Part shown: piece by piece, positions 1 to 64,000 of the stretch
How positions within the stretch are numbered: the first letter of the stretch is position 1
Layout: each line of letters begins with the position of its first letter
Assembly (NCBI GenBank): GCA_963798845.1
Contig: CAWCUS010000002.1
Coordinates: 10,073-74,072, forward strand
DNA length: 64,000 bases
Source of the DNA: an uncultured Gemmatimonadales bacterium
Lineage (GTDB): Bacteria; Gemmatimonadota; Gemmatimonadetes; Longimicrobiales; RSA9
Direction: 5' to 3'
Made by a program: the position numbers and the translations under genes
Notes under the pieces: generated by a model
What the model was told of the DNA's origin: nothing
Database searches by the model: none
The model's input: the letters and a program-made list of their open reading frames with translations, nothing else

Positions 1-900
1 GACCTGGGCGCCTACTCGTCGCGCGAGACGTTCATGGTGGGCAACGCCGCCGTCCACGCCGCGAAGCAGATCCGGGAGCGGGTATGCGGCGCCGTGGCGG
101 GCGCGTGGGACGTCGCCCCCGACCGCGTGGGCCTGGCCGGCGGCTGGGCGTTCGACGTCCGGGACACCGCCCGCCGCATGCCCATCTCCGAAGCGTTCAA
201 CCTGGCCGAGGCGAAGCACGGCACGCTGGGCGCCGTGGGGCACTACGACACGCCCAAGGACGTGCACGGCGACTACCGCGGCGGCACCATCGGCGCGTCA
301 CCCGCCTACTCCTTCACCGCCCACGTCGCCGAAGTGGAAGTGGACGAGGAGACGGGCGTCGTCACGGTGAAGAGCATCTGGGCCGCCCACGACTGCGGCC
401 GCGCGCTCAACCCCGTGCTGGTGGAGGGGCAGATCGAGGGGAGCGTGTACATGGGCTACGCCGAAGCGCTCATGGAGGAGCAGGTCTTCAAGTCGGGCGA
501 CGAGGGGAAGGCCGGCCTCCACAACTGCCCGTCGCTGCTCGACTACCGCATGCCCACGTCCATGGACACCCCGGACATCCAGGCGCTCATCGTCGAGTCC
601 GTCGACCCCGAGGGGCCGTACGGCGCCAAGGAAGCGGGCGAGGGGCCGCTGCACCCGTCGATTCCGGCCATCGCCAACGCCATCTACGACGCGGTGGGCG
701 TGCGGCTCGACTCCCTGCCGTTCTCACCGCCCCGGGTGTGGCGGGCCATCCGGGCGGCGAAGGGGGAGGCGTTCGAGGATGGCGGCGGTCCGAGCGCCAC
801 GTCGCAGCCGCGGAACGAGCGGGAAGGGGAGTCGCCCACCAGCGCGCGGCCGCGGGCGTATGCTACCACCCCAGGCGGTGGCCGACCGGGCAAGGGGTGA
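1..900 (+). CDS. Xanthine dehydrogenase / aldehyde oxidase family molybdopterin-binding large subunit, C-terminal ~300 aa (5' end upstream of window)
   Basis: Frame 1 is open from nt 1 (DLGAYSSRETF precedes the first Met at 34). Family-typical C-terminal motifs FTAHVAEVEVDEETG, WAAHDCGRALNP, VEGQIEGS, GPYGAKEAGEGPL. Stop at 898-900 after a low-complexity tail. Confidence 0.85.
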   Translation, partial: DLGAYSSRETFMVGNAAVHAAKQIRERVCGAVAGAWDVAPDRVGLAGGWAFDVRDTARRMPISEAFNLAEAKHGTLGAVGHYDTPKDVHGDYRGGTIGASPAYSFTAHVAEVEVDEETGVVTVKSIWAAHDCGRALNPVLVEGQIEGSVYMGYAEALMEEQVFKSGDEGKAGLHNCPSLLDYRMPTSMDTPDIQALIVESVDPEGPYGAKEAGEGPLHPSIPAIANAIYDAVGVRLDSLPFSPPRVWRAIRAAKGEAFEDGGGPSATSQPRNEREGESPTSARPRAYATTPGGGRPGKG

Positions 901-969
901 CGTTTTCGCTGGGCCGCAGCGGGTATGCAAACTCCGGTTACCATCACACCACAGCGAGGACGAGCTCCG

Positions 970-1431
970 ATGACCAAGGTGACACCGTTCCTGATGTTCA
1001 ACGACCAGCTCGAAGCGGCCATGGAGTTCTACACCGCCACGTTCCCGGACTCCGAGATCAGGAATGTCGCCCGCACCGGCAAGGACGGCCCCATCACCTC
1101 CGCCGAGTTCGTCGTCGGCGGTCAGTTCTTCATGGGTTACAACGGGGGCCCGTACTTCGCCTTCTCCGAAGGCCTCTCGCTCTACGTGGACTGCGAGGAC
1201 CAGAACGAGGTCGACGAGTACTGGGACAAGCTCGTCGGGGCCGGCGCGCAGCCTACGGCGTGCGGTTGGATCAAGGACCCGTTCGGCCTCTCCTGGCAGA
1301 TCGTCCCGAGGCGGTTCATGGAGCTCATCCGCGACGAGGACCCCGGGAAGGTCAGGGCCGTGATGGAAGCCATGATGACGATGGTGAAGCTCGACGTGGC
1401 GGCGTTGGAGCGAGCGTACAATGAAGCGTAG
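970..1431 (+). CDS. VOC (glyoxalase-fold) family protein, PhnB / 3-demethylubiquinone-9 3-methyltransferase-domain type
   Basis: ORF 925-1431. The Met at 970 is preceded by GAGGA. MTKVTPFLMFNDQLEAAMEFY and CGWIKDPFGLSWQIVP resemble this family as I remember it. Confidence 0.75.
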   Translation: MTKVTPFLMFNDQLEAAMEFYTATFPDSEIRNVARTGKDGPITSAEFVVGGQFFMGYNGGPYFAFSEGLSLYVDCEDQNEVDEYWDKLVGAGAQPTACGWIKDPFGLSWQIVPRRFMELIRDEDPGKVRAVMEAMMTMVKLDVAALERAYNEA

Positions 1432-1506
1432 CAGTCCGACGCCCACGCCCTTCGTTCGATCCGGAGCCAACCTGCGGCGCTACTGATCCCCCGACCTGGA
1501 ACCTCC

Positions 1507-1983
1507 ATGGCAAGAAGCCCGGTTCGCCGAATCGGAGAAGCGGTGGGCCTCCTCGGCGTCGTCGCTTCGCTCGTCTTCGTCGGTCTCGAGCTCCGTCAGA
1601 GCCGGATCGCGGCCCGCGCCGCCGCATACCAGGAGCTCGGGATCGCGGTGGCGGACAACTGGATGGACAGGGCGGACAACCGCGAGCTCAACGACCTGGT
1701 CTTCCTCGCGATGTACGCGGATTCCGCCACGTGGGCGGGCATCAGCGACTCGGACGCCTATCTGCTCCGGTCCTACGTCGTCGCGAACGTCCGGCTGTAC
1801 GAGACTGTCTACCTCCAGGTCCAGCAGCACCTTCTCGACGCGGAAGCGCTGGAGAACCTCGGGTGGACCCACCTGATGGACAGCAAGCTTCTCGAGCGAA
1901 CGTGGTCGCAGGTCAAGCCGGCCGTCACGCCCGGGTTCGCCAGGTACCTGGAGGACGAGCAGCCGCTCCTCCGAGGCCGCTAG
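1507..1983 (+). CDS. Hypothetical protein with one N-terminal transmembrane helix
   Basis: 158-aa ORF with genome-typical GC3 bias. Hydrophobic segment GLLGVVASLVFVGL near the N-terminus. No motif recognised. Confidence 0.5.
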   Translation: MARSPVRRIGEAVGLLGVVASLVFVGLELRQSRIAARAAAYQELGIAVADNWMDRADNRELNDLVFLAMYADSATWAGISDSDAYLLRSYVVANVRLYETVYLQVQQHLLDAEALENLGWTHLMDSKLLERTWSQVKPAVTPGFARYLEDEQPLLRGR

Positions 1984-2020
1984 CTTTCGCCAGGAGGTCG
2001 AGGGATTGCTCCTGGAGCTG

Positions 2021-2536
2021 CTACGCAGTGGCGCCGCGTGACCCGCGATCCTTCATCGCCATCACGTGCTCCCCGAGCTGATCGACGGCGATCTCGGTGC
2101 CCTCGTAGAAGCCGCTCGCCCTGTTCTTCTCGAGGTCCGCTTCGTCCCGGTGCAGCGCCGTGAAGACGTAGCGGGTGCCGGTTCCCACGGTCTCCATGGT
2201 CATGATGGCGGTGATCGGAATGTCGTCGAAGACGGCCGGGCGATAGCCGGGGAACAGCATGGAGGTCCAGACGAGCCGCTCCATGGGAACGGCTTCCAGG
2301 ACGCAGCCGAGGTTGGGAACCTCGGGACCGCCGGGCAGCGCGATGTCGATGCGGACGATGCCGCCCGGACGCGCGTCCATCTCGGCCCGCGCCACGCGCC
2401 CCCAGGCCCTCGGCATGTACCACTCCCGGATATGCTCCGGCTGCGTCAACGCTTCCCAGACCAGCCGCGTGGGCGCGTCGATGAACCGCTCGATGGCGAA
2501 ATCCAGTTTCGGGTCGATCGTGACTCGCTCGCTCAT
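2021..2536 (-). CDS. SRPBCC / AHSA1 (activator of Hsp90 ATPase homolog 1-like) domain protein
   Basis: ORF 2021-2602. The Met of MSERVTIDPKLDFAIERFIDAPTRLVWEALTQPEHIREWY is at 2536 and overlaps the upstream ArsR stop (ATGA). The sequence is typical of the AHSA1/SRPBCC family that is often paired with ArsR regulators. Confidence 0.8.
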   Translation of the reverse strand: MSERVTIDPKLDFAIERFIDAPTRLVWEALTQPEHIREWYMPRAWGRVARAEMDARPGGIVRIDIALPGGPEVPNLGCVLEAVPMERLVWTSMLFPGYRPAVFDDIPITAIMTMETVGTGTRYVFTALHRDEADLEKNRASGFYEGTEIAVDQLGEHVMAMKDRGSRGATA

Positions 2537-2886
2537 GACTCGGACTCCTTCTCCTTGAGTTGCCGGATGTACTGGTCGAACCGGTCCAGTCGAGACTCCC
2601 ACTCCCGACGGCGCGCGCTCAGCCAGTCCTCAACGACCATGAACCCTTCCGGTGCGATCTCGTACGTCCGCACGCGCCCCCGCTTCTCCGACCGCACCAG
2701 CCGGCTCTCTTCCAGTACCGAGAGGTGCTGCACGAACGACGGGAGCCGCATGTCGAACGGCGACGCCAGCTCGCTCACCGTGGCCCGTCCCACGGACAGC
2801 CGCTCCAGCACTTCCCGCCGCGTTCGGTTCGACAGGGCGTGAAACACGTTGTCAGCGGCTGCGGAGTGAGCCATTCGCGACACCAT
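2533..2886 (-). CDS. ArsR/SmtB family transcriptional regulator
   Basis: 117 aa. Winged-HTH signature FHALSNRTRREVLERLSVGRATVSELASPFDMRLPSFVQHLSVLEESRLV. ATG at 2886; stop overlaps the SRPBCC start. Confidence 0.85.
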   Translation of the reverse strand: MVSRMAHSAAADNVFHALSNRTRREVLERLSVGRATVSELASPFDMRLPSFVQHLSVLEESRLVRSEKRGRVRTYEIAPEGFMVVEDWLSARRREWESRLDRFDQYIRQLKEKESES

Positions 2887-2937
2887 CCCGATGCTCGGAT
2901 CCCATGATCGGCCACGACCATTCTACACCCGCGTGAT

Positions 2938-2957
2938 ACTTAGGTCAATACCTAAGT
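2938..2957. promoter_or_regulatory. Perfect inverted repeat ACTTAGGT-caat-ACCTAAGT; candidate ArsR-family operator
   Basis: 8-bp arms with a 4-bp spacer, AT-rich in a GC-rich genome. It lies ~52 nt upstream of the arsR-family start in the arsR/dinB divergent spacer. Confidence 0.45.
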
Positions 2958-3178
2958 GTTGGGCGTAGATGAAACCGGAGTCCTCGTGCCTCGAAGGGAA
3001 CGTTGCGCGGGCGCGGCGCCCGGATAGATTCTGCGCACGACCCCTGCGCCACTGACCTCGGGCGGGGCCATCGGGCGCCGCCAGGAAGCCGAGGCCGAGC
3101 GCTCTCGCCGTTCATGACGCCTCAGCTGCTGTTCGTTCAAGGCGGTGGCGCGGGCGTTCCCCGAACTCTGGAGAGCCA

Positions 3179-3679
3179 ATGTTCCGGAAGATCGATGACT
3201 TCCTCGCCGTGTGGGACGACGAGCGAGAGGCCACGCTGAAGGTGCTGGGCAGCCTCACGGACGACTGCCTGGCGCGGAAGCTCCACCCGGACGTGCGGGC
3301 CCCGGGGCGCCTGGCCTGGCACATCACGCAGACGATACCGGAGATGGGCGGCCGGACCGGGCTCGAGCTGGAAGGTCCAGGGGAGGATGAGGCGGTCCCG
3401 TCTTCCGCGGCCGTGCTGGCGGCGCGCTACCGGGAGGCGGCGGATTCCCTCGCGGGAGCGGTGCGCGACCGATGGACGGACGCGGATCTCCTCGTCGAAG
3501 ACGACATGTACGGCGAGGCCTGGCCGCGGGGGCGCTCCCTCTGGGCCGTGGTGGGCCACCAGATCCATCATCGTGGGCAGCTGATGACGCTGATGAGGAT
3601 GGCGGGACTGCCGGTGCAGGGGGTGTACGGTCCGTCCCGCGAGGAGTGGGTAGTTTTCGGGATGCCATCGCCGGAATAG
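3179..3679 (+). CDS. DinB family (damage-inducible, four-helix-bundle metal-binding) protein
   Basis: 166 aa. GGAGAG lies before the ATG. His-rich motifs LAWHITQT and GHQIHHRGQL are typical of the DinB superfamily. Confidence 0.8.
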   Translation: MFRKIDDFLAVWDDEREATLKVLGSLTDDCLARKLHPDVRAPGRLAWHITQTIPEMGGRTGLELEGPGEDEAVPSSAAVLAARYREAADSLAGAVRDRWTDADLLVEDDMYGEAWPRGRSLWAVVGHQIHHRGQLMTLMRMAGLPVQGVYGPSREEWVVFGMPSPE

Positions 3680-3691
3680 GCCAGGAAGCCG

Positions 3692-4252
3692 ATGAACGTC
3701 GAAGAAGCGATCCGCGCGCGCGTGTCCGTGAAGGAGTATGCGGACGACGCCGTCGCCCGGGAGGAGATCCAGACGCTGCTCGAGCTGGCGGTGCTGGCGC
3801 CGAACCACCGGATGACGGAGCCGCTTTCGTTCCGGGTCATGGGCGAGGGCGCAAAGCTCGCCTATGCCCGTGCGCTGGCCGGCCGCAAGGCGGCGAAGGT
3901 GGAGGACGCGGATGCGGCGGAGGCGGTGCGGCAGAAGGTGATCCATCGCACCACGGGAGTGCCGTGGATGATCGGGGTCGTGGTCCGGCAGGACGAGAAC
4001 CCGGAGATCCGGGAAGAGGACCACGCCACGGCGTTCATGGCGATCGAGAACATGTGTCTCGCGGCGGTGGACATGGGACTGGGAACGCACATCAAGACCG
4101 GCGCGGTGATGGGGGAGCCCGCTCTGCGGGAAGCGCTCGGGGTGGCGGAAGACGAGCGACTGGTGGCAGTGGTCTTCCTGGGTGTGCCGGCGGAGGTGCC
4201 GGATCGGAAGCCGCGCACGCCTGCGGTGCAGGTCACACGCTGGCTGGAATAG
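3692..4252 (+). CDS. Nitroreductase family protein
   Basis: 186 aa. RVSVKEY, LLELAVLAPNHRMTEP and the C-terminal layout are typical of NAD(P)H nitroreductase-fold proteins. Confidence 0.8.
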   Translation: MNVEEAIRARVSVKEYADDAVAREEIQTLLELAVLAPNHRMTEPLSFRVMGEGAKLAYARALAGRKAAKVEDADAAEAVRQKVIHRTTGVPWMIGVVVRQDENPEIREEDHATAFMAIENMCLAAVDMGLGTHIKTGAVMGEPALREALGVAEDERLVAVVFLGVPAEVPDRKPRTPAVQVTRWLE

Positions 4253-4355
4253 CGCTCTGGCCTCCGTCCGTTTCCGCGATCGGGCGCTTTACCGCGCCCC
4301 GGCGCGACCGTACCTTGGGCGTGTCCACGCAGACCCCCGATCCCACCCCGTCCAG

Positions 4356-4934
4356 ATGGCGCTTCCATCCATGCGACGGCTGACCGTCTTCCTGCTCTCT
4401 GCCGGCGTCGCCATCGGCGCCTGCGGCGGCGACCGCCCCGAAAGCGCGGGAGCAGAGGGGCGGCCGGCGGCAGGGCGTCAGCCGGAGTCCGCCCCCGCCG
4501 ACACCGCGAGCCCTGACAGTGGTGCGCAGGCCGAGAGCGCGGCGCCCGGCGTCCCCGGAGGGGAATCGACCGGTGCGGCGGCTGGCGAGGCGTCGTCGGG
4601 CCCAGCTGGCCGGGCGGGCGAGGCTGAACCCGCGGGCGATGCGCTGTACACGGTGCAGGTGGCGGCGTTCACCGACGCGAAGACGGCGACGAGCTGGACT
4701 GAACGCCTCCAGCGCCAGGACTTTCCGGCGTGGACGTCCATGGTGGAGCTGGGCGGGACGACGTACTACCGCCTGCGTGTCGGGGCGACGCCGAGCGTGC
4801 CGGAAGCCATGCGGCTGGGGCAGCTCCTGATGCGGAAATACGACTGGCCGGTGTGGGTGGCCCCCGTCGCCGGGGGCGAACGGGTCCCGGACGGCACGGT
4901 GTCCGAGACGCGCCGCGTGCTGGGCGACGGCTGA
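4356..4934 (+). CDS. SPOR domain-containing lipoprotein
   Basis: ORF 4182-4934. Internal Met at 4356 gives MALPSMRRLTVFLLSAGVAIGACGG (lipobox). A low-complexity linker follows, then a C-terminal SPOR-like domain YTVQVAAFTDAKTATSWTERLQRQDFPAWTSMVELGGTTYYRLRVG. Confidence 0.7.
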   Translation: MALPSMRRLTVFLLSAGVAIGACGGDRPESAGAEGRPAAGRQPESAPADTASPDSGAQAESAAPGVPGGESTGAAAGEASSGPAGRAGEAEPAGDALYTVQVAAFTDAKTATSWTERLQRQDFPAWTSMVELGGTTYYRLRVGATPSVPEAMRLGQLLMRKYDWPVWVAPVAGGERVPDGTVSETRRVLGDG

Positions 4935-4946
4935 GGCAGGGGCGCC

Positions 4947-5948
4947 GTGCTGCGTCTCCCCCCGTTCGAGTACCATCGTCCCGGGACCGTCGAGGAGGCG
5001 TTGCGTCTTCTTGCGTCGCTCGGCGGCGCGGCCATGCCGGTTGCGGGCGGCACGGACGTGATCCCGAACATGAAGCACCGGCTGCACGAGCCGGCGCACC
5101 TGGTCTCGCTTCGGGGGATCGAAGCGCTGAAGGGGATCCGCCACGGCGACGCCGGGCTCGTCATCGGGGCCGGGGAAACGCTGGCCGACATCGCCGCCCA
5201 CCCGCTGGTGGCGGCGCACGCGCCGGCGCTGGCCGCCGCGGCGGGGCAGGTGGCCGGTCCCCAGCTCCGCAACGCCGGCACCGTGGGCGGGAACCTCTGC
5301 CTGGACACCCGCTGCACGTACTACAACCAGACGCCGTTCTGGCGGGAGGCGCTCGGGTTCTGCCTCAAGAAGGATGGCGACACCTGTCACGTCACGAAGG
5401 CGGGACGGAAGTGCGTGGCCGCCCACTCGGCGGACACCCCACCGGTGCTGTGGGCGCTCGGCGCGTCCGTGGTGCTGACGTCGGTGGACGGCAGCCGGAC
5501 GGTGCCCGTGGAGGATTTCTTCGTCGCGGACGGGATCCGCAACACCGTCCGCGAGGCTGGCGAGATCCTCACCGAGGTACGCGTCCCGGCGCAGCCGGCC
5601 GGCACCCGCATGGCGTTTCGGAAGCTGCGTCAGCGCGCGGCCATCGACTTCCCGCTGCTGAACACGGCGGTGGTGGCGAGGCTGGACGGCGACGGCACGC
5701 TGCGAGCGCTCCGCATCGTGGTGTCCGCCCTGGGCTCGCGCCCGCGGGAGCTTTCCGGGCTGGACGCGTTCCTTGGCGAGCCGCTGGACGACCAGGCCGT
5801 GGACGGGATCGCCGGGCTGGGGCAACAGCAGTGCCGCCCGCTGACCAACCTCATCGTCGATCCCGAGTGGCGCCGCGCGATGGTCCCCGTCGAGGTCCGG
5901 CGCGCACTCCGCGCGATCAGCGGAAGCGCCACCTCCGGCTCCCGCTGA
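4947..5948 (+). CDS. FAD-binding (medium/beta) subunit of a xanthine-dehydrogenase-family enzyme, with an HcrB-like Cys-rich insertion
   Basis: 333 aa, GTG start. MPVAGGTDVIPNMK and NAGTVGGNLC are family motifs. A ~40-aa insert follows GGNLC: CLDTRCTYYNQTPFWREALGFCLKKDGDTCHVTKAGRKC. Confidence 0.85.
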   Translation: MLRLPPFEYHRPGTVEEALRLLASLGGAAMPVAGGTDVIPNMKHRLHEPAHLVSLRGIEALKGIRHGDAGLVIGAGETLADIAAHPLVAAHAPALAAAAGQVAGPQLRNAGTVGGNLCLDTRCTYYNQTPFWREALGFCLKKDGDTCHVTKAGRKCVAAHSADTPPVLWALGASVVLTSVDGSRTVPVEDFFVADGIRNTVREAGEILTEVRVPAQPAGTRMAFRKLRQRAAIDFPLLNTAVVARLDGDGTLRALRIVVSALGSRPRELSGLDAFLGEPLDDQAVDGIAGLGQQQCRPLTNLIVDPEWRRAMVPVEVRRALRAISGSATSGSR

Positions 5949-6855
5949 GCGCCCCGGTCCGCTTCGGGCGGCCGCCGCCAGCGATCACCTGCGCGTAGTT
6001 CAGCGCAGAAACCAGCGCCACGCCCCCCACCACGTTCCCCGCCAGCGTCGGCGGCGCGTATCGGAGCGCATAGTCCGCCCAGGTGAGGCCGTCCGCTCCC
6101 ACCGCGTAGATCACCTCCACCGAGCCCGCCACGATGTGCGGGAAGCCGCCCACTCCGATCAGGTACGTCATCATGACGATGATGGGGACCTGGCCGCCCT
6201 GCGCCGCCGGGAGCATCCAGACCATCAGGGCGATCAGCCATCCCGCGAAGACCCCCTGGAGGAGGAGCTGCAGCCACGAGCCCGAGGCCGCCTCCGTGCC
6301 GATCTGGAGCAGCGCCGCCTGCACGGGGCCGTCCAGAACGGGCGTGTGCGACGTCCCCAGCGCGAAAATCGCGGCGCCCAGCAGGTTGGCGCCCAGCACC
6401 ACCGCCCACAGCCTCGCCACGTTCAGCAGCGCCGAGCCGCTGCGCCGGGAAAGCAGCGGGATGATGGCCGTGAGCGTGTTCTCGGTGAACAGCTGCTGGC
6501 TCCCCAGCGTGATCATCAGGAAGCCGACGCTGTACCCGAGCTTGCTCACCAGCGTCGACCACGGCGCGTCCGGCAGGTGCGTCCGGAGCAGTCCCTCCGC
6601 CACCAGCGAGAACCCCATGGACAGCCCCGCCGCGAGTCCCGAGAAGAAGAGCGCGGCCGACGGCCGCGAAAGCTCCTCCTCACCACGCCGACGGATCACC
6701 TCGTACGTGATGTCCGCGTTCAGCGGCGCTTCCCGCTCCGCCTTCTCGATCTCCTGCTCAGTCAGCTCGGGCGAGCTGCCCCGCTCCTCGCCCTCGGGGG
6801 CGCGATCCTCCGTGCCGTCCGCCGACAGATCAGGTTCCTCTGGTGTGCGCGTCAT
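5917..6855 (-). CDS. Formate/nitrite transporter (FNT) family channel
   Basis: Only the last 313 codons of the 1010-aa track ORF are credible. Met at 6855 (MTRTPEEPDL). Six hydrophobic segments, LGSQQLFTENT and GNVVGG motifs typical of FocA/NirC-type channels. Confidence 0.8.
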   Translation of the reverse strand: MTRTPEEPDLSADGTEDRAPEGEERGSSPELTEQEIEKAEREAPLNADITYEVIRRRGEEELSRPSAALFFSGLAAGLSMGFSLVAEGLLRTHLPDAPWSTLVSKLGYSVGFLMITLGSQQLFTENTLTAIIPLLSRRSGSALLNVARLWAVVLGANLLGAAIFALGTSHTPVLDGPVQAALLQIGTEAASGSWLQLLLQGVFAGWLIALMVWMLPAAQGGQVPIIVMMTYLIGVGGFPHIVAGSVEVIYAVGADGLTWADYALRYAPPTLAGNVVGGVALVSALNYAQVIAGGGRPKRTGALSGSRRWRFR

Positions 6856-6920
6856 GGAGGCGCACGCCCGTTCAAGTTTCACGCCCGGGCCAGAGTCGAC
6901 AGGCCTTCCGGGCGCCAGCG

Positions 6921-7853
6921 CTACGCTCGAGCCCGCTCGCGTCCGCGAGCGTGCGCGCGGGCGCCGGTGATGAGGGCCACGCCGCCGACGATGATGGCGG
7001 AGGCGAGGAGGACGCGGGCGGTGAGGCGCTCTCCGGCCAGGAGCCAGCCGAGGAAGACCGCGACGACGGGGTTGACGTAGGCGTAGGTGGAGGCCAGCGC
7101 TGGCGGAGTGACGCGGAGCAGCCAGACGTAGGAGGTGTAGCCGAGGAGGGAGCCGAAGACGACGAGGTAGGCGAGGGCGAGCACGGAGCGGCGGGAGAAG
7201 GCTGCGGGGTCGACGCGGCCGAGCTCCCCGGCGAGGGTGCCGGCGAGCATGAGGAGCGCGCCGCCGGCGAGCATCTGCATACCGGTGGCCAGGAGCGGCG
7301 CGGGGAGAGTGGCGGTTCGGGAGTAGAGGGAGCCGGCGGCCCAGGCCACGGAGGCGAGCACGAGCACGATCCAGCCCACGAGGTGGTTGGGTCCGGTCTG
7401 GGGCCCGCCGAGGAGCAGGGCGACGCCGCCGAGGCCGACCAGGATCCCGAGCCACACGGCGGGCGCTGGCGCCCGCCCGCCGGGCCGGAGCCAGTCGAGG
7501 ACCACCATCCAGAGGGGGACGGCGGCGACGATGAGGGCGGCGGTGCCGGACTCCACCCACTGCTCGGCCCACACCACGCCGCCGTTGCCGCCGAGGAGCA
7601 TGAGGCCGCCAACGATCGTGGCGGCGCGCCACTGGCTCGCGCTGGGGCGGGAGAACCCCGCCGCACGGCGCCAGCCGTAGAGGATCGCGCCGGCCACGAG
7701 GAAGCGGGTGCCCGCCATGTAGAACGGCGGGAGGGTCTCGACGGCGAAGCGGATGGCGAGGTAGGTGGATCCCCAGATGACGTAGACGGTGCCCAGGGCC
7801 AGCGCGATGCGCGTCGCCGACGCTGTCTCGGGCGCTCGGGCTGCCGCCGTCAC
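6921..7853 (-). CDS. EamA/DMT family transporter
   Basis: About 10 hydrophobic helices. GTVYVIWGSTYLAIR and duplicated EamA-like halves. Start uncertain: GTG 7853 chosen, and the track ORF extends to 7946. Confidence 0.8.
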   Translation of the reverse strand: MTAAARAPETASATRIALALGTVYVIWGSTYLAIRFAVETLPPFYMAGTRFLVAGAILYGWRRAAGFSRPSASQWRAATIVGGLMLLGGNGGVVWAEQWVESGTAALIVAAVPLWMVVLDWLRPGGRAPAPAVWLGILVGLGGVALLLGGPQTGPNHLVGWIVLVLASVAWAAGSLYSRTATLPAPLLATGMQMLAGGALLMLAGTLAGELGRVDPAAFSRRSVLALAYLVVFGSLLGYTSYVWLLRVTPPALASTYAYVNPVVAVFLGWLLAGERLTARVLLASAIIVGGVALITGARAHARGRERARA

Positions 7854-8121
7854 GCGCCGGCTCCCGCGCGTGCCATTCGCCAATCGACCATCGCACCTCT
7901 CGTTCGGGGCCCATCGGCCGCCAGGGTCCTGCCCACCCGTGGGCACCCTGGTGTCGAGCGGGGCCCGGTCGCCGGCCGAAGATAGCGCACGCTCTGTACG
8001 CCGCCAGCGCGTCGTCGCGCGGGAGCGGCGCGCCCGGGGGTCTCGCGCGCCGGGGTGGCCGCGGGTGGGGAGTGTACGTTAATGTCTCACCGTCGTTCCC
8101 CCGCGACCCGATCCTTGCTGC

Positions 8122-9150
8122 ATGCGTCTGGAATTCGACATCCTCGAGCTGCGAACCCGCGAGCCGTTCCACATCGCGCGCCCGTCCGACCCGCATGGGC
8201 GGCGCAACGTGTGGGTCCGGGTGCGGACCGACGAGGGCGAGGAGGGTTGGGGGGAGGCCGCGGCCACGGCGTTCTATGGCGAGACCGCCGGGACAGTGGC
8301 GGCCGTGCTCCCGCGCTACGCTCGCGTCCTCGAGTCCGCGGCGGACCCTTTCTCGCTCGACGCGCTGGAGGCGGCGCTGGAAGCGGCGGTGGGCCGGAAC
8401 CCGTCGGCGCGGGCGGCCATCTCCGCGGCGCTCCACGACCTGCTGGGCAAGCGGCTGGGGCAACCCGTGTGGCGGCTGTGGGGGCTGGACCCGGCGGCCG
8501 CGCCGCGGTCCTCGTTCACGCTCGCGATGGCGGACCCGGAGGAGACGCGTGAGAAGGCGCGTGGAGCGTCGCACCGCCCGGTGCTGAAAGTGAAGGTGGG
8601 CCGCGCGGACGACGAAGCCCGCCTGCGCGCGGTCCGTGAGGAAGCGCCGGACGCGCTGCTGTACGTGGATGCCAACACGGCCTGGACGGCGAAGGAGGCG
8701 CTGCGTCGGCTTCCGATGCTGGAAGAGCTGGGGGTGGCGTTCGTGGAGCAGCCGGTGCACCCGGACGACCGGGAAGGGATGCGCCTGCTGGCGAGGCGGT
8801 CGCGGCTGCCGATCGTGGCGGACGAGTCGTGCGAGAGGGCGGCCGACATTCCCCGCCTGGTGGGGGCGGTCGACGGCATAAACATCAAGCTGGCGAAGGC
8901 CGGGTCGCTCCGGGAGGCGATGCGGATGGTGCACACGGCCAGGAGCCACGGGATGAGCGTGATGCTGGGGTGCATGCTGCAGAGCACGCTCGGGATCGCG
9001 GCCGCCGTGCAGCTCGCGCCCCTGATGGATTACCTCGACCTGGACGGCGCTCTGCTCCTGCGGGACGATCCGTTCACGGGCCCCGGGATGGAGGAGGACG
9101 GCCGGATCCGCTTCAACGAGGCCCCGGGCCTGGGCGTTAATCGCGCATGA
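8122..9150 (+). CDS. Dipeptide epimerase (L-Ala-D/L-Glu epimerase type), enolase superfamily
   Basis: 342 aa. VLKVKVG (KxK), YVDANTAW, FVEQP, IVADES and INIKLAKAG are the metal-ligand and general-base blocks of MLE-subgroup dipeptide epimerases. Confidence 0.8.
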   Translation: MRLEFDILELRTREPFHIARPSDPHGRRNVWVRVRTDEGEEGWGEAAATAFYGETAGTVAAVLPRYARVLESAADPFSLDALEAALEAAVGRNPSARAAISAALHDLLGKRLGQPVWRLWGLDPAAAPRSSFTLAMADPEETREKARGASHRPVLKVKVGRADDEARLRAVREEAPDALLYVDANTAWTAKEALRRLPMLEELGVAFVEQPVHPDDREGMRLLARRSRLPIVADESCERAADIPRLVGAVDGINIKLAKAGSLREAMRMVHTARSHGMSVMLGCMLQSTLGIAAAVQLAPLMDYLDLDGALLLRDDPFTGPGMEEDGRIRFNEAPGLGVNRA

Positions 9151-9761
9151 CCGCCGGGCACGTTGAAGGACACGGGGATCGGCCGCGTACCCCGCTATCT
9201 CGCCCGGACACCGAGACGGAGCTGATCCGGAAGTGCCAGGCCGGGCGGAAGGATTTTTACGAGCCGCTGGTGCGGGCGTACGAGGGGGAGGCGCACAGGG
9301 TGGCGGTGGCGATCATGGGGGACGTGGACGCGGCCCGAGACGCGGTGCAGGAGGCCTTCATCAAGGCGTACCGCGCGCTCGACCGCTTCGAGCTGGGCCG
9401 AAGCTTCCGACCCTGGTTCCTCCAGATCCTGCGCAACCAGTGCCGGGACGCGCTGCGCCGACAGAAGGCGGGGTTCCGCACCGAGCGGATCAGCCCGCTG
9501 ATGAGCGAGCGGATGCCGTCGCACGCGGACACCGAGCGGGCGAGGCGGCAGGCGGAGGCGAAGGAGCTCCTCTGGCAGGGGCTGAGCCGGATCTCGGTGG
9601 ATCACCGGGAAGTCCTGGTCCTGAAGGAGCTGGAGGAGTTGAGCTACGTGGAGATCGCCGAAGCGCTCGGAATCCCGGAGGGGACGGTGGCCAGCCGTCT
9701 CTTCCACGCGCGTCGAGCCCTGAAGGAAGCGCTGGACGAGATCGGGGTGGAGTACCCGTGA
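9147..9761 (+). CDS. ECF (sigma-70 family, RpoE-like) RNA polymerase sigma factor
   Basis: 204 aa. Region 2 (FYEPLVRAYEGEAHRVAVAIMGDVDAARDAVQEAFIKAY, FRPWFLQILRNQCRD) and region 4 (LVLKELEELSYVEIAEALGIPEGTVASRLFHARRAL). The ATG overlaps the epimerase stop (ATGA). Confidence 0.85.
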   Translation: MTAGHVEGHGDRPRTPLSRPDTETELIRKCQAGRKDFYEPLVRAYEGEAHRVAVAIMGDVDAARDAVQEAFIKAYRALDRFELGRSFRPWFLQILRNQCRDALRRQKAGFRTERISPLMSERMPSHADTERARRQAEAKELLWQGLSRISVDHREVLVLKELEELSYVEIAEALGIPEGTVASRLFHARRALKEALDEIGVEYP

Positions 9762-10171
9762 TCACGCACGACGAGCTGATGCGCTACCTGGACGGCGAGC
9801 TCGCGCCGGAGCGTCGGCGCGCCGTCGAGGAGGCGCTCGAGACGAGCACGGAGCTGAAGCGGGAGCTCGCGCTGTATCAGCGCATGAAGACGGATCTGGC
9901 GGAGCTCGGAGCAGACATGGGAACACACAGGACGGTTTGGGACGCGGTGAGCCGGAAGCTCACGCAGCCGGTGGGCTGGATCCTCTTTCTCGCGGGCACC
10001 ACCGTGTGGCTGGCGTACGCCATCTACCAGTTCCTCACGGGCGGCGAGGCGCTCTGGGAGAAGCTGGCCACGAGCGCCATCGTGGTGGGGCTCGTCATGC
10101 TCGCCCTCAGCGCCGTGATCGACCGGCTCCGCGACCTGAAGACGGATCCGTACCGGGGGGTGCAGAGATGA
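9758..10171 (+). CDS. Putative membrane-anchored anti-sigma factor
   Basis: GTG at 9758 overlaps the sigma stop (GTGA). N-terminus HDELMRYLDGELAPERRRAVEEAL resembles anti-sigma N-domains. Two hydrophobic helices follow (WILFLAGTTVWLAYAIYQFL, AIVVGLVMLALSAVI). Confidence 0.65.
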   Translation: MITHDELMRYLDGELAPERRRAVEEALETSTELKRELALYQRMKTDLAELGADMGTHRTVWDAVSRKLTQPVGWILFLAGTTVWLAYAIYQFLTGGEALWEKLATSAIVVGLVMLALSAVIDRLRDLKTDPYRGVQR

Positions 10172-10491
10172 TCGTGACCACGACGTCCGAGATCGAGGGG
10201 CGGCGGGTGGTGGAGACTCTGGGGCTGGTGCGCGGCAACACCATCCGGGCGCGTTTCGTGGGCAGCGACATCATGGCCGTGTTCCGTGCACTGGCCGGCG
10301 GCGAGATCCGCGAGTACACGAAGATGATGGCCGAGTCGCGCGAGCAGGCCATCGACCGGATGATCGAGGAGGCCGACTCCCTTGGCGCCGATGCCGTCAT
10401 CTGCGCCCGGTTCCAGACTTCCATGATCATGAAGGGCGCGGCGGAGATCATGTGCTACGGCACCGCGGTGCGCACGGAAACCACAGCTTAG
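10168..10491 (+). CDS. YbjQ/UPF0145 family protein
   Basis: 107 aa. MIVTTTSEIEGRRVVETLGLVRGNTIRARFVGSDIMAVFRALAGGEIREYTKMMAESREQAIDRMIEEA is classic UPF0145. The ATG overlaps the anti-sigma stop (ATGA). Confidence 0.85.
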   Translation: MIVTTTSEIEGRRVVETLGLVRGNTIRARFVGSDIMAVFRALAGGEIREYTKMMAESREQAIDRMIEEADSLGADAVICARFQTSMIMKGAAEIMCYGTAVRTETTA

Positions 10492-10528
10492 CCGCGTCAC
10501 GCGTTCGTCCCTGCGGAGGGGCGGCCGC

Positions 10529-13294
10529 CTAGCGGCTCCGGCCGGCTCGGGCTGCGGCCTCCGACGCGCCCTCCCTGGCCTCCGCGTCCTCGCTCGGCGC
10601 CGCGTCGCCGCCCGGCTCCGCCTGGTCCGCGGGCAGCGGCACGTCCGGCGCCACCAGCGGGAGAGTGAGGGTGAAGGTGCTGCCGCGCTCGGCGTCGCTG
10701 TCGAGCGCCAGCCCGCCTCCGAGCAGCCTGGCCAGGTGGCGGCTGACCGGCAGCCCGAGCCCGGTCCCACCGGCCCGACGCGTCATGGACTGATCCACCT
10801 GCGTGAACGCGTCGAAGACCCGCTCCTGGTCTTCCGCGGAGATCCCGATCCCGGTATCGGAGACCTGGACTTCCACCCGGTCACCGTCGACGGTGAAGCG
10901 GACGGCGATCTCCCCGTCCTCGGTGAACTTGATGGCGTTGGAGATGAGGTTGAGCAGGATCTGCCGCACCTTCCCGGCGTCGGTGCTCCCCTCCACCTCC
11001 CCCTCCGGGATGTCGACGCGGAACACCAGCCCCTTGGCCTCGACCTCGCGCTCCATGAGCAGGGCGACGTCGCGGGTCAGCTCGGCCAGGTCCACGCTCT
11101 CCCGGAATACTTCCTCCTTCCCGGCCTCGATGCGCGACAGGCTCAGGATCTGATTGATCAGGTCGCGCAGGTGCGTGGCGGAGGCGCGAATGCGCGAAAG
11201 CTGATCCTTCTGTTTCTCGTTCACCGGCCCCACGATCTCTTCGGACAGGAGCTCCTGATAGCCGATGATGGCGGCGAGGGGGGTCCTGAGCTCGTGGCTC
11301 ATCATGGCCACGAACTGGCTCTTGGCCTGGCTCGCCGCCTCCGCCGCCTGTCTGGCCGCGTGCTCGGTCTCGTACAGCCGCGCCCGTTCCAGGGCCTGGA
11401 CGCACTGGCGCCCGATGGCCAGCAGGAACTCCCGGTCCTCCGACGTGAAGTCGCGGGGCGTCGGGTAGGTGAAGCCCAGACCGCCCAGGATGCGATCGCC
11501 GGAGCGGAGCGGAACGGCGGAAAGGGCGCCGACGGTCGTCCGCTCCGCGAGCGTGTCCGCCAGGTCGGGGAACCGTTTCGCCAGCTCCCGGGTGCTCTCG
11601 ACCAGGACTACCTCTCCCAGCCGGACGGCCGAGGCGAGCGGGGCGTGCGCGTCGGGGCCGAACACGCGGTAGCGGTCCACGACCTTCTGGGGCACGCCCA
11701 CGGAGCGGACGATGCGGAATGAGGGCGGATCCCCGCTGGCGAGGATGAGGGACCCGCTGTTCGCGTCGAGGGCGGCCATGCCCGCATCGACGATCACGGA
11801 AGCCACGGCCTCCGGCGTGACCGCCTCGGACAGCTCGGCCGTGATGGACTGAAGACGGGTGATCCGCTCCTTCGCCTCCTCCGCTCGCCGTCTGGCCTCG
11901 CGCTCCGCGGCGTGGAGCTGGGTGTTCTCGATGGCGAGGGCGGCGCGGCCGGCGAGCTCCTCGGCCACGATCAGGTCGTCGGTGCCGTAGCTCCGGTCGG
12001 ACTCCGCGTTCATGAACGTGATGACGCCGAGGGCGCGGTCGCGCACGCGAATGGGCACGGAGATGTAGGAGCGCAGCCCCAGGTCGCGGATGAGGCGGCG
12101 GTGGCTGTCGTCGTGGGCGAGCTCGTCGAGCAGCGCCGGCGGGATCTCCGGGGCCAGCTCCGGCTTCCCGCTCCGCAGGACCGCGCGGGGCCCGTGCTCG
12201 GCATCGGGCTCGGGGGGATAGCGCTCGTCGATCTGGCGGGCGAGAGCGACGCGGTCGGGGTCGATGTGGGCGACCGCGAGGCGGTCCAGGTCGCCGTCCG
12301 GGTTGACCATGTCCACGACGCACCAGTCGGCGAACGAGGGGACGGCCAGCCAGGCGATGGTGCTGAGGGTCTCCTCGAACTCCAACGACGCGCCGACCAG
12401 GGCGCTTGCTTCGGCCAGGAAGCCCATCCGCTGCGCCGTGCGCTCGGCTTCGGCTCGCGCGATCTGCTCCGCGCTCAGGCGCCGGGTCCTCTCCTCGGCC
12501 ACCTTCAACTCGGTGATGTCGAGCGCGGTGCCGTGCAGGCCGACCATCCGGCCCTGTTCGTCCCGGAGCACCTCCCCGCGACCCTGCACCCAGCGCTCGA
12601 CGCCGTCGGGCGTGACGACCCGGTGCTCGTGGACGAGGGCTGTGCCCGTGGCGATGGCGTGGTCGACTGCGGCGAGGACGCGATCGCGGTCGTCGGGGTG
12701 GATGGCGTCAATGTACCCGGGGTAGTCGACCGGGGTGCCCGGCTCGCGACCGTAGATCCGGTACATCTCGTCGGACCAGCGGAGGGCGCCGGTGTGGCGG
12801 TTCCACTCCCAGCTTCCGACGTGGGCGATCTGCTGGGCCTCGGCGAGCTGCCGCTCGCGGGACCGCAGCTCCTCGAGCGCGCCGCGCAGGTCGGTGAGGT
12901 CCGCGGTCACCTTCGCGAAGCCGACGAGGCGGTCGCCGTCGAACAGGGCGGTGATGACCACGTGGGCCCAGAAGCGGCTTCCATCGCGGCGCAGACGCCA
13001 ACCCCGCCCCTCGACCCGGCCCGTTCGGGCGGCTTCCTCGAGCTGTCGCTCCGGCCTGCCGGATGCTCGCTCCGCGTCCGGATAGAACATCCGGTAGTGC
13101 TGCCCGATGGCCTGCTCCGGGGTGTAGCCCTTGAGGCGCTGGGCGCCCGGATTCCAGCTGGAGATCCGTCCCTGTGGGTCCAGCAGGAAGATGGCGTAGT
13201 CCTGGACGCTCTCCACCAGCAGGCGGAAGTAGGCGTCCGGCTGGGCGGCGTGCGGTCTGATCTCCGGCAGCTCGCGCTGCGGATCACGCGCCAT
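10529..13294 (-). CDS. Cytoplasmic multi-sensor histidine kinase (PAS-PAS-GAF-GAF-HisKA-HATPase_c)
   Basis: 921 aa with no TM segment. H-box MMSHELRTPL and G-box GGTGLGLPVSR. PAS-like blocks include YAIFLLDPQGRISSWNPGAQRLKGY and AHVGSWEWN. No receiver domain. Confidence 0.9.
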   Translation of the reverse strand: MARDPQRELPEIRPHAAQPDAYFRLLVESVQDYAIFLLDPQGRISSWNPGAQRLKGYTPEQAIGQHYRMFYPDAERASGRPERQLEEAARTGRVEGRGWRLRRDGSRFWAHVVITALFDGDRLVGFAKVTADLTDLRGALEELRSRERQLAEAQQIAHVGSWEWNRHTGALRWSDEMYRIYGREPGTPVDYPGYIDAIHPDDRDRVLAAVDHAIATGTALVHEHRVVTPDGVERWVQGRGEVLRDEQGRMVGLHGTALDITELKVAEERTRRLSAEQIARAEAERTAQRMGFLAEASALVGASLEFEETLSTIAWLAVPSFADWCVVDMVNPDGDLDRLAVAHIDPDRVALARQIDERYPPEPDAEHGPRAVLRSGKPELAPEIPPALLDELAHDDSHRRLIRDLGLRSYISVPIRVRDRALGVITFMNAESDRSYGTDDLIVAEELAGRAALAIENTQLHAAEREARRRAEEAKERITRLQSITAELSEAVTPEAVASVIVDAGMAALDANSGSLILASGDPPSFRIVRSVGVPQKVVDRYRVFGPDAHAPLASAVRLGEVVLVESTRELAKRFPDLADTLAERTTVGALSAVPLRSGDRILGGLGFTYPTPRDFTSEDREFLLAIGRQCVQALERARLYETEHAARQAAEAASQAKSQFVAMMSHELRTPLAAIIGYQELLSEEIVGPVNEKQKDQLSRIRASATHLRDLINQILSLSRIEAGKEEVFRESVDLAELTRDVALLMEREVEAKGLVFRVDIPEGEVEGSTDAGKVRQILLNLISNAIKFTEDGEIAVRFTVDGDRVEVQVSDTGIGISAEDQERVFDAFTQVDQSMTRRAGGTGLGLPVSRHLARLLGGGLALDSDAERGSTFTLTLPLVAPDVPLPADQAEPGGDAAPSEDAEAREGASEAAARAGRSR

Positions 13295-15422
13295 GTCTGG
13301 TCATCTCTCCGGCCTCCGGGATCCACACCGTGAACGTGCTCCCGACTCCGGGCTCGCTGTCCACTTCGATGCTCCCGCCCAGCAGCCCCAGGAGGCGCTG
13401 GTTCACGCTCAGCCCCAGTCCGGTTCCCCCCACGGTCCGGGTGTTCGGAGACTCCGCTTGCCAGAACGGCTCGAAGATCCGGGTGGTGTCCTCCGGCGCG
13501 ATGCCGATCCCCGTGTCGCTGACCCGCAGCTCCACGGCATGGTCGAGCGCGCGCGCCTCCACGGCCACCTCGCCCTCGTGCGTATACTTCACGGCGTTGC
13601 TCAGCAGGTTGACCAGGATCTGTCGGACCTTCCCGATATCGGTCACGATCTCGGGACCGTGCTCGGGGACGGCGACCCGAAGCTTCAGCCCCTTGTCCCG
13701 CGCGTCTGGCTCCAACAAGACTGCCGCTTCACGCACGACGTCGCCGATATCCGCGCGCGTGGCCCGCACCTCGGTACGCCCCGTCTCCACGCGGGCGTAG
13801 GCCAGGATCTCGTCTATGATCTGCGCCAGATGGCGCGCGCCCACCTTGATCCGCTCCACCTGGTGCAGCTGGGGGTCCGGGAGCGTGCCGCCGACGCCGC
13901 TCGCCATGAGGTCGGCGTACCCGGCAATGGCGTTCAACGGGGTGCGCAGCTCGTGCGAGACCACGGCCAGGAAGTCGGCCTTGGCGCGGTTCCCCTCCTC
14001 CGCCCGACGGTATAGCCGGGCGTTCTCGATGGCCAGCGCCGCGCGCCGCGCCAGCTCCTCCGCCAGCTCGATGTCGGAGCGGTCGTGGCGCCGGCCTGAG
14101 TGCGTGACCGCGAACGTCATGGTCCCGATCGCCGTGTCCCGGCCCAGGAGCGGGACGACCAGCACGGAGCGGATGCCGAGCTCTTCCAGGCGACCGGGGC
14201 GCAGCAGCTCCGGTCCCTCGCTGGACGGCCCGGTCAGCGTGTCCGCGGAACGGACGACAGCGGCCACCAGCCCGGTCTCCGGCGTTCCGGCTTCGGCTTC
14301 GAAGCGGGCGGCGGCGTCCCGTTCGGCATCGGGAAGCACGCGGGCTACGGTGTCGCCGCCGGGGGCGTCGCGGGAGGTGGTGTGCACGATGCACCAGTCC
14401 CCGAGAGTGGGCACGGCGAGAGCGGCCACGGTGCGGAGCGTGATGCCGAAATCGAGCGAGCTGGCCAGCACCCGCCCCGCCTCCGAGAGGAAGCGCTGCC
14501 CCTCTTCAGCGCGCTTGCGCTCGGTGATGTCCGTGGAAACGCCGACCACGCCCACCAGCCGCCCTTCCGCGTCGGTGATGGGGGAATCCGTAAGAAGTAC
14601 CTGGAACTCACGGCCGTCGCGGCTTTGCACGCCGAACTCCCCCGACCAGCTCTCTCCCTCGCGCAGCCTCGCCATGATCGCCTGCGCCTCGCCTCTGGCG
14701 TGGGCGGCCGGCGTGACCTCGGCGACGTCCCGGCCGAGTACCTCGGCCGCCGACCAGCCGAACATGCGCTCGGCGTGAGCGTTCCAGTAGAGGATGCGGC
14801 CGGCCAGGTCCGTCGCGATCACCGCTTCGCCCACCGCGTCCAGGAGCCGCGCCTGGAAGCGGAGCCGACGCTCCTTCTCCCGCAGAGCCGCCTCCGCGCC
14901 TCGCCGGAGGAGAAACTCCCCGAGGTGGGCCGCCATGGCGACCATGGTCTCGAGCAGCTCCGGATCGCGCTCCACACGCTGGCGAGTGAACAGCTGCAGC
15001 ACTGCGCACCCGCCGCCGTCCAGTGGGACCGGGACGGCGAAGGCGCCATGGAGCCCGGCCCCGCGCGCGGGCTCCCTGCGGACCAATCCTCCGTCCTCCA
15101 GCACGTCGGGGACCCAGGCCGGGCGGCGAGAGTCGGTCACCCGGCCGGGCAATCCGGTCCCGGCGGGGAGTGTGAGGGTCTCGCCCGCGTCGACGAACGC
15201 GCCCACGTCGGCCAGCGGGTCGCTCCAGCACGCCGAGCGGCGCAGCGCGCCGGAAGTGTCGGCCGGGACCCAGTACTCCGCCACGGTCCACTCCAGGCCC
15301 CCGCCGACGGCGGCGAGGACGTCGTCCACAGCCTGCGCGGCCGTGTCGGCGGTCATGAGCGCGCGGGCCACACCGGTCAGTGCGGCCAGGCGGAGCCGTG
15401 TCCTGCGCTCCGGATCGGCCAC
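13284..15422 (-). CDS. Cytoplasmic multi-sensor histidine kinase (GAF-PAS-GAF-HisKA-HATPase_c)
   Basis: The track ORF extends to 15698 but would then overlap bcp. The GTG at 15422 sits 1 nt after the bcp stop. H-box VVSHELRTPL and G-box GGTGLGLSV. The stop overlaps the downstream kinase start by 11 nt. Confidence 0.85.
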   Translation of the reverse strand: MADPERRTRLRLAALTGVARALMTADTAAQAVDDVLAAVGGGLEWTVAEYWVPADTSGALRRSACWSDPLADVGAFVDAGETLTLPAGTGLPGRVTDSRRPAWVPDVLEDGGLVRREPARGAGLHGAFAVPVPLDGGGCAVLQLFTRQRVERDPELLETMVAMAAHLGEFLLRRGAEAALREKERRLRFQARLLDAVGEAVIATDLAGRILYWNAHAERMFGWSAAEVLGRDVAEVTPAAHARGEAQAIMARLREGESWSGEFGVQSRDGREFQVLLTDSPITDAEGRLVGVVGVSTDITERKRAEEGQRFLSEAGRVLASSLDFGITLRTVAALAVPTLGDWCIVHTTSRDAPGGDTVARVLPDAERDAAARFEAEAGTPETGLVAAVVRSADTLTGPSSEGPELLRPGRLEELGIRSVLVVPLLGRDTAIGTMTFAVTHSGRRHDRSDIELAEELARRAALAIENARLYRRAEEGNRAKADFLAVVSHELRTPLNAIAGYADLMASGVGGTLPDPQLHQVERIKVGARHLAQIIDEILAYARVETGRTEVRATRADIGDVVREAAVLLEPDARDKGLKLRVAVPEHGPEIVTDIGKVRQILVNLLSNAVKYTHEGEVAVEARALDHAVELRVSDTGIGIAPEDTTRIFEPFWQAESPNTRTVGGTGLGLSVNQRLLGLLGGSIEVDSEPGVGSTFTVWIPEAGEMTRHGA

Positions 15423-15423
15423 T

Positions 15424-15894
15424 TCAGGCGCCGAGGACCTCAAGGACCTGTTCCGCGTGTTTCTTGGGACGGACACGTCGAAACGCCCTGGCGATCCGCC
15501 CCTCGTCATCGATGATGAACGTGGAGCGCTCGATCCCCATGGACTTCCTGCCGTACAGCGATCGCTCCTTCCACACCCCGTACGCTTCCGCCACCGCGTG
15601 GTCCGTGTCGGACAGGAGGGTGAACGGCAGCTTGAATTTGCTGGAGAAGCGCCGGTGGGAGTCCACGTCATCTGGGCTGACGCCGAGCACCACGGCATCG
15701 GTGTTCTGGAACTCCGGCCATTCGTTCCGGATGCCGCACGCCTGCACGGTGCAGCCGGACGTGTCGTCCTTGGGGTAGAAGTAGAGGACCACCCGCTGGC
15801 CCCTCAGATCGGACAGCGCGATCTCCACCTCCTGCCCGCTCCCCGTGATGCCGCGCAGCGAGAAGTCCGGTGCCCGCTCACCCTGCTCTGGCAT
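15424..15894 (-). CDS. bcp: Thioredoxin-dependent peroxiredoxin Bcp
   Basis: 156 aa. APDFSL, VVLYFYPKDDTSGCTVQAC (peroxidatic and resolving Cys) and FTLLSD are typical of Bcp/PrxQ. Confidence 0.9.
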   Translation of the reverse strand: MPEQGERAPDFSLRGITGSGQEVEIALSDLRGQRVVLYFYPKDDTSGCTVQACGIRNEWPEFQNTDAVVLGVSPDDVDSHRRFSSKFKLPFTLLSDTDHAVAEAYGVWKERSLYGRKSMGIERSTFIIDDEGRIARAFRRVRPKKHAEQVLEVLGA

Positions 15895-16079
15895 GCTCCT
15901 CCCCCGGTCGCGTCTCTGTGGCGCCTCGAACCAGTCGAGACGGTGCCATTATCGTGCCAGCTCGCACAAGCCCGCGCACGTGCGGAGGCGAGATCGGCGG
16001 TCAGCAGCTTTCGGCACTCCGGCGCCTGAGCCTACGTTGGGCCGGAGCGCTTTGTGCATCAAGTCCACTCGGAGAATCC

Positions 16080-16682
16080 ATGCCTTCGACCGACGCATTG
16101 CTGATCGTGGACGTCCAGAACGATTTCTGCCCTACGGGCGCGCTCGCGGTGCCGCAGGGGGATCGTGTGGTGCCGGTCCTGAACGAGTATGCGGCGCGGT
16201 TCCACGGCCTGGGCCTCCCGGTCTACGCTTCGCGGGATTGGCACCCCGAGCGGACGCGGCACTTCGCAGCCATGGGCGGGCCGTGGCCACGCCACTGCGT
16301 CGCCGGGACGCCGGGCGCGGCGTTCCACCCGGAGCTCCGGCTGCCGGAAGGGACGCTCGTGCTGTCGAAGGGCACCGATCCCAACGACGACGGCTACTCG
16401 GCCTTCGAGGCCGTGGCGGAGGACGGCCACGGGCTCTCGGAGGCGCTGAAGGCGCGCGGAGTCGATCGCCTGTACGTGGGCGGCCTGGCGACGGACTACT
16501 GCGTCCGAGCCACGGTGCGGGACGCCGTAGCGCGCGGCATCCGACCGGTCGTGCTACTGGATGCCGTCCAGGGGATCGACGTGCGGCAGGGGGACGAGGC
16601 GAGAGCGCTGGACGAGATGATGCGGGCGGGTGCGGGAACGGCGACGCTGGCGACGATCGACGAGGATCTGGAGGAGCGGTGA
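16080..16682 (+). CDS. pncA: Nicotinamidase/pyrazinamidase (isochorismatase family)
   Basis: Met at 16080 preceded by GGAGAA. ALLIVDVQNDFCPTGALAV, SRDWHP and YVGGLATDYCV (catalytic Cys). Confidence 0.85.
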   Translation: MPSTDALLIVDVQNDFCPTGALAVPQGDRVVPVLNEYAARFHGLGLPVYASRDWHPERTRHFAAMGGPWPRHCVAGTPGAAFHPELRLPEGTLVLSKGTDPNDDGYSAFEAVAEDGHGLSEALKARGVDRLYVGGLATDYCVRATVRDAVARGIRPVVLLDAVQGIDVRQGDEARALDEMMRAGAGTATLATIDEDLEER

Positions 16683-18139
16683 TGTCGGACGACAGAGCGG
16701 CGACGGCAGCGGAGCGGCAGGCCGGCGGCGAGGCCGGCGGAGATGCCAGTGGCAAGGCCGGCGGGGGCGGCACGGGGTTCGGGACGGGTGACGCCGCGAG
16801 TGCCGGGAACGGCGCCGGTGTGCACGCGCACCGGGGCGCGGAGCGGAAGACGCTGCGCACCGCGGAGCTTCCGGCGGGTGCGGAGGCGCAGCCGCCGGCC
16901 GACGAGATGACGCCGTTCGACGCGGTCAACTATCAGTTCGACTGCGCGGCGAGGCGGCTGGGACTGTCGGAGCACCTCCAGGTGGCGCTGAAGACGCCGT
17001 ACCGTGAAGTGATGGTGGAGATCCCGCTGATCGGCGACGATGGCGACATCCGCACGTTCCACGGCTACCGCGTCCAGCACAACAACGCCCGGGGCCCCAT
17101 GAAGGGCGGGCTGCGCTACCACCCGGACGTCGACCTCGACGAGGCGAGGGCGCTCGCATCGCTCATGACGTGGAAGACGGCGGTGGCGAACATCCCGTTC
17201 GGCGGGGCGAAGGGGGGCGTCGACATCGACCCCGCCCGATTCTCGCGCGCGGAAGTCGAGCGGATCACGCGCACGTTCATCGGCCGCATCCACCAGTTCA
17301 TCGGTCCCAACGAGGACGTGCCAGCGCCGGACGTGAACACGAACCCGCAGGTCATGGCGTGGATCGTGGACGAGTACTCGAAGTTCCGCGGCTTCACCCC
17401 TGCCGTCGTGACGGGAAAGCCGCTGGAGGTGGGCGGCTCACCCGGCCGGATTTCCGCCACCGGCCGAGGCGTTGCCATCATCGCAGCGAGGGCGGCAGCG
17501 GACGAACGCCTGGCACTCGACGGCGCCCGCGTTGCCGTACAGGGGTTCGGCAATGTGGGCAGCTGGAGCGCGCACTTCCTCTCGGAGCTCGGCGCTCGGG
17601 TGGTGGCCGTGAGCGACGTCGACGGCGGCGTGTACCGCGAGGACGGGCTGGACGTGGCGCGGCTGCGGGAGATGACGGCCGCGGGCGAGAGCGTGGCCGC
17701 CTGCGGAGACGGGGCCGAGCCGATCACCAACGCCGAGCTCCTGGAGCTGGACGTGGACGTGCTCGTCCCCGCCGCGCTGGGTGGTGTGATCACGCGCTGG
17801 AACGCCCGCAACGTCCGGGCGAAGCTGGTGGTGGAGGGGGCGAACGCGCCCACCACGCCCGCCGGCGACGCCATCCTCGAGGAGCGCGGCGTGAAGGTCG
17901 TTCCCGACATCCTCGCCAACGCCGGCGGCGTGACGGCATCATACTTCGAATGGGTGCAGAACCTCCAGCAGTTCCGCTGGTCCGAGGAGCAGGTGGACCG
18001 GGAGCTGAAATCCGTGATGGAGCGCGCATGGGCCGAGGTGCGCGATGCCGCCCGAGAGCAGGAGACGTCGCTGCGGACCGCCGCGTTCATGGTGGCGATC
18101 CGCAGAGTGGCGCGGGCTGTTCAGGTGCGGGGGGGGTAG
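16682..18139 (+). CDS. gdhA: Glu/Leu/Phe/Val-family glutamate dehydrogenase with a ~75-aa Gly/Ala-rich N-terminal extension
   Basis: The ATG at 16682 overlaps the pncA stop (TGATG). HNNARGPMKGGLRYHP, MTWKTAVANIPFGGAKGG (catalytic Lys) and VAVQGFGNVGSW (Rossmann). An alternative start is Met 16907. Confidence 0.9.
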   Translation: MSDDRAATAAERQAGGEAGGDASGKAGGGGTGFGTGDAASAGNGAGVHAHRGAERKTLRTAELPAGAEAQPPADEMTPFDAVNYQFDCAARRLGLSEHLQVALKTPYREVMVEIPLIGDDGDIRTFHGYRVQHNNARGPMKGGLRYHPDVDLDEARALASLMTWKTAVANIPFGGAKGGVDIDPARFSRAEVERITRTFIGRIHQFIGPNEDVPAPDVNTNPQVMAWIVDEYSKFRGFTPAVVTGKPLEVGGSPGRISATGRGVAIIAARAAADERLALDGARVAVQGFGNVGSWSAHFLSELGARVVAVSDVDGGVYREDGLDVARLREMTAAGESVAACGDGAEPITNAELLELDVDVLVPAALGGVITRWNARNVRAKLVVEGANAPTTPAGDAILEERGVKVVPDILANAGGVTASYFEWVQNLQQFRWSEEQVDRELKSVMERAWAEVRDAAREQETSLRTAAFMVAIRRVARAVQVRGG

Positions 18140-18145
18140 CGGGGG

Positions 18146-18412
18146 GAGGGGCTCGGCCTGACGGCCTCGCAGAGGGGCTCGGCCTGACGGCCTCGCAGAG
18201 GGGCTCGGCCATTCGGCCTCGCAGAGGGGCTCGGCCTGCGGCCTCGCAGAGGGGCTCGGCCATTCGGCCTCGCAGAGGGGCTCGGCCTGCGGCCTCGCAG
18301 AGGGGCTCGGCCTGCGGCCTCGCAGAGGGGCTCGGCCTGCGGCCTCGCAGAGGGGCTCGGCCTGCGGCCTCGCAGAGGGGCTCGGCCTGCGGCCTCGCAG
18401 AGGGGCTCGCTG
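18146..18412. repeat. Tandem array A: ~10.5 head-to-tail copies of a 25/26-bp unit GAGGGGCTCGGCC[TGC|TGAC|ATTC]GGCCTCGCA
   Basis: Unit starts read directly at 18146, 18172, 18198, 18224, 18249, 18275, 18300, 18325, 18350, 18375 and 18400 (partial). No spacers between units. Confidence 0.9.
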
Positions 18413-18471
18413 ACGCTCGCTCCGCGGCGGCTGTCGCCGCCGGGGTGAGTGGACCCGATCTGACCGCGGGC

Positions 18472-18684
18472 GAGCCCCTCTGCGCGCCTCCGGCGCGCCC
18501 CTCTGCGAACGAAGTGAGCCCCTCTGCGCGCCTCCGGCGCGCCCCTCTGCGAACGAAGTGAGCCCCTCTGCGCGCCTCCGGCGCGCCCCTCTGCGAACGA
18601 AGTGAGCCCCTCTGCGCGCCTCCGGCGCGCCCCTCTGCGAACGAAGTGAGCCCCTCTGCGCGCCTCCGGCGCGCCCCTCTGCGA
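18472..18684. repeat. Tandem array B: ~4.8 copies of a 44-bp unit GAGCCCCTCTGCG-CGCCTCCGGC-GCGCCCCTCTGCG-AACGAAGT, whose core is inverted relative to array A
   Basis: Unit starts at 18472, 18516, 18560, 18604 and 18648. Each unit holds two copies of CCCCTCTGCG (the reverse complement of CGCAGAGGGG in array A) and a GCGCGCC-tcc-GGCGCGC hairpin. Confidence 0.9.
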
Positions 18685-18788
18685 GGGCGGAGCCCGAGCC
18701 CCCCGCGGTGTACCACTTGGCCGGTGACCTCCACGCCGGTAGTGTTGGCGAGACCGGAGCGGGACGGAAACGGCCGCATGGGAGCAGC

Positions 18789-20000
18789 GTGATCGAGCGA
18801 CGGCAGACGGTGACGGTGGACGTGGGCGGAGTGAAGGTGGGGTCGGCCCACCCGATCGTCGTACAGTCCATGACGAACACGGACACGGCCAATGCGGCCG
18901 GCACGGCGGAGCAGGTGGCGCACCTGCGTGGTGCGGGCAGCGAGCTGGTGCGTGTCACGGTGAACAACGACGACGCGGCGAAGGCGGTGCCGGAGATCGT
19001 CGCGCGGCTGGCGGACGTGGGGCTGGACGTGCCGATCGTGGGGGACTTCCACTACAACGGGCACCAGTTGCTGGCGAAGCACCCTGATGCGGCGGCGGCG
19101 CTGGCGAAGTACCGGATCAACCCGGGCAATGTGGGAGCCAGGCGCCGGGACGAGAACTTCCAGACCATCGTGCGGATCGCGATGGAGCGGGGGAAGCCGG
19201 TCCGGATCGGCGTGAACTGGGGGTCGCTCGACCAGCACCTCCTGACGGAGATGATGGACGCCAACGCGCTCAGCTCGACGCCACTGGACGCGCGGGCCGT
19301 GATGATCGAGGCGATGATCGAGAGCGCGCTGCGCTCGGCCTCGCTGGCGGAGGAAACGGGACTGGGCCACGACCGGATCGTGCTGAGCGCGAAGGTGAGT
19401 GGTGTGCAGGACCTGGTGGAGGTTTACCGGAAGCTCGCGGCGCGCTGCGACTACCCGCTCCACCTCGGGCTCACCGAGGCCGGGATGGGGACGAAGGGGG
19501 TGGTCGCCACCACCGCCGGCCTCAGCATCCTCCTCCAGGACGGGATTGGCGACACGATCCGCGTTTCGCTCACGCCGCGGCCGGGCGGCGACCGGGCCGA
19601 GGAGGTGCGGGTGGCGCAGCAGGTCCTCCAGTCGATGGGGATCCGGAGCTTCACTCCGCAAGTGACCTCGTGCCCCGGCTGCGGGCGCACCACGAGCACG
19701 TACTTCCAGCGGATGGCGGAGGAGATCCAGGCGTACACTCGCGACCGCATGCCCGATTGGCGGGTGCGCTACCCCGGGGTGGAAGAGCTCCGGCTGGCGG
19801 TGATGGGGTGCGTGGTAAACGGCCCGGGCGAGTCGAAGCACGCGCATATCGGGATCAGCCTGCCGGGCACGTTCGAGGAACCGAAGGCGCCCGTGTACGT
19901 GGACGGAGAGCTGCTCACCACCCTGAAGGGGGAGGGCCTGGTCGAGGAGTTCAAGGGGATCCTGGACCGCTACGTGGCAGACCGTTTCGCGCCGCGCTGA
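18789..20000 (+). CDS. ispG: 4-hydroxy-3-methylbut-2-en-1-yl diphosphate synthase (flavodoxin), IspG/GcpE
   Basis: [18 protein letters not shown] and GCVVNGPGE are Fe-S ligand blocks. Start uncertain: GTG 18789 with GGGAG upstream was chosen. The track ORF opens at GTG 18708, at the edge of the repeat block. Confidence 0.9.
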
Positions 20001-20065
20001 GTGAGGCGGAGTGCCCCCGCGCGTGAACGGTCGTCCCGTCGCAGGTCTCGCCCTGGAGGAGCGGG

Positions 20066-20476
20066 ATGGCAAAACGCGACACCGGTGACCCCGGTATGGC
20101 GGGCTGGCGCGGGCGACGCGCGGTGGCGGCGTCGATCCTGGGCGTGGTCCTGGTCGGTGGGTACTTCGCCGCGCCGAGCGGGGACGCGGGGGCGCTTCCG
20201 GGGATCTACCTGCTGAACGCTGCGATCCTGGTGGTGGCATTCTGGTTCCCTGCCATGCGCATCGAGTCGGCGGGGGACGTGGTGCGCCAGTGGGTCCCGC
20301 TGCTGGTGTGGCTGCTGGCCTGGACGCTGGTCTGGGACCTCGCCAGCTCCGGCATCTGGGGCCGCCGCCGCGTCTTCCAGGAGTGGTGGCTGGTGTATCC
20401 TTCCGGCGTCGTGGTCCTCGGTGCGCTCCTGGCGCTGCACGGCGCCGTGGTCGGGCGGGTCGAAGGGCCCCGTTAG
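20066..20476 (+). CDS. Hypothetical integral membrane protein (about 4 TM)
   Basis: 136 aa with GGAGGA 6 nt before the ATG. Hydrophobic helices and a Trp-rich segment (LLVWLLAWTLVWDL). No motif recognised. Confidence 0.55.
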   Translation: MAKRDTGDPGMAGWRGRRAVAASILGVVLVGGYFAAPSGDAGALPGIYLLNAAILVVAFWFPAMRIESAGDVVRQWVPLLVWLLAWTLVWDLASSGIWGRRRVFQEWWLVYPSGVVVLGALLALHGAVVGRVEGPR

Positions 20477-21702
20477 GCGACGGCGGAGGCCTCCCCATAT
20501 CCGCTCTCCTCTTCATCCTCGCCCTGGCCACGTGCGCCGGGAGCCTGCTGCTCGGCTTCGACCTGGTGCGGGGCCTGGCATCGCTCCCGCGGCTGCGGGA
20601 CGCGCCGGACGCGGTGCAGACGGGCGGAGTGGAAGTCCCGACCGTGTCCGTGGTGGTCGCGGCCCGCGACGAGGCGCCCCACATCGCCCGAGCGATCCTG
20701 ACGCTCCTGCGGCAGGACTATCCGCGCTTCGAGGTCGTGGCAGTGGACGACCGCTCCAGCGACGGGACCGGGCAGATCCTGGATCACATGAGGGACCCGC
20801 GGCTGAAGGTGCTGCACGTGACGGAGCTTCCGGACGGCTGGCTGGGGAAGAATTACGCACTGGAGCGGGGGGCGCGGGTTGCGACGGGAGAGCTGCTCCT
20901 GTTTACGGACGCCGACGTCCACATGCGCCCGGACGCCCTCCGACGCGCGGTCGGGCTGCTGGAGCGCGACCGGCTGGACCACCTGGCCGTGACGCCCCGG
21001 ATCGACGCCGGAACCCGGTGGGCGAGGGCGGTGGTGGCGGTGTTCCTCGTCGTCTTCTCCACCTTCTTCCGCCCGTGGAAGGCGGTGGATCCGCGCAGCC
21101 CCTGGTTCATCGGCGTGGGCGCGTTCAACCTGGTGCGGACCGACGCGTACCGCGCAGTGGGCGGCCACGGATCCGTGGCGCTGCGCCCGGACGACGACGT
21201 GCGTCTGGGCCGCGAGTTGAAGCGGGCCGGGTACCGGCAGGCGGCGGCCTCCGGTGCCGAGCGGGTGCAGGTGGAGTGGTACCCCTCCGTCGGAGCCATG
21301 GCCCGAGGCCTCCGCAAGAATGCCTTCGCCGTGGCGCGCTATCGCCTGTCGCTGGTCGCGGCCGGAACGGCGCTCCCTATCGTGTTCATCTTCTGGCCGC
21401 TCACGGCCCTCCTGGTCACCTCGGGCGCCACCTGGTGGCTGAACCTGGTCGTCGTGCTCACGGGTGCCCTGGTGACGGGCTCCATCGCCCGCGGTTCCGG
21501 CCTCCCGGCGTGGACGGGCGCAGTTTACCCGCTGGCGGCGGCGACGCTGCTGTGGATCATCTGGTCAGCCGCGCTGCGGGCGGTCTTGCGCGGGTCCATC
21601 GAATGGCGAGGAACGGAGTACCCGCTGTCACGGCTGCGCCTGGCGGACCAGCGCCGTTTCAGACGAGCAGGATGGTGGCCGCGAAGGCGAGGGGGACGGT
21701 GA
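20383..21702 (+). CDS. Family 2 glycosyltransferase with membrane-spanning N- and C-terminal regions
   Basis: VSVVVAARDEAPHI, YPRFEVVAVDDRSSDGT, LPDGWLGKNYAL, LLFTDADV (DxD) and a C-terminal multi-TM region. Start uncertain: no ATG/GTG/TTG near the first TM helix, so GTG 20383 was chosen, which overlaps the upstream ORF by ~90 nt. Confidence 0.75.
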   Translation: MVAGVSFRRRGPRCAPGAARRRGRAGRRAPLGDGGGLPISALLFILALATCAGSLLLGFDLVRGLASLPRLRDAPDAVQTGGVEVPTVSVVVAARDEAPHIARAILTLLRQDYPRFEVVAVDDRSSDGTGQILDHMRDPRLKVLHVTELPDGWLGKNYALERGARVATGELLLFTDADVHMRPDALRRAVGLLERDRLDHLAVTPRIDAGTRWARAVVAVFLVVFSTFFRPWKAVDPRSPWFIGVGAFNLVRTDAYRAVGGHGSVALRPDDDVRLGRELKRAGYRQAAASGAERVQVEWYPSVGAMARGLRKNAFAVARYRLSLVAAGTALPIVFIFWPLTALLVTSGATWWLNLVVVLTGALVTGSIARGSGLPAWTGAVYPLAAATLLWIIWSAALRAVLRGSIEWRGTEYPLSRLRLADQRRFRRAGWWPRRRGGR

Positions 21703-22714
21703 TGGCGAAGACCCAGAAATAGGCCCACCCGAGCGTCCACCACTTGAGGAAGGTGACCATTCGACCCTGGCCGTACACCCGCCGCATGGCCAGGAAAACG
21801 TACGCGGCGACCCACAGGAGCAGGCCCAGGACAATCCAGCCGGCGAGCAGCCCCACCTGCCCCAGCAGCAGCATCGCGGTGAAGATCAGGAAGACGAAGG
21901 TGTGGACGTGGAGCAGGAAGATGAAATGCTCGGCGTAGAAGCGGCCCGTCCGAACGTAGAGGAGCTTCAACACCAGCGCGAAGATCGGCAGCAGGATGAA
22001 CATCACGGTCGGGATGTAGCCGAAGAACCCCCGCGCCACGCGCTCGGCGGCCTGTCGCGGCTCCATGGCACCGAGCTCGCGGGTTCGCCGCACGAGGACG
22101 GAATCCAGGCGCGCGATGCCCGTGTGGGCCGGCCCCAGCTTCAGCCAGCTGTCGCTCGTGTCCTGCTGCGCGGGCCCCGAGGCATCGGCGTGGGCGAGGC
22201 CGCTCACCCCGGAGTTGCGGGCGAGGCGGCTCGCCAGGGAGTCGCGGGCGGCGCGCACGTTGGCGCGCACCTGGGGCGCGAGTGTCGAGTCGGCGAGCAG
22301 GACGTCGAAGCGGGCCACCGCGGCCGAGTCGGCGTTGGCGCCGGTGACGCGGTCTGCCTCCCCGAACTCCGCGTGTTCGAGCGCATGCAGACTGAAGAAC
22401 GAGAGGACGAGGAAGAAGATCACGCTACCGGCCAGGTACATCTTGAGCGGCCGGACGTACCGGACAATGCGGCCGTCAATGTGCTCCCGGGTGAGAAAGC
22501 CGGGGTGCAGGAAGAGCCCGGCGAGCGTCCGGGGCAGCCGCTTGTCCAGGACGAACTGGTCCTCCAGAACGTCCATCACCATCGCCCGGACGGACACGCG
22601 CACCTCCGTCTTCCGCTGCCCGCACGTGGGGCAGTACTGCCCGGGCGTGGGATCCCCGCAGTTCCGGCACGGCTCCTCTGGGCGGATCACCGGCTCCTGG
22701 CGCGCTCTGGTCAT
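21659..22714 (-). CDS. DUF3667-like zinc-ribbon membrane protein
   Basis: N-terminal CRNCGDPTPGQYCPTCGQ (2x CxxC) followed by several TM helices. Met at 22714; the track ORF opens at GTG 22753. Confidence 0.7.
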   Translation of the reverse strand: MTRARQEPVIRPEEPCRNCGDPTPGQYCPTCGQRKTEVRVSVRAMVMDVLEDQFVLDKRLPRTLAGLFLHPGFLTREHIDGRIVRYVRPLKMYLAGSVIFFLVLSFFSLHALEHAEFGEADRVTGANADSAAVARFDVLLADSTLAPQVRANVRAARDSLASRLARNSGVSGLAHADASGPAQQDTSDSWLKLGPAHTGIARLDSVLVRRTRELGAMEPRQAAERVARGFFGYIPTVMFILLPIFALVLKLLYVRTGRFYAEHFIFLLHVHTFVFLIFTAMLLLGQVGLLAGWIVLGLLLWVAAYVFLAMRRVYGQGRMVTFLKWWTLGWAYFWVFAITVPLAFAATILLV

Positions 22715-22836
22715 GTGGCACAGAATTTCGGGACGGCGGCGGGTTGCCGCCACCCGGTGTGCGCGCCGCTCCGCCGCCCCGGCGTCCGCGCCTCACGACG
22801 AGGAGCGCGCCTTCCCTCACCCTTCCCGGCGTCGCC

Positions 22837-23172
22837 ATGGTATCCAACGACTACCGCGACTTCGTTCTGGAGCAGCTCCGGCGGGCCACGCCGGCCGTCG
22901 TTCATCATCGGGCAATGTTCGGCGGTGTGGGCATCTATGCGGACGGCGTGTTCTTCGCCCTCATCGCGGAAGACGTGCTGTACCTGAGGGCGGACGAGGA
23001 GACGCGGCCGGCGTTCGAGTCGCGCGGCATGGGCCCGTTCCTCCCGTACGACGACCCGGCGCGCCCAATGCGCGGCTACTATCAGCTCCCCGGCGACCTG
23101 CTGGAGGATGCCGAGTCGCTGGGCGAATGGGTGGAGGGGGCGGTGGCCGCGTCGCGGCGGGCTCGCCGCTGA
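22837..23172 (+). CDS. TfoX/Sxy N-terminal-domain family protein
   Basis: Met at 22837. FVLEQLRRA, MFGGVGIYADGVFFALIAEDVLYLRAD and YYQLPGDLLEDAESLGEWV resemble TfoX_N. Confidence 0.75.
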   Translation: MVSNDYRDFVLEQLRRATPAVVHHRAMFGGVGIYADGVFFALIAEDVLYLRADEETRPAFESRGMGPFLPYDDPARPMRGYYQLPGDLLEDAESLGEWVEGAVAASRRARR

Positions 23173-23177
23173 CACGA

Positions 23178-23789
23178 CTACCGGTCCACCGCACTGGCAG
23201 GAACCGTGACCCGCACCACGCCCCGGAACTCGCCTTCGCGATAGCCGGTGGCCTGGTCGAGGGGGTAACGCTCGCTCAGAATGCTGCGCACGGCGGGGTC
23301 CATCTGGTCCGGGTCTCCGTGGCATTCCAGGCACATGTGCCCGATCCGGAGCGGAATGTAGTAGCGGTAGCTGCCCGCGGACGTGCGCTGCACGTACGAT
23401 GACGGCGCTCCCGACGCCGACCCTTCCCGCGACGCGAAGTACGCCAGCGCTTCGGCTTCCAGGGAATCGGGGGCGTTGCGCGGGTTCCGCGTTCGGAGCG
23501 TGGTTCGCTTCACTTCCCACCCCGGCCCCAGGGAGCGCGACACGCTGTCGGTCAGCTCCTGCGCCTCCCCCGAGCAGAACGCGATTGCGTCCGCCGGGCC
23601 GCCGTTCGCCAGCGCAGCGTTGAGCCGCCCGCCGAGGGTTCGCACGAGCGACATGGCAGCGGAATCTCCGACCTCCGCCACCGCGGCGCGCGCGCCATCG
23701 TCAATGGCTGACTCGCCGCTCCCCCCGCACGCGGCGGCGGCGACGGCGAGCGCGAGCATGCCCGTGACTGCGGTCCTCCTCTTCGCCAT
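23178..23789 (-). CDS. DUF3365-type c-heme-binding lipoprotein
   Basis: AGGAGG RBS. Lipobox LAVAAAACGG and a single CXXCH (CLECH) near the C-terminus within YYIPLRIGHMCLECHGDP, as in Tll0287-like heme sensor domains. Confidence 0.7.
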   Translation of the reverse strand: MAKRRTAVTGMLALAVAAAACGGSGESAIDDGARAAVAEVGDSAAMSLVRTLGGRLNAALANGGPADAIAFCSGEAQELTDSVSRSLGPGWEVKRTTLRTRNPRNAPDSLEAEALAYFASREGSASGAPSSYVQRTSAGSYRYYIPLRIGHMCLECHGDPDQMDPAVRSILSERYPLDQATGYREGEFRGVVRVTVPASAVDR

Positions 23790-24035
23790 CGGTCCTCCTG
23801 GTTCGCTGCATCGCTGGAGGAAGCTGACGCGCCGACGCTTCCCGCGCCATGGTTCCAGTCCTCGTGGCGGTGGGGGATCGGCTGGCGTTCGAAGCGCGGA
23901 TGCGTGACGTTCGCTTCTGGTTTTCGCCCAATCATCCAGCTCACGGCGGATTCGTCACCGTCTTCCCGGTGAAGGTGCTGGTCGCGCGGCACCAAGTGAA
24001 GGAAGCGCTGAACGAGCCGCGAAGGACGGCAGGAC

Positions 24036-24686
24036 ATGGCTGACGGCAGGGGGTCCTTCTACGCCGATCGCCTCTACCCCCACCTTCTGGAGTGGGTGTC
24101 GGGACACTTCGATGATCGACGCCGCGCGCTGCTGGCCCGGGCGTCGGGGCGCGTGCTGGAGCTCGGTGTAGGGACGGGGGCGGGGCTCGGGCTCTACCCG
24201 CCGCACGTGAAGGAGGTCGTGGGAATCGACCCCCATGCCGCCGTTCTGCGGCGCGCCGAGCGTCACCTGCGCCGGCTGCGCGCCTCGGACGTGGCCGCGC
24301 CGCCGTACCGCGTCGAGCTGGAGGCGGCGGATGCGCAGGCGCTCCCCTTCGAGGACGCCGCGTTCGACACGGTGGTCGCGTTCCTGACCCTGTGCACCGT
24401 GCCCGACCCCGACGCGGCGGCGCGGGAAGCGCGGCGGGTGCTGAAGCCCGGGGGTCGCCTGCTGGTGCTGGAGCACGTTGGGGCGGAGCCCGGGACGTCG
24501 CTGGCCCGATGGCAGGCGCGGCTCGACCCAGCCTGGTCGCGGCTGGCGGTGGGGTGCCACCTGGACCGCGACACGGCGGCCATCCTCCGCCGCGCCGGCT
24601 TCGACACCTCCCCGCTCTCCGCCTACCGCGACGACGCGCTCTTCCCGCCGACCGCCCCGAGGATCGAGGGCGTGCTGGTGCGGTGA
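24036..24686 (+). CDS. Class I SAM-dependent methyltransferase
   Basis: 216 aa. Motif I VLELGVGTGAGL, and LKPGGRLLVLEH. Confidence 0.85.
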   Translation: MADGRGSFYADRLYPHLLEWVSGHFDDRRRALLARASGRVLELGVGTGAGLGLYPPHVKEVVGIDPHAAVLRRAERHLRRLRASDVAAPPYRVELEAADAQALPFEDAAFDTVVAFLTLCTVPDPDAAAREARRVLKPGGRLLVLEHVGAEPGTSLARWQARLDPAWSRLAVGCHLDRDTAAILRRAGFDTSPLSAYRDDALFPPTAPRIEGVLVR

Positions 24687-24823
24687 CCACCCGTCAGGCA
24701 ACGCTTTCCGGCGCCTGCGCGTCCGAGGTTCGGGAAGGCGAGTGACCCCGATCCGCGCGACGGGGTAGACCACGAGGCCGGCGACCCGGCCGGCCCGGCA
24801 GACACAACGAGGAAAGCAGGCAC

Positions 24824-26896
24824 ATGCGAAGCAGCATTGGCAGGACGGCCGCGCTCGCGGTCGCGACCATGGTGGCGACGGCGTGCGCCAGGCCGGAGGC
24901 GCGGACGATGGCGGCGCCGATGGCGTCTGCCCCGTCGGCGGGGCTGGTGAGCGGGATCGCGCTGGAGAACTTCGACACCGGCGTGCGGCCGCAGGATGAC
25001 TTCTACCGCTACGTGAACGGGAAGTGGCTGGAACAGACGGTGATCCCGTCCGACCGCTCGACCTACGGCGCGTTCACGGAGCTTTCCGACCGCTCGGAGC
25101 AGGATCTGAAGGAGATCGTGGAGGAGGCCGCCGCGGCCGAGGACGCGCCGGCGGGTAGCGACCTGCAGAAGGTGGGCGCGCTCTATCGCAGCTTCATGGA
25201 CAGCGCGCGCATCGAGGCGCTGGGCGTGGAGGCGATCCGGCCGGAGCTGGATCGCGTCGCCGCGGTGAGGAGCCACGAAGACCTGCCGCGCTACTGGGGA
25301 GAGGCCGCGCGCACCGGCGGGGCTGCGCCGTTCGGCTCTCGCGTGTCGTTGGATCAGAAGCAGTCCGACCGGTACATCACGTACATGGGCGAGCGCGGGC
25401 TCGGGCTGCCCAACCGCGATTACTACTTCCAGGATGGGGCGCAGTTCGATCAGCTTCGCGACGCGTACCGCGCCCACATCGCGCGCATGCTGAAGCTCGG
25501 CGGGTGGCCGGACGCGGATGCGGCGGCCTCCTCGGTGTTCGATCTGGAGAAAGCCATCGCGGACAAGCACTGGACGCGCGTCCAGAACCGCGACCGCAAC
25601 GCCACCTACAACAAGATGAGCGTCGCGCAGGCGGATTCGCTGATGGGCGACATCGACCTCGCCGCCTACCTGCACGCCGCCGGGCTCGAAGCCGCCGATC
25701 AGGTGATCGTGGCGCAGCCCACGTACTTCGAGGCGCTCCCCGCCATCGTCCACTCCGCCCCGATCGAGACGTGGAAGGCGTACGAAGCGTTCCACCTGCT
25801 GGACGGCGCAGCGCCCATGCTCAGCTCGGCGTTCGTGAATGCCAGCTTCGATTTCAACGGCCGTGTCCTCCAGGGGATCGCGGAGCAGCGGCCGCGCTGG
25901 AAGAACGGCGTCGACCTGGTGGGCGGCTCCCTGCGTGACGTGCTCGGGCGCCTGTACGTCGAGCAGCACTTCACGCCGGAGGCCAAGGCGAAGATGGACA
26001 CGCTCGTCCACAATCTCCTGCGCGCTTTCGAGACGGGCATCGACAACCTCGACTGGATGAGTCCCGCCACCAGGACGGAGGCGAAGAGGAAGCTGGCGAA
26101 CTTCACGCCGAAGATCGGCTACCCGGAAAAGTGGGAGGACTACTCGTCACTGGAGATCCGGGAGGGCGACCTCATGGACAACCTCCGCCGGGTGCGCGAC
26201 TTCCGCTACCAGGACAACATCAGCCGACTGGGCAAGCCCGTGGACCGGACCGAGTGGGGGATGCCGCCCTACATGGTCAACGCCTACTACAATCCGGTGA
26301 TGAACGAGGTGGTGTTCCCGGCCGCCATCCTCCAGCCGCCGTTCTTCAACGCCGCGGCCGATGATGCAGTGAACTACGGCGCCATCGGGGCGGTGATCGG
26401 CCACGAGATCAGCCACGGCTTCGACGACCAGGGGCGCAAGTCGGACGGGGAGGGGAACCTGCGCGACTGGTGGACGCCCGAGGACGCAGCGGCGTTCCAG
26501 GAGAAGGCGGACCGGCTCGTGGCGCAGTACACCGCGTACGAGCCGCTGCCGGAGCTGCACCTGAACGGACAGGCCACCCTCGGCGAGAACATCGGCGATC
26601 TTTCCGGCCTCACCGTGGCCTATGGCGCGTACAAGATCTCGCTGGCCGGGAAGGAAGCCCCGGTGATCGACGGGCTCACCGGTGACCAGCGCTTCTTCCT
26701 GGGGTGGGCCCAGATCTGGCGCACACTCTACACGGACCAGGCGCTCCGAAACCGCATCATGACGGACCCGCACTCCCCCGGCGAGTACCGCACCAACGGC
26801 ATCGTCCGGCACGTGCCGGCGTTCGATGCAGCGTTCGACGTGCAGCCGGGCGACAGCATGTACCTGGCGCCGGACCAGCGCGTGAAGATCTGGTGA
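24824..26896 (+). CDS. M13 family metallopeptidase (PepO / endothelin-converting-enzyme-like), secreted or lipoprotein
   Basis: 690 aa. Signal-like N-terminus with ATAC. NAYYNP, zinc motif VIGHEISHGFD (HExxH), GENIGDLSG and a C-terminal KIW. Confidence 0.9.
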   Translation: MRSSIGRTAALAVATMVATACARPEARTMAAPMASAPSAGLVSGIALENFDTGVRPQDDFYRYVNGKWLEQTVIPSDRSTYGAFTELSDRSEQDLKEIVEEAAAAEDAPAGSDLQKVGALYRSFMDSARIEALGVEAIRPELDRVAAVRSHEDLPRYWGEAARTGGAAPFGSRVSLDQKQSDRYITYMGERGLGLPNRDYYFQDGAQFDQLRDAYRAHIARMLKLGGWPDADAAASSVFDLEKAIADKHWTRVQNRDRNATYNKMSVAQADSLMGDIDLAAYLHAAGLEAADQVIVAQPTYFEALPAIVHSAPIETWKAYEAFHLLDGAAPMLSSAFVNASFDFNGRVLQGIAEQRPRWKNGVDLVGGSLRDVLGRLYVEQHFTPEAKAKMDTLVHNLLRAFETGIDNLDWMSPATRTEAKRKLANFTPKIGYPEKWEDYSSLEIREGDLMDNLRRVRDFRYQDNISRLGKPVDRTEWGMPPYMVNAYYNPVMNEVVFPAAILQPPFFNAAADDAVNYGAIGAVIGHEISHGFDDQGRKSDGEGNLRDWWTPEDAAAFQEKADRLVAQYTAYEPLPELHLNGQATLGENIGDLSGLTVAYGAYKISLAGKEAPVIDGLTGDQRFFLGWAQIWRTLYTDQALRNRIMTDPHSPGEYRTNGIVRHVPAFDAAFDVQPGDSMYLAPDQRVKIW

Positions 26897-26942
26897 CGCG
26901 AGGCTGAGACCGTCACGGCGGCGGCTGGCCGCCGAAGCGAGG

Positions 26943-26976
26943 AGCGGCGCGCCGGAGCACCCGGGGCGCCGCTTTT
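26943..26976 (+). terminator. Rho-independent terminator after the M13 peptidase gene
   Basis: AGCGGCGC-g-CCGG-agcac-CCGG-g-GCGCCGCT followed by TTTT, 47 nt after the stop. A second hairpin CGGCGGC-ggctg-GCCGCCG lies at ~26916-26934. Confidence 0.6.
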
Positions 26977-26984
26977 CCGTGATG

Positions 26985-28133
26985 TCAGTCGCGGAAGAGC
27001 CACTGAAGGGCCGGGCCGAGGCGCCTGGCCCACGCGGACTCGTGGTGGATGGCGCCCGGCACCACGGCCACGCGGATCCGTCGGGCGGGAACGCCGGCCG
27101 CGGCGAGGGCTCTCGCGACCGCCGAGGTTCCCTCCACGTACGCCCGCGGGTACGTGAGCCTCGCGCCGCTCTTGTCCAGCACGTCCGGATCGGTGTCGCG
27201 GCTGCGCTCCGCAGTGCCCACGTCCAGGTAGAAGCGGGACGCGGACAGCGGACGGCGCACCCGTGCTCGTCCGTCGTCGTCATCGGCCCCGCCGGCATCG
27301 CGGATGGCGGCCAGCAGGCGATTGCCCGAAAGCCACGGACCGCCCGCCTCCGCGAACCACACGGCGCTGGACATGGCCAGCACGCGGGAGAACACATCTG
27401 GGCGGGTGACGCCCGCGTACAGGGCGATGAGGCCGCCCATGCTGGAGCCACCGATGCCGGTGTCCTCCGGCCCGGGCCGGGTGCGGTAGCGGCGGTCGAT
27501 CTCGGGCTTCAGCGTGCCGACCAGGAAGTCGACGTATGCGCCGCCCTCGCCGCCCTCCGTGGGTCGCGCCCAGGAAAGGTCCACCCAGTCCGCCATGTGG
27601 GTGTTGGGCCACGGGCCGTATTCGTCCCAGCGAGCCGGGCCGTTGTCCACTCCGACCATGATGAGCCCCGGGAACACGCCCGCGGCCACCAGGCTGTCCA
27701 CCGTCTCATCCGCGCGCCAGTCCCCGTACGGGCCCGCCGAGAAGAGGCTCTGCGCATCCTGAAGGTAGAGGACCGGGTAGTCGCCACCGGCGTCGTCGTA
27801 GCCCGGGGGGAGGTAGACCCGGACCGTACGCTCGCGCCCGCCGAGCGTGGACATGAGCACCGTGAAGGAATCCACCCGGCCCGGGGAAACGGGGGCGGAT
27901 CGGTGAGCAGAGGCCGCCGCGCGTTGTTGGCCCTGCGCCTGCCAGCCGGCGGCGGTCGCTTCGCTGCGGGTGGTCCCGCAGCCCGCGAGCGCCGAGAGGA
28001 CGAGGAGCGTCAGCGCCCGGAGAACGTCCCTGGCAGGCGGAGGCGCCGAGCGGGTGTGGTCGGCGCCGCGCGGGTGACCGGTGCCGAAGCCCGCTGGGGA
28101 GCCGGCGGGCGAGCGTCGCAGGCGGAGTCGCAT
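26985..28133 (-). CDS. Esterase family alpha/beta hydrolase (putative lipoprotein)
   Basis: VYLPPGYDDAGGDYPVLYLQDAQ and GGSSMGGLIALYAG (GxSxG). The Met at 28133 gives MRLRLRR...LSALAGC. The track ORF opens at 28181. Confidence 0.75.
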   Translation of the reverse strand: MRLRLRRSPAGSPAGFGTGHPRGADHTRSAPPPARDVLRALTLLVLSALAGCGTTRSEATAAGWQAQGQQRAAASAHRSAPVSPGRVDSFTVLMSTLGGRERTVRVYLPPGYDDAGGDYPVLYLQDAQSLFSAGPYGDWRADETVDSLVAAGVFPGLIMVGVDNGPARWDEYGPWPNTHMADWVDLSWARPTEGGEGGAYVDFLVGTLKPEIDRRYRTRPGPEDTGIGGSSMGGLIALYAGVTRPDVFSRVLAMSSAVWFAEAGGPWLSGNRLLAAIRDAGGADDDDGRARVRRPLSASRFYLDVGTAERSRDTDPDVLDKSGARLTYPRAYVEGTSAVARALAAAGVPARRIRVAVVPGAIHHESAWARRLGPALQWLFRD

Positions 28134-28208
28134 GGTGCGACGGTACGGGTCCGGAACGTCGGGATCAAGACGACACCGCAAAGGACGACGACGACCAGAG
28201 GAAGTGAC

Positions 28209-28724
28209 TTACGGTCCCCACTCCAGGACTTCGACCCGGACCCGCGCGTGACCGGCCCGGTGAATGCCGAGCGCCTTCGCCGCCGCGGACGACAGATCGA
28301 GGATCGGGGTGAAGCTGCCGTGGCTTCCGTACGGGCCACGATCGATCACCGTCACCTCGATCTCCCGCTGATTCCGCAGGTTCGTGACCCGCAGACGGGT
28401 GCCGAACGGGAACGCCCGATGCGCCGCCACCATGTCGCCCTGCGAGAACGCCCGCCCGCTGGCGGTCCGCTTGCCCTCGAACGTGTCGGCGTAGAACGTC
28501 GCCTGACCTTCCTCCACCTTCAGCGCGGAGCGGTCAACGGCCTTCGCCACCCGCCGGCTCGGCGCGGCGGGGAGGATGGAGGCCGCCTCCGGCGGCTCGA
28601 ACGACTGCAGCTCCTCGGCGGGCGGCCGGTCCGGAGTGTCCTCGGGCGGGCCACACGCCGACAGGGCCACCACGGCGGCGAGGCCGGTGGCGCTCAGGAG
28701 CGGGCGGAGATCGGTGAAGCGCAT
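28209..28724 (-). CDS. rlpA: Septal-ring lytic transglycosylase RlpA family lipoprotein (DPBB domain)
   Basis: Met at 28724, lipobox LSACG. GQATFYADTFEGKRTASGRAF, AAHRAFPFGTRLRVTNLRNQREIEVTVIDRGPY. Confidence 0.8.
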   Translation of the reverse strand: MRFTDLRPLLSATGLAAVVALSACGPPEDTPDRPPAEELQSFEPPEAASILPAAPSRRVAKAVDRSALKVEEGQATFYADTFEGKRTASGRAFSQGDMVAAHRAFPFGTRLRVTNLRNQREIEVTVIDRGPYGSHGSFTPILDLSSAAAKALGIHRAGHARVRVEVLEWGP

Positions 28725-28933
28725 CGTATTCCCTTTACTGGTGAATCGCTCACTACTTCCTGGACCGCAAGGACCGTTCGAACGTCCGCCCACGTTCCTG
28801 CTGCGACGGCGGCAGGAGACCGCTGCACGGCGCGTCCTGTTCGACGCGCAGGCCGTGCACAGGAATCTGAAGCTGACGGCCCTGCGCGGACGTATGTTCT
28901 CCTGGGTCGACTCGACAAGAACGGGAGAGACGC

Positions 28934-29281
28934 ATGCGCAGACACGTCAAGATCCTCGGCTGGCTCCAGATCGGACTCGGCATCCTCGACCTCCTCATGG
29001 GCCTCGCCGCGTTCGGCCTGCTCACCGGAATCGGCGTGCTCTCGGGCGACGCCCACGCGTTCGGGGCGATGGCGCTCATCGGGAGCTTCGCCGGCGTCCT
29101 CATGCTCGTCATGTCGGTGCCCAACTTCCTCGTGGGGCTTGGCCTGCTGCGGAACTGGGGCGGCTGGGTGATCGTCCTGGCGGTCCTGCTCGGGGTCTTC
29201 AACCTCCTCAAGTTCCCCTTGGGCACCGCGATCGCCATCTACACGTTCTGGATCGCGTACCGCCTCTCGAAAGGGGATTGA
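28934..29281 (+). CDS. Small hypothetical membrane protein (3-4 TM)
   Basis: 115 aa with GGGAGAG before the ATG. Almost entirely hydrophobic helices. Confidence 0.5.
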   Translation: MRRHVKILGWLQIGLGILDLLMGLAAFGLLTGIGVLSGDAHAFGAMALIGSFAGVLMLVMSVPNFLVGLGLLRNWGGWVIVLAVLLGVFNLLKFPLGTAIAIYTFWIAYRLSKGD

Positions 29282-29420
29282 GCCCTCGACTACCCGAGTG
29301 GGCGCCGGCGCCGCGCGCCGCGGCCGCTCTCGGACATCATCCTCCCGAAGTCCGTCCGTCCGTTCCCTACCGCCGCCCGAATCTTGCAACGATGGGCGTC
29401 TGCCGCGTAGGCTTTCTGTC

Positions 29421-29440
29421 TGACAAATATTTCTTGACAA
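29421..29440 (+). promoter_or_regulatory. AT-rich island with direct repeat TGACAA-N8-TGACAA just upstream of glgE
   Basis: TGACAAatatttctTGACAA ends 17 nt before the glgE ATG. It is one of the few AT-rich patches in the window. Confidence 0.3.
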
Positions 29441-29456
29441 TGACCAGTGGAGCGTG

Positions 29457-31524
29457 ATGGCCCGAGCGAAGAACGTTTTTCCGACGAACGCCCGCAGCCG
29501 CGTGATCATCGAGGCGGTCGAGCCGGAAGTGGATGGGGGGCGGTTCCCCGCGAAGGGGACGCCCGGGACGGTGTCTGTGGAGTGCGACGCGTATGCGGAC
29601 GGACACGATGCCATAGCGGTGGCGCTGCTCTACCGGAAAGAGGGCAAGCGACAGTGGCAGGAGGTCCCTATGTCGCTGGCGTACAACGACCGCTGGCGGG
29701 GGTGGTTCCGTGCGGAGGAGGTGGGGCGTTGGGAGTACACGGTGGAAGCGTGGCCGGACCCGTGGTCGACGTGGGAGCGCGGGATGCGGAAGTGGCTGGA
29801 AGCGGATGTGGACGTGGAAACGCACCTGTTGGTGGGGGCGCAACATTCTGGCGGCGGCGGCGGCACGGGCGGGGAGCGGATGGCCGGAGGACGCGGAGCG
29901 GCTGTCGGCGCTGGCGAGCCGCCTGACGGAGGCGGACGAGCCCGCGGAGACGCGTGCGGCGGCGGCGTTCACGGAGGAGGTCGCGGAGCTCATGCGCAAG
30001 CACGCGGACCGTTCCGCCGCGACGCGCTACTCGCGGGTGCTGCGCCTGGTCGTGGACCCGGAGCTGGCGCGCTTCAGCGCCTGGTACGAGCTGTTCCCCC
30101 GATCTCTGGGCCCGGCGGGGGAGCACGGGACGCTCAGGGACGTGGAGGCTCACCTGGCGCACGTGGCCGAGCTGGGGTTCGACGTGCTCTACCTGCCGCC
30201 GATCCACCCGATCGGTAGAACGCACCGGAAGGGGAAGAACAACACGCCGGACGCGGCGCGGGATGCCGTGGGCTCGCCCTGGGCGATCGGGTCGGAAGAG
30301 GGCGGCCACAGGTCGATCCACCCGTCGCTCGGCACGCTGGGGGAGCTGAAGCGGCTGGTGAAGCGGGCGAGGGAGGAGCACGGGATCGAAGTGGCGCTGG
30401 ACATCGCGTTCCAGGCATTGCCCGACCACCCATGGGTGAAGGAGCACCCGTCGTGGTTCAGGCACCGGCCGGACGGGAGCATCGCCCACGCGGAGAACCC
30501 GCCGAAGAAGTACGAGGACATCTACCCGCTGGACCTCGAGACGGAGGATTGGCAGGGGCTGTGGGGTGAGCTGGAGGGCGTGTTCCGGTACTGGAGGGAG
30601 AAGGCGGGGGTGCGTGTGTTCCGGGTGGACAACCCGCACACGAAGAGCCTGCGGTTCTGGGAGTGGTGCATCGGGCGACTGAAGGCGGAATACCCCGACC
30701 TGGTGCTCCTCTCGGAAGCATTCACGCGGCCGAAGGTGATGTATCGCCTGGCGAAGCTCGGCTTCACGCAGAGCTACACGTACTTCGCCTGGCGCAGGGC
30801 GAAATGGGAGATCGAGGAGTATTTCAGGGAGCTCTCGAGCCCGCCCGTAGTGGATTTCTTCAGGCCGAACGCGTGGCCGAACACGCCGGACATCCTCACG
30901 GACCAGTTGCAGACGGGGGAGAAGGCGATGTACCTCCAGCGGCTGGTGCTGGCGGCCACGCTGTCCGCGAGCTACGGGATCTACGGCCCGGCGTTCGAGC
31001 TGCTGGAGGGGCGGCCGCGGGAGGCGGGGAAGGAGGAATACCTGGACAGCGAAAAGTACCAGATCCGGGACTGGGACTACGCGGGGGAATCGCTGAAGGA
31101 GTACATCCGCCGGATCAATCGGATCCGCCGCGAGAACCCGGCGCTCCAGCACAACCGGTCGCTGCGCTTCCACGGGGCCGACAACGACCAGGTCCTGGCG
31201 TTCAGCAAGTGGAGCCACAGCGACGGCACGCCGTTCCGCTACCGCTACCTGGAGGAGAAGCCTGGAGATGGCGGCAACCTGATCCTGGTCGTGGTGAATC
31301 TGGACCCGTGGCACACGCAGCCTTCCATGGTCCACCTCCCCCTCGACGACTGGGGGATCGGCAGCGACGAGAGCTTCGAGGTCCACGACCTGATGAGCGA
31401 CGCGCGTTACGTCTGGCGCGGGGGGGACAACTACGTGGAGCTGAATCCCTACGTCTTCCCGGCGCACATCTTCCGGGTCACCCGAAGCGGGTCCCGCGAC
31501 GAACACGGGCGGGACGAGTTCTGA
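29457..31524 (+). CDS. glgE: Alpha-1,4-glucan:maltose-1-phosphate maltosyltransferase GlgE, interrupted by a 1-nt frameshift at a G5 run (29834-29838)
   Basis: The N-terminal domain is in the frame of ORF 29454-30218 (RSRVIIEAVEPEVDGGRFPAKG). The rest is in the frame of ORF 29710-31524 (PPIHPIGRTHRKGKNN, VALDIAFQALPDHPW, FRVDNPHTK, LLSEAFTRP, FFRPNAWPNTPDIL). The frames swap at GTGGGGGCG. Confidence 0.85.
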
Positions 31525-31696
31525 CGAGCATTCGACGAACGCTCGCTGCGCTCGCCTCCGAACGGCCCGGTCGGCCGCTCCGCGGCCTCCGGGCTGCCGC
31601 GCGGCGCGCGGATTCGAGGCGTCGCCGGGAGGCAGCGCAGCGACCGCAGGGCCAACGAACGACGAAAGCACGGACAACCACGCGACCACGGACGAG

Positions 31697-34600
31697 ATGC
31701 CCGCCAAGCCGAAGACCCCGAAAGCTCCTTTGAAGCCCGATGTTGCCCCGGACGATCCGTTCTGGTACAAGGACGCGATCATCTACGAAGTGCACGTGCG
31801 GGCGTTCTTCGACACGAATGGCGACGGAATCGGCGACTTCCGGGGTCTGACGGAAAAGCTGGATTATCTGGAGGACCTGGGGGTGACGGCGCTCTGGCTG
31901 TTGCCGTTCTACCCGTCGCCGTGGTTCGATGACGGCTACGACATTGCGGACTACACGGACGTACACGGTGCGTACGGCACGGTCGGGGATTTCCGGCGGT
32001 TCCTGAAGGAGGCGCACAAGCGGGGGATCCGGGTGATCACGGAGCTGGTGATCAACCACACATCGGACCAGCACCCGTGGTTCCAGCGGGCGAGGCGGTC
32101 GAAGAAGGGATCGAGCCACCGAAACTTCTACGTGTGGAGCGACTCGCCCGAGAAGTACAGGGACGCGCGGATCATCTTTCAGGATTTCGAGGCGAGCAAC
32201 TGGAGCTGGGACCCGATCGCGGACCAGTACTACTGGCACCGCTTCTACGCCAAGCAGCCGGACCTGAACTACGACAACCCGGCCGTGCACCGGGAGGTGT
32301 TCAGGGCCATGGACTTCTGGTGGAAGATGGGGGTGGACGGGATGCGGCTGGACGCCATCCCGTACCTGTACGAGCGGGAAGGGACGAACTGCGAGAACCT
32401 GCCCGAGAGTCACCAGCTCCTGAAGTCGCTGCGCGCGCGCATCGAGGAGCGCTACGGCAACCGGATGCTGCTGGCGGAAGCGAACCAGTGGCCGGAAGAC
32501 GCCGTGGAGTACTTCGGCGACGGCGACGAGTGCCACATGTCGTTCCATTTCCCCGTCATGCCGCGGCTGTTCATGTCTGTCCAGATGGAGGATCGATTCC
32601 CGATCCTGGACATCCTGGACCAGACGCCAGCGATCCCGGACAACGCGCAGTGGGCTGTGTTTCTGCGCAACCACGACGAGCTGACGCTGGAGATGGTGAC
32701 GGACGAGGAGCGCGACTACATGTACCGGATGTACGCCCAGGACCCGCAGATGCGGATCAACCTGGGGATCCGGCGCCGCCTCGCCCCGCTGCTCGGGAAC
32801 AACCGTCGCAAGTTCGAGCTGCTGAACGGGCTGCTCATGTCGCTGCCCGGCACGCCGGTGCTGTACTACGGCGATGAGATCGGGATGGGCGACAACGTCT
32901 ACCTGGGCGATCGGAACGGCGTGCGGACACCGATGCAGTGGAGCGGCGATCGCAACGCAGGCTTCAGCCGTGCCAACCCCCAGAAGCTGTACCTGCCGGT
33001 GATCACCGATCCGGAGTACCACTTCGAGGCGGTGAACGTGGAAGCGCAGCAGAACAACCCCAGCTCGCTGCTCTGGTGGATGCGCCGGCTGATCGCGCTG
33101 CGGAAGCGGTTCAAGGCGTTCAGTCGGGGGAGGATCGAGTTCCTGCAGCCGGAGAACCGGAAGGTGCTGGTGTTCGTCCGGCACTTCGAGGATGAACACG
33201 TCCTCGTGGTGGCGAACCTGTCGCGCTTCACGCAGGCGGTGGAGCTGGACCTCTCGGAGCACGAAGGGCGTGTGCCGGTGGAGCTGTTCGGGCACACCGG
33301 GTTCCCCCGCATCGGAGAGCTGCCGTACTTCCTGACCCTGGGGCCGCACACGTTCTACTGGTTCCAGCTGACGCCGGAACGGAGCGGCGAGCAGCCGAGC
33401 GAGGAGCTGGGGCTGCGCCCCGATTGGCCAGTGCTCGCGCCCGCGGATGGGGACTGGCGCTCGCTGGTGGCGGGCGACGAGCGGGAAGCGCTGGAGCAGG
33501 TGCTCCCGGCGTATCTACGCCCCCGTCGCTGGTTCGGCGGGAAGGCCAGGAAGATCCGGAGCGCCGAGGTGGTGGAGGCGCTGGATGCCAGCAACCACGA
33601 GCTGACCGCGTACCTGCTGCTGGTCCGCGTCAACTACATGCAGGGGGACGCGGAGACCTACGTGCTCCCGGTTGCGCGGGCGGAAGGGCGGGGCGCCACC
33701 AGGCTGGAGAAGGAGCATTCGCACTCGGTGATCGCGCGGCTGGCCGGCACCGCGGGGAAAGACGGCGGAGTTCACCACGCGGTGCTGTTCGACGCCACGG
33801 CGGAGCCGGCGTTCGCGCAGGAGCTGCTGCGCGTGATGGCCACGCGGCGGAAGCTGCGTGGCGAGAAGGGCGAGGTGGTGGGCGCGCTGGTGAAGGAGTT
33901 CCGGGACCGGCGTCGGTCGGATCCGGAGTCGCTGAAGCCGCAGCTGATGAAAGTGGAGCAGAGCAACACCTCGCTCATGTACGGGTCGGAGCTGTTCCTG
34001 AAGCTGTTCCGGAAGGTGGATCCCGGCGTGAACCCGGATCTCGAGATCGCGCAGCAGCTGGTGCGGAAGGGGTTTGTGCACACCCCCCCGGTGGTGGGGG
34101 AGCTGTCGTACGTGCAGGGGAAAGCGTCTTCGACCGTGGCCGTGCTGAAGCGCTACGTGGCCAACGAGGGGGACGCGTGGTCGTACACGCTCGATGCTCT
34201 CAGCGGCTTCTTCGAGCGGGCGCGCAGCACCGAAGCGAAGCCGGAGCGGCTGGCGCTGGACGTGGACGGGATGCTGGAGCGCGCTGCCGCGGAAGAGCCG
34301 CCGGAGCTGGCCAAGATGCTCATGGGCTCGTACCTGGAATCGGCCAGGACGATCGGCAACCGTACGGCCGAGATGCATCGAGCGCTGGCCGAGGGGATCG
34401 ACCGCAAGGAGTTCGCGCCCGAGCCGTTCAGCGCGCTGTACCAGAGGTCGCTCTACCAGTCGATGCGCAACCTGACGGGGCGGACCCTGCAGACGCTCGA
34501 ACGCGAGGTCCGGGCACTTCCGGAGTCGGTCAGGAGCGACGCCGCTTCGGTCCTGGAGCGCCGGGGCGAGATCCTGACGCGCATGGGGGCGCTGGTGGGC

Positions 34601-35101
34601 GAGAAGATGGAGGCGCAGAGGATCCGGACCCACGGCGACTATCACCTCGGGCAGGTCCTCTACACCGGTCGCGACTTCATCATCATCGACTTCGAGGGCG
34701 AGCCCGCGCGACCGCTCACGGAGAGGCGGCTGAAGCGGTCACCGCTTTCCGACGTGGCCGGGATGCTCCGCTCGTTCCACTACGCCGCGTACACGGCGCT
34801 GGCGGACGACGAGGCCCGTGGCGCGGCGCGGGCGGGGGACCGGAAGAAGGCGGAACGGTGGGTGCGATTCTGGGCCGGCTGGGCGAGCGCGGCGTTCCTC
34901 CGAGCCTATCTGCGGGAGGCGAGATCCGGCGAGAACGGGGCGCCGTTCCTCCCCACGCGGAAGGACCAGCTGCGCACGCTCCTGGAGGCGCACCTGCTGG
35001 AGAAAGCGGTGTACGAGCTGGGCTACGAGCTGAACAACCGGCCCGACTGGGCGCGGGTCCCGATCCTCGGAATCCGGCAGCTGCTGAACGGAAAGGCGTA
35101 A
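31697..35101 (+). CDS. treS: Trehalose synthase (maltose alpha-D-glucosyltransferase) fused to maltokinase (TreS-Pep2)
   Basis: 1134 aa. GH13 blocks DGIGDFRGL, ELVINHTSDQHPWF, GMRLDAIPYLYERE, LLAEANQWPED and FLRNHDELTLEMV. C-terminal kinase block HGDYHLGQVLYTGRDFIIIDFEGEP. Confidence 0.9.
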   Translation: MPAKPKTPKAPLKPDVAPDDPFWYKDAIIYEVHVRAFFDTNGDGIGDFRGLTEKLDYLEDLGVTALWLLPFYPSPWFDDGYDIADYTDVHGAYGTVGDFRRFLKEAHKRGIRVITELVINHTSDQHPWFQRARRSKKGSSHRNFYVWSDSPEKYRDARIIFQDFEASNWSWDPIADQYYWHRFYAKQPDLNYDNPAVHREVFRAMDFWWKMGVDGMRLDAIPYLYEREGTNCENLPESHQLLKSLRARIEERYGNRMLLAEANQWPEDAVEYFGDGDECHMSFHFPVMPRLFMSVQMEDRFPILDILDQTPAIPDNAQWAVFLRNHDELTLEMVTDEERDYMYRMYAQDPQMRINLGIRRRLAPLLGNNRRKFELLNGLLMSLPGTPVLYYGDEIGMGDNVYLGDRNGVRTPMQWSGDRNAGFSRANPQKLYLPVITDPEYHFEAVNVEAQQNNPSSLLWWMRRLIALRKRFKAFSRGRIEFLQPENRKVLVFVRHFEDEHVLVVANLSRFTQAVELDLSEHEGRVPVELFGHTGFPRIGELPYFLTLGPHTFYWFQLTPERSGEQPSEELGLRPDWPVLAPADGDWRSLVAGDEREALEQVLPAYLRPRRWFGGKARKIRSAEVVEALDASNHELTAYLLLVRVNYMQGDAETYVLPVARAEGRGATRLEKEHSHSVIARLAGTAGKDGGVHHAVLFDATAEPAFAQELLRVMATRRKLRGEKGEVVGALVKEFRDRRRSDPESLKPQLMKVEQSNTSLMYGSELFLKLFRKVDPGVNPDLEIAQQLVRKGFVHTPPVVGELSYVQGKASSTVAVLKRYVANEGDAWSYTLDALSGFFERARSTEAKPERLALDVDGMLERAAAEEPPELAKMLMGSYLESARTIGNRTAEMHRALAEGIDRKEFAPEPFSALYQRSLYQSMRNLTGRTLQTLEREVRALPESVRSDAASVLERRGEILTRMGALVGEKMEAQRIRTHGDYHLGQVLYTGRDFIIIDFEGEPARPLTERRLKRSPLSDVAGMLRSFHYAAYTALADDEARGAARAGDRKKAERWVRFWAGWASAAFLRAYLREARSGENGAPFLPTRKDQLRTLLEAHLLEKAVYELGYELNNRPDWARVPILGIRQLLNGKA

Positions 35102-37212
35102 TGGCGGCCCTGAAGGGATTGTACGCCCTGGCGCGGCTGCACGGCATCCAGACCGCCTACCGGGAAAATGGCGGCCGGCGAGTCGGCGCCTCACCGGAGT
35201 CTCTGCTCGCCGCACTGGCCGCACTGCGGGTCCCCGTCCGCGACGCGGCGGATGTCGCGCGCCTCCTGCGACACGGGGAGCGCATGCGCTGGGAGCGGGC
35301 CCTCGAGCCCGTGGCCGTGGCGTGGGAGGAGCGCGCCTCCTCCTTCGGTGTCCGGCTGCGGGGCTCATCCGGCGTCCGGCTGCACGTCACCGTCGCGCTC
35401 GAGGGCGGGGGTGAGCGGTCGTGGTCGGCGGAAGCGGCGACGCTGGACGTTCTCGACTCCGCGGTGGTCGATGGGGTCGCCTTCACCCGCATCCGGGTCG
35501 GTCTTCCCGACCTCCCGTATGGCTACCACGACCTGCACGTTGAAGTGCGAGATCCGACGCGTCCGCCCGCGCGGCATCGGGCGCTGCTGATCTCGGCGCC
35601 CATGAGGGCCGCGGGTTGGGAGTCGCTGGGCGAGCGGCGCGCCTGGGGCGTCTTCGCTCCGCTGTACGCGCTGTGGGAAACGGCCGGGCCACCGTCGTTC
35701 TCGCTCCTGGATCGGCTGGCAGAGGAGGTGGCGCGGCTGGGCGGCTCGGTGGTGGGCACGCTGCCGCTGCTCGCCGCGTTCCTGGACCGGCCGTACGAGC
35801 CGAGCCCGTACTCGCCTGTGAGCCGACTCTTCTGGAACGAGGTGTACGCGACGGCTGAGGGGGAGGGCGCCGCCGCCGCCCCGGTATCCGCCTCGCCATC
35901 GGCGACCGGGGGCGGGGCCGATGAGCCCGCGATGTCCGGCACCGGAAGCGCGGCAGGCGCCGGACGCCCGGGCAGTTTCGACCCCCGCGCCGCGCTGGCG
36001 AGGAAGCGGCCGGCGGTGGAGCGGCTCGCCAACCGGCTGTTCGCGGCGGCAGACGGGTGGCCGGCGGAGCTGGCGTCGTTCCGGGCGAGGAACCCGGCGG
36101 TGGAGGACTACGCGCGCTTCCGTGCGCTGACGGAGCAGCGGGGTCCGTGGCGCAGGTGGCCCGATCGGATGCGGGCGAGGGATGTCCGGGCGGGCGACTA
36201 CCCGGAGCAGGCGGCGCGCTACCATGCGTGCGCGCAGTGGCTGGCGGAGCGCCAGCTCGCGGAGGCACGAGAATCCGCAGAGGCCCGGGGAGTCTCGCTG
36301 TACCTCGACCTCCCGCTCGGCGTCCACCCCGACGGCTACGACGTCTGGCGTCACCGCGCGGTCTTCGCCACGGGCGCCGCCGCGGGCGCACCGCCGGACC
36401 CCCTGGCCGCGGGAGGCCAGAACTGGGGATTCCCGCCGCTGCACCCGGAAGCGAGCCGGCTGGACGGGCACGCGTATTTCATCGCTTCGATCCGGAAACA
36501 CCTCCGCTTCGCCCGCGTGCTGAGGATCGACCACGTGATGCAGCTCCACCGGATGTTCTGGGTGCCGGACGGGGTGGACGCGGCGCGCGGCGTGTACGTG
36601 CGCTACCCCGCCGAGGAGCTGTACGCGATTCTCTGTCTCGAGTCGCACCGGGCGGGGACGGTGATCGTGGGTGAGGACCTGGGGACCGTGCCGCAGGAGG
36701 TACGGCGGGCCATGCGCCGGCATGGCCTGCCGGGGATGTGGGTCGCGGAGTTCGAGATGACCGAGACGGAGAAAGGGGCGCTCGAGCCGAGCAGGGTCCC
36801 CGCGCGGGTCCTGGCATTGGTGGACACGCACGACACCCCGACGTTCGGCGGGTGGTGGTCGGGGCGTGACGCGGAGATCCGGCGCGACGCGGGGCTGATG
36901 TCGGCGGAGGACGCGGCGGTGGAAGTGGCGGGACGGGCGGAGCTGCGCCGGAAGCTGGCGCGGGGAGCAGGCGTGTCGGGGGCCGGAGAAGTCCACGCGG
37001 AGCTGCTGCGCCGGATGGGACGCTCGTCGGCCGGATTGGTCCTTGCGACAATGGAGGATCTCTGGCAGGAGACGGAGCCGCAGAACGTGCCGGGCACCAC
37101 GCTGGAGTCGAACTGGTCGCGGCGGTCGCGTCGTCCGCTCCGGGCGCTGCGCGACCCGGTGGTGTCAGAGCAGCTGAGAGGGTTGAACCAGGCGAGAGAA
37201 GGCAACGGATGA
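35101..37212 (+). CDS. malQ: 4-alpha-glucanotransferase (GH77, MalQ) with a long N-terminal extension
   Basis: The ATG at 35101 overlaps the treS stop (TAATG). [38 protein letters not shown] and DTHDTPT. Confidence 0.85.
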
Positions 37213-39095
37213 GTGAATCGGCAACGCTGACGGAATACGACCGCTACCTTTTCAACGAGGGGAGCCATCAGGCCGTGTACGAGCGCCTCGGTGCGCACCC
37301 GGAGGCGGACGGGACGCGCTTCGCGGTCTGGGCCCCATCGGCGGAGGCGGTGAGCGTCATCGGGGACTTCAACGACTGGGACAAGACCGCGACGCCGCTG
37401 GAGCCTCAGGGCTCGTCCGGGATCTGGACCGGGCGGGTGCCCGGCGTGGAACGGGGTGCGATCTACAAGTATCACATCCGCTCGCGCCGTGCCGGGTACC
37501 GCGTGGACAAGGCGGACCCGGTAGGGTTCCACCAGGAAACGCCACCGAAGACGGGGTCGGTGGTGTGGGATCTGGCTTACGATTGGGGAGACGAGGAATG
37601 GCTGGCGGGGCGCGGCGAGCGGAACCGCCTGGACTCGCCGATCTCGATCTACGAAGTGCACCTGGGATCGTGGATGCGGCCGCCGGACCGGGAGTTCAAC
37701 ACGTACCGGGAGATGGCGCCTCGCCTGGCGGAGTACGTGCGCGACGCCGGCTTCACGCACGTGGAGCTGCTCCCGATCATGGAGCACCCGTTCTACGGGT
37801 CGTGGGGGTACCAGACCACCGGGTACTTCGCGCCAACGAGCCGCTACGGCACGCCGCAGGACTTCATGTACCTGGTGGACCACCTGCACCAGGCGGGGAT
37901 CGGCGTGATCCTGGACTGGGTCCCCAGCCACTTCCCGAACGACGAGCACGGGCTGGCCTACTTCGACGGCACGCACCTCTTCGAGCACTCCGACCCCCGG
38001 AAGGGGTACCACCCCGACTGGAAGTCCGGGATCTTCAATTACGGCCGGAACGAAGTGCGCAGCTTCCTGATCAGCAGCGCCATGTTCTGGCTCGACCGAT
38101 ACCACGTGGATGGGCTGCGTGTGGACGCGGTCGCCTCCATGCTCTACCTCGACTACTCGAGGCAGGAAGGGGAGTGGATCCCCAACCAGCACGGAGGGCG
38201 TGAGAACCTGGAAGCGATCTCCTTCCTGCGACAGCTGAACAGGGCGGTGTACGAGCGCTTTCCGGACGTACAGACGTTCGCGGAGGAGTCCACCGCATGG
38301 CCGATGGTGTCGCGCCCGCCGGAGATCGGCGGGCTCGGCTTCGGGCTGAAGTGGGACATGGGGTGGATGCACGACACGCTCGAGTACATGGCCCGCGACC
38401 CGGTCCACCGCGTGCACCACCACGACGAGATCACGTTCCGGGCCGTGTACATGTTCACGGAGAACTACACCCTGCCGCTGTCACACGACGAAGTGGTCTA
38501 CGGGAAAGGGTCGCTGATCGGCAAGATGCCCGGCGACGCCTGGCAAAAGCGGGCCAACCTGCGAACGCTCCTGGCGTACATGTACGGCCAACCGGGCAAG
38601 AAGCTGCTGTTCATGGGGGGCGAGTTCGGCCAGTGGGGGGAATGGGCGCACGAGCACGAACTGGAATGGGGGCTGCTCGAGCAGCCGGAGCACCGGGGTC
38701 TGCTCAAGCTCACCTCCGCCCTCAACACCCTGTACCGCGAGCGACCGGAGCTGTACGAGAAGGATACCGTGCCGGAAGGGTACGAATGGGTGATCGGCGA
38801 CGACCGCGCCAACAGCGTCCTCGCCTTCCTCCGGCGCGGCCACGACCGGGGCAGCGCCGTGCTCTGCGTATACAACTTCACCCCCGTCCCCCGCGACGAA
38901 TACCGCGTCGGCGTCCCGTTCGCGGGGACGTGGGACGTGCTGCTGGACTCCGACGCCGAGCAGTTCGGCGGGAGCGGGTACGCCGCATCGCAGGAAACGG
39001 TGGAGACCGACGAAGAGCCGGCGCACGGGCGGGAGCAGTCGCTCTCGCTGGTGCTGCCGCCGCTGGCAGCGGTGTTCCTGGCGCCGCGGCGGTAG
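37209..39095 (+). CDS. glgB: 1,4-alpha-glucan branching enzyme GlgB
   Basis: 628 aa. The ATG overlaps the malQ stop (ATGA). [31 protein letters not shown] and [10 protein letters not shown]. Confidence 0.9.
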
Positions 39096-39198
39096 GCGCC
39101 GGGCCACGCCGCTTCGAATCCGGCTCCGCCGGGCGGCGCCGGGACGCGCCGCTTCGAATCCGGCTCCGCCGGGCGGCGCGGGACGCGCCGCTTCGAAA
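39095..39198. repeat. Tandem repeat, ~2.6 copies of a 40-bp GC-rich hairpin-forming unit, starting at the glgB stop codon
   Basis: Units at 39095, 39135 and 39175 (partial): GGCGCCGGG(CCA|ACG)CGCCGCTTCGAATCCGGCTCCGCCGGGC. Each contains a CCGGC-tcc-GCCGG hairpin and outer GCGCCGC/GCGGCGC arms. Confidence 0.8.
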
Positions 39199-39275
39199 GC
39201 GAGCGGAGCGAGCGTGCGTGGCTCACCTGGCGCGAGGACATCAACCTGCCTGGGCCTTTCCAGGCGCAAGGACAC

Positions 39276-41879
39276 ATGAACGACCAGAAACCCCGTTACC
39301 TCTGCATCCACGGGCACTTCTATCAGCCGCCCCGCGAGAACCCGTGGCTGGAGGCGATCGAGCGCCAGGACTCGGCGTTCCCGTACCACGACTGGAACGC
39401 CCGCATCGACGCTGAGTGCTACGGCCCGAACGCGGTGTCCCGGATCCTGGACGACATGGGCAGGATCCGGGAGCTGGTGAACAACTACGAGCGCATCAGC
39501 TTCAACTTCGGGCCCACGCTCCTGCACTGGATGGAGGACCACGCACCGGCGACGTACCAGGCCGTGCTGGACGCCGATGAGCGCAGCATCGAGCGGTTCA
39601 GCGGCCACGGCTCCGCGCTGGCGCAGGTCTACAACCATGTCATCATGCCTCTCGCGAACGGCCGCGACCGGCGCACGGAGGTGATCTGGGGGATCCGCGA
39701 CTTCCAGCACCGGTTCGGGCGGAGGCCGGAGGGGATGTGGCTGGCGGAGACGGCCGCGGACATCCCGACGCTGGAGGCCCTCGCGGAGCACGGGATCCGC
39801 TTCACCATCCTGGCGCCGCACCAGGCGGCGGCGGTCCGCCCGCTGGCGAGAGCCGCGGCGGCGAGCGGAGCCGGCGTGCCCTCGGAGTCAGGGCCGTATG
39901 CGCCATCGAAGGGTGGCGACAATGGGGCGGGAGGGGATGGGAGCAGTCCCGAAGGGGAGTACCTGAACGACGCCGCTGGGGCCGGTGCCCCCCAGGGTGG
40001 GGATGCCGCGAGCGAAGCTCCGTGGCAGGATGTGACGGGGGCGAGGATCGACCCCACCCGCGCGTACCTTTGCCGTCTGCCCAGTGGTCGGGAGATCACG
40101 CTCTTCTTCTACGACGGTCCGGTCTCCCGCGCAGTGGCGTTCGAAGGGCTCCTCCGCAGCGGTGAGACCTTTGCTTCACGGCTGATGGAGATGTTCCAGC
40201 CGGATCGCGACTGGCCGCAGCTCGGGCACATCGCCACCGATGGGGAGACTTACGGCCACCACCACCGGTACGGGGACATGGCGCTCGCCCGCGCGCTCCA
40301 GGCGATCGAGCAGCGCCGGGACGTCCAGCTGACGAATTACGGAGAGTACCTCGAGCGGCATCCGCCCGTGCACGAGGTTCGGATCCTGGAGTCGACGTCC
40401 TGGAGCTGCTCGCACGGGGTGGACCGATGGAGAGCGAACTGCGGCTGCAACACGGGCGGGCGCCCGGAGTGGACGCAGGAGTGGCGCGGTCCGCTGCGCG
40501 ACGCGCTGGACTGGCTGCGGGACGAGCTCGCGCCGCGCTATGAAGCGGCTGCGTCGGAGCTGGTGGAGGATCCGTGGGCGGCGAGGGACGACTACATCAA
40601 TGTCATCCTGGATCGGGAGCCGGAGGTGATCGACGCCTTCCTCGAGAAGCACGCGTCGCGGGACCTGGACTTCCTCGAGCGTGTCCGGCTGACGAAGCTG
40701 CTGGAGCTCCAGCGTCACGCGCTTCTCATGTACACCAGCTGCGGTTGGTTCTTCGATGAGCTTTCGGGGATCGAGACGGTGCAGGTGATCGAGTACGCCG
40801 CGCGGGTGCTCCAGCTGGCGGAGGATGCGCTGGAGTACCGGGTGGAAGAGCCGTTCCTCCAGGAGATGCAGGACGCGGTCTCCAACATTCCCGAGCAGGA
40901 GAACGGCCGAGCGATCTATGACAGGTCGGTGCGCGGTTCGCGCGTGGACCTCTCGGAGGTGGGTGCGCACTTCGCCATCTCGTCGCTGTTCGGCGACGCC
41001 GCGGAGCAGACCCGGGAGTACTGCTACGACATCGACGTGGCGGACGTGGACCAGCAACAGGCAGGGCGCGCGCGCCTCGCCACGGGGCTGATCACCGTGA
41101 CCTCGCGGGTGACCAAGGAGGTGGCAGTCCTCAGCTACGGCGTGCTGCATCTGGGCGACCACACCATCCACGCGGGCGTCCGCCCCTTCATCGACGCCAA
41201 CGCCTTCGACGCCATGCGGGAGGAAGTGACGGCGCCGTTCGAGGCGGCGGAGTTCACGGAGACGATCCAGACTCTGGACCGTCACTTCCACAATTCGACC
41301 TACAATCTCCGCTCGCTCTTCCAGGACCAGCGGCGGCAGGTGCTCGATCAGATCATCCAGTCGACGCTGGGCGACGCGGAAGGGGCGTACCGCCAGGTCT
41401 ACGAGCGCAACGCGCCGCTGATGCGGTTCCTGCACGACCTTTCCATCCCGATGCCGGCCGCCCTTTCACTGGCCGGTGAGTACGTGATCAACACGAGCCT
41501 GCTCCGGGAGGTCTCGAGCGTGGACATGGACGCAGACCGCGTCCGCTCGCTGCTTCGCGACGCCCGCCGCCGGGAGATCATGCTGGACCGGGAGGGGATC
41601 GGGTTCGCGCTCCAGGGCACACTGGAGCGTATGGCGCTCGAGCTGCTGGCGGAGCCGGACGAGCTGCCGCTGCTGGAGCGGCTGGAAGCCGCGACGCTCC
41701 TTGTGAAGGAGTCGCCGTTCGACGTCAATCTGTGGACCCTGCAGAACGCGCTCTACGACCTGCGGCGCGACCACTCCGGATCCGTGCGGGCGAACGCGGA
41801 CGCGGGTGACGCGCGGGCGAAGCGCTGGCTGACGCATTTCCGCCCGCTTGTCGAAGCGGTGGGCGTGGCGTTCCCCTAG
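39276..41879 (+). CDS. Glycoside hydrolase family 57 protein with a DUF3536-type C-terminal region
   Basis: 867 aa. YLCIHGHFYQPPRENPW, NFGPTLLHWM, HVIMPLA, GMWLAETA and ATDGETYGHH. A low-complexity insert spans ~39846-40022. Confidence 0.85.
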   Translation: MNDQKPRYLCIHGHFYQPPRENPWLEAIERQDSAFPYHDWNARIDAECYGPNAVSRILDDMGRIRELVNNYERISFNFGPTLLHWMEDHAPATYQAVLDADERSIERFSGHGSALAQVYNHVIMPLANGRDRRTEVIWGIRDFQHRFGRRPEGMWLAETAADIPTLEALAEHGIRFTILAPHQAAAVRPLARAAAASGAGVPSESGPYAPSKGGDNGAGGDGSSPEGEYLNDAAGAGAPQGGDAASEAPWQDVTGARIDPTRAYLCRLPSGREITLFFYDGPVSRAVAFEGLLRSGETFASRLMEMFQPDRDWPQLGHIATDGETYGHHHRYGDMALARALQAIEQRRDVQLTNYGEYLERHPPVHEVRILESTSWSCSHGVDRWRANCGCNTGGRPEWTQEWRGPLRDALDWLRDELAPRYEAAASELVEDPWAARDDYINVILDREPEVIDAFLEKHASRDLDFLERVRLTKLLELQRHALLMYTSCGWFFDELSGIETVQVIEYAARVLQLAEDALEYRVEEPFLQEMQDAVSNIPEQENGRAIYDRSVRGSRVDLSEVGAHFAISSLFGDAAEQTREYCYDIDVADVDQQQAGRARLATGLITVTSRVTKEVAVLSYGVLHLGDHTIHAGVRPFIDANAFDAMREEVTAPFEAAEFTETIQTLDRHFHNSTYNLRSLFQDQRRQVLDQIIQSTLGDAEGAYRQVYERNAPLMRFLHDLSIPMPAALSLAGEYVINTSLLREVSSVDMDADRVRSLLRDARRREIMLDREGIGFALQGTLERMALELLAEPDELPLLERLEAATLLVKESPFDVNLWTLQNALYDLRRDHSGSVRANADAGDARAKRWLTHFRPLVEAVGVAFP

Positions 41880-41980
41880 GGGCCGCGCTCACCGTTTGGC
41901 TCTCGCGAGGCCCCGCGCGCCCCCTGGCCGCCCAGGGCCCCCCGGGCCCCCGGGCCCCCCGACGCCCCCTGGGCCTCCGC

Positions 41981-43297
41981 CTACCGGAACGACAGCGCGA
42001 GCCCGAGCGCCGCCAGGGTCTGGTCGCCGAAGTCGTCGTGCCGGGTCGCCGCGGCGCCGTTGATCTGGAACGCGCCGAGATGCACCCCGAGCCCGCCGGC
42101 GAGCTGATATCCGCCGGAGACGGCGGATACGCCAGCCTGGAGCGGAAGGAAAGGTAGGATGGTGAGCTCGGCCCCGAGGCCGGCGTGGGTGCGCGCGCCG
42201 ACGTGCAGGTCGTCGCCGAAGGCGTGCCTCAGGTCTCCCGTGACCGTCAGATAGGGGAGCACTCGGGCGGCAGCACCGGCGGCGAGCACGGGCGAGAACG
42301 TGAACAGGTCGTCGATCCGGCGAGCGACGTCGCCGGGGAGCGGCCCGTCGCCCGGCACCAGGTCGAAGCTGGTATAGGACGTGTCGGCCGTCCACACCGC
42401 CGCGCCCGCCCGATACTCCACGTTCGACGTGTCCCACTCGAAGGTGTTGAACAGGTTCTGGAGGACGACGCCGGCCGAGAAGATCCCGCCCTGCCAGGCC
42501 GCGCCGACGTCCATCCCGACGCCGCGCCCGTTGTCGAAGAACTGGCTCTCGCCGGCCTCGCGGGCGCTGTCCGAGAGGGGCGAGCTGACCACCGGGAAGT
42601 GGATGGTCACGGCCACCGGGTCGCTGGTGATGCTGCCTCCCTCCTCCTGTCCGGAGATGAAGAAGTTGCCGACCGTGTACTTCAGCGTGACGCCCAGGGC
42701 GAAATGCTGGTCGGGTAGTGATCCCAGGCGGAGCGCCAGCGGAGCTGCGAAGCTGGCGGCGATCGTGCTCGTTCCCGCCATGTCGAATCGGGACCCGGCG
42801 AGGGTGTAGTCGCCCGGCTCACCCGAGAGGCCGGCGTTGCCGAACAGGAGCAGCTCGGCGACGTCCGGGGCGAGATTGATGCGCCCGCGGAGACTGGTGG
42901 AAGCGGACAGCGCGAAGTGGCCGGCGCTGAACGCCACGTAGGTGACGTCGCCGCCGAGGTCACCCTTCTCGCCGCCATCGCCGCGGATGGCGTCGAGCCA
43001 GGCGAGCTTGACGTCCCGCGGAATCAGCTCGCCTCCGTAGTCGGCCAGGTCACCGGTTGTCACGGGCCCCACGCCGACCATGCCGACGATAGGGATCACC
43101 GTGACGGAGGTCTCCGGGTTGTCCGGCATCCCGAGCCCCGCCGGGTTCCAAGCGGGCGCGGAGAAGCCGCGGGCGAGGGCCGTGTAGTTTTCGCCGAGGC
43201 CGAGGGCGCGAGCCGAGGGGTTGCCAACCTGGGCGCTGGCGGCGGCGGGCAAGGCAAGGGCGAGCGCCGCGGCGGCGCCGAAGCAGAGAGCGCGCAT
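41981..43297 (-). CDS. Putative outer-membrane beta-barrel protein (PorV/PorQ-like N-terminal motif, unverified)
   Basis: 438 aa. Signal peptide MRALCFGAAAALALALPAAASAQ, then GNPSARALGLGENYTALARGFSAPAWNPAGLG. Gly-rich and beta-rich throughout. The start overlaps the stop of the upstream lipoprotein gene. Confidence 0.6.
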   Translation of the reverse strand: MRALCFGAAAALALALPAAASAQVGNPSARALGLGENYTALARGFSAPAWNPAGLGMPDNPETSVTVIPIVGMVGVGPVTTGDLADYGGELIPRDVKLAWLDAIRGDGGEKGDLGGDVTYVAFSAGHFALSASTSLRGRINLAPDVAELLLFGNAGLSGEPGDYTLAGSRFDMAGTSTIAASFAAPLALRLGSLPDQHFALGVTLKYTVGNFFISGQEEGGSITSDPVAVTIHFPVVSSPLSDSAREAGESQFFDNGRGVGMDVGAAWQGGIFSAGVVLQNLFNTFEWDTSNVEYRAGAAVWTADTSYTSFDLVPGDGPLPGDVARRIDDLFTFSPVLAAGAAARVLPYLTVTGDLRHAFGDDLHVGARTHAGLGAELTILPFLPLQAGVSAVSGGYQLAGGLGVHLGAFQINGAAATRHDDFGDQTLAALGLALSFR

Positions 43298-44355
43298 CAG
43301 CCAACCTCCGCCGTGTCGCCAATCAGGAGCACAGCGTTCAGCTCGATCGCCACACGGATCCTGTCGGTCGGGTGAAGCGTGACGGACCCCGTCTGGCTCG
43401 TGCCCGTTCCGGTGGCGGTGATCCGAACGTCCGGGCTCGACAGCAGACTGCGGAGCTGCTCCGGGGTGAAGTCCACCCGCACCTGCTGCTCGCCCGGCTG
43501 GAGCGGCACGGTCCTGCGGATGGTGCCGTCGGCCACGCCGAAGTCGAGGACGAGGGAGCCGGACACCGCCAACGGGTTGTCGGTCGACAGGATCAGCGCC
43601 CCCGACTGGACGTGGCTCACGATGGTCGAGTCCACGTCCAGGTTCGCGGTCTGGCTGTACGGCCCGAACGCGCGCGTGTCCAGGGGCACCGTGGCGCCGG
43701 AGAACTGCAGCGTTCCGGGCGACAGCGTGACCTTCAGGCCGTCATCCGCGCCGACGCTCACCGGGCCTCCGGCGGGCGAGTACACGATCACGTCGAAACC
43801 GAGCTGCCCGGTGACCGTGGCGGGCTCCAGCTCGAGCGACGGACGGAGCGTGTCCGCTGCCGTGAAGCGCGCGTCCGCCCCGTCGATGCTGTCCTGCGCG
43901 ACCAGAACGCCGTCGCTGGTCACGCGCACCACGACATAGCCGTGCCCGGTCGCGCCGGGCGGCGACAGAGGATCGAACTCCAGCGTGTGCGTGATGGCCA
44001 TGGCCACCGACCCGCCGGCCACCTCGGCGGAGACCAGGTCGGTGGCCAGCGTGGTGGTGGCGGTGAGCGTTTGGCGGAACTGCGGTTTCACGGGCAGGGT
44101 CCCGGTCCCGGGGCACAGCCCGCCGCACAGGCTGGCGAGGGACACCGACACCGCAGTGCCGGGATAACTCACGACGAAGCGGCTGCTGTCCGGGCTCAAC
44201 CCGATGCCGTCCGGCAGGAAATCGGCCGTGCCGACCGTCACCGAGTCGAGCGCCACCTGCCATTCCTGCTCGAGGAGCGGCGCCTCGGTGGGAACATCGC
44301 ACGCCACGGCGAATGCGGCGGCAGCTGCGAGCGTCGCGAGGCATCGTCGCGTCAT
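43297..44355 (-). CDS. Hypothetical lipoprotein (352 aa, beta-rich, no recognised domain)
   Basis: The Met at 44355 gives MTRRCLATLAAAAAFAVACD (lipobox). AGGAG is upstream. Ser/Thr/Val/Gly-rich. Confidence 0.6.
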   Translation of the reverse strand: MTRRCLATLAAAAAFAVACDVPTEAPLLEQEWQVALDSVTVGTADFLPDGIGLSPDSSRFVVSYPGTAVSVSLASLCGGLCPGTGTLPVKPQFRQTLTATTTLATDLVSAEVAGGSVAMAITHTLEFDPLSPPGATGHGYVVVRVTSDGVLVAQDSIDGADARFTAADTLRPSLELEPATVTGQLGFDVIVYSPAGGPVSVGADDGLKVTLSPGTLQFSGATVPLDTRAFGPYSQTANLDVDSTIVSHVQSGALILSTDNPLAVSGSLVLDFGVADGTIRRTVPLQPGEQQVRVDFTPEQLRSLLSSPDVRITATGTGTSQTGSVTLHPTDRIRVAIELNAVLLIGDTAEVG

Positions 44356-44418
44356 GATGGGTTCGGCTCCTGATCCGGATGTGTCGCGCCTGAAGAGCAT
44401 GCATGGGAGAGAGAGCAA

Positions 44419-44448
44419 ATGATAAACCGGTCGAGCCGGCAGCGTCAA
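44419..44448 (-). promoter_or_regulatory. Sigma-70-like promoter TTGACG-18 nt-TATCAT for the lipoprotein/barrel pair
   Basis: Read on the minus strand: cgcgTTGACGctgccggctcgaccggtTTATCATttgc, ~60 nt upstream of the 44355 start. Confidence 0.45.
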
Positions 44449-44505
44449 CGCGCGACCGGGGGGCGGGGGGTGGCTTCGGGCAGCAGCAGACGGGCGACTC
44501 GGTGG

Positions 44506-45042
44506 TCAGCGAGGCGGCGCGACTTCACCCCACGACGACGGCGAGGTCCCGGGCTCGCCGGCGATCCATACCCGCCGGCCGACGAGCGCCCGGAGCCCGG
44601 CCGGAGCCTCGCCGAACCGGACGCGGTGGCCGTCGCCGGTGGCGAGCACGGCGGCGCCGCCATCGAGCTCGAGGACGCCGTCGACGACGGGCATGTCGGC
44701 CACCTTCTCGACCCGGAACCATCGGACGCGCAGCTCGTCGTCGCGGCGGTCGCCGACCACGACCGCTTCCGCGCGGGAAAGGGAGAGGAGCGAGTCGGCG
44801 ACGGGGCCGGTGAGGCGAACGCGGGCGTCGTCGGTCCGCAACTCGACGCGGGGAAGCGGATCGGCGCCCGTGACCAGGATCATCCCGGAAAGCGTGTCCC
44901 GCGCCTGCGGCGCGAGCTCGGCGGGGCGGCCGCCGGCGCGGCAGCCCGGGGCCACGAGTCCCAGCGCACCGGCCAGGAGGAGGCCGATCACCGGACCGCC
45001 GGCGGGCCGGACCCGCGGGAAGGGAGGGCGGGGACGCATCAT
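44506..45042 (-). CDS. Hypothetical small lipoprotein (178 aa), translationally coupled to the upstream metalloprotease
   Basis: ATGATG at 45042/45039 overlaps the protease stop (ATGA). Lipobox LGLVAPGC. No recognised domain. Confidence 0.55.
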   Translation of the reverse strand: MMRPRPPFPRVRPAGGPVIGLLLAGALGLVAPGCRAGGRPAELAPQARDTLSGMILVTGADPLPRVELRTDDARVRLTGPVADSLLSLSRAEAVVVGDRRDDELRVRWFRVEKVADMPVVDGVLELDGGAAVLATGDGHRVRFGEAPAGLRALVGRRVWIAGEPGTSPSSWGEVAPPR

Positions 45043-47868
45043 TGCACCCTCACGATGGCAAGGCCGAGGTTGGAGGGCGTGCTGCCGCCCGAGGGGGAGA
45101 GGATCTGGAGCAGCTGCCCGCCGGGGAACGCACCGGAGAGCTCGAAGATCGAAGCGCTGCCGCCGCGCACGCCGCTCACGTCCACGGTGAAGTCGCCGAA
45201 GGAGAGCGCGTGGGTCGAGAGAGGCCACGGCGTGGGGTAGTTGCTGGCCACGCTGGAGTTCGCGTAATCCTCGTGCATGCCGTCGAAGATGTCGCGCGTG
45301 TCCCAGCCCGGGAGGCCGAGCGCGGCGCGCTGCGGCGAGACGCCCGATGGGTGGTCGTCCACGGCCATGGCCAGGCTGAAGTCGGCCAGGAGGTCGCGGA
45401 AGCTGCGCCCGGTGCGGGCGATGATGTTGGCCACGCCGGTGGCGTACCGTTCGTCGACCATGGCCTTGATGAACTGGGCTTCATCCCGCCCGGACTGGTC
45501 GATCGCCCAGCGGACGAAGAGCCAGCCGCTGCCGTAGAAGGACCAGTCGCCGGATACGGCGCGGCCCAGTGGAGAGAGCCCCTCGATGCCCTGGTAGTAC
45601 GTGTTCAGCCCAGCGAAGTGGTTCCCCATGATGAGCGGATACGGGTCGCACTCGGGCCAGTTGGGGCCGACCCGGCGCTCGCAGTAGATGCTCTCGTGAT
45701 AGCCGACGTTGGACGTCCGGGTGAAGCCGAACAGAGCGCGGGCGTAGTACTCCTCCGCGAGCCTCGCCGTGGACTCCTCCAGCCACTGCTCCTCCCAGTT
45801 GGCGGTTCCGCTGCCCGCGGCCACCAGCTTGTGGGCGTACGAAGTGATGTGCTTGACCTCGTGGATGACGGTGGACCTCATCCCCCAGCGCCATGCCAGG
45901 ATCGAGTTGCCGTCATAGCCGCTGCTGGGGTCCGTGGGCACGCGGCCGTAAAACATTCTCCGTGGCATTGCTCGCGGGGCACTGGATCCGGGTGAAGAAG
46001 TCTCCGGAGAACACGAAACCTTCCACGCCCGCGGTGAAGTCGTTGACGTTCTTCGAGAAGAGCATGAAGAACCGGCCATCGCCGTCCAGGTGGCTGTCGT
46101 AGACCAGCGGGTCACCGAAGTACTGCAGGAGCACCGGGTACATGACCTGATCGAACTCCTGTCCGAGCCTCGCCCAGGCCGTGTCCATGGTGCCGGCCAG
46201 CGGGGCGGCCGTGTCCTCCCAGACGACCCCCTTCGTTCCCGAATAGGCCACGCGCGCCGTGACCGTTGCGTAGTCGCTGCACAGCTGGTCTCCGTCGATG
46301 TTCGGGATCCGGAACGTGCGGACGTCGCCCGGCTGCGGTGCGGTGGCCGACGCAGTGGCGCGGGCCGAGACCGCCCCGTCGGCGGACGTCTGAATCCGCG
46401 TCCCCGGCCACCCCAGCGTGCGCAGCAGCCGCTGGTTCGCGTCCAGCATCCGGAGGTGCCCGCGGGCTTGGGGGTTGTCCGGGAGCGTGACCGCGGCAGG
46501 CTCGATGCTGAGGAAGCGGCGGGCGCCAGCGCCGGCCGCGCGCAGAGCCGCGCCGGGGGCGTCGGCGGTGCCCTTGAGCTCGAACCCGGTGAACACGCTC
46601 AGCGACGGGCTGGCGTTGAACACGGTTGCGACGTAGTGCCCGTCCGCCGTGAGCTCGTTGCACGCCGCGGCGCCGCCATGGAAGACCACCGACTCGCCCA
46701 CTGCGAGGGCGTGGCGCTCCGCTCCGGCCACGGGGTGCGCCAGCGTGGCCGCGAGGTCGTTGACCGAGACCACCACGTCCATGTCCGTCTGCGGGCCGCA
46801 CGGGAACGCGCCGGGCGCGGGCATGACGGCGCGGATCTCGGTGCTGGTGGCGCTCTGGACGGTGGCGGGGATGCCGCCCACGGTGACCGCGATCGCGGAC
46901 AGGCTCGAGGAGAAGCCAGTGCCCGTGATGGTGGCCGTGTCGCCCGCGCCGAGCACGGCGGGGAGGATGGCCGAGATCTCCGGCTTCGGGCCGGATCGCA
47001 CGCGCGCGTTCGCCTCGGCGGTGAACGACCCGGCGCTGGCGGTGATCACGGCGTCGCCCGGGCCGATCCCGCGCACGGTGCCCCCGGCGTCCACCGTGGC
47101 AACGCTCTCATCGGAGCTGCTCCAGGTGGTGGCCATGGTGGTGTCCACGGCGTTGCCCCGGGCGTCGGCCGGCGTCGCCGTCATGTTCACCGAGTCGCCG
47201 GTCGTCAGCGCGGGCGCGGGCGGGTCCAGGCGCAGCCCGGTCACAACCTGGTCGACGACGACCCGCGCGGTGTCGGTGAGCGGACCGTTCACGACCACGA
47301 TCAGGGCGCTCCCCTCTGCACGCGCCACGACCGTCCCGGCGTTCACGCTGGCGACTTCCGGCGCGGTCGAGATCCAGGTCAGCCCGGAGGTGGACGTGTG
47401 GTTGTCGTAGCTGTCGCGGCCGTCCGCGTGGATGTGGAGCGTGTCGCCCAGGGAGGTGAGGGTCGTGTCCTGAATGTCCAGGACCACGGCCGCCGCCGGA
47501 CCGGGGCTGACATACGTGTCGAACACGGCCTGGAGTGACCCCACCGTGGCCGTGAGCTGCTGCTGTCCGGAGACGGTGCCGAGCGTCCAGCGGGTGGCCG
47601 CCACCCCGCGACCGTCGGTGGCGCCGCGGGAGGGGGTGGCGCTGCCGGCTGTCGCGCTCCACGACACCTCCACGCCTTCCACCCCGCGCCCGTCCTTGTC
47701 GGTGACGGTGATGGCGACCGAGTCGACCATGCCGCCCACGACGAGACCGCCCGGGATCGCGCGCTTCTGGATGGAGGCGGGCGGACCGGAGCTGGGGCCG
47801 GTGCTGTCGCACGCCGACAGGAGCACGACCCCCGCGAGAAGGGTCAGGCCGAGAGCCGCACTGCGCAT
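45039..47868 (-). CDS. Lipoprotein zinc metalloprotease (HExxH) with N-terminal Ig-like (Big_2-type) repeats, interrupted by a 1-nt frameshift near a T4 run (45950-45953)
   Basis: ORF 45913-47868 carries lipobox LLSAC, repeated Ig-like modules, an IPT-like module and the first part of the catalytic region, ending CPASNATEN. ORF 45039-46115 continues in the +1 frame with (M)FYGRVPTDPSS and STVIHEVKHITSYAH. Confidence 0.7.
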
Positions 47869-47941
47869 GGAAGTTCCTCTGGTTCCGCTGGGATCCTGCG
47901 GCGCACGGGGGCGCCTCCCGGAAGAATGTAGAAGGACGATA

Positions 47942-47980
47942 GCCCCCGGCGGTGGGCAGCGGAAGGCCGCCGCCGGGGGC
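47942..47980 (-). terminator. Hairpin terminator candidate after the M14-like gene
   Basis: Minus strand: GCCCCCGGCGG-17 nt-CCGCCGGGGGC (11-bp stem), 9 nt after the TAG, followed by a moderately T-rich tract tatcgtccttctacattcttcc. Confidence 0.5.
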
Positions 47981-47988
47981 GGGACCGT

Positions 47989-50583
47989 CTACATGGCGCC
48001 GCCGAGGAAGACGGCGTTGGCGAAGAGCGGGAGCAGCCCGCGCCACATCGCGCGGAAATTCGGGTCGCCGGTGAAGGCGATGAGGCGGCCGGAGCCGAGG
48101 CCCTCGGTGAAGAGGTACGGCGTCCCGGCCACGCGGGCCGGGATCTCGGGCCAGAGGTAGCCGGCCAGGCGGAGTCGGTCCTCGTCGGCGTAGCGGAGCA
48201 CGACCTCGCCGGGCCGCGCGTCGTCGGGCGCCTGGTAGACGCGGCTGCCGAAGAGAAGAACCGGAATCTCCCGATCCTCGATCCCCGCCATGATCGGAGA
48301 GAGCGTGTCGGCAACGGTGCGCAGGATGGCGCCCGGCACGGAAGTCGGGAGTGGCGCCCCGGTCTCGCCCTCGGCCGGCTCCGGCTCGGGCCGCGCGGTC
48401 AGCCGGGAGAACCCGTCCGCGGAGGCGAGCCAGGCGGTCGCGGCGTCCAGCGTGATGAGCGTGCCGCCGTTGCGGACCCAGGTGCGGAGCGCGTCCGCGC
48501 CGTGGTCGCCGAGAGCCGAGCCGAAGTCGAACGCGGACGGCACGACCACGACGTTGAAGTCGTCGAGGGCCTCGAGGAGGTCCGGCAGCTCGATGCGCGT
48601 GACGGGAAAGTCGAGGAGCTGGTCGAACGTGAACCAGGTGGCCCCGTAGGAGCTCGAGCTCACCGCGTCGCCGGCCACCAGCGCCACGCGCGGGATCGGG
48701 ATGGACTGCACGCTGTTGCTGCCCAGGTCGGTGCCGCTCTCCACCAGGGCGTTGTTCACCGGAACGACGCGCGCGCGCGTGGCTTCGCCCGCCCGCGCCA
48801 CCAGGGCGTGCACGTCTCGCCCGGGGTTCCGGTTCACCACCACGACGAAGGCGCCACGCGGGAAGTCCCCGCCGGGGACGGTGAACGAGCGGGGGGCGAA
48901 GCGCACCCGTACACTGTCGGCCAGGAGCCGCGCGAGCATGCGCAGTCCGCTCTCGCTGCCCGGCTCGAAGGCGTAGGCGTACCCGGCGCGGCCGGGTGGG
49001 GCGGGAGCGGCGGTCTCCGGCGGGACCTCGCCCGTCGGCTGCACGGTTTCCGGCGTCCACCACGCGTCGACCCGGTAGAGGAAGGGGAGCGCCCAGCCGG
49101 TCATGTCGTAGAAGCGGTCGCCCATCCCCGCTTCGCGCCGCGCAAGCTCCTCCTCGATGAACGCCGGGTCGAAGGCGGGATCGGGCTCCAACAGCGTCTT
49201 CGCGAGGGTTCCCTCGGGCTGCGAAAGGTCGACCACGTAGGCGCCCGCGTCCACGCGCACGCGGCCCGCATGCTGATCGCCGTAGCGGGTCGCGCGGCGC
49301 AGGTCGACCGGGGCCGTGGTGCGCTTCACCTCGATGTCGTTGCGGCGCAGCACCGTCACCATGGAGTCTGCCCGGCCATCGGCGTCGCGGGCGAAGATGA
49401 GCGTGCGCATGGGGGCGTTCGCGTTGCCGCGGATGGACGCCTGGCGGAAGGCCAGGAAATCGCCCACGCGCTCGGCGCGGTAGCGGGCGGCGGTGAGCAG
49501 CGTCGCCCGGCTGGTGGTGTAGTGGTGCTTCGCCGCGTCCATGAGGGTGAGGAGGGAGCCGTCATCGCGGCGGATCGCCCCGCCCTCGCTGGAGCCCTGC
49601 TCGTAGGTCATCCCGATGGCGCCGCTGTAGAGCGGCCACGAGGGGCCGTAGCCGGGGAAGAACTCGTCGTAGCCCTCGCGGGTGAAGAAGCCCCAGCCGT
49701 GCTCCGCGAACGCCGCGGCGTTGGCGCGCGAGAAGCGCTGCCACCCCTTGCGGATGAGGTCGGAGACATTGGCGTTCACAGGCGCCATGGGCGGAGCGAA
49801 GAAGTACGTGGAACTGGACCCCATCTCGTGCAGGTCCGCCGCTACGTGCGGGTACCACTTCCGGAACACGGCCATCCGGCCCTGCGTCTCCGGGTTGTCG
49901 TGGACGATCCAGTCCCGGTTCAGGTCGAACAGGTAGTGGTTCGTCCGCCCGCCGTGCCAGTCGTGAAAGTGGACCACCGCGCGGGGGTACGGGTCAGGGC
50001 CGAAGCGGCCCAGGTCCCACATCACCTGCTGCACGTGCCGCTCGTGGCCGTCCGGGTTCTGCACCGGGTCGATCAGCACCAGGACGCTGTCCAGGATCAT
50101 CTTCGTGTCCGGGTCCTGACCGGCCGTGAGCTGGTACAGCGTGGCCATGGCCGCTTCCACGCCCGACGCCTCATCGCCGTGGACGGTGTAGCCGAGCCAC
50201 ACGATGGCGGGCGTGGACGCGACCGCCTGGCGCAGCTCCGCTTCCGAAGCGCCACGGGGATCCGCGAGCCGGTGGGCCAGCGCGTTGAGCTCATCGAGGC
50301 GACGCATGTTGGCCTCGGATGACACCGTGGCCAGCAGCACCGGTCGACCCTCCCAGGTCGTCGCCACCGTGTCCAGGCGCATGCGCGGACTCGCGCTCGC
50401 CAGCGCGGACAGGTAGCGCACCACCATGTGGTCGGGGGTGAAGCGGGTGCCGATCTCGTAGCCCAGCACCGACGCCGGGGTCGGGATCGAGGGATCGTAT
50501 GGCCCGCCCTCACCCAGCGCGTGCTGCGCGACGGCGGGAGCGGCGGAAACGAGGAGCAGGCAAAGGGCGAGGAGACGCCTCAC
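47989..50583 (-). CDS. M14 family zinc carboxypeptidase-like protein, secreted (864 aa), paralogue 1
   Basis: GTG start with GGAGG 6 nt upstream. Signal peptide ending AVAQ. HGDEASG (HxxE), NPDGHE, DLHEMG and MTYEQG. Long non-peptidase C-terminal half. Confidence 0.85.
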   Translation of the reverse strand: MRRLLALCLLLVSAAPAVAQHALGEGGPYDPSIPTPASVLGYEIGTRFTPDHMVVRYLSALASASPRMRLDTVATTWEGRPVLLATVSSEANMRRLDELNALAHRLADPRGASEAELRQAVASTPAIVWLGYTVHGDEASGVEAAMATLYQLTAGQDPDTKMILDSVLVLIDPVQNPDGHERHVQQVMWDLGRFGPDPYPRAVVHFHDWHGGRTNHYLFDLNRDWIVHDNPETQGRMAVFRKWYPHVAADLHEMGSSSTYFFAPPMAPVNANVSDLIRKGWQRFSRANAAAFAEHGWGFFTREGYDEFFPGYGPSWPLYSGAIGMTYEQGSSEGGAIRRDDGSLLTLMDAAKHHYTTSRATLLTAARYRAERVGDFLAFRQASIRGNANAPMRTLIFARDADGRADSMVTVLRRNDIEVKRTTAPVDLRRATRYGDQHAGRVRVDAGAYVVDLSQPEGTLAKTLLEPDPAFDPAFIEEELARREAGMGDRFYDMTGWALPFLYRVDAWWTPETVQPTGEVPPETAAPAPPGRAGYAYAFEPGSESGLRMLARLLADSVRVRFAPRSFTVPGGDFPRGAFVVVVNRNPGRDVHALVARAGEATRARVVPVNNALVESGTDLGSNSVQSIPIPRVALVAGDAVSSSSYGATWFTFDQLLDFPVTRIELPDLLEALDDFNVVVVPSAFDFGSALGDHGADALRTWVRNGGTLITLDAATAWLASADGFSRLTARPEPEPAEGETGAPLPTSVPGAILRTVADTLSPIMAGIEDREIPVLLFGSRVYQAPDDARPGEVVLRYADEDRLRLAGYLWPEIPARVAGTPYLFTEGLGSGRLIAFTGDPNFRAMWRGLLPLFANAVFLGGAM

Positions 50584-50678
50584 GTCCAGCCTCCGGTTGG
50601 TCGCATTCTGTGGTCAGGTGTGACCGCAAAAGCTACGGAAGCCGTGGAGCGGGGGCCAGCCCCGCACGGTGCGGGCGC

Positions 50679-53360
50679 CTATCTCAACGTCGGCCCGAGG
50701 AACACCGCGTTGGCGAAGACCGGCATCAGGCCGCGCCACATGCCGCGGAAGTTGGGGTCGCCGGCAAAGGCGACGACGCGGCCCGCGCCCACTCGCTCCG
50801 TCCACAGGTACGGGCTCCCCGCCACGCGCTCGGGCACTTCGGGCCAGAGATAGCCAGCGATGCGAAGCCGGTCCGCGCCGGCGTAGCGCAGCACCACCTC
50901 GCCCGCGCGCACGTCGGCGGGGGCGGCGTAGATGCGGTCGCCGGAGAGCAGCACCGGTAGCTCCGCTCCGGCAACGCCCGCCAGCAGCGGAGACAGGGTG
51001 TCGGCCAGGGTCCGGACGATCGCGCCCGGGACGGAGGCGGGGAGCGGCGCGCCGCCATCGGCCGCCGGGGGCGGAAGCGGCGAGAAGCGGCCGAGCCCCG
51101 AGTCACCGGCGAGCCAGGCCGTGGCAGCGTCGAGCGTCACCAGCGTCCCGCCGCCCCGGACCCAGCGCTCGAGCGCGGCCGCCCCGTCCTCTCCGAGCAC
51201 GGCATCCAGGCGTGCGGTGGACGGGAGCACGACCACGTCGAGGTCGCCGAGGGCGCGGCCGAGACGTCCAGCCTCGACACGGGTGACCGGGTAGCGGAGC
51301 AGGCGGTCGAACGCGTACCACGCCGCGCCGTACGAGGAGGCGCTCACGCCTTCGCCCCCGACCAGCGCGACGCGCGAGACCGGGATCGTGACCACGCTGT
51401 TGCTCCCCAGGTCGGTGCCGGCGTCCACCAGAGCGTTGTCGATCGCCACGATCCGGGCGCCCGTGGCCGCAGCCAGCGCGCGCACCCGGTCGTGGATGGC
51501 GGAGCCGTTGCGACCCACCACCACCAGGAACGCGCCATCGGGGAAGTCGGCGCTCCCCACGCGGAACCCTCGCCGGGCGTGCCGCACCCGGACGCTGTCC
51601 GCGAGCAGCCCGGCGAGCATGCGCAGGGAGGCGTCGCTCCCCGGCGCGAACGCATAGGCGTAGCGGGCCGCGGCCAGGGGCGGCTCGACCGACCCCGCGG
51701 GGAGCGGTGCGAGCGCGGCCCGCTCCAGGGTCTCGGCCGTCGCGGGGGAGGCGCTCCACGCCAAGTACGCGGGCGGGGGCACGGGCCGGGCGCCCGTCAG
51801 GGCGCCGGCGGTGGCCCAGGCGCGGACGCGGAACGTGAACGGGAGCGACCAGGCGGTGATGTCGTAGAAGCGGTCGCGCTGACCGGTCCGGCGCGCTTCC
51901 AGCTCCTCCCTGATGAAAGCGGAATCGAGCGCGGCATCCGGCTCCAGGAGGGCGCGGGCGAGCCGACCCTGCGGCTGCGCGAGGTCCACCACCCACGCGC
52001 CGGCCGGCAGCGTGACACGGCGAGCGCGTGACTCGCCGTACGGAGTGGCGGTGCCCGTCGTCGCCTGCGGGAGCATGCCCACCTCGATCCCGTTCTCGAG
52101 CAGGACCCGTACGAGCGCGGACGCCCGGCCGCCGGCGCCGGGCTCCAGCACCACGGTCCTGAGCGGCGCGAGCCCGGCTTCCGTCACGGCCGAGCGGCGG
52201 AAGGCGGCAAAGTCGCGCACCCGGTCGGTCCGCAGACGGGCGGCGGTGACGAGGGTGGCCATGGCCGCGGTGTAATGGCGGCGTGCGGCGTCGGCAAGCG
52301 TGACGATGGTGCCGTCGTCCCGGCGAACGGCCCCGCCGCCGCTCGACGCCTCCTCGTACGTCATGCCGATGGCACCGGTGAGCACGGGCCAGGAGACGCC
52401 ATAGCCGGGGTAGAACTCGTCGTAGCCTTCGCGGGTGAAGAAGCCCCACCCCCGTGCGGCGAGGGCGTCGGCGTTGGCTCGCGCGAAGATGCGCCACCAG
52501 GCCTCGATCCCGGGGGTGACGTTCGGGTTGATCGGCTCCATCGGCGGCGCGAAGAAGTACGTGGAGCTCGAGCCCATCTCGTGCAGGTCCACGGCCACGT
52601 GGGGGTGCCACGCCGCGAACGTCCGCATCCGCCCCAGCGTCTCGGGGTGCGTGTGGAGGAACCAGTCACGGTTCAGGTCGAAGAGGTAATGGCTCGTCCG
52701 CCCGCCTGGCCAGCCCTGCGTCTGCACCATCGCCCCGGGGTAGGGGTCGGGGCCGTACGCCCCGAGGTCCCGCAGCACATCCTGGACGTGCCGCTCGTGG
52801 CCGTCCGGATTCTGCACCGGATCGAGCAGGACCACGACGCTGTCCAGCACCATCAGCGTCTCCGCATCCCGACCGGCCGCAAGCTGGTAGAGCACGCCCA
52901 GCCCCGCCTCGACGCCCGACCCCTCGTTGCCGTGGATCGTGAAGCCGAGCCAGGCCACCGTCGGCGTGGTCGCCACGAGCCGATCCAGCTCGGTCCGGCT
53001 CTCGCCCCGTGGATCCGCCAGCTTGTCCGCCGCCTCGCGGATCGCGTCCAGCCTCGCCTGGTTCTCCGGCGACGTCACCGTCAGCAGGAGCACGTCGCGC
53101 CCTTCGTAGCTCACCGCCACCGTGTCCAGCCGCACGCGTGGGCTCGCTTCCGCCACTGCACGGGCGTAGCGCTCGATCAGGTGGTGCGGCGTGAAGCGCG
53201 ACCCGAGCCCGTAGCCCAGAACGGACGCCGGCGTCGGCACGGCCGGGTCGTACGGACCGGCCTGCGCCGGATCCGCCAGGGCGTGCTGCGCTACCGCGGG
53301 CGAGAACGCGCCGCTCGTGACGGCGGCCATGAGCAGAAGGACGGCGAGGATGCGCTGCAC
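50679..53360 (-). CDS. M14 family zinc carboxypeptidase-like protein, secreted (893 aa), paralogue 2
   Basis: GTG at 53360 with GGAGG 7 nt upstream; the track ORF extends spuriously to 53747. Signal peptide ending AVAQ. HGNEGSG, NPDGHE, DLHEMG and MTYEEA. Collinear with paralogue 1 along its whole length. Confidence 0.85.
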   Translation of the reverse strand: MQRILAVLLLMAAVTSGAFSPAVAQHALADPAQAGPYDPAVPTPASVLGYGLGSRFTPHHLIERYARAVAEASPRVRLDTVAVSYEGRDVLLLTVTSPENQARLDAIREAADKLADPRGESRTELDRLVATTPTVAWLGFTIHGNEGSGVEAGLGVLYQLAAGRDAETLMVLDSVVVLLDPVQNPDGHERHVQDVLRDLGAYGPDPYPGAMVQTQGWPGGRTSHYLFDLNRDWFLHTHPETLGRMRTFAAWHPHVAVDLHEMGSSSTYFFAPPMEPINPNVTPGIEAWWRIFARANADALAARGWGFFTREGYDEFYPGYGVSWPVLTGAIGMTYEEASSGGGAVRRDDGTIVTLADAARRHYTAAMATLVTAARLRTDRVRDFAAFRRSAVTEAGLAPLRTVVLEPGAGGRASALVRVLLENGIEVGMLPQATTGTATPYGESRARRVTLPAGAWVVDLAQPQGRLARALLEPDAALDSAFIREELEARRTGQRDRFYDITAWSLPFTFRVRAWATAGALTGARPVPPPAYLAWSASPATAETLERAALAPLPAGSVEPPLAAARYAYAFAPGSDASLRMLAGLLADSVRVRHARRGFRVGSADFPDGAFLVVVGRNGSAIHDRVRALAAATGARIVAIDNALVDAGTDLGSNSVVTIPVSRVALVGGEGVSASSYGAAWYAFDRLLRYPVTRVEAGRLGRALGDLDVVVLPSTARLDAVLGEDGAAALERWVRGGGTLVTLDAATAWLAGDSGLGRFSPLPPPAADGGAPLPASVPGAIVRTLADTLSPLLAGVAGAELPVLLSGDRIYAAPADVRAGEVVLRYAGADRLRIAGYLWPEVPERVAGSPYLWTERVGAGRVVAFAGDPNFRGMWRGLMPVFANAVFLGPTLR

Positions 53361-53520
53361 GGGCGTGCCTCCGTCAGCAGAGGTGTCGGCGGCGGGAAGG
53401 GCGCCCGGAAGGTACGCGGGCCGCAGTACGGCGGAAAGCCGTACGGGCGGGAGGCGGCGAGGCGCGGGACCCGGGGGCCGCGCTGGACCCGCCTGCGGTT
53501 GCGCACCCGCACGGTGACGA

Positions 53521-53913
53521 CTATGCCGTCTCGACCAGGGTGGCGACCCGGCTGCCGTGCTCGAGGGTGTGGTGGATCGTGCAGTGGCTCGCCACCCGGC
53601 GCGCTGCCCCGGCTCGGTCGTCGGGGAGGCCAGGCCAGTGGATCTGCATCCGGACCTCCGTGACGCGCACGGGCTCCCCGCCGATTTCCCACTCGATGCC
53701 GATCTCGAGCCCCTCCAGGGGCAGACCGGCGTGTTGCGCCCAGCCATGCAGCACGGAGAAGGTGCACGTGGCGAGGGACGCCGCGAAGAGGTGGAAAGGC
53801 GAGAGGCTCGCTTCGTTTGCCACGTCGAAGGCGAACGCCGGGTCGAGCCCGGAGTGCAGCCTGATTCGGTGCTCGGAAACGGTTTCGATCGTCACGGACC
53901 CCGTCTGGGGCAA
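53521..53913 (-). CDS. OsmC/Ohr family peroxiredoxin-like protein
   Basis: 130 aa with two conserved Cys contexts (LATCTFSVL and ASHCTIHHTL) typical of OsmC. Confidence 0.85.
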   Translation of the reverse strand: MPQTGSVTIETVSEHRIRLHSGLDPAFAFDVANEASLSPFHLFAASLATCTFSVLHGWAQHAGLPLEGLEIGIEWEIGGEPVRVTEVRMQIHWPGLPDDRAGAARRVASHCTIHHTLEHGSRVATLVETA

Positions 53914-53948
53914 GAAGGAGGCCGGCAGACCGCACTGCCAGCGCCGGC

Positions 53949-54770
53949 TCAGCGCCCCCCGCCGTCCCGCGGGCCGGAGAACGGGCGGAAAGCCACGCCC
54001 AGCGTGATGGCGATCATGTTGGCGTCCGTCGTGGTGCTGCGGACGTCGAGTGTGCCGTCGCCGTTCTGGGTGATGTCACCTTCGCGAACGTACGAAACCC
54101 GCCCGTTGTGCTGGTAATGGGTCCCGAGGGCAAGGGACACCTGCCGGTAGACGGGGAGGCGCAGCTCACCGCCCGTGGACCAGGCGAGGAAGGTGTCGTG
54201 GAAGTGGCTGGTGTCGAACACGCCATCTCCGCCACCGCTGACGCCGTCGAGCGACGAGGAGACACCGAAATAGCCCAGCCCGGCCGTCGCATCCAGGACG
54301 ATCTCGCTCCGGCCGAGCGGAAGCGCCAGCTCGGGGCCGCCACCGAAGAAGACAGAGGAGTACGTGGTGTTCACCGACACGTGAATCCAGCAGCCGATGG
54401 GTTGAGAGAGGCAGAACTCTCGCCGGTCCATGCCGTAGATCGCACCACGGAACTCGGCCCGGAGTCGCACCACCCGCGCCGGGTCCAACGCCCAGGCCAC
54501 CGACCCGGCAAGGCCCACGCCCGGGCCGGTCTTCAGGCCCCCCAGCGGCTGCGTGTCCAGGAGAGCGGCCGACGCACTGAAGCGCGACATCACCCGCCCC
54601 GTTGCCTGCGCAGTGCCGGGCGAGGGCAGCGCCCCCAGGGCGAGGAGCGCGCAGAGGGACAGCAGCCCGAGCCACTCGCGCCGCGCGGCGAGAAGACGGG
54701 GCAAGGGAAAGCGCCACACGAGAGGGAAGCGAACGACTGCGGCGGCCGGGATGGACAGTGCGAAGTTCAT
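53949..54770 (-). CDS. Hypothetical secreted protein, probable outer-membrane beta-barrel
   Basis: Met at 54770 with GGAGAGG upstream. Signal-like LLSLCALLALGALPSPGTAQA. Alternating beta-strand pattern; ends GVAFRPF followed by a short tail. Confidence 0.55.
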   Translation of the reverse strand: MNFALSIPAAAVVRFPLVWRFPLPRLLAARREWLGLLSLCALLALGALPSPGTAQATGRVMSRFSASAALLDTQPLGGLKTGPGVGLAGSVAWALDPARVVRLRAEFRGAIYGMDRREFCLSQPIGCWIHVSVNTTYSSVFFGGGPELALPLGRSEIVLDATAGLGYFGVSSSLDGVSGGGDGVFDTSHFHDTFLAWSTGGELRLPVYRQVSLALGTHYQHNGRVSYVREGDITQNGDGTLDVRSTTTDANMIAITLGVAFRPFSGPRDGGGR

Positions 54771-54807
54771 GGCGCCTCTCCGGGTTGGAGGACCCACAGG
54801 TTCGTTC

Positions 54808-54836
54808 TTGACGTACCGCCGCGCCCCGCCTAACGT
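54808..54836 (+). promoter_or_regulatory. Sigma-70-like promoter TTGACG-17 nt-TAACGT upstream of cspA
   Basis: ttcTTGACGtaccgccgcgccccgccTAACGTtccc. It predicts a ~110-nt leader. Confidence 0.45.
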
Positions 54837-54888
54837 TCCCCGCGCGAGACAGGGGCAGGTTGGGCAAGCTGAGCCGGCGGTTTGATGA

Positions 54889-54924
54889 GACCTGGGGCGA
54901 CCGTTTGCCCTGGGTCCTTTTTTT
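54889..54924 (+). terminator. Intrinsic-terminator-like hairpin plus T7 tract inside the cspA leader (attenuator or end of a small RNA)
   Basis: GACCTGGGGC-gaccgttt-GCCCTGGGTC (10 bp including 2 G-U), then C and TTTTTTT at 54918-54924. It lies 30 nt before the cspA ATG, and no upstream plus-strand gene could use it. Confidence 0.5.
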
Positions 54925-54953
54925 GGCAATCAGCGACCGGAGTACGAGCGACG

Positions 54954-55163
54954 ATGCGCACGCAGGGCACGGTGAAGTGGTTCAACGACGCCAAGGGATT
55001 CGGGTTCGTCGAGCCGGACGGCGGTGACCGGGACTGTTTCGTACACCACTCCTCCATCCTGGGGGAGGGCTTCAAGACCCTCGCCGAGGGGGAGCGGGTC
55101 GAATTCGACATGGTCGAGGGGCAGAAGGGGCCCGCGGCCGAGAACGTGCAGCGCCTCGGCTAG
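54954..55163 (+). CDS. cspA: Cold-shock protein (CspA family)
   Basis: 69 aa. [19 protein letters not shown] (RNP1) and DCFVHHSSI (RNP2). Confidence 0.9.
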
Positions 55164-55182
55164 CGTCGGCGCAGCCGAACCG

Positions 55183-55221
55183 AAAGGGCCGCGCCGGGTA
55201 TGCTCCCTCGCGCGGCCCTTT
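55183..55221 (+). terminator. Hairpin terminator candidate after cspA
   Basis: AAAGGGCCGCGC-15 nt-GCGCGGCCCTTT, a perfect 12-bp stem 20 nt after the TAG. The only T residues are the three at the end of the stem. Confidence 0.55.
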
Positions 55222-55250
55222 CCCAATCGCGAACCGGAACAGGAGAAGCC

Positions 55251-55469
55251 ATGGCCAAGCAGGAAGGCATCGAAATGGAGGGCGTCGTCACCGACGTGCT
55301 CCCCGACCGGATGTACCGCGTCAAGCTGGAGAACGGCCACGAAGTGCTGGCGTACGCCGCGGGGAAGATGTCGAAGTTCAAGATCCGCGTGCTCACGGGC
55401 GACCGGGTCACCCTCGTCCTCTCCCCCTACGACCTGACCCGCGGCCGGATCGTCTACCGCCACAAGTGA
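55251..55469 (+). CDS. infA: Translation initiation factor IF-1
   Basis: 72 aa with [80 protein letters not shown]. Confidence 0.95.
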
Positions 55470-56111
55470 GCCCCGACCGGCGCCCCCGGTCACTCCACGC
55501 GCACCACACCCAGGCGCGGGCGCGCGCGCGGCAGGAACTCTCTCGGCCCCTGACCACGGACCGGCCGGGCCAGCCGCCATGAATCGCGCCCAGACCCTCC
55601 CTCCGCGCCGCGGACGGCACCCCGAAATCGCACTCCGTCCCGACTGACCGGGGCGCAACAGCGCGTGCAGCGGCCTCGCGCTAGCCTTCCCGTGCGCCGA
55701 GCCCCGACTCCTCCCCCGGAATCCCCACCGCGGTCACCCGCACCGGCACCAGCCCCGCGTCCGATCGCGCACACGCACCGATGGGGGGCGCGGCATTCCG
55801 CACTGCGGAGGGCGCAGCGGCCGACCGGTCCCTGGCTGGCGCCGGCGCCGGCGACGGAAAAGGGCCGACCTTCATACGTGTCCGGGGTTGCGGAGCCCGG
55901 GTTGAGGCGCGGACGTGGTGCGGTGTGTGGGGGGCTGCCGTTCATTGTAGCGGTTGTGGTAGTCGGGAGCCCGGCAGCGGATCGGTAGAAATCCCCACAG
56001 AGAAATACCCCTGACTTCCCACAAGCAATCCCTGTTGACCCCGACAGTGAAGTCCTCACGTAAGCGGTCATATTGAACGCGAGATCGTGTGGACCCTCAT
56101 GCGAGGTCGGG

Positions 56112-58055
56112 ATGACCACCGTAACGGCAGAACAGAAGAGGACTCGCAAGCCGCCGAAAGTGATCGAGGCGAAGGAGCACACCGTCGAGATCGTTTCGGA
56201 CCCGGGGGAAGGTGCGCAGAAGTGCGGCCAGATCTTCGGTTCGGTGTCCGCGAAGATGGGCAACGGCGTGTGGACGGTCGAGCTGATACCGGCGGAGATC
56301 CAGCCGCCGCCGCGGATGCCGGCGGGAGCCAGCGGGAACCGGATCCGGATCGGCACCGGAGCGGTGACGAACTGGGGGGACAGCACGAACCTGGTGGTGG
56401 CGTTCAACGAGCAGGTGCTGTTGAACCGGCATCGGGTGGACGCGCTGGCGGACGACGCGGTGATCCTGCTGGAGAACGTGTGGAAGGACCACGCGGACGA
56501 GACGATCCGGAGGCAGTGGTCGGCGGCGATGAAGGAGCTGTCGTCGAAGCGGTACCGGATCGTCGAGATTCCAATGGACGAGATCTGCCGGACGGTGGTG
56601 GACGATCCCCGGAAGGGGAAGAACATGTTCGCGCTGGGTCTTCTGTCGTGGATCTACGAGCGGGACATGGCGCTGGTGAAGGACCAGATCGCGTACGCGT
56701 TCCGGAAGAAGAAGCCCGAGATCACGGAGAAGAACCACCAGCTGCTGCAGCTCGGTTACGACTGGGCGGCGGAGAACCTGGACTTCCGGGTGCGGGTGGC
56801 GCCGACGCCGTCGGATGTGCCGATGGTGGTGATGAACGGCAACCAGGCGATCGCGCTGGGGGCGGTGGCGGCGGGGATGGAGCTGGCGGCGATGTATCCG
56901 ATCACGCCGGCGACGTCGGTGTCGCACCAGCTGGGCGAGATGTTCGAGCGTTTCGGCGGGACTCTGCACCAGGCGGAGGACGAGATCGCGGCGGCGGGCG
57001 TGGCGATCGGGGCGTCGTATTCGGGGAAGGTGGCGTTCACGATCACGTCGGGACCGGGGCTGGCGCTGAAGACGGAGTTCCTGGGGCTGGCGGTGATGAC
57101 GGAGATCCCGCTGGTGCTGGTGGACGTGCAGCGAGGCGGGCCGAGCACGGGTCTGCCGACGAAGGTGGAGCAGGGGGACCTGCTGGCCGCGCTGTTCGGG
57201 CAGCCCGGCGACGCGCCGCACGTGGTGATGGCGCCGGCCACCATCGAGGAGTGCTTCCACGCCATGGTCACGGCGCGGCGGATCGCGGAGATGTTCCGCA
57301 TGGTGGTGATGGTGCTGAGCGATGCGAACCTGGCCACGGGGGTGCAGCCGTTCCCGCGGCCGGTGCCGGAAGCGTCGTGGGTCGCGGGTCCGCCGGACCA
57401 GTCGGCGATCCCGGATGGCCTGCGGCCGTACGACTGGGATCAGAAGACGGGTCTGAGCCGCCGCTTCATCCCCGGTCAGCCGAACGGGATGCACACCTTG
57501 ACGGGGCTGGCGCACGACGAGAACAGCAAGGTGGCGTACAGCTCGGACATCAACCAGCACTCGTCCACGATGCGGAGCCGCAAGCTGGCCGTGCTGCACC
57601 AGGCGCTGAAGAGGCCGGAGGTGTACGGCGACGAGGAGGGCGATCTCCTGGTGGTGGGTTGGGGGAGCACGAAGGGGGCCATCGAGGAGGCAGTCGAGCG
57701 GGCGCGCGAGGGCGGGCTACGGGTGTCGTCGCTCCAGCTGCGCTTCCTCTCGCCACTGGAGCCGGGGCTGAAGGAGATCTTCAGCAAGTTCGACCACGTG
57801 ATGACGGTCGAGATCAACTACAGCGACGACCCGGACGATCCCTACGTCACGGCGGAGACCCGGCGGTACGGGCAGCTGGCGTGGCTGCTCCGAGCGCAGA
57901 CGCTGGTGGACGTGGACTGCTGGACGCGCGTCCTGGGTGAGCCGCTCCGGCCGCAGGTGATCCACGACGCGATCGTGGACCGCCTGATCCGGGCGGGGAA
58001 GATCGGCAAGGCCGGCGGGCGGCGAACGACGAAGGGGAAGGGAGGTGCGGCATGA
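56112..58055 (+). CDS. korA: 2-oxoacid (2-oxoglutarate):ferredoxin oxidoreductase subunit alpha
   Basis: Met at 56112 after GAGG. GNQAIALGAVAAGMELAAMYPITPATSVSH and TSGPGLALKTEFLGLAVMTEIPLVLVDVQRGGPSTGLPTKVEQGDL. The ~650-aa size matches the two-subunit KorAB type. Confidence 0.9.
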   Translation: MTTVTAEQKRTRKPPKVIEAKEHTVEIVSDPGEGAQKCGQIFGSVSAKMGNGVWTVELIPAEIQPPPRMPAGASGNRIRIGTGAVTNWGDSTNLVVAFNEQVLLNRHRVDALADDAVILLENVWKDHADETIRRQWSAAMKELSSKRYRIVEIPMDEICRTVVDDPRKGKNMFALGLLSWIYERDMALVKDQIAYAFRKKKPEITEKNHQLLQLGYDWAAENLDFRVRVAPTPSDVPMVVMNGNQAIALGAVAAGMELAAMYPITPATSVSHQLGEMFERFGGTLHQAEDEIAAAGVAIGASYSGKVAFTITSGPGLALKTEFLGLAVMTEIPLVLVDVQRGGPSTGLPTKVEQGDLLAALFGQPGDAPHVVMAPATIEECFHAMVTARRIAEMFRMVVMVLSDANLATGVQPFPRPVPEASWVAGPPDQSAIPDGLRPYDWDQKTGLSRRFIPGQPNGMHTLTGLAHDENSKVAYSSDINQHSSTMRSRKLAVLHQALKRPEVYGDEEGDLLVVGWGSTKGAIEEAVERAREGGLRVSSLQLRFLSPLEPGLKEIFSKFDHVMTVEINYSDDPDDPYVTAETRRYGQLAWLLRAQTLVDVDCWTRVLGEPLRPQVIHDAIVDRLIRAGKIGKAGGRRTTKGKGGAA

Positions 58056-59002
58056 TCGCGAGCTGCTCACTGCTGCATGCCGGGAGCGACGATCGCGTGT
58101 TCGGCATGGACGACTACGAGGGAGCGCTGCCTCGCTGGTGCCCCGGGTGCGGGGACATGGCGGTGCTGACGGCGCACCAGCGGCTCCTGAGCGAGGAGCA
58201 GCTGAAGCCGGAGGAGACGGTATTCGTCTCCGGCATCGGCTGCTCGAGCCGCTTTCCGCACTACATGCGCACGTACGGGTTCCACGGGATTCATGGCCGT
58301 GCGCTGCCCGTGGCGACGGGCATCAAGCTGAACCGCCCGGAGCTGAACGTGTTCGTGGTCATGGGCGACGGCGACTGCACCTCGATCGGCGCGGGGCACT
58401 GGGTGCACGCGCTCCGCTACAACATGGACATGGTGGCGGTCCTGCTGGACAACAACGTGTACGGGCTGACGAAGATGCAGACGTCGCCGACCACGCCGCA
58501 GGGCTACAAGACGAACACGCAGCCGCGGGGCAGCTACCTGCCCGCGCTGAATCCCGTGGAAACCATGCTCGGCCTGACCAACGCGAGCTTCGTCGCCCAG
58601 ACCGCCGAGTGGATCCCGCAGCACCTGTACGCCACGCTTCGCGCAGCTTACCGCCACAAGGGGCTCGGCTTCGTCCGGATCCTCCAGCGGTGCCCGCAGT
58701 ACACGGCGCCGATCTTCATGGAGGCGGTGCGGAAGCCGGACAACATCGAGCTGCTGGTCCACGACGACGGCGTGACGGTGCCGGAGATCCACGGGCTCTA
58801 CAAGAACCACCGGACGCACGACCCCCGGGACATCGACATGGCCCGCAGGATCGCCGAGGAGGACAGCGGCAGGATCCCGCTGGGCGTGTTCTTCCGCGAC
58901 GAAAGCCGCCCGCGCTACGAGGAGACGCGTCGGCTGCCGAAGTACTCGGCGGAGGAGAAGGTGAAGCGCCTGAACGAGGAGCTTGACGACTATGCCGTTT
59001 GA
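58052..59002 (+). CDS. korB: 2-oxoacid (2-oxoglutarate):ferredoxin oxidoreductase subunit beta (TPP-binding)
   Basis: The ATG overlaps the korA stop (ATGA). WCPGCGDMAVL, GIGCSSRFPHY and VVMGDGDCTSIGAGH. An alternative Met is at 58106. Confidence 0.9.
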   Translation: MIASCSLLHAGSDDRVFGMDDYEGALPRWCPGCGDMAVLTAHQRLLSEEQLKPEETVFVSGIGCSSRFPHYMRTYGFHGIHGRALPVATGIKLNRPELNVFVVMGDGDCTSIGAGHWVHALRYNMDMVAVLLDNNVYGLTKMQTSPTTPQGYKTNTQPRGSYLPALNPVETMLGLTNASFVAQTAEWIPQHLYATLRAAYRHKGLGFVRILQRCPQYTAPIFMEAVRKPDNIELLVHDDGVTVPEIHGLYKNHRTHDPRDIDMARRIAEEDSGRIPLGVFFRDESRPRYEETRRLPKYSAEEKVKRLNEELDDYAV

Positions 59003-59981
59003 CGACCTGAGGCGCCGCGCCCTGGGGGCGCTCGCTCCTCGCCGCGAAGCGTTCCACTCCGCCGTGGCCACGGCGGTGGACGAAGTGCGCACGCTCCTGG
59101 CTGCGCAGCGGGCGCCCGCGGATGGCAGGGCCGCCCGCGTGGCGGCGGAGCTGGGCGCGTTCGCCAGCGGGCGGATCGATGCCGAGCGCTTCGCGGCGGT
59201 TTTCGGCGAGCAGGAGACGCTGGACGCGGACGCTGTGGAGCGGATCGAGGCGGCGCTGGAGGCGCTGACCGAGGTGCTCGAGGCGGGCGATGCGCTGCAC
59301 TATGTGCGCGTGCCCTCCGGGGCCGACCTGCGCGACACGGTGCGCGCGGCGCTGGGAAAGGCCGGACGCGCATTTGGCGCCGGCCGGGCCGTGGAGAACG
59401 CGCGCTCGGGGGTGAAAGGTCCCCCGTTCGCCGACGGCTTCGGGCCGGAGCGGTGGAACCGGGCGGAGCGGAGCGTGGCCCCGCCGCTGGTGGTGGACGT
59501 GGACGGCGCGGACCTGCGTCCTTCGGGCCTCGCCGACTATCTCGAAGGCGGACAGGCGTTCGTGCTGCTCGTCCGCAAGCCGGCGCCGCCAGCGGCGCTG
59601 GCGCGGCTCATCGCCCCCGGCGCGGTCGTGGCACAGGGCGCCGAGGCGGGCGTGCTGGAGCTGGTCGGTGGAGTCGACGGGGCCGTGGCGGTCGCGATCG
59701 TGCCGGAAGACGCGGCCGCGTTCCGCTACCGGGGCGACACCGAGGACGGGCCGGGGTCCCTGGTCGTGGCGTCGCTGCCGGAGGAGGCGCCGCGCGCCAT
59801 CGGGACGCTGAGCGTGCCCCGGCAGGAGGCGGACCTGGCGCTGCTCCAGCTCCTGGACGGGGCGGTGGCCGGCCGCGTCGTGGCGGCCGCGTCCGTTCCG
59901 GGAGAGGAAGTGGATCCGGCCGACAGGCTGGCCGCCTGGCTGCTCCGGCAGGCGAACGTTCCGGCGCCGGGGGAGGCCTGA
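58992..59981 (+). CDS. Hypothetical Ala-rich protein (~330 aa), no recognised domain, embedded between korB and the RnfB-like gene
   Basis: The ATG at 58992 overlaps the korB end by 11 nt (the track ORF opens at TTG 58983). It stops 4 nt before the next gene. Genome-typical codon bias. No Cys motifs and no TM segment. Confidence 0.55.
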   Translation: MPFDDLRRRALGALAPRREAFHSAVATAVDEVRTLLAAQRAPADGRAARVAAELGAFASGRIDAERFAAVFGEQETLDADAVERIEAALEALTEVLEAGDALHYVRVPSGADLRDTVRAALGKAGRAFGAGRAVENARSGVKGPPFADGFGPERWNRAERSVAPPLVVDVDGADLRPSGLADYLEGGQAFVLLVRKPAPPAALARLIAPGAVVAQGAEAGVLELVGGVDGAVAVAIVPEDAAAFRYRGDTEDGPGSLVVASLPEEAPRAIGTLSVPRQEADLALLQLLDGAVAGRVVAAASVPGEEVDPADRLAAWLLRQANVPAPGEA

Positions 59982-59985
59982 TCCC

Positions 59986-60831
59986 ATGCTCCTGTCCCCG
60001 ATCCTCGGATCGGCCGCGATCGTGGGAGGCGTGGGCCTCACATTCGGGACGCTGATCGCGCTGGCGAACCGCAAGCTGAAGGTATGGGAAGACCCGCGCA
60101 TCGACGATGTGGAGGGGCTGCTCCCGGGATCGAACTGCGGCGCGTGCGGGCAGGCGGGGTGCCGGGCGTTCGCCCAGGCCGTGATCAGCGGCGAGATCAC
60201 GCCGGCGCAGTGCACGGTGATGGGCGAGGACCAGCGCCAGGATGTGGCCGCGTACCTCGGAGTGGACGCTGGACAGGCGGACAAGCGGGTGGCCCGCCTG
60301 CTGTGCGCGGGGGGAAGCGACGTGGCCGCGCGGCGCGCTGAGTACTACGGCGTCGAGAGCTGCGCCGCCGCGGTGGCCGTGGGCGGCGGTGGGAAGGGGT
60401 GCACGTGGGGTTGCGTCGGCCTGTCCGACTGCGCCGTCGCGTGCGACTTCGACGCCATCGTCATGAACGAGCACGGTCTGCCGGTGGTCGACGTGGAGCT
60501 GTGCACCGCCTGCGGCGACTGCGTGGACGCGTGCCCGCTCGGGCTGTTCACCATCCTCCCGCTCGACAACCACCTGCTGGTGCAGTGCAAGAGCCTGCTC
60601 GAAGGGGATGCCGCCACCGAGGTCTGTTCCGTGGCGTGCAATGCGTGCGGCCGGTGCGCGGCCGACGCCCCCGCCGGCCTGATCGCAATGAAGAACGGGC
60701 TGGCCGTGATCGATCACGGCAAAGCCGAGCTGGAAACGAAGAACGCCACCGCCCGGTGTCCCACCGGCGCGATCGTGTGGGTCGAGGGCGCGCAGTTCCG
60801 CGAGCCCATTGTCGCAGGGAGTATCCGATGA
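59986..60831 (+). CDS. RnfB-like membrane-anchored Fe-S protein (polyferredoxin)
   Basis: N-terminal TM helix ILGSAAIVGGVGLTFGTLIALA. RnfB-type N-terminal cluster motif CGACGQAGCRAF...C. Additional clusters CTWGCVGLSDCAVACD, CTACGDCVDACP and CNACGRCA...CP. Confidence 0.8.
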   Translation: MLLSPILGSAAIVGGVGLTFGTLIALANRKLKVWEDPRIDDVEGLLPGSNCGACGQAGCRAFAQAVISGEITPAQCTVMGEDQRQDVAAYLGVDAGQADKRVARLLCAGGSDVAARRAEYYGVESCAAAVAVGGGGKGCTWGCVGLSDCAVACDFDAIVMNEHGLPVVDVELCTACGDCVDACPLGLFTILPLDNHLLVQCKSLLEGDAATEVCSVACNACGRCAADAPAGLIAMKNGLAVIDHGKAELETKNATARCPTGAIVWVEGAQFREPIVAGSIR

Positions 60832-63800
60832 AGATCCCGTTCAGCAAGAAGCCGGCGACTGCCGACGAGCCCCGTTTCCCAGGGGTCCCCGAGGCCATCG
60901 ACGGCAGCACCGCCATCGTCCAGATGGAGACCGCGGGCAGCGAGGCCGCCGGCGCCTACCCGATCACCCCGTCCACGCAGATGGGCGAGGGCTGGGCGCT
61001 GGCCGTGTCCCAGGGGGCGACGAACGTGAACGGCCGCCGGCTGCTCTTCTTCGAGCCCGAGGGCGAGCACGCGGCGGCCGGCGTGACCGCCGGCATGAGC
61101 ATGGTCGGCCTGCGCGCCACCAACTTCTCCAGCGGCCAGGGCATCGCGTACATGCACGAGAGCCTGTACGCCGCCGCCGGGAAGCGGCTCACGTACGTGC
61201 TGAACGTGGCCGCGCGCGCCATGACGAAGCATGCGCTGAACGTGCACGCCGGCCACGACGACTACCACGCCGTGGACGACACGGGATTCTTCCAGCTCTT
61301 CGCCAAGGACGTGCAGAGCGCGGCGGACCTGAACCTGATCGCCCACCGGATCGCGGAGCTGTCGCTCAACCCGGGGCTGGTGGCGCAGGACGGATTCCTG
61401 ACCAGCCACGTCATCGAGACCATCCGGCTCCCGGAGCGGGAGCTGGTGCGGGAGTACCTGGGCGACCCGTCGGACATCATCGAGTCGCCCACGCCCGCGC
61501 AGCGCATGGTCTTCGGCGAGATGCGGCGGCGCATCCCGGAGCTGTTCGACGTCGACTACCCGGCCATGCTCGGCACGGTGCAGAACCAGGACAGCTACGC
61601 ACAGGGCGTGGCCGCACAGCGCCCGTTCTACTTCGACCACGTGCGCGCGCTCGCTGACCGGGCCATGTCCGAGTTCGCCGAGCTCAGCGGACGCCGTTAC
61701 GCTCCCGTGCTCGGCTACCGTCTGGAGGACGCGGACTACGTCCTCGTGGGCCAGGGCTCGGTGATCCCCAACGCCGAGGCGGTCGCCGACTACCTGCGCG
61801 AGAAGCGCGGGCTGAAGGTCGGCGTGCTGGACATGGTCATGTTCCGGCCGTTCCCTTCCGACCTGGTGGCCCGGGCGCTGGCGGGGAAGAAGGCCGTGGC
61901 CGTGCTGGAGCGCGTCGACCAGCCTCTCGCCGTGGACGCGCCGCTGCTGCGGGAGATCCGCGCGGCCATGTCGAAGGCGGTGGAGAACGGCCGCGTCGCC
62001 CGGGCGGGGAAGCCGGTGCCGCCGCGCTACCCGCTGCCGGAGAACCTGACGGTGAAGCTGCCCCACGAGGGACTGCCGGCGCTGGCCGCAGACCAGGTGC
62101 CGGACTTCTACAGCGGCGGTTTCGGCTTTGGCAGCCGGGACCTCCAGGCCGGCGACCTGGTGGCCGCGGTCGAGAACATGACCGAGGGTGGCTCCGGACG
62201 CCGCCAGTACTACCTGGGGATCGAGTTCGTGCGCAAGAGCACGCGCCTGCCGAAGCTGGAGATCTGGCAGCAGCAGCTGATCGAGGCTTACCCGAAGCTG
62301 CCGGAGCTGGCGCTGGAGCCGGTGAAGGCCGTGAACCTGCTCCCCGAAGGGTCGACCGCGCTGCGCATCCACTCGGTGGGCGGCTGGGGCGCCATCACCA
62401 TGGGGAAGAACGTGGCGCTCACGGCGTTCGAGCTGGCGGGGCTGCACGTGAAGGCCAACCCGAAGTACGGCTCCGAGAAGAAGGGGCAGCCCACGACGTT
62501 CTACGCCACGCTCAGCCGCGAGCCGGTGAAGATCAATGCCGAGCTCAAGCACGTGGACGTGGTGCTCTCGCCGGACCCGAACGTGTTCCGGCATTCCAAC
62601 CCTCTGGCCGGGCTGAGCAAGGGCGGGGTGTTCGTGATCCAGAGCGACCTCTCGCCGGAGGCGGCATGGGACAGTTTCCCATCGGACGCGAAACGCTACA
62701 TCCGGTCGCAGGGGATCAAGGTCTACGCCATCGATGGCTTCAGCATCGCGGGCGAGGAAGCGAGCGACCCGGAGCTGCGCTACCGGATGCAGGGCGCGGC
62801 GTTCATGGGCGCGTTCTTCAAGGTCGCGCCGCTGGCCGAGCGCGAGGGGCTGGATGAGGCGACGCTCCTCGCCGGGATCCAGGACCAGATGAAGCGGAAG
62901 TTCGGCAAGCTGGGCGACCGCGTGGTGCAGGACAACGTGCGCGTGATCCGGCGCGGCTTCGACGAGGTGAAGGAAGTGGTGCCGCGCGCGGAGGAGGGGG
63001 AGCCGAACCAGGTGGCGCTCCCCGTCGCCGGGGTGCCGGAGATGCTGGACGTGCCGGTGGCGGAGATCGGGATCGGCAACCCGGGCCGCTTCTTCGAGCA
63101 GGTGTGCTCGCTCTACGGCGCGGGCGAGGAGCCGATCGCGGACCCGTACGCCGCCATGAGCGCGATCCCGGCCGCCACGAGCGTGATCCGGGACATGACC
63201 AACATCCGCTTCGAGGTGCCGGCCTTCAACGCCGAGAAGTGCACCGGGTGCGCCCAGTGCTGGATTCAGTGCCCGGACTCCGCGATCCCGGGGCTCGTGA
63301 ACACCGTGGAGGACCTGCTGGACACGGCCATCCGGACGGCTTCGAACGGGCGCTCGCTGGACCGGATCCGACAGGTGTCGAAGCACCTGTCGAAGGAAGC
63401 CCGGAAGGTCATCGAGGGCGTGCCATTCAACAACTTCGGCGACACGCTCAAGGCGGCGTACAGGAACCTGGTCCCGAAGCTGAACTGGGAACCGGAGCGG
63501 CGGCAGGAGCTGGACGACGATTTCGCCGCCGTCTACCCGATCCTCGCCCAGTTCCCGCTGGCGAAGACACAGCCGTTCTGGGACGTCCCGGAAGGCAAGG
63601 AGAAGGGGAGCGGCGGACTGCTCTCCATCACCGTGAACCCGGAAGCGTGCAAGGGCTGCAACATCTGCGTGAACGTGTGCGCGGACGGCGCGCTGACCAC
63701 CATCAAACAGGATGACGAGGTGGTGGAGGCGCTGCGGAGGAACTGGGCGTTCTGGAAGGAGCTGCCGGACACGGCCGATCGCTACATCAACGTGCGGGAC

Positions 63801-64000
63801 CTGGAGGAGGGGATCGGCGTCCTGCCCACGCTGCTGCTGAGAAAGGACACGTACCGCAGCATGGTCGGCGGCGACGGGGCGTGCATGGGGTGCGGCGAGA
63901 AGACCACGGTTCACCTGATCACGTCCACGATCGAAGCGCTCATGCAGCCGCGCGTGGCGCGGTTCGTGGAGCACCTGGACGAGCTGATCGCCGGCCTGGA
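60828..64000 (+). CDS. nifJ: Pyruvate:ferredoxin (flavodoxin) oxidoreductase, single-polypeptide type; 3' end beyond the window
   Basis: The ATG at 60828 overlaps the RnfB-like stop (ATGA). The frame stays open to the window end, which is why it is not in the ORF track. My own translation gives AGAYPITPSTQMGEGW and YRLEDADYVLVGQGSVIPNAEAVADYL...MVMFRPFP. It also gives ferredoxin motifs CTGCAQCWIQCP (63240) and CKGCNICVNVCA (63648), and GDGACMGCGEKT (~63870). Confidence 0.9.
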   Translation, partial: MKIPFSKKPATADEPRFPGVPEAIDGSTAIVQMETAGSEAAGAYPITPSTQMGEGWALAVSQGATNVNGRRLLFFEPEGEHAAAGVTAGMSMVGLRATNFSSGQGIAYMHESLYAAAGKRLTYVLNVAARAMTKHALNVHAGHDDYHAVDDTGFFQLFAKDVQSAADLNLIAHRIAELSLNPGLVAQDGFLTSHVIETIRLPERELVREYLGDPSDIIESPTPAQRMVFGEMRRRIPELFDVDYPAMLGTVQNQDSYAQGVAAQRPFYFDHVRALADRAMSEFAELSGRRYAPVLGYRLEDADYVLVGQGSVIPNAEAVADYLREKRGLKVGVLDMVMFRPFPSDLVARALAGKKAVAVLERVDQPLAVDAPLLREIRAAMSKAVENGRVARAGKPVPPRYPLPENLTVKLPHEGLPALAADQVPDFYSGGFGFGSRDLQAGDLVAAVENMTEGGSGRRQYYLGIEFVRKSTRLPKLEIWQQQLIEAYPKLPELALEPVKAVNLLPEGSTALRIHSVGGWGAITMGKNVALTAFELAGLHVKANPKYGSEKKGQPTTFYATLSREPVKINAELKHVDVVLSPDPNVFRHSNPLAGLSKGGVFVIQSDLSPEAAWDSFPSDAKRYIRSQGIKVYAIDGFSIAGEEASDPELRYRMQGAAFMGAFFKVAPLAEREGLDEATLLAGIQDQMKRKFGKLGDRVVQDNVRVIRRGFDEVKEVVPRAEEGEPNQVALPVAGVPEMLDVPVAEIGIGNPGRFFEQVCSLYGAGEEPIADPYAAMSAIPAATSVIRDMTNIRFEVPAFNAEKCTGCAQCWIQCPDSAIPGLVNTVEDLLDTAIRTASNGRSLDRIRQVSKHLSKEARKVIEGVPFNNFGDTLKAAYRNLVPKLNWEPERRQELDDDFAAVYPILAQFPLAKTQPFWDVPEGKEKGSGGLLSITVNPEACKGCNICVNVCADGALTTIKQDDEVVEALRRNWAFWKELPDTADRYINVRDLEEGIGVLPTLLLRKDTYRSMVGGDGACMGCGEKTTVHLITSTIEALMQPRVARFVEHLDELIAGL

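What the first reader, a model, noticed from the sequence alone, without database searches (positions are those of the whole stretch)
18146..18684. gdh-ispG spacer is built from two opposed tandem arrays with matched copy number of one 10-mer core
Seen directly: the 650-bp spacer is almost entirely repeat.
- Array A (18146-18412) has ~10.5 contiguous copies of a 25/26-bp unit GAGGGGCTCGGCC[TGC|TGAC|ATTC]GGCCTCGCA.
- A ~60-bp unique centre follows, containing the hairpin CGGCGGC-tgtc-GCCGCCG (~18425-18442).
- Array B (18472-18684) has ~4.8 copies of a 44-bp unit GAGCCCCTCTGCG-CGCCTCCGGC-GCGCCCCTCTGCG-AACGAAGT.
- CGCAGAGGGG occurs 10 times in A. Its exact reverse complement CCCCTCTGCG occurs 10 times in B, twice per unit.
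- So the arms are inverted, with equal core counts but different unit lengths (25 nt versus alternating 23/21-nt core spacing).
- Each B unit also carries its own GCGCGCC-tcc-GGCGCGC hairpin.

Inference: if transcribed with gdh, the arms could zip into a ladder of about ten short helices separated by bulges. Alternatively the DNA presents 10+10 convergently oriented binding sites. It is not CRISPR (no spacers, no cas genes). It is not a simple REP element, and I cannot assign it to a named repeat class.
Basis: partly seen in the sequence, partly recalled or inferred. Interest (0 to 1): 0.68.

Follow-up and report, generated by a model that had tools for sequence, protein, structure and literature searches.

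The report
Repeat-armed giant hairpin before ispG
Between two housekeeping genes of a soil Gemmatimonadota bacterium lie two young tandem-repeat arrays that mirror each other and can zip into a roughly 570-base hairpin; relatives carry differently sequenced versions of the same design at the same spot, so it looks like a fast-evolving local structure rather than a known repeat family.

Summary
Array A is 18146-18412 (25/26-bp unit, 10.4 copies). Array B is 18472-18684 (44-bp unit, 4.8 copies, 100% identical). CGCAGAGGGG occurs 10 times in A and its reverse complement 10 times in B, and nowhere else in the 64 kb. The spacer is predicted to fold into 10 helices of 12-14 bp plus a closing helix (z about -10).

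It is not CRISPR, not a dispersed REP/BIME/REPIN family as far as the data reach, and not a plasmid or phage element. No mobile-element, cas or par gene lies in the window.

The closest relative (IspG 89% identical, same gene order) has a 172-bp spacer without arrays. That spacer does keep the right-hand flank, to which the A unit is 88% complementary. I therefore read the arrays as grown in place from an older hairpin by replication slippage.

Three other lineages carry unrelated repeats in the same layout (array, unique centre, reverse-complement array) directly upstream of ispG. In one of them, copy numbers differ between samples and the two arms vary independently.

Best reading: a locally generated pair of minisatellites with complementary arms. 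It may act as a transcript-end barrier or insulator between gdh and ispG. No function has been shown.

The parts
16757..18139 (+). gdh (Glu/Leu/Phe/Val dehydrogenase family). The start is approximate. The stop is TAG at 18137-18139, 7 nt before array A.
   Evidence: Pfam ELFV_dehydrog_N and ELFV_dehydrog. tblastn of the L001 Gdh covers 16796-18127 at 86% identity.
18101..18114 (+). Core-like 14-mer CGCAGAGTGGCGCG inside the last gdh codons. It matches the B-strand core variant CGCAGAGGGGCGCG at 13 of 14 positions and includes an AGA codon where the relatives read differently.
   Evidence: Pattern search allowing 2 mismatches. Comparison with the gdh ends of relatives. Possible seed of the core, or a spill-over from it; not resolved.
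18139..18156 (.). Left closing arm GCGGGGGGAGGGGCTCGG, which overlaps the first A unit. In the fold, GGGGCTCGG pairs with CCGAGCCCC at 18694-18702.
   Evidence: MFE structures. Inverted repeats I1-I11.
18146..18412 (.). Array A: 10 full units of 25/26 nt plus a truncated eleventh. Each unit is the core CGCAGAGGGGCTCG plus a GGCC-N3/4-GGCC mini-hairpin. The loop variants run TGAC,TGAC | ATTC,TGC | ATTC,TGC | TGC,TGC | TGC,TGC, which is partly a two-unit (51-nt) higher order.
   Evidence: TRF score 478. Units listed. All variation between units lies in the 3-4-nt loop.
18413..18471 (.). Unique centre, with the hairpin CGGCGGC-tgtc-GCCGCCG at 18425-18442.
   Evidence: Sequence. Fold of the centre -35.2 kcal/mol. 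No similarity to the centres of the sister elements.
18472..18684 (.). Array B: 4.8 identical units of 44 nt. Each unit has two reverse-complement cores (GAGCCCCTCTGCG and GCGCCCCTCTGCG), a GCGCGCC-tcc-GGCGCGC hairpin between them, and an AACGAAGT linker.
   Evidence: TRF 100% matches, score 426. Units listed.
18685..18705 (.). Right closing arm AGGGCGGAGCCCGAGCCCCCCGC. Together with the last B core (18669-18702) it is 88% complementary to a whole A unit plus core. The homologous sequence is present in the array-free relative L001.
   Evidence: Inverted repeats I1-I6. Local alignment to the L001 spacer, score 47.
18706..18788 (+). Unique, conserved ispG-proximal flank (GGTGTACCAC..CACGCCGGTAGTGTTGG). 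I presume it holds the ispG promoter and leader.
   Evidence: Aligns with L001 9904-10000 and partly with L142. No sigma-70 consensus match, so the promoter assignment is inference.
18789..20000 (+). ispG (GcpE), GTG start, 403 aa.
   Evidence: Pfam GcpE, E = 2e-115. 100% identical over its full length to P0001.

Best explanation
The spacer holds a young pair of minisatellites that grew in place and whose units carry reverse-complementary cores. I call it a 'repeat-armed quasi-palindrome'.

**Origin (inferred).**
1. A hairpin of about 33 bp already stood between the gdh stop codon and the ispG promoter region.
2. Its left arm was bracketed by the short direct repeat GAGGGGCTCG, and its right arm by GCCCC motifs.
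3. Replication slippage then amplified each arm separately. The left arm grew as 25/26-nt units, at least once two units at a time. The right arm grew as a 44-nt unit carrying two cores.
4. Because both arrays descend from the two strands of one stem, and are too young to have diverged, every core in A still pairs with a core in B.

**Behaviour (predicted fold; consequence inferred).**
- Any single strand of the region, whether the gdh read-through transcript or DNA unwound at a replication fork, is predicted to fold into a rod of about 570 nt with ten 12-14-bp helices and a closing helix.
- Array A starts 7 nt after the gdh stop, and no other terminator-like signal precedes ispG.
- The most likely consequence is therefore a structural 3'-end barrier and partial terminator. 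It would protect the gdh message and shield the ispG promoter from read-through, as REP/BIME hairpins do in enterobacteria.
- Copy number would drift by slippage.

This locus is one instance of a clade-wide tendency. The DNA directly upstream of ispG in Longimicrobiales-like genomes repeatedly acquires such opposed arrays.
For: **Anatomy and folding.**
-.
- RNA MFE is -476.7 kcal/mol against -394.7 +/- 8.4 for shuffles.
- A alone gives -144.5, the centre -35.2, B alone -104.9, and the whole -439.3 kcal/mol.
- 139 of the 220 predicted base pairs are between A and B.

**Local growth.**
- The closest relative, L001, has IspG 89% identical and the same order ahpC, isochorismatase, gdh, ispG. Its spacer is 172 bp with no array.
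- Window 18672-18724 aligns to that spacer.
- A whole A unit plus core is 88% complementary to 18669-18702.

**Youth.** B is 100% identical and A 96%.

**Slippage behaviour in a sister locus.** Six contigs encoding the identical IspG differ in the copy numbers of both arrays.

**Not a dispersed or mobile family, as far as tested.**
- The core is absent from the other 63 kb of the window and from about 84 kb of relatives.
- No such array turned up in viral or metagenome contigs, plasmids or phages.
- The window contains only housekeeping genes.

**Non-coding.** Periods of 25/26 and 44 are not multiples of three, and ORFs crossing the arrays have no Pfam domain.
Against: - No expression data exist, so the terminator or barrier role is inference.
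- There is no U-tract after the structure, so it is not a canonical intrinsic terminator.
- In two sister lineages (L145, L158) the equivalent element lies between divergent genes. It cannot be a terminator there, so a shared function would have to act on DNA or on the ispG promoter.
- The ancestral-hairpin step rests on one relative and on short, GC-rich alignments. The L001 spacer itself does not fold significantly better than shuffles (z = -1.4).
- Independent slippage does not explain the exact 10:10 match, nor the perfect 34-nt arms in L158. Chance (roughly 1 in 10) or some coupling must be invoked.
- Only 64 kb of the source genome could be searched.
Confidence: 0.55

Rival explanations
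1. It is a selected structural module. A long hairpin- or cruciform-forming element directly upstream of the ispG core promoter is maintained by selection in this clade. The architecture (array, centre, complementary array) is what matters, so the sequence is free to turn over. The arms co-evolve to stay complementary. Copy number tunes insulation, termination or the supercoiling response of ispG and its neighbour.
For: - Four of ten sampled lineages carry opposed complementary repeats at this one position, with unrelated units. These are the window (25/44 nt), L145 (6 nt), L158 (7 nt, perfect 34-nt arms, 4:4) and L148 (about 41 nt, nested).
- Across 148 kb, clusters of at least 7 inverted 13-mer pairs occur at those four sites and at only one other place. 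A Fisher test against my rough estimate of about 120 other spacers gives about 2e-5.
- All variation among the A units falls in the 3-4-nt hairpin loop, and none in stems or cores.
- The arms are exactly matched in the window and in L158.
Against: - Six lineages lack the element, including the closest relative.
- In the L145 group the arms are very unequal and vary independently between samples.
- The centres share no similarity.
- The arrays are so young that their complementarity needs no selection.
- Loci were sampled around ispG, so the other spacers are a smaller and uneven control.
- A MITE-like inverted repeat at another spacer (L158 4234-4545) shows that the clade makes such structures elsewhere too.
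Confidence: 0.2
2. It is a small non-autonomous mobile element (MITE, REPIN or PATE-like, with hairpin ends). It inserted at a preferred site upstream of ispG, and its arms later expanded internally.
For: - L140 looks like an 'empty site'. It has 18 nt between the two conserved boxes, whereas L145 and L158 carry unrelated inserts of about 200-270 bp at that same point.
- A 312-bp element bounded by 35-nt arms that are 97% complementary lies between convergent genes in L158.
- REP and REPIN elements are known to form ordered tandem clusters of up to 12 copies (PMC3116915).
- GTAG, the tag of one REP superfamily (PMC3733652), sits at the left edge, at 18136-18139.
Against: - No second copy of any of these elements was found. 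I checked the window, the relatives, viral and metagenome contigs, plasmids and phages.
- No target-site duplication is visible.
- The window encodes no transposase or RAYT.
- The right end of the window's structure is present in the array-free relative, which argues against a clean insertion.
- The GTAG is simply the gdh stop codon, and no CTAC matches it at the other end.
Confidence: 0.12
3. The arrays are binding sites. Ten plus ten convergently oriented sites for a DNA-binding protein would form a nucleoprotein complex, as iterons, partition sites or fork traps do.
For: - The 10-14-nt core is invariant in 20 copies.
- B cores recur every 21/23 bp, about two helical turns.
- From memory, the layout recalls parC of plasmid R1 (two sets of five iterons) and sopC of F (12 x 43 bp, each with an inverted repeat).
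Against: - A cores recur every 25/26 bp (about 2.4 turns), so the two arrays are not in the same phase.
- The core occurs nowhere else in 64 kb.
- No par, rep or regulator gene is adjacent.
- Cumulative GC skew rises steadily through the window, so this is neither an origin nor a terminus.
- Sister loci use entirely different 6- and 7-nt units, which no single protein would read.
Confidence: 0.05
4. It is an assembly artefact. The arrays, or their copy numbers, were created or distorted by the assembler.
For: - Only one assembly of this locus is available.
- B is suspiciously perfect.
- Two short-read contigs of a sister locus break inside their array (L155, L157), so such repeats do trouble assemblers.
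Against: - The A array has an ordered pattern of three loop variants, not a uniform stutter.
- The two arrays have different units, which inverted-duplication chimeras do not produce.
- The flanking genes are intact and in frame.
- The source contig is 898 kb.
- Sister elements were assembled independently from eight and from two samples.
Confidence: 0.05

Closest known systems
REP / BIME clusters and REPINs (enterobacteria, Pseudomonas)
   Same: - Extragenic, GC-rich and hairpin-forming.
- Often lie just after a stop codon between co-directional genes.
- Can form ordered tandem clusters of up to about 12 copies.
- A REPIN is two inverted REPs around a short spacer that fold into one hairpin (PMC3116915, PMC3337134).
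- Proposed roles are transcript-end protection, termination and supercoiling (PMC3733652), which is the role I propose here.
   Different: - REP families are dispersed in tens to hundreds of copies and are tied to a RAYT transposase. This core occurs at one locus only in all the DNA I could search, and no RAYT is in the window.
- As I recall, BIMEs alternate orientation unit by unit. Here all left units point one way and all right units the other.
- The two arms have different unit lengths and share only a 12-14-nt core.
Intergenic minisatellites / VNTRs (for example mycobacterial MIRUs, MLVA loci)
   Same: - Head-to-tail units of 10-100 bp in intergenic DNA.
- Very high identity between copies.
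- Lineage-specific presence.
- Copy-number differences between close strains, shown here for the sister locus.
- Slippage as the generating mechanism.
   Different: Ordinary VNTRs are single arrays. This one is a pair whose units are reverse-complementary and bracket a unique centre, so the whole locus is one giant quasi-palindrome.
Quasi-palindromes and template-switch mutagenesis
   Same: - Imperfect inverted repeats that form hairpins during replication.
- Their arms are made more alike by strand switching (PMC7202029, PMC5941160).
- This could explain the perfect 34-nt arms in L158 and the fully paired arms here.
   Different: - Described cases are single short arms, not arrays.
- Copying one arm from the other would make B the exact complement of A, which it is not.
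MITEs such as Neisseria Correia elements or ERIC
   Same: - Elements of 100-300 bp with inverted ends that fold as hairpins in transcripts.
- Present or absent at the same intergenic site in related genomes.
- Can alter expression of neighbouring genes (from memory).
   Different: - MITEs have many near-identical copies and target-site duplications. Neither was found here.
- MITE ends are not tandem arrays.
Iteron and partition-site arrays (R1 parC, F sopC)
   Same: Clustered short repeats in two blocks, or 43/44-bp units each holding a small inverted repeat (from memory).
   Different: - Those sit on plasmids next to par or rep genes, and their repeats are direct.
- This one is chromosomal, sits between gdh and ispG, has convergent blocks, and has no such genes nearby.
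CRISPR arrays
   Same: Regularly spaced short repeats.
   Different: - The intervals between repeats are identical, not unique spacers.
- There are no cas genes.
- No Rfam match.

Membership tests
REP / BIME / REPIN | Many dispersed copies per genome | tested here: not met
   The core and both units occur only at 18146-18684 in the 64-kb window. None was seen in about 84 kb of relatives. The rest of the source genome could not be searched.
REP / BIME / REPIN | The unit is itself a 20-40-bp imperfect palindrome | tested here: inconclusive
   The shared core is not palindromic. The A unit holds only a 4-bp GGCC stem, and the B unit a 7-bp stem.
REP / BIME / REPIN | Two inverted copies fold into one hairpin (REPIN) | tested here: met
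   The innermost cores, 18396-18410 and 18470-18484, are 15 nt, 100% complementary and 59 nt apart (I21). The whole locus folds as one hairpin.
REP / BIME / REPIN | Associated RAYT (Y1) transposase in the genome | not testable with these tools
   None is encoded among the 41 larger open reading frames of the window that I scanned with Pfam. The rest of the genome is not available.
CRISPR | Direct repeats separated by unique spacers of similar length | tested here: not met
   The intervals between cores are identical or nearly so within each array.
CRISPR | cas genes nearby | tested here: not met
   Pfam scans of the ORFs across the 64 kb found only housekeeping families.
Intergenic VNTR / minisatellite | Head-to-tail copies of a 10-100-bp unit in non-coding DNA | tested here: met
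   TRF scores 478 and 426. The arrays lie between the gdh stop and the ispG start. Their periods are not multiples of three.
Intergenic VNTR / minisatellite | Copy number differs between closely related strains | tested here: inconclusive
   Only one assembly exists for the window's own arrays, so they cannot be tested. The sister locus meets the criterion: counts of hexamer-pattern matches (left, right) are (5,18), (5,19), (7,18), (7,19), (5,21) and (5,19) on contigs with identical IspG. Those are short-read assemblies, so some noise is possible.
MITE | Terminal inverted repeats plus target-site duplication | tested here: not met
   The outer arms pair over 9 bp plus a few further pairs. No duplication is visible at the edges. 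The right edge is present in the array-free relative.
MITE | Multiple near-identical copies | tested here: not met
   Searches found none. The source genome beyond the window was not searched.
Intrinsic (Rho-independent) terminator | GC-rich stem-loop followed by a U-tract | tested here: not met
   No terminator-like site lies in 17800-19000. The structure is followed by GGTGTACCAC, not by a T-run. It may still act as a barrier without being a member of this class.
Iteron / partition-site array | Adjacent replication or partition genes, with repeats in a common helical phase | tested here: not met
   No par or rep gene is in the window. Spacings of 25/26 bp and 21/23 bp are out of phase with each other.

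The most novel reading that the evidence does not exclude
Longimicrobiales-like bacteria keep, directly upstream of the ispG core promoter, a structural module with conserved architecture and free sequence. It consists of two tandem arrays of mutually complementary units around a unique centre. Its arms co-evolve, and are even replaced wholesale by new repeat families. Its copy number tunes a hairpin or cruciform that insulates or regulates ispG and its neighbour. If so, this would be a regulatory element defined by repeat geometry rather than by sequence, and it would be invisible to homology searches.
Probability: 0.15. Interest if true: 0.75.

Novelty: new variant of a known kind. Interest (0 to 1): 0.5.

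Why it matters
**What it is.** On its own the locus is a curiosity: an intergenic minisatellite pair that happens to be self-complementary.

**What makes it worth a second look.**
- The same design recurs upstream of one essential gene, ispG of the MEP isoprenoid pathway.
- It is built from unrelated 6-, 7-, about 41- and 25/44-nt units in four lineages.

**Two possible explanations, both testable.**
- Replication and repair in these GC-rich genomes may readily turn a hairpin into a growing, two-armed repeat structure. That would be a mutational process not described for bacteria, as far as I could find.
- Alternatively, a long hairpin at that position may be useful and be kept by selection while its sequence turns over.

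**Practical consequences.**
- Such arrays break short-read assemblies (L155 and L157 end inside one).
- They mislead gene callers. The ahpC product was called at 258-264 aa instead of 156 aa because the call ran across the arrays.
- They offer highly variable strain markers for an uncultured soil group.

Tried and rejected
**Searches that led nowhere.**
- The genome-collection scan with CGCAGAGGGG-N8-20-CGCAGAGGGG was too permissive. 
- The stricter two-core pattern found nothing in viral contigs.
- In metagenome contigs it gave 25 hits. Most are an unrelated low-GC repeat, apparently cyanobacterial. A few are other GC-rich short tandem repeats. None resembles arrays A or B.
- Looking up the window's own IspG to reach more of the source contig failed, because that protein is not on record.
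- Rfam gave no family hit, only a sub-threshold chance match to a plant microRNA family, MIR2907.
- No tRNA gene is in the window, so it is not a tRNA-linked integration site.
- No sigma-70 promoter or intrinsic-terminator consensus lies in the spacer.
- Plasmid and phage BLAST gave no match.
- Literature searches for opposed or inverted tandem arrays in bacteria, and for repeats in Longimicrobium or Gemmatimonadota, found nothing pertinent.

**Ideas considered and dropped.**
- A coding repeat. The periods are not multiples of three, and ORFs across the arrays have no Pfam domain.
- An origin or terminus of replication. The GC skew is monotonic across the window.
- A shared TTCGAATCC motif, seen in L148 and in the window's 39095-39197 array, as a sign of a clade-wide dispersed family. 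There are only three to four occurrences in all.
- Homology between the centres of the four elements. There is none above shuffled controls.
- Nested self-insertion of a hairpin element as the source of matched arms. It predicts equal divergence in both arms, but A has three unit variants and B has none.
- B copied from A by template switching. B is not the complement of the A unit outside the core.
Full report
**1.

Tandem Repeats Finder reports two arrays that stand far above everything else in the window:
- 18146-18409: period 25, 10.4 copies, 96% matches, score 478.
- 18472-18684: period 44, 4.8 copies, 100% matches, score 426.

Reading out the units gives ten A units of 26 or 25 nt, GAGGGGCTCGGCC-[TGAC|ATTC|TGC]-GGCCTCGCA, plus a truncated eleventh. 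It gives four full copies plus a 37-nt partial copy of the 44-nt B unit, GAGCCCCTCTGCGCGCCTCCGGCGCGCCCCTCTGCGAACGAAGT.

CGCAGAGGGG occurs ten times, all in A. CCCCTCTGCG occurs ten times, all in B, at alternating 23- and 21-nt steps. Neither occurs elsewhere in the 64 kb. Shuffled controls expect essentially none of this.

The centre hairpin (18425-18442) and the hairpin inside each B unit are also present.

The flanking genes are a Glu/Leu/Phe/Val-type dehydrogenase that ends at 18139, and ispG, which starts with GTG at 18789. The spacer is therefore 649 bp. The arrays fill 477 bp of it, and the last 104 bp are unique.

**2. Predicted structure.**

As RNA, 18130-18790 folds to -476.7 kcal/mol, against -394.7 +/- 8.4 for dinucleotide shuffles (z = -9.8). 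The opposite strand and single-stranded DNA behave the same way (z = -13.0 and -11.4).

Parsing the structure shows:
- ten A-B helices of 12-14 bp;
- a closing helix, GGGGCTCGG (18148-18156) with CCGAGCCCC (18694-18702);
- 139 of the 220 base pairs running between the arrays.

A alone gives -144.5, the centre -35.2, B alone -104.9, and the whole -439.3 kcal/mol.

Two A units (51 nt) face one B unit (44 nt). The little GGCC and GCGCC hairpins sit at the junctions.

The order of A-unit loop variants is TGAC,TGAC | ATTC,TGC | ATTC,TGC | TGC,TGC | TGC,TGC. This shows at least one two-unit duplication. All variation between A units is confined to the 3-4-nt loop.

**3. Context.**

The organism is a 70%-GC member of the Gemmatimonadota. 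Its IspG homologues are named Longimicrobiales, Longimicrobia or Gemmatimonadota by their sources.

Pfam scans of the larger open reading frames across the window find only housekeeping functions. They include:
- histidine kinases, ahpC and an isochorismatase;
- gdh and ispG;
- GlgE-pathway glycogen genes, peptidases and 2-oxoacid:ferredoxin oxidoreductases.

There is no transposase, RAYT, cas, reverse transcriptase or partition gene. There is no tRNA gene. GC skew rises monotonically, so this is neither an origin nor a terminus. Rfam, a sigma-70 promoter scan and an intrinsic-terminator scan are all negative. ORFs running through the arrays have no Pfam domain, and the repeat periods are not multiples of three.

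**4. Is it a dispersed family?**

- Within the window the core is confined to this locus.
- A two-core pattern found nothing in viral contigs.
- In metagenome contigs it gave 25 hits. Most are an unrelated low-GC, apparently cyanobacterial, repeat. A few are other GC-rich short tandem repeats.
- Plasmids and phages gave no match.
- The window's own IspG could not be looked up to reach more of the source contig.

Dispersal is therefore excluded only for the DNA I could see.

**5. The closest relative lacks the arrays.**

L001 (IspG 89% identical) has the same gene order: ahpC, isochorismatase, gdh, ispG. Its gdh-ispG spacer is 172 bp with no tandem repeat.

Window 18672-18724, which is the last B core plus the right flank, aligns to that spacer:
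- window: CGCCCCTCTGCGAGGGCGGAGCCCGAGC..GCGGTGTACCAC
- L001: CGCCCGTGTGGGGGCGGAGCCCGGGC..GCGGTGTATCAC

A complete A unit plus core is 88% complementary to exactly this stretch, 18669-18702 (I1-I6).

So the right arm is old, and the A unit is its complement. I infer that a hairpin of about 33 bp stood there before the arrays. Its left arm was bracketed by GAGGGGCTCG on both sides, an ideal substrate for slippage.

The perfect identity of B and the near-identity of A say that the expansions are recent. That also explains why all cores still pair, without invoking selection.

This reconstruction rests on one relative and on short GC-rich alignments. The L001 spacer does not fold significantly better than chance (z = -1.4).

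A core-like 14-mer (13 of 14 positions) inside the last gdh codons, at 18101-18114, may be related to the origin of the core. I could not resolve this.

**6. The same design recurs upstream of ispG in other lineages, with unrelated sequence.**

This was not part of the finding and is the most interesting result.

- **L145-L147 and L150-L156 (IspG 88% identical).** The ahpC-ispG spacer holds (GCGTTC)n, a centre of about 115 nt, then (AACGCG/AACGCC)n. GCGTTC is the reverse complement of GAACGC. The fold has z = -6.3.
- **L158 and L159 (87% identical).** The same site holds a perfect 34-nt inverted repeat made of heptamers, GGAAGGATGAAGGATGAAGGATGAAGGATGAAGG ... CCTTCATCC..TTCC. The arms are 4:4, the centre is 130 nt, and z = -6.2.
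- **L148.** Three direct copies of a GGGATTCG-containing unit of about 41 nt face two inverted copies (z = -2.7).

The flanks of the L145 and L158 elements are homologous to each other and to L140. L140 looks like an empty site, with only 18 nt between the two conserved boxes. The inserts themselves and their centres are unrelated.

I scanned 148 kb of clade DNA for exact inverted 13-mers within 700 bp. Clusters of at least seven pairs occur at these four ispG-upstream sites (81, 64, 30 and 7 pairs). The only other such cluster is a 312-bp element bounded by 35-nt arms between convergent genes in L158. Four of ten ispG-upstream spacers against none of my rough estimate of about 120 other spacers gives a Fisher p of about 2e-5. 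That test did not count the L158 element as a hit among the other spacers, and counting it would weaken the p-value somewhat. The loci were also sampled around ispG, so the control set is uneven.

The region is also a recurrent deletion junction:
- some relatives have cydAB between gdh and ispG (L139, L142, L143);
- one has lost gdh (L148);
- others have lost gdh and the isochorismatase gene (L140, L145, L158).

The arrays are seen only in lineages without cydAB.

**7. Copy-number behaviour.**

Six contigs from different samples encode the identical IspG of the L145 group. Their counts of hexamer-pattern matches (left, right) are (5,18), (5,19), (7,18), (7,19), (5,21) and (5,19). Both arms change, they change independently, and they are far from matched. 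Two further contigs end inside the right array.

These are short-read assemblies, so some noise is possible. However, the differences are whole units within a patterned array.

Together with the 4:4 arms in L158, this shows that matching is not a general property of such elements. The 10:10 match in the window may be chance, roughly one in ten for arrays of this size. It may also reflect a coupling that I cannot demonstrate.

**8. What it is and how it most likely works.**

- **Shown:** two arrays with complementary cores, unique to this lineage, non-coding, lying between gdh and the conserved ispG-proximal flank.
- **Predicted from folding energies:** the arrays zip into one long ladder.
- **Inferred:** growth in place from an older hairpin by slippage, and continuing copy-number drift.
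- **Inferred function:** array A starts 7 nt after the gdh stop, and nothing else resembling a terminator precedes ispG. Transcription leaving gdh must therefore enter the arrays, and the rod that forms should block 3'-to-5' exonucleases and impede read-through. This is the way REP/BIME hairpins are thought to act (PMC3733652, PMC3116915).

Against a general terminator role:
- there is no U-tract;
- in L145 and L158 the element lies between divergent genes.

If the four elements share a function, it must act on DNA or on the ispG promoter. If they do not, they are by-products of a hairpin-prone, deletion-prone junction. I put about 0.55 on the locally grown, slippage-driven quasi-palindrome reading, with the barrier role as its likely but unproven effect. 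I put about 0.2 on a selected structural module, and the rest on mobile-element, binding-site and artefact readings.

**9. Comparison with known kinds.**

- It works most like a REP/BIME or REPIN hairpin. It fails the family's defining tests wherever I could apply them: it sits at a single locus, its core is not palindromic, and no RAYT is in view.
- It meets the structural definition of an intergenic minisatellite. By analogy with the sister locus, it probably behaves as a VNTR.
- Its two-armed complementary layout is not a feature of described VNTRs, MIRUs, BIMEs, MITEs, iteron arrays or CRISPRs.
- My literature searches found no description of such opposed arrays in bacteria.

I therefore rate it a new variant of a known kind, of moderate interest. 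Most of that interest lies in the recurrence at ispG.

Noticed in passing
L145 2692-2957; also L146, L147, L150-L156: The ahpC-ispG spacer of a relative holds (GCGTTC)n and, about 115 nt further on, (AACGCG/AACGCC)n. These are reverse-complementary arrays with unequal copy numbers. Both numbers differ between samples whose IspG is identical.
   Followed up: yes
L158 2286-2484 (identical in L159): A perfect 34-nt inverted repeat built of four heptamers (GGATGAA / TTCATCC) brackets a 130-nt centre. It sits at the same site as the L145 element but is unrelated in sequence. L140 looks like the empty site.
   Followed up: yes
L148 2673-2898: The isochorismatase-ispG spacer has three direct copies of a GGGATTCG-containing unit facing two inverted copies (nested inverted repeats). 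The fold has z = -2.7.
   Followed up: partly
window 15944-15959 (minus strand); also L001 7702-7717, L140 3942-3957, L145 2688-2703, L148 1953-1968, L158 2266-2281: A sigma-54-type -24/-12 element (TGGCAC-N5-TGGCA and variants) lies about 50-60 nt upstream of ahpC in all six lineages. It is the only strict match in the 64-kb window. In L145 and L158 the repeat element begins immediately beside it.
   Followed up: partly
L142 1425-3792, L143 1554-3888, L139 1314-3792, compared with window 18140-18788: Cytochrome bd oxidase genes cydAB lie on the opposite strand upstream of ispG, and between gdh and ispG in L142 and L143. They are absent from the window and from L001. Other relatives have also lost gdh, or gdh and the isochorismatase gene. 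The DNA upstream of ispG is thus a recurrent deletion junction.
   Followed up: partly
L143 1421-1545 and L144 111-235: Directly after the gdh stop codon a relative carries (GAGCTCC/GAACTCC)x10 followed by CGCCCAA-type repeats. This is a different tandem array at the position where the window has array A. The two samples differ by one substitution.
   Followed up: no
window 39095-39197: A second intergenic tandem repeat (40-bp unit, 2.6 copies, 95% matches) starts at the stop codon of a glycogen-branching-type gene and precedes a GH57/DUF3536 gene. It shares only a TTCGAATCC motif with the L148 spacer.
   Followed up: partly
window 41906-41979: A C-rich microsatellite (GGCCCCC-type, period 8-9 or 27) lies just after the stop of the GH57/DUF3536 gene, in the short gap before what appears to be a convergent gene on the other strand.
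   Followed up: no
window 18101-18114: The last gdh codons contain CGCAGAGTGGCGCG, a 13-of-14 match to the array core, including an AGA codon where relatives read GGG CGC. The repeat core may have been seeded from here, or may have overwritten this stretch.
   Followed up: partly
L158 4234-4545: A 312-bp element bounded by 35-nt arms that are 97% complementary sits between two convergent genes. Each arm begins with TCTAGA. On the DUF3667 side the TCTAGA overlaps that gene's stop codon. It looks like a miniature inverted-repeat element.
   Followed up: partly
L145 4857-5031: A 62-bp unit repeated 2.9 times (79% matches) lies in the spacer after the small gene downstream of ispG.
   Followed up: no
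L145-L147, L150-L154, L156 (the gene called upstream of ispG): Automatic gene calls extend ahpC to 258-264 residues, against 156 in other lineages, because the open frame runs through the repeat arrays. In L152 a 71-aa gene is called inside the spacer that holds the arrays. Both are annotation artefacts caused by the repeats.
   Followed up: partly
L139, L140, L143, L148, L149 just before the ispG ATG; window 18740-18788: A conserved TTAGATT box lies a few nucleotides upstream of the ispG ATG in several relatives, which may indicate a -10-like element and a very short leader. The window and L001 lack it at that position and start ispG with GTG. A TAGTGT/TAGCTT motif lies 40-50 nt upstream instead.
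   Followed up: no
L114-L138 (for example L115 3096-3130) and the Coleofasciculus loci among L002-L113: An unrelated low-GC element, apparently cyanobacterial, turned up repeatedly in both collection scans. It is a T-run followed by CGCAGAGGGGCGCAGAGG..GCGCAGAGGGGCGCAGAGG. It shares the 10-mer by chance.
   Followed up: no

What the first reader, a model, noticed from the sequence alone, without database searches (positions are those of the whole stretch)
41981..47868. Four-gene envelope cluster: Ig-repeat HExxH lipoprotein protease, two domain-less lipoproteins and a barrel-like protein, arranged as two translationally coupled pairs
Seen: all four genes are on the minus strand.
- Pair 1 is the protease (47868-45039), joined by ATGA to a 178-aa lipoprotein (45042-44506).
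- A 150-bp gap follows with a good TTGACG-18-TATCAT promoter.
- Pair 2 is a 352-aa lipoprotein (44355-43297), joined by a stop/start overlap to a 438-aa signal-peptide protein (43297-41981).
- Every product has an export signal: lipoboxes LLSAC, APGC and AVAC, and signal peptide AAASAQ.
- The protease has several Ig-like modules and a catalytic region with HEVKH.
- The 438-aa protein begins GNPSARALGLGENYTALARGFSAPAWNPAGLG. From memory this resembles the N-terminal motif of PorV/PorQ-type and related outer-membrane barrels.
- The two middle lipoproteins match nothing I recognise.

Inference: a dedicated surface or outer-membrane proteolysis or uptake module whose accessory parts are uncharacterised.
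Basis: partly seen in the sequence, partly recalled or inferred. Interest (0 to 1): 0.58.

Follow-up and report, generated by a model that had tools for sequence, protein, structure and literature searches.

The report
Two unrelated envelope gene pairs, adjacent
The four genes are real and all encode exported proteins, but they are two independent two-gene units that merely sit side by side: a frameshifted surface metalloprotease with a small partner lipoprotein, and a lipoprotein plus outer-membrane barrel pair of unknown function kept together in nearly all related sequences examined from this phylum.

Summary
All four minus-strand genes, their export signals, both start/stop overlaps and the TTGACG-18-TATCAT site are confirmed. 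The "protease" (47868-45039) is not one ORF. A single extra A at about 45957 splits it into 651-aa and 358-aa frames. Repaired, it aligns end to end with intact 927-941-aa homologues.

The organism is a Gemmatimonadota bacterium.

**Pair 1.** An Ig-repeat lipoprotein whose C-terminal HEVKH...E domain is a distant relative of MEROPS M30 (lugdulysin, E 1.6e-18). It is ATGA-coupled to a small DUF5818-like lipoprotein. This partner follows only 8 of 70 protease copies that have downstream sequence.

**Pair 2.** A lipoprotein with two predicted beta-sheet-rich halves plus a 14-stranded FadL/PorV-superfamily barrel (Pfam TraF_2/DUF5723). The pair is intact in 52 of 53 metagenome loci. None of the 80 loci fetched carries the protease.

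The four genes are neighbours only in the closest relatives, so a dedicated four-gene module is not supported.

Pair 2 resembles the BamH-BamG lipoprotein/barrel units recently described for this superphylum. Membership is unproven, and some tests argue against it. Functions of both accessory lipoproteins remain inferred. Interest is moderate.

The parts
45958..47868 (-). Protease gene, upstream frame: lipoprotein signal (VVLLSAC), Big_1 (47536-47724), Big_2 (47026-47244), TIG (46756-46983), and the start of the M30-like domain (from about 46338).
   Evidence: ORF 45913..47868. Pfam TIG 2.3e-9, Big_2 4.4e-9, Big_1 4.4e-7. Aligns with intact homologues P0001 and P0003.
45956..45957 (-). Frameshift site: one extra A (GAGAATG versus GAG-ATG in relatives).
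   Evidence: DNA alignment with L001, L013 and L014. The database holds only the truncated 651-aa product P0002 for this contig.
45039..45956 (-). Protease gene, downstream frame: the rest of the M30-like gluzincin domain and a C-terminal region. HEVKH lies at 45863-45849 and the putative third zinc ligand E698 at 45776-45774.
   Evidence: H669, E670, H673 and E698 are invariant in 14 homologues. The profile hits lugdulysin 7bb8/7bb9 at E 1.6e-18, aligning HEvkH with HEYQH and WLeE with WLNE.
44506..45042 (-). 178-aa small lipoprotein with a DUF5818-like C-terminal region. Its ATG overlaps the protease stop (ATGA).
   Evidence: Overlap read. The family has 440 cluster representatives. Its Cys is nearly invariant. 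23 of 46 members hit DUF5818. It lies directly downstream of the protease in 8 of 70 copies, 7 of them with the same 4-nt overlap.
44419..44448 (-). Sigma-70-like promoter candidate, TTGACG-18-TATCAT, in the 150-bp gap ahead of pair 2.
   Evidence: 1 found; shuffles give 0.2. Function not shown.
43297..44355 (-). 352-aa lipoprotein predicted as all-beta, with a conserved N-terminal tail C-[DEQ]-[VIL]-P-[TS]..P.W and a conserved CxxxC.
   Evidence: AF2 model pLDDT 84, pTM 0.71. Foldseek hits: 4h3w at 3e-9, then carbohydrate-binding and other beta-sandwich proteins. Family conservation. Upstream of the barrel in 52 of 53 loci.
41981..43297 (-). 438-aa outer-membrane barrel: signal peptide AAASA|Q, an N-terminal segment of about 40 residues carrying the WNPAGL motif, and 14 predicted strands.
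   Evidence: Pfam TraF_2 at 32.3 bits (cut-off 25) and DUF5723 at 24.6. AF2 pLDDT 87.6. Foldseek: FadL/TodX/TbuX 3e-12, BamG chains 3e-11 to 1e-8, PorV 4e-9. TGATG overlap with the lipoprotein gene.
47926..47994 (-). GC-rich hairpin between the upstream M14 gene and the protease gene. It could act as a terminator but has no U-run.
   Evidence: Fold -59.5 kcal/mol, z -2.6.

Best explanation
The stretch holds two independent two-gene operons of a Gemmatimonadota bacterium. They are neighbours only by local synteny.

**Operon 1.** It encodes a lipid-anchored endopeptidase of about 942 aa. An Ig-like stalk (Big_1/Big_2/TIG) carries a C-terminal zinc metallopeptidase domain distantly related to MEROPS M30 (hyicolysin/lugdulysin; HEVKH plus a Glu 24 residues on). 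It is translationally coupled to a small lipoprotein with a DUF5818-like region.
- Inferred: the protease degrades extracellular or surface proteins, possibly alongside the two M14 carboxypeptidase-like proteins encoded just upstream.
- Inferred: the small lipoprotein is a clade-specific helper on the periplasmic side, for example an inhibitor or chaperone.
- In this assembly the protease gene carries a 1-nt insertion. As written it would yield only the stalk. Because the downstream part is fully conserved, this is either an assembly error or a very recent inactivation.

**Operon 2.** It has its own promoter-like site. It encodes a lipoprotein predicted as all-beta and a 14-stranded FadL/PorV-superfamily barrel (TraF_2/DUF5723).
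- Inferred: the two form an outer-membrane complex in which the barrel docks the lipoprotein's conserved N-terminal tail, as BamG docks BamH.
- It is a housekeeping-type envelope unit conserved across the Gemmatimonadota sequences sampled, not a protease accessory.
For: **Shown**
- Frameshift and end-to-end homology with intact homologues.
- M30 relationship, with aligned HExxH and WLxE.
- All 80 genome loci are Gemmatimonadota.
- The 178-aa gene is coupled to the protease in 8 of 70 copies, 7 of them by ATGA. This holds even for a protease only 24% identical overall (L005).
- Pair 2 is adjacent in 52 of 53 loci, and no protease was detected in any of the 80 loci.
- Pair 2 sits in unrelated contexts in L009 and L010. 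In L008 it is split from pair 1 by two genes.
- The barrel model has 14 strands plus an N-terminal segment, with FadL, BamG and PorV as fold matches.
- The lipoprotein's N-terminal block is tied for the best conserved (0.67, against about 0.5 typical for the other blocks).
- A promoter-like site precedes pair 2.

**Literature**
- BamG is a FadL-family barrel that binds the conserved lipidated N-terminus of BamH.
- bamG and bamH are adjacent genes in several related phyla, including Gemmatimonas aurantiaca (GAU_1453/GAU_1452) (PMC12578637, PMC12611786).
Against: - No function was tested.
- The window protease does not reach any Pfam Peptidase_M30 hit; only 2 of 14 relatives do, and weakly.
- The inhibitor/chaperone role of the 178-aa protein is pure analogy. 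It has no solved relative and no structure model was made.
- In L013 and L014 the gap between the pairs may be as short as 4 to 15 bp (lower bounds from stop-to-stop ORFs), so read-through co-transcription cannot be excluded there.
- The 80 protease loci were chosen through the protease. Linkage seen from the side of the 178-aa family is therefore biased.
- The docking of the 352-aa lipoprotein to the barrel is inferred from gene coupling and conservation, not from a complex model.
Confidence: 0.7

Rival explanations
1. One dedicated four-gene surface proteolysis/uptake module: the barrel and both lipoproteins serve the protease.
For: - All four genes are on the same strand and all products are exported.
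- The order is conserved in L011, L013 and L014.
- M14 peptidase genes lie upstream.
Against: - Pair 2 occurs with no protease detected in any of the 80 barrel-anchored loci, and in L009 and L010.
- 77 of 80 protease loci show no pair 2, and 62 of 70 copies show no 178-aa gene.
- Two unrelated genes are inserted between the pairs in L008.
- Pair 2 has a separate promoter-like site.
Confidence: 0.08
2. Pair 2 is the Gemmatimonadota BamH-BamG pair, that is, the extra barrel and surface lipoprotein of the Bacteroidota-type BAM outer-membrane protein insertase.
For: - Published tables list adjacent BamG/BamH homologues in G. aurantiaca (GAU_1453/GAU_1452) and other related phyla.
- The barrel's fold matches BamG chains 9hjm_F, 9hiv_F and 9n2d_B.
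- The gene pair is almost always intact.
- The lipoprotein's N-terminal tail is conserved, as reported for BamH.
- Acidic residues follow the lipid Cys, as reported for the surface lipoproteins BamH-K.
Against: - By sequence the barrel falls in TraF_2/DUF5723 and is nearest PorV/PorQ. It gives no Toluene_X hit, whereas BamG is described as FadL/Toluene_X.
- B. thetaiotaomicron has a separate DUF5723 protein, BT_3413, besides BamG.
- No BamH chain appears among the top 50 fold matches of the lipoprotein.
- By my own hand count from a remembered E. coli FadL sequence (not a tool result), about 10 residues precede the GLG...NPA motif, much as in FadL, so no BamG-type N-terminal extension is evident.
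- Fold scores to BamG are no better than those to FadL transporters.
- GAU_1452/1453 could not be fetched for comparison.
Confidence: 0.3
3. Pair 2 is a FadL-type uptake channel for hydrophobic compounds, with a surface lipoprotein that captures the substrate.
For: - The best fold matches are the transporters FadL, TodX, TbuX and CymD.
- The NPA residues are kept: P52 and A53 are invariant and N51 is at least 90% conserved. A FadL NPA-deletion mutant is itself among the hits.
- The lipoprotein's fold matches include carbohydrate-binding modules and a Bacteroides surface glycan-binding protein.
Against: - No Toluene_X sequence match.
- Neighbouring genes vary between loci and suggest no catabolic pathway.
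Confidence: 0.2
4. Pair 2 belongs to type IX secretion: a PorV/PorQ/PorP-like barrel that anchors the product of the neighbouring gene.
For: - 54 of 55 family members hit NF033709 PorV/PorQ, and 36 hit PorV2.
- PorV is the only sequence-level PDB match.
- Type B cargo is known to be anchored by PorP-like proteins (PMC9143113, from the abstract listed). That the two are encoded by adjacent genes is from my own knowledge.
Against: - Scores are far below the cut-offs (29 against 90 bits; 18 against 325) and cover only the N-terminal motif.
- The partner is a lipoprotein with no type A or type B C-terminal secretion domain detected.
- No type IX secretion families appeared among the Pfam annotations of neighbouring genes, where available, in L001 and L008-L010, nor among the ten window ORFs scanned.
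Confidence: 0.1
5. The protease gene is a true pseudogene, and pair 1 is decaying in this genome.
For: - The frameshift is in the deposited assembly, and only the 651-aa product is on record.
- The site is not a long homopolymer.
Against: - The downstream frame has no further lesions and is 79% identical to L001, against 70% for the whole protein.
- The coupled 178-aa gene is intact.
- The very long contigs (898 kb) suggest a long-read assembly (my inference), and such assemblies are prone to single-base indels.
Confidence: 0.35

Closest known systems
Lugdulysin / hyicolysin (MEROPS M30; PDB 7bb8, 7bb9)
   Same: - The catalytic region is homologous by sequence (E 1.6e-18).
- The blocks SNxxEIFY, HExxH and WLxE align.
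   Different: - Here the domain sits at the C-terminus of a 942-aa lipoprotein behind three kinds of Ig-like domain.
- It falls below the Pfam PF10460 threshold.
- The host is a diderm (Gemmatimonadota), and a coupled small lipoprotein gene follows.
- Staphylococcal M30 enzymes are small secreted proteins (own knowledge).
BamG-BamH of the Bacteroidota-type BAM complex (PMC12578637, PMC12611786)
   Same: - A FadL-fold 14-stranded barrel plus a lipoprotein whose conserved N-terminus is the docking element.
- The two genes are adjacent in several related phyla, including Gemmatimonas.
   Different: - The barrel is TraF_2/DUF5723/PorV-like by sequence, not Toluene_X.
- The lipoprotein shows no detected similarity to BamH.
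- Association with BamA is untested.
PorV / PorQ (type IX secretion shuttle and anchor barrels)
   Same: - A shared N-terminal GLG...WNPA motif and the same barrel fold.
   Different: - Scores are far below the family cut-offs.
- No secretion-domain cargo and no type IX secretion genes were seen nearby.
FadL / TodX / TbuX hydrophobic-compound channels
   Same: - The best structural matches.
- 14 strands, an N-terminal plug-like segment, and the NPA motif.
   Different: - No sequence-family match.
- An obligatory upstream lipoprotein partner, which classical FadL genes lack.
AprA-AprI and PrtA-Inh (secreted metalloprotease with a small periplasmic inhibitor in the same operon; own knowledge)
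   Same: - A small exported protein encoded right after a zinc protease.
   Different: - No homology was shown.
- This is analogy only; the 178-aa protein is a lipoprotein with a DUF5818-like region.

Membership tests
MEROPS M30 / Pfam Peptidase_M30 (PF10460) | HExxH zinc-binding motif | tested here: met
   HEVKH. H669, E670 and H673 are invariant in 14 homologues.
MEROPS M30 / Pfam Peptidase_M30 (PF10460) | Third ligand Glu downstream (gluzincin), aligned with a characterised member | tested here: met
   E698 is invariant. WLeE aligns with WLNE of lugdulysin.
MEROPS M30 / Pfam Peptidase_M30 (PF10460) | Significant sequence similarity to a characterised M30 peptidase | tested here: met
   The catalytic-domain profile hits 7bb8_A at E 1.6e-18, and that is the only PDB family hit.
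MEROPS M30 / Pfam Peptidase_M30 (PF10460) | Reaches the Pfam gathering score | tested here: not met
   No PF10460 hit for the repaired window protein at E<=0.01. Only 2 of 14 relatives hit, best E 0.0012.
MEROPS M30 / Pfam Peptidase_M30 (PF10460) | Peptidase activity | not testable with these tools
   No experiment. The gene is frameshifted as assembled.
FadL-fold outer-membrane barrels | 14-stranded barrel with an N-terminal plug | tested here: met
   The AF2 model (pLDDT 87.6) has 14 long strands after an N-terminal segment of about 40 residues. Foldseek gives FadL/TodX/TbuX at 3e-12. That this segment sits inside the barrel was not checked.
FadL-fold outer-membrane barrels | NPA motif in the N-terminal segment | tested here: met
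   WNPAGL. P52 and A53 are invariant; N51 is at least 90% conserved.
FadL-fold outer-membrane barrels | Pfam Toluene_X sequence match | tested here: not met
   Only TraF_2 and DUF5723 were hit at E<=0.1. One of 55 relatives hit the FadL model weakly.
Pfam TraF_2 (PF13729) / DUF5723 (PF18990) | Reaches the gathering score | tested here: met
   TraF_2 scores 32.3, above the cut-off of 25. DUF5723 scores 24.6, below 26.8, for the window protein. Most relatives carry both families.
PorV/PorQ family (NF033709) and PorV2 (NF052325) | Reaches the NCBIfam cut-off over the full length | tested here: not met
   29.1 against 90 bits, covering residues 26-71 only; 17.7 against 325 bits. 54 of 55 relatives are similarly weak.
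PorV/PorQ family (NF033709) and PorV2 (NF052325) | Type IX secretion context or a partner with a C-terminal secretion domain | tested here: not met
   The partner is a lipoprotein with no secretion-domain model hit. No type IX secretion families appeared among the Pfam-annotated neighbours of pair 2 in L001 and L008-L010, where annotation was available.
BamG/BamH (Bacteroidota-type BAM) | FadL-family barrel encoded next to a lipoprotein gene | tested here: met
   Adjacent in 52 of 53 loci. Published BamG/BamH pairs are adjacent in Gemmatimonas and other phyla.
BamG/BamH (Bacteroidota-type BAM) | Conserved lipoprotein N-terminus | tested here: met
   The C-[DEQ]-[VIL]-P-[TS]..P.W block is tied for the best conserved. 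The property is described for BamH.
BamG/BamH (Bacteroidota-type BAM) | Barrel N-terminal extension of about 10-12 residues relative to FadL | tested here: inconclusive
   A hand count gives about 10 residues before the GLG motif, similar to a remembered E. coli FadL sequence (own knowledge, not a tool result). No structural check was possible.
BamG/BamH (Bacteroidota-type BAM) | Lipoprotein with a BamH-like fold | tested here: not met
   No BamH chain in the top 50 Foldseek PDB matches. No sequence hit either.
BamG/BamH (Bacteroidota-type BAM) | Orthology to GAU_1453/GAU_1452; binding to BamA | not tested
No experiment.
Pfam DUF5818 (PF19135), for the 178-aa protein | Reaches the gathering score | tested here: inconclusive
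   The window protein scores 19.9, below 27. 23 of 46 family members hit, best E 3.4e-8.

The most novel reading that the evidence does not exclude
Pair 2 is a phylum-wide, possibly essential outer-membrane machine of Gemmatimonadota, built from a PorV/DUF5723-type barrel and a lipoprotein that docks by its N-terminal tail.

Either it is the functional BamG-BamH equivalent made from a different branch of the FadL superfamily than in Bacteroidota, or it is a new barrel-tethered surface-lipoprotein display system.

Separately, the DUF5818-like small lipoprotein would be a new kind of cognate regulator (inhibitor or chaperone) of M30-like surface proteases.
Probability: 0.25. Interest if true: 0.6.

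Novelty: new variant of a known kind. Interest (0 to 1): 0.38.

Why it matters
**If pair 2 is a BAM-associated or similar barrel-lipoprotein unit**
- It would extend the 2025 discovery of extracellular BAM subunits beyond Bacteroidota.
- It would give a simple, tightly coupled two-gene handle for testing this in Gemmatimonas.

**If the 178-aa protein regulates the protease**
- It would be the first partner described for an M30-type enzyme.

**As it stands**
- The main value is corrective. The apparent four-gene module is two units.
- The protease call needs frameshift repair.
- Current annotations of the barrel as "conjugal transfer protein TraF" are misleading, because it is a FadL/PorV-fold outer-membrane protein.

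Tried and rejected
- **Family scans of the ORFs as called**. They missed the protease family because the domain is split by the frameshift.
- **Profile of the 178-aa family against PDB**. Only noise.
- **Profile of the 352-aa family against PDB**. Only de novo Ig-like designs.
- **Barrel profile against PDB**. Only PorV, at E 0.34.
- **Genome scan with the 12-sequence catalytic alignment**.
- **Looking for the repaired 942-aa protein in other assemblies.** The frameshift could not be settled.
- **Literature searches** for GAU_1452/1453 and for 4h3w/BDI_1231 gave nothing useful. Lugdulysin papers were not informative.
- **Programmed frameshifting** was rejected. The relatives are in frame at the site, and I saw no slippery sequence when reading it.
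- **A type IX secretion C-terminal domain on the protease or the 352-aa protein** was rejected. No model hit, and both have lipoprotein signals.

Full report
**1. Observation**

The claimed protease (47868-45039) appears as two ORFs in different frames: 45913..47868 (651 aa) and 45039..46115 (358 aa). The claimed span is 2830 nt, which is not divisible by three.

Reading the junction and aligning the DNA with three homologous loci shows one extra A in the window: GAGAATG against GAG-ATG. Joining 47868..45958 to 45956..45039 gives 942 aa. This repaired protein aligns over its whole length with an intact 941-aa homologue (P0001, 70% identity) and a 927-aa one (P0003, 53%). The database holds only the truncated 651-aa product for the window's own 898-kb contig.

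The other details hold:
- The ATGA overlap.
- The TGATG overlap.
- The lipoboxes and the signal peptide.
- TTGACG-18-TATCAT at 44448-44419, the only promoter-like hit in 6.5 kb against 0.2 expected.
- An independent short-read assembly (L171) carries an identical pair 2.

**2. The protease**

The N-terminal two fifths carry Big_1, Big_2 and TIG domains. Single-ORF scans gave nothing for the catalytic part, because the frameshift cuts the domain in two.

A profile of 14 full-length homologues hits lugdulysin (7bb8/7bb9, a Staphylococcus M30 neutral metalloprotease) at E 6e-18. A catalytic-domain-only profile gives 1.6e-18, with no other PDB family matched. The alignment pairs SNxxEIFY, HEvkH/HEYQH and WLeE/WLNE.

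H669, E670, H673 and E698 are invariant, as expected for a gluzincin. Pfam Peptidase_M30 itself is reached only weakly, and by only 2 of 14 relatives. This is therefore a distant M30-like lineage, not a member by curated thresholds.

The downstream frame is more conserved than the whole protein (79% against 70% identity to the L001 homologue) and has no further lesions. The relatives are in frame at the site. The frameshift is thus an assembly error or a very recent inactivation. It is not programmed.

**3. Who travels with whom**

A scan of one genome per species returned 80 loci, all Gemmatimonadota. I built HMMs for the four families and searched the six-frame ORFs of these loci.

| Measure | Result |
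|---|---|
| Protease copies found | 81 |
| Copies with at least 700 bp downstream | 70 |
| Copies followed by the 178-aa family | 8 of 70 |
| Of those 8, with the same 4-nt overlap | 7 |
| Loci with pair 2 nearby | 3 (L011, L013, L014), the closest relatives |
| M14 gene directly upstream | 5 of 54 |

The protease and 178-aa coupling recurs at large divergence. In L005 the protease is only 24% identical overall and the small protein 32%. Other protease genes stand alone (L002, L006) or overlap a different gene.

The reverse test used a metagenome scan with the barrel alignment, which gave 80 loci at 33-59% identity. Of 53 loci with at least 1 kb upstream, 52 have a member of the 352-aa family ending at the barrel's start on the same strand. 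None of the 80 has the protease or the 178-aa family.

Pair 2 also sits in unrelated housekeeping contexts:
- Among ruvB, queA and tgt in L009.
- Next to lepA in L010.
- In L008, a Longimicrobiales genome, a 430-aa gene and a mechanosensitive-channel gene lie between the two pairs.

The four genes are therefore two modules that are neighbours in one small clade.

**4. The small lipoprotein (178 aa)**

An exhaustive HMMER search finds 440 cluster representatives at E<=0.001, mostly 160-230 aa. The lipobox Cys is nearly invariant. By eye, the mature part looks like two similar Gly/Val-rich repeats. 23 of 46 members hit Pfam DUF5818, best E 3.4e-8; the window protein scores 19.9 bits against a cut-off of 27. 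No solved relative exists.

Its role is unknown. The tight coupling to a zinc protease, and the lack of acidic residues after the lipid Cys (unlike the protease, CDSTG, and the 352-aa protein, CDVPTE), suggest a helper on the periplasmic side. That would be an inhibitor or chaperone, by analogy with AprI/Inh. This step is inference only.

**5. The barrel (438 aa)**

*Sequence.*
- Pfam TraF_2 is passed (32.3 against 25 bits). DUF5723 is just missed.
- NCBIfam PorV/PorQ is hit at 29 bits against a cut-off of 90, and only over residues 26-71. 54 of 55 relatives behave the same way.
- The shared element is the GLG...WNPAGL motif. The NPA residues within it are shared with PorV. FadL has them too: a FadL NPA-deletion mutant is among the fold hits.

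*Structure.* An AlphaFold model from 55 sequences (pLDDT 87.6, pTM 0.84) shows an N-terminal segment of about 40 residues and 14 long strands. Foldseek against the PDB gives:

| Match | E-value |
|---|---|
| FadL / TodX / TbuX | 3e-12 |
| BamG subunits of Bacteroidota BAM complexes (9hjm_F, 9hiv_F, 9n2d_B) | 3e-11 to 1e-8 |
| PorV (8gl6_F) | 4e-9 |

TM scores are similar for all of these (0.42-0.50). Public names such as "conjugal transfer protein TraF" come from a misnamed Pfam family (own knowledge).

**6. The 352-aa lipoprotein**

The word-indexed search found only five relatives. Local HMMs then recovered the family upstream of every barrel checked.

The AF2 model (pLDDT 84, pTM 0.71) is all-beta after a disordered tail. 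Its best PDB match is the uncharacterised Parabacteroides protein 4h3w (3e-9). Carbohydrate-binding and other beta-sandwich proteins follow. TM scores are low (about 0.3). I read this as two beta-sandwich halves whose relative orientation differs from the matches, but model coordinates could not be inspected.

The block right after the lipid Cys, C-[DEQ]-[VIL]-P-[TS]-x-x-P-x-W, is tied for the best conserved in the family (0.67). A CxxxC pair is invariant in the five-sequence alignment.

**7. Comparison with what is known**

Two 2025 papers describe Bacteroidota BAM complexes.
- BamG, a FadL-family barrel, binds the back of BamA. It holds the conserved, lipidated N-terminus of the surface lipoprotein BamH (PMC12578637, PMC12611786).
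- BamG2 and BamH2 are in a putative operon in B. thetaiotaomicron.
- Supplementary Table 1 of the Nature paper lists adjacent BamG/BamH genes in several related phyla, including G. aurantiaca GAU_1453/GAU_1452.

Pair 2 has the same anatomy:
- The lipoprotein gene comes first, followed by a FadL-fold barrel.
- The two genes are almost always kept together.
- The lipoprotein's N-terminal tail is conserved.

I could not fetch GAU_1452/1453 to test identity. Several tests point away from membership:
- The barrel is TraF_2/DUF5723/PorV-like rather than Toluene_X.
- B. thetaiotaomicron has a separate DUF5723 protein besides BamG.
- The lipoprotein does not match BamH chains.

I therefore state that pair 2 works like a barrel-docked lipoprotein unit. 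I give about 0.3 to its being the Gemmatimonadota BamH/BamG pair, 0.2 to a FadL-type uptake channel with a surface receptor, and 0.1 to a type IX secretion anchor.

**8. Verdict**

The two coupled pairs and the barrel superfamily are right. A dedicated four-gene module is not.

The protease is a new, distant member of a known kind. Pair 2 is an uncharacterised but strongly conserved variant of a known kind of outer-membrane unit. Interest is moderate, at 0.38.

Noticed in passing
window 41981-43297, 47989-50583, 50679-53747 (minus strand): All three signal-peptidase-I substrates here expose Gln at +1: AAASA|Q, PAVA|QHALGEGGPYD and PAVA|QHALADPAQAGPYD. Q23 is invariant in 55 barrel homologues. 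This recalls the Bacteroidetes 'Q-rule' of pyroglutamate N-termini (own knowledge) and may extend it to Gemmatimonadota.
   Followed up: no
window 47989-50583 and 50679-53747 (minus strand): Two paralogous Peptidase_M14-like genes of about 865-900 aa lie directly upstream of the protease, and an M13 peptidase lies at 24746-26896. The region is rich in proteases. An M14 gene sits directly upstream of the M30-like gene in only 5 of 54 loci.
   Followed up: partly
window 29617-41879 (plus strand): An alpha-glucan metabolism cluster: GlgE, a TreS-maltokinase fusion, GlgB and GH57. In the syntenic locus L001, MalQ follows GlgB. It is syntenic with the closest relative and unrelated to the finding.
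   Followed up: partly
L010 8537-10988: Right after pair 2 lies a second pair: a non-homologous 353-aa lipoprotein plus a paralogous 454-aa barrel (E 1e-16 to the window barrel). Barrel-plus-lipoprotein units seem to duplicate as pairs.
   Followed up: partly
window 47926-47994 (minus strand): A strong GC-rich hairpin (11-bp core stem, -59.5 kcal/mol for the 127-nt gap, z -2.6) lies just after the M14 stop codon. It has no U-run.
   Followed up: partly
L049, L053, L055, L056, L059 (just after the protease stop): In some Gemmatimonadaceae the protease stop overlaps (ATGA) the start of a hydrophobic protein of about 200 aa, probably membrane-embedded, instead of the 178-aa lipoprotein. Three other loci (L021, L024, L062) have a conserved 93-aa protein there.
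   Followed up: no
L008 3581-4873: The 430-aa gene inserted between the two pairs in a Longimicrobiales genome has a signal peptide and a CxxCH motif (SCTLCH), followed by a beta-rich C-terminal part. It may be a haem-binding outer-membrane protein.
   Followed up: no
window 43297-44355 (residues 77-81 of the 352-aa protein): An invariant CxxxC pair (LCGGLCPG) in the lipoprotein family, suggesting a disulfide or a metal site.
   Followed up: no
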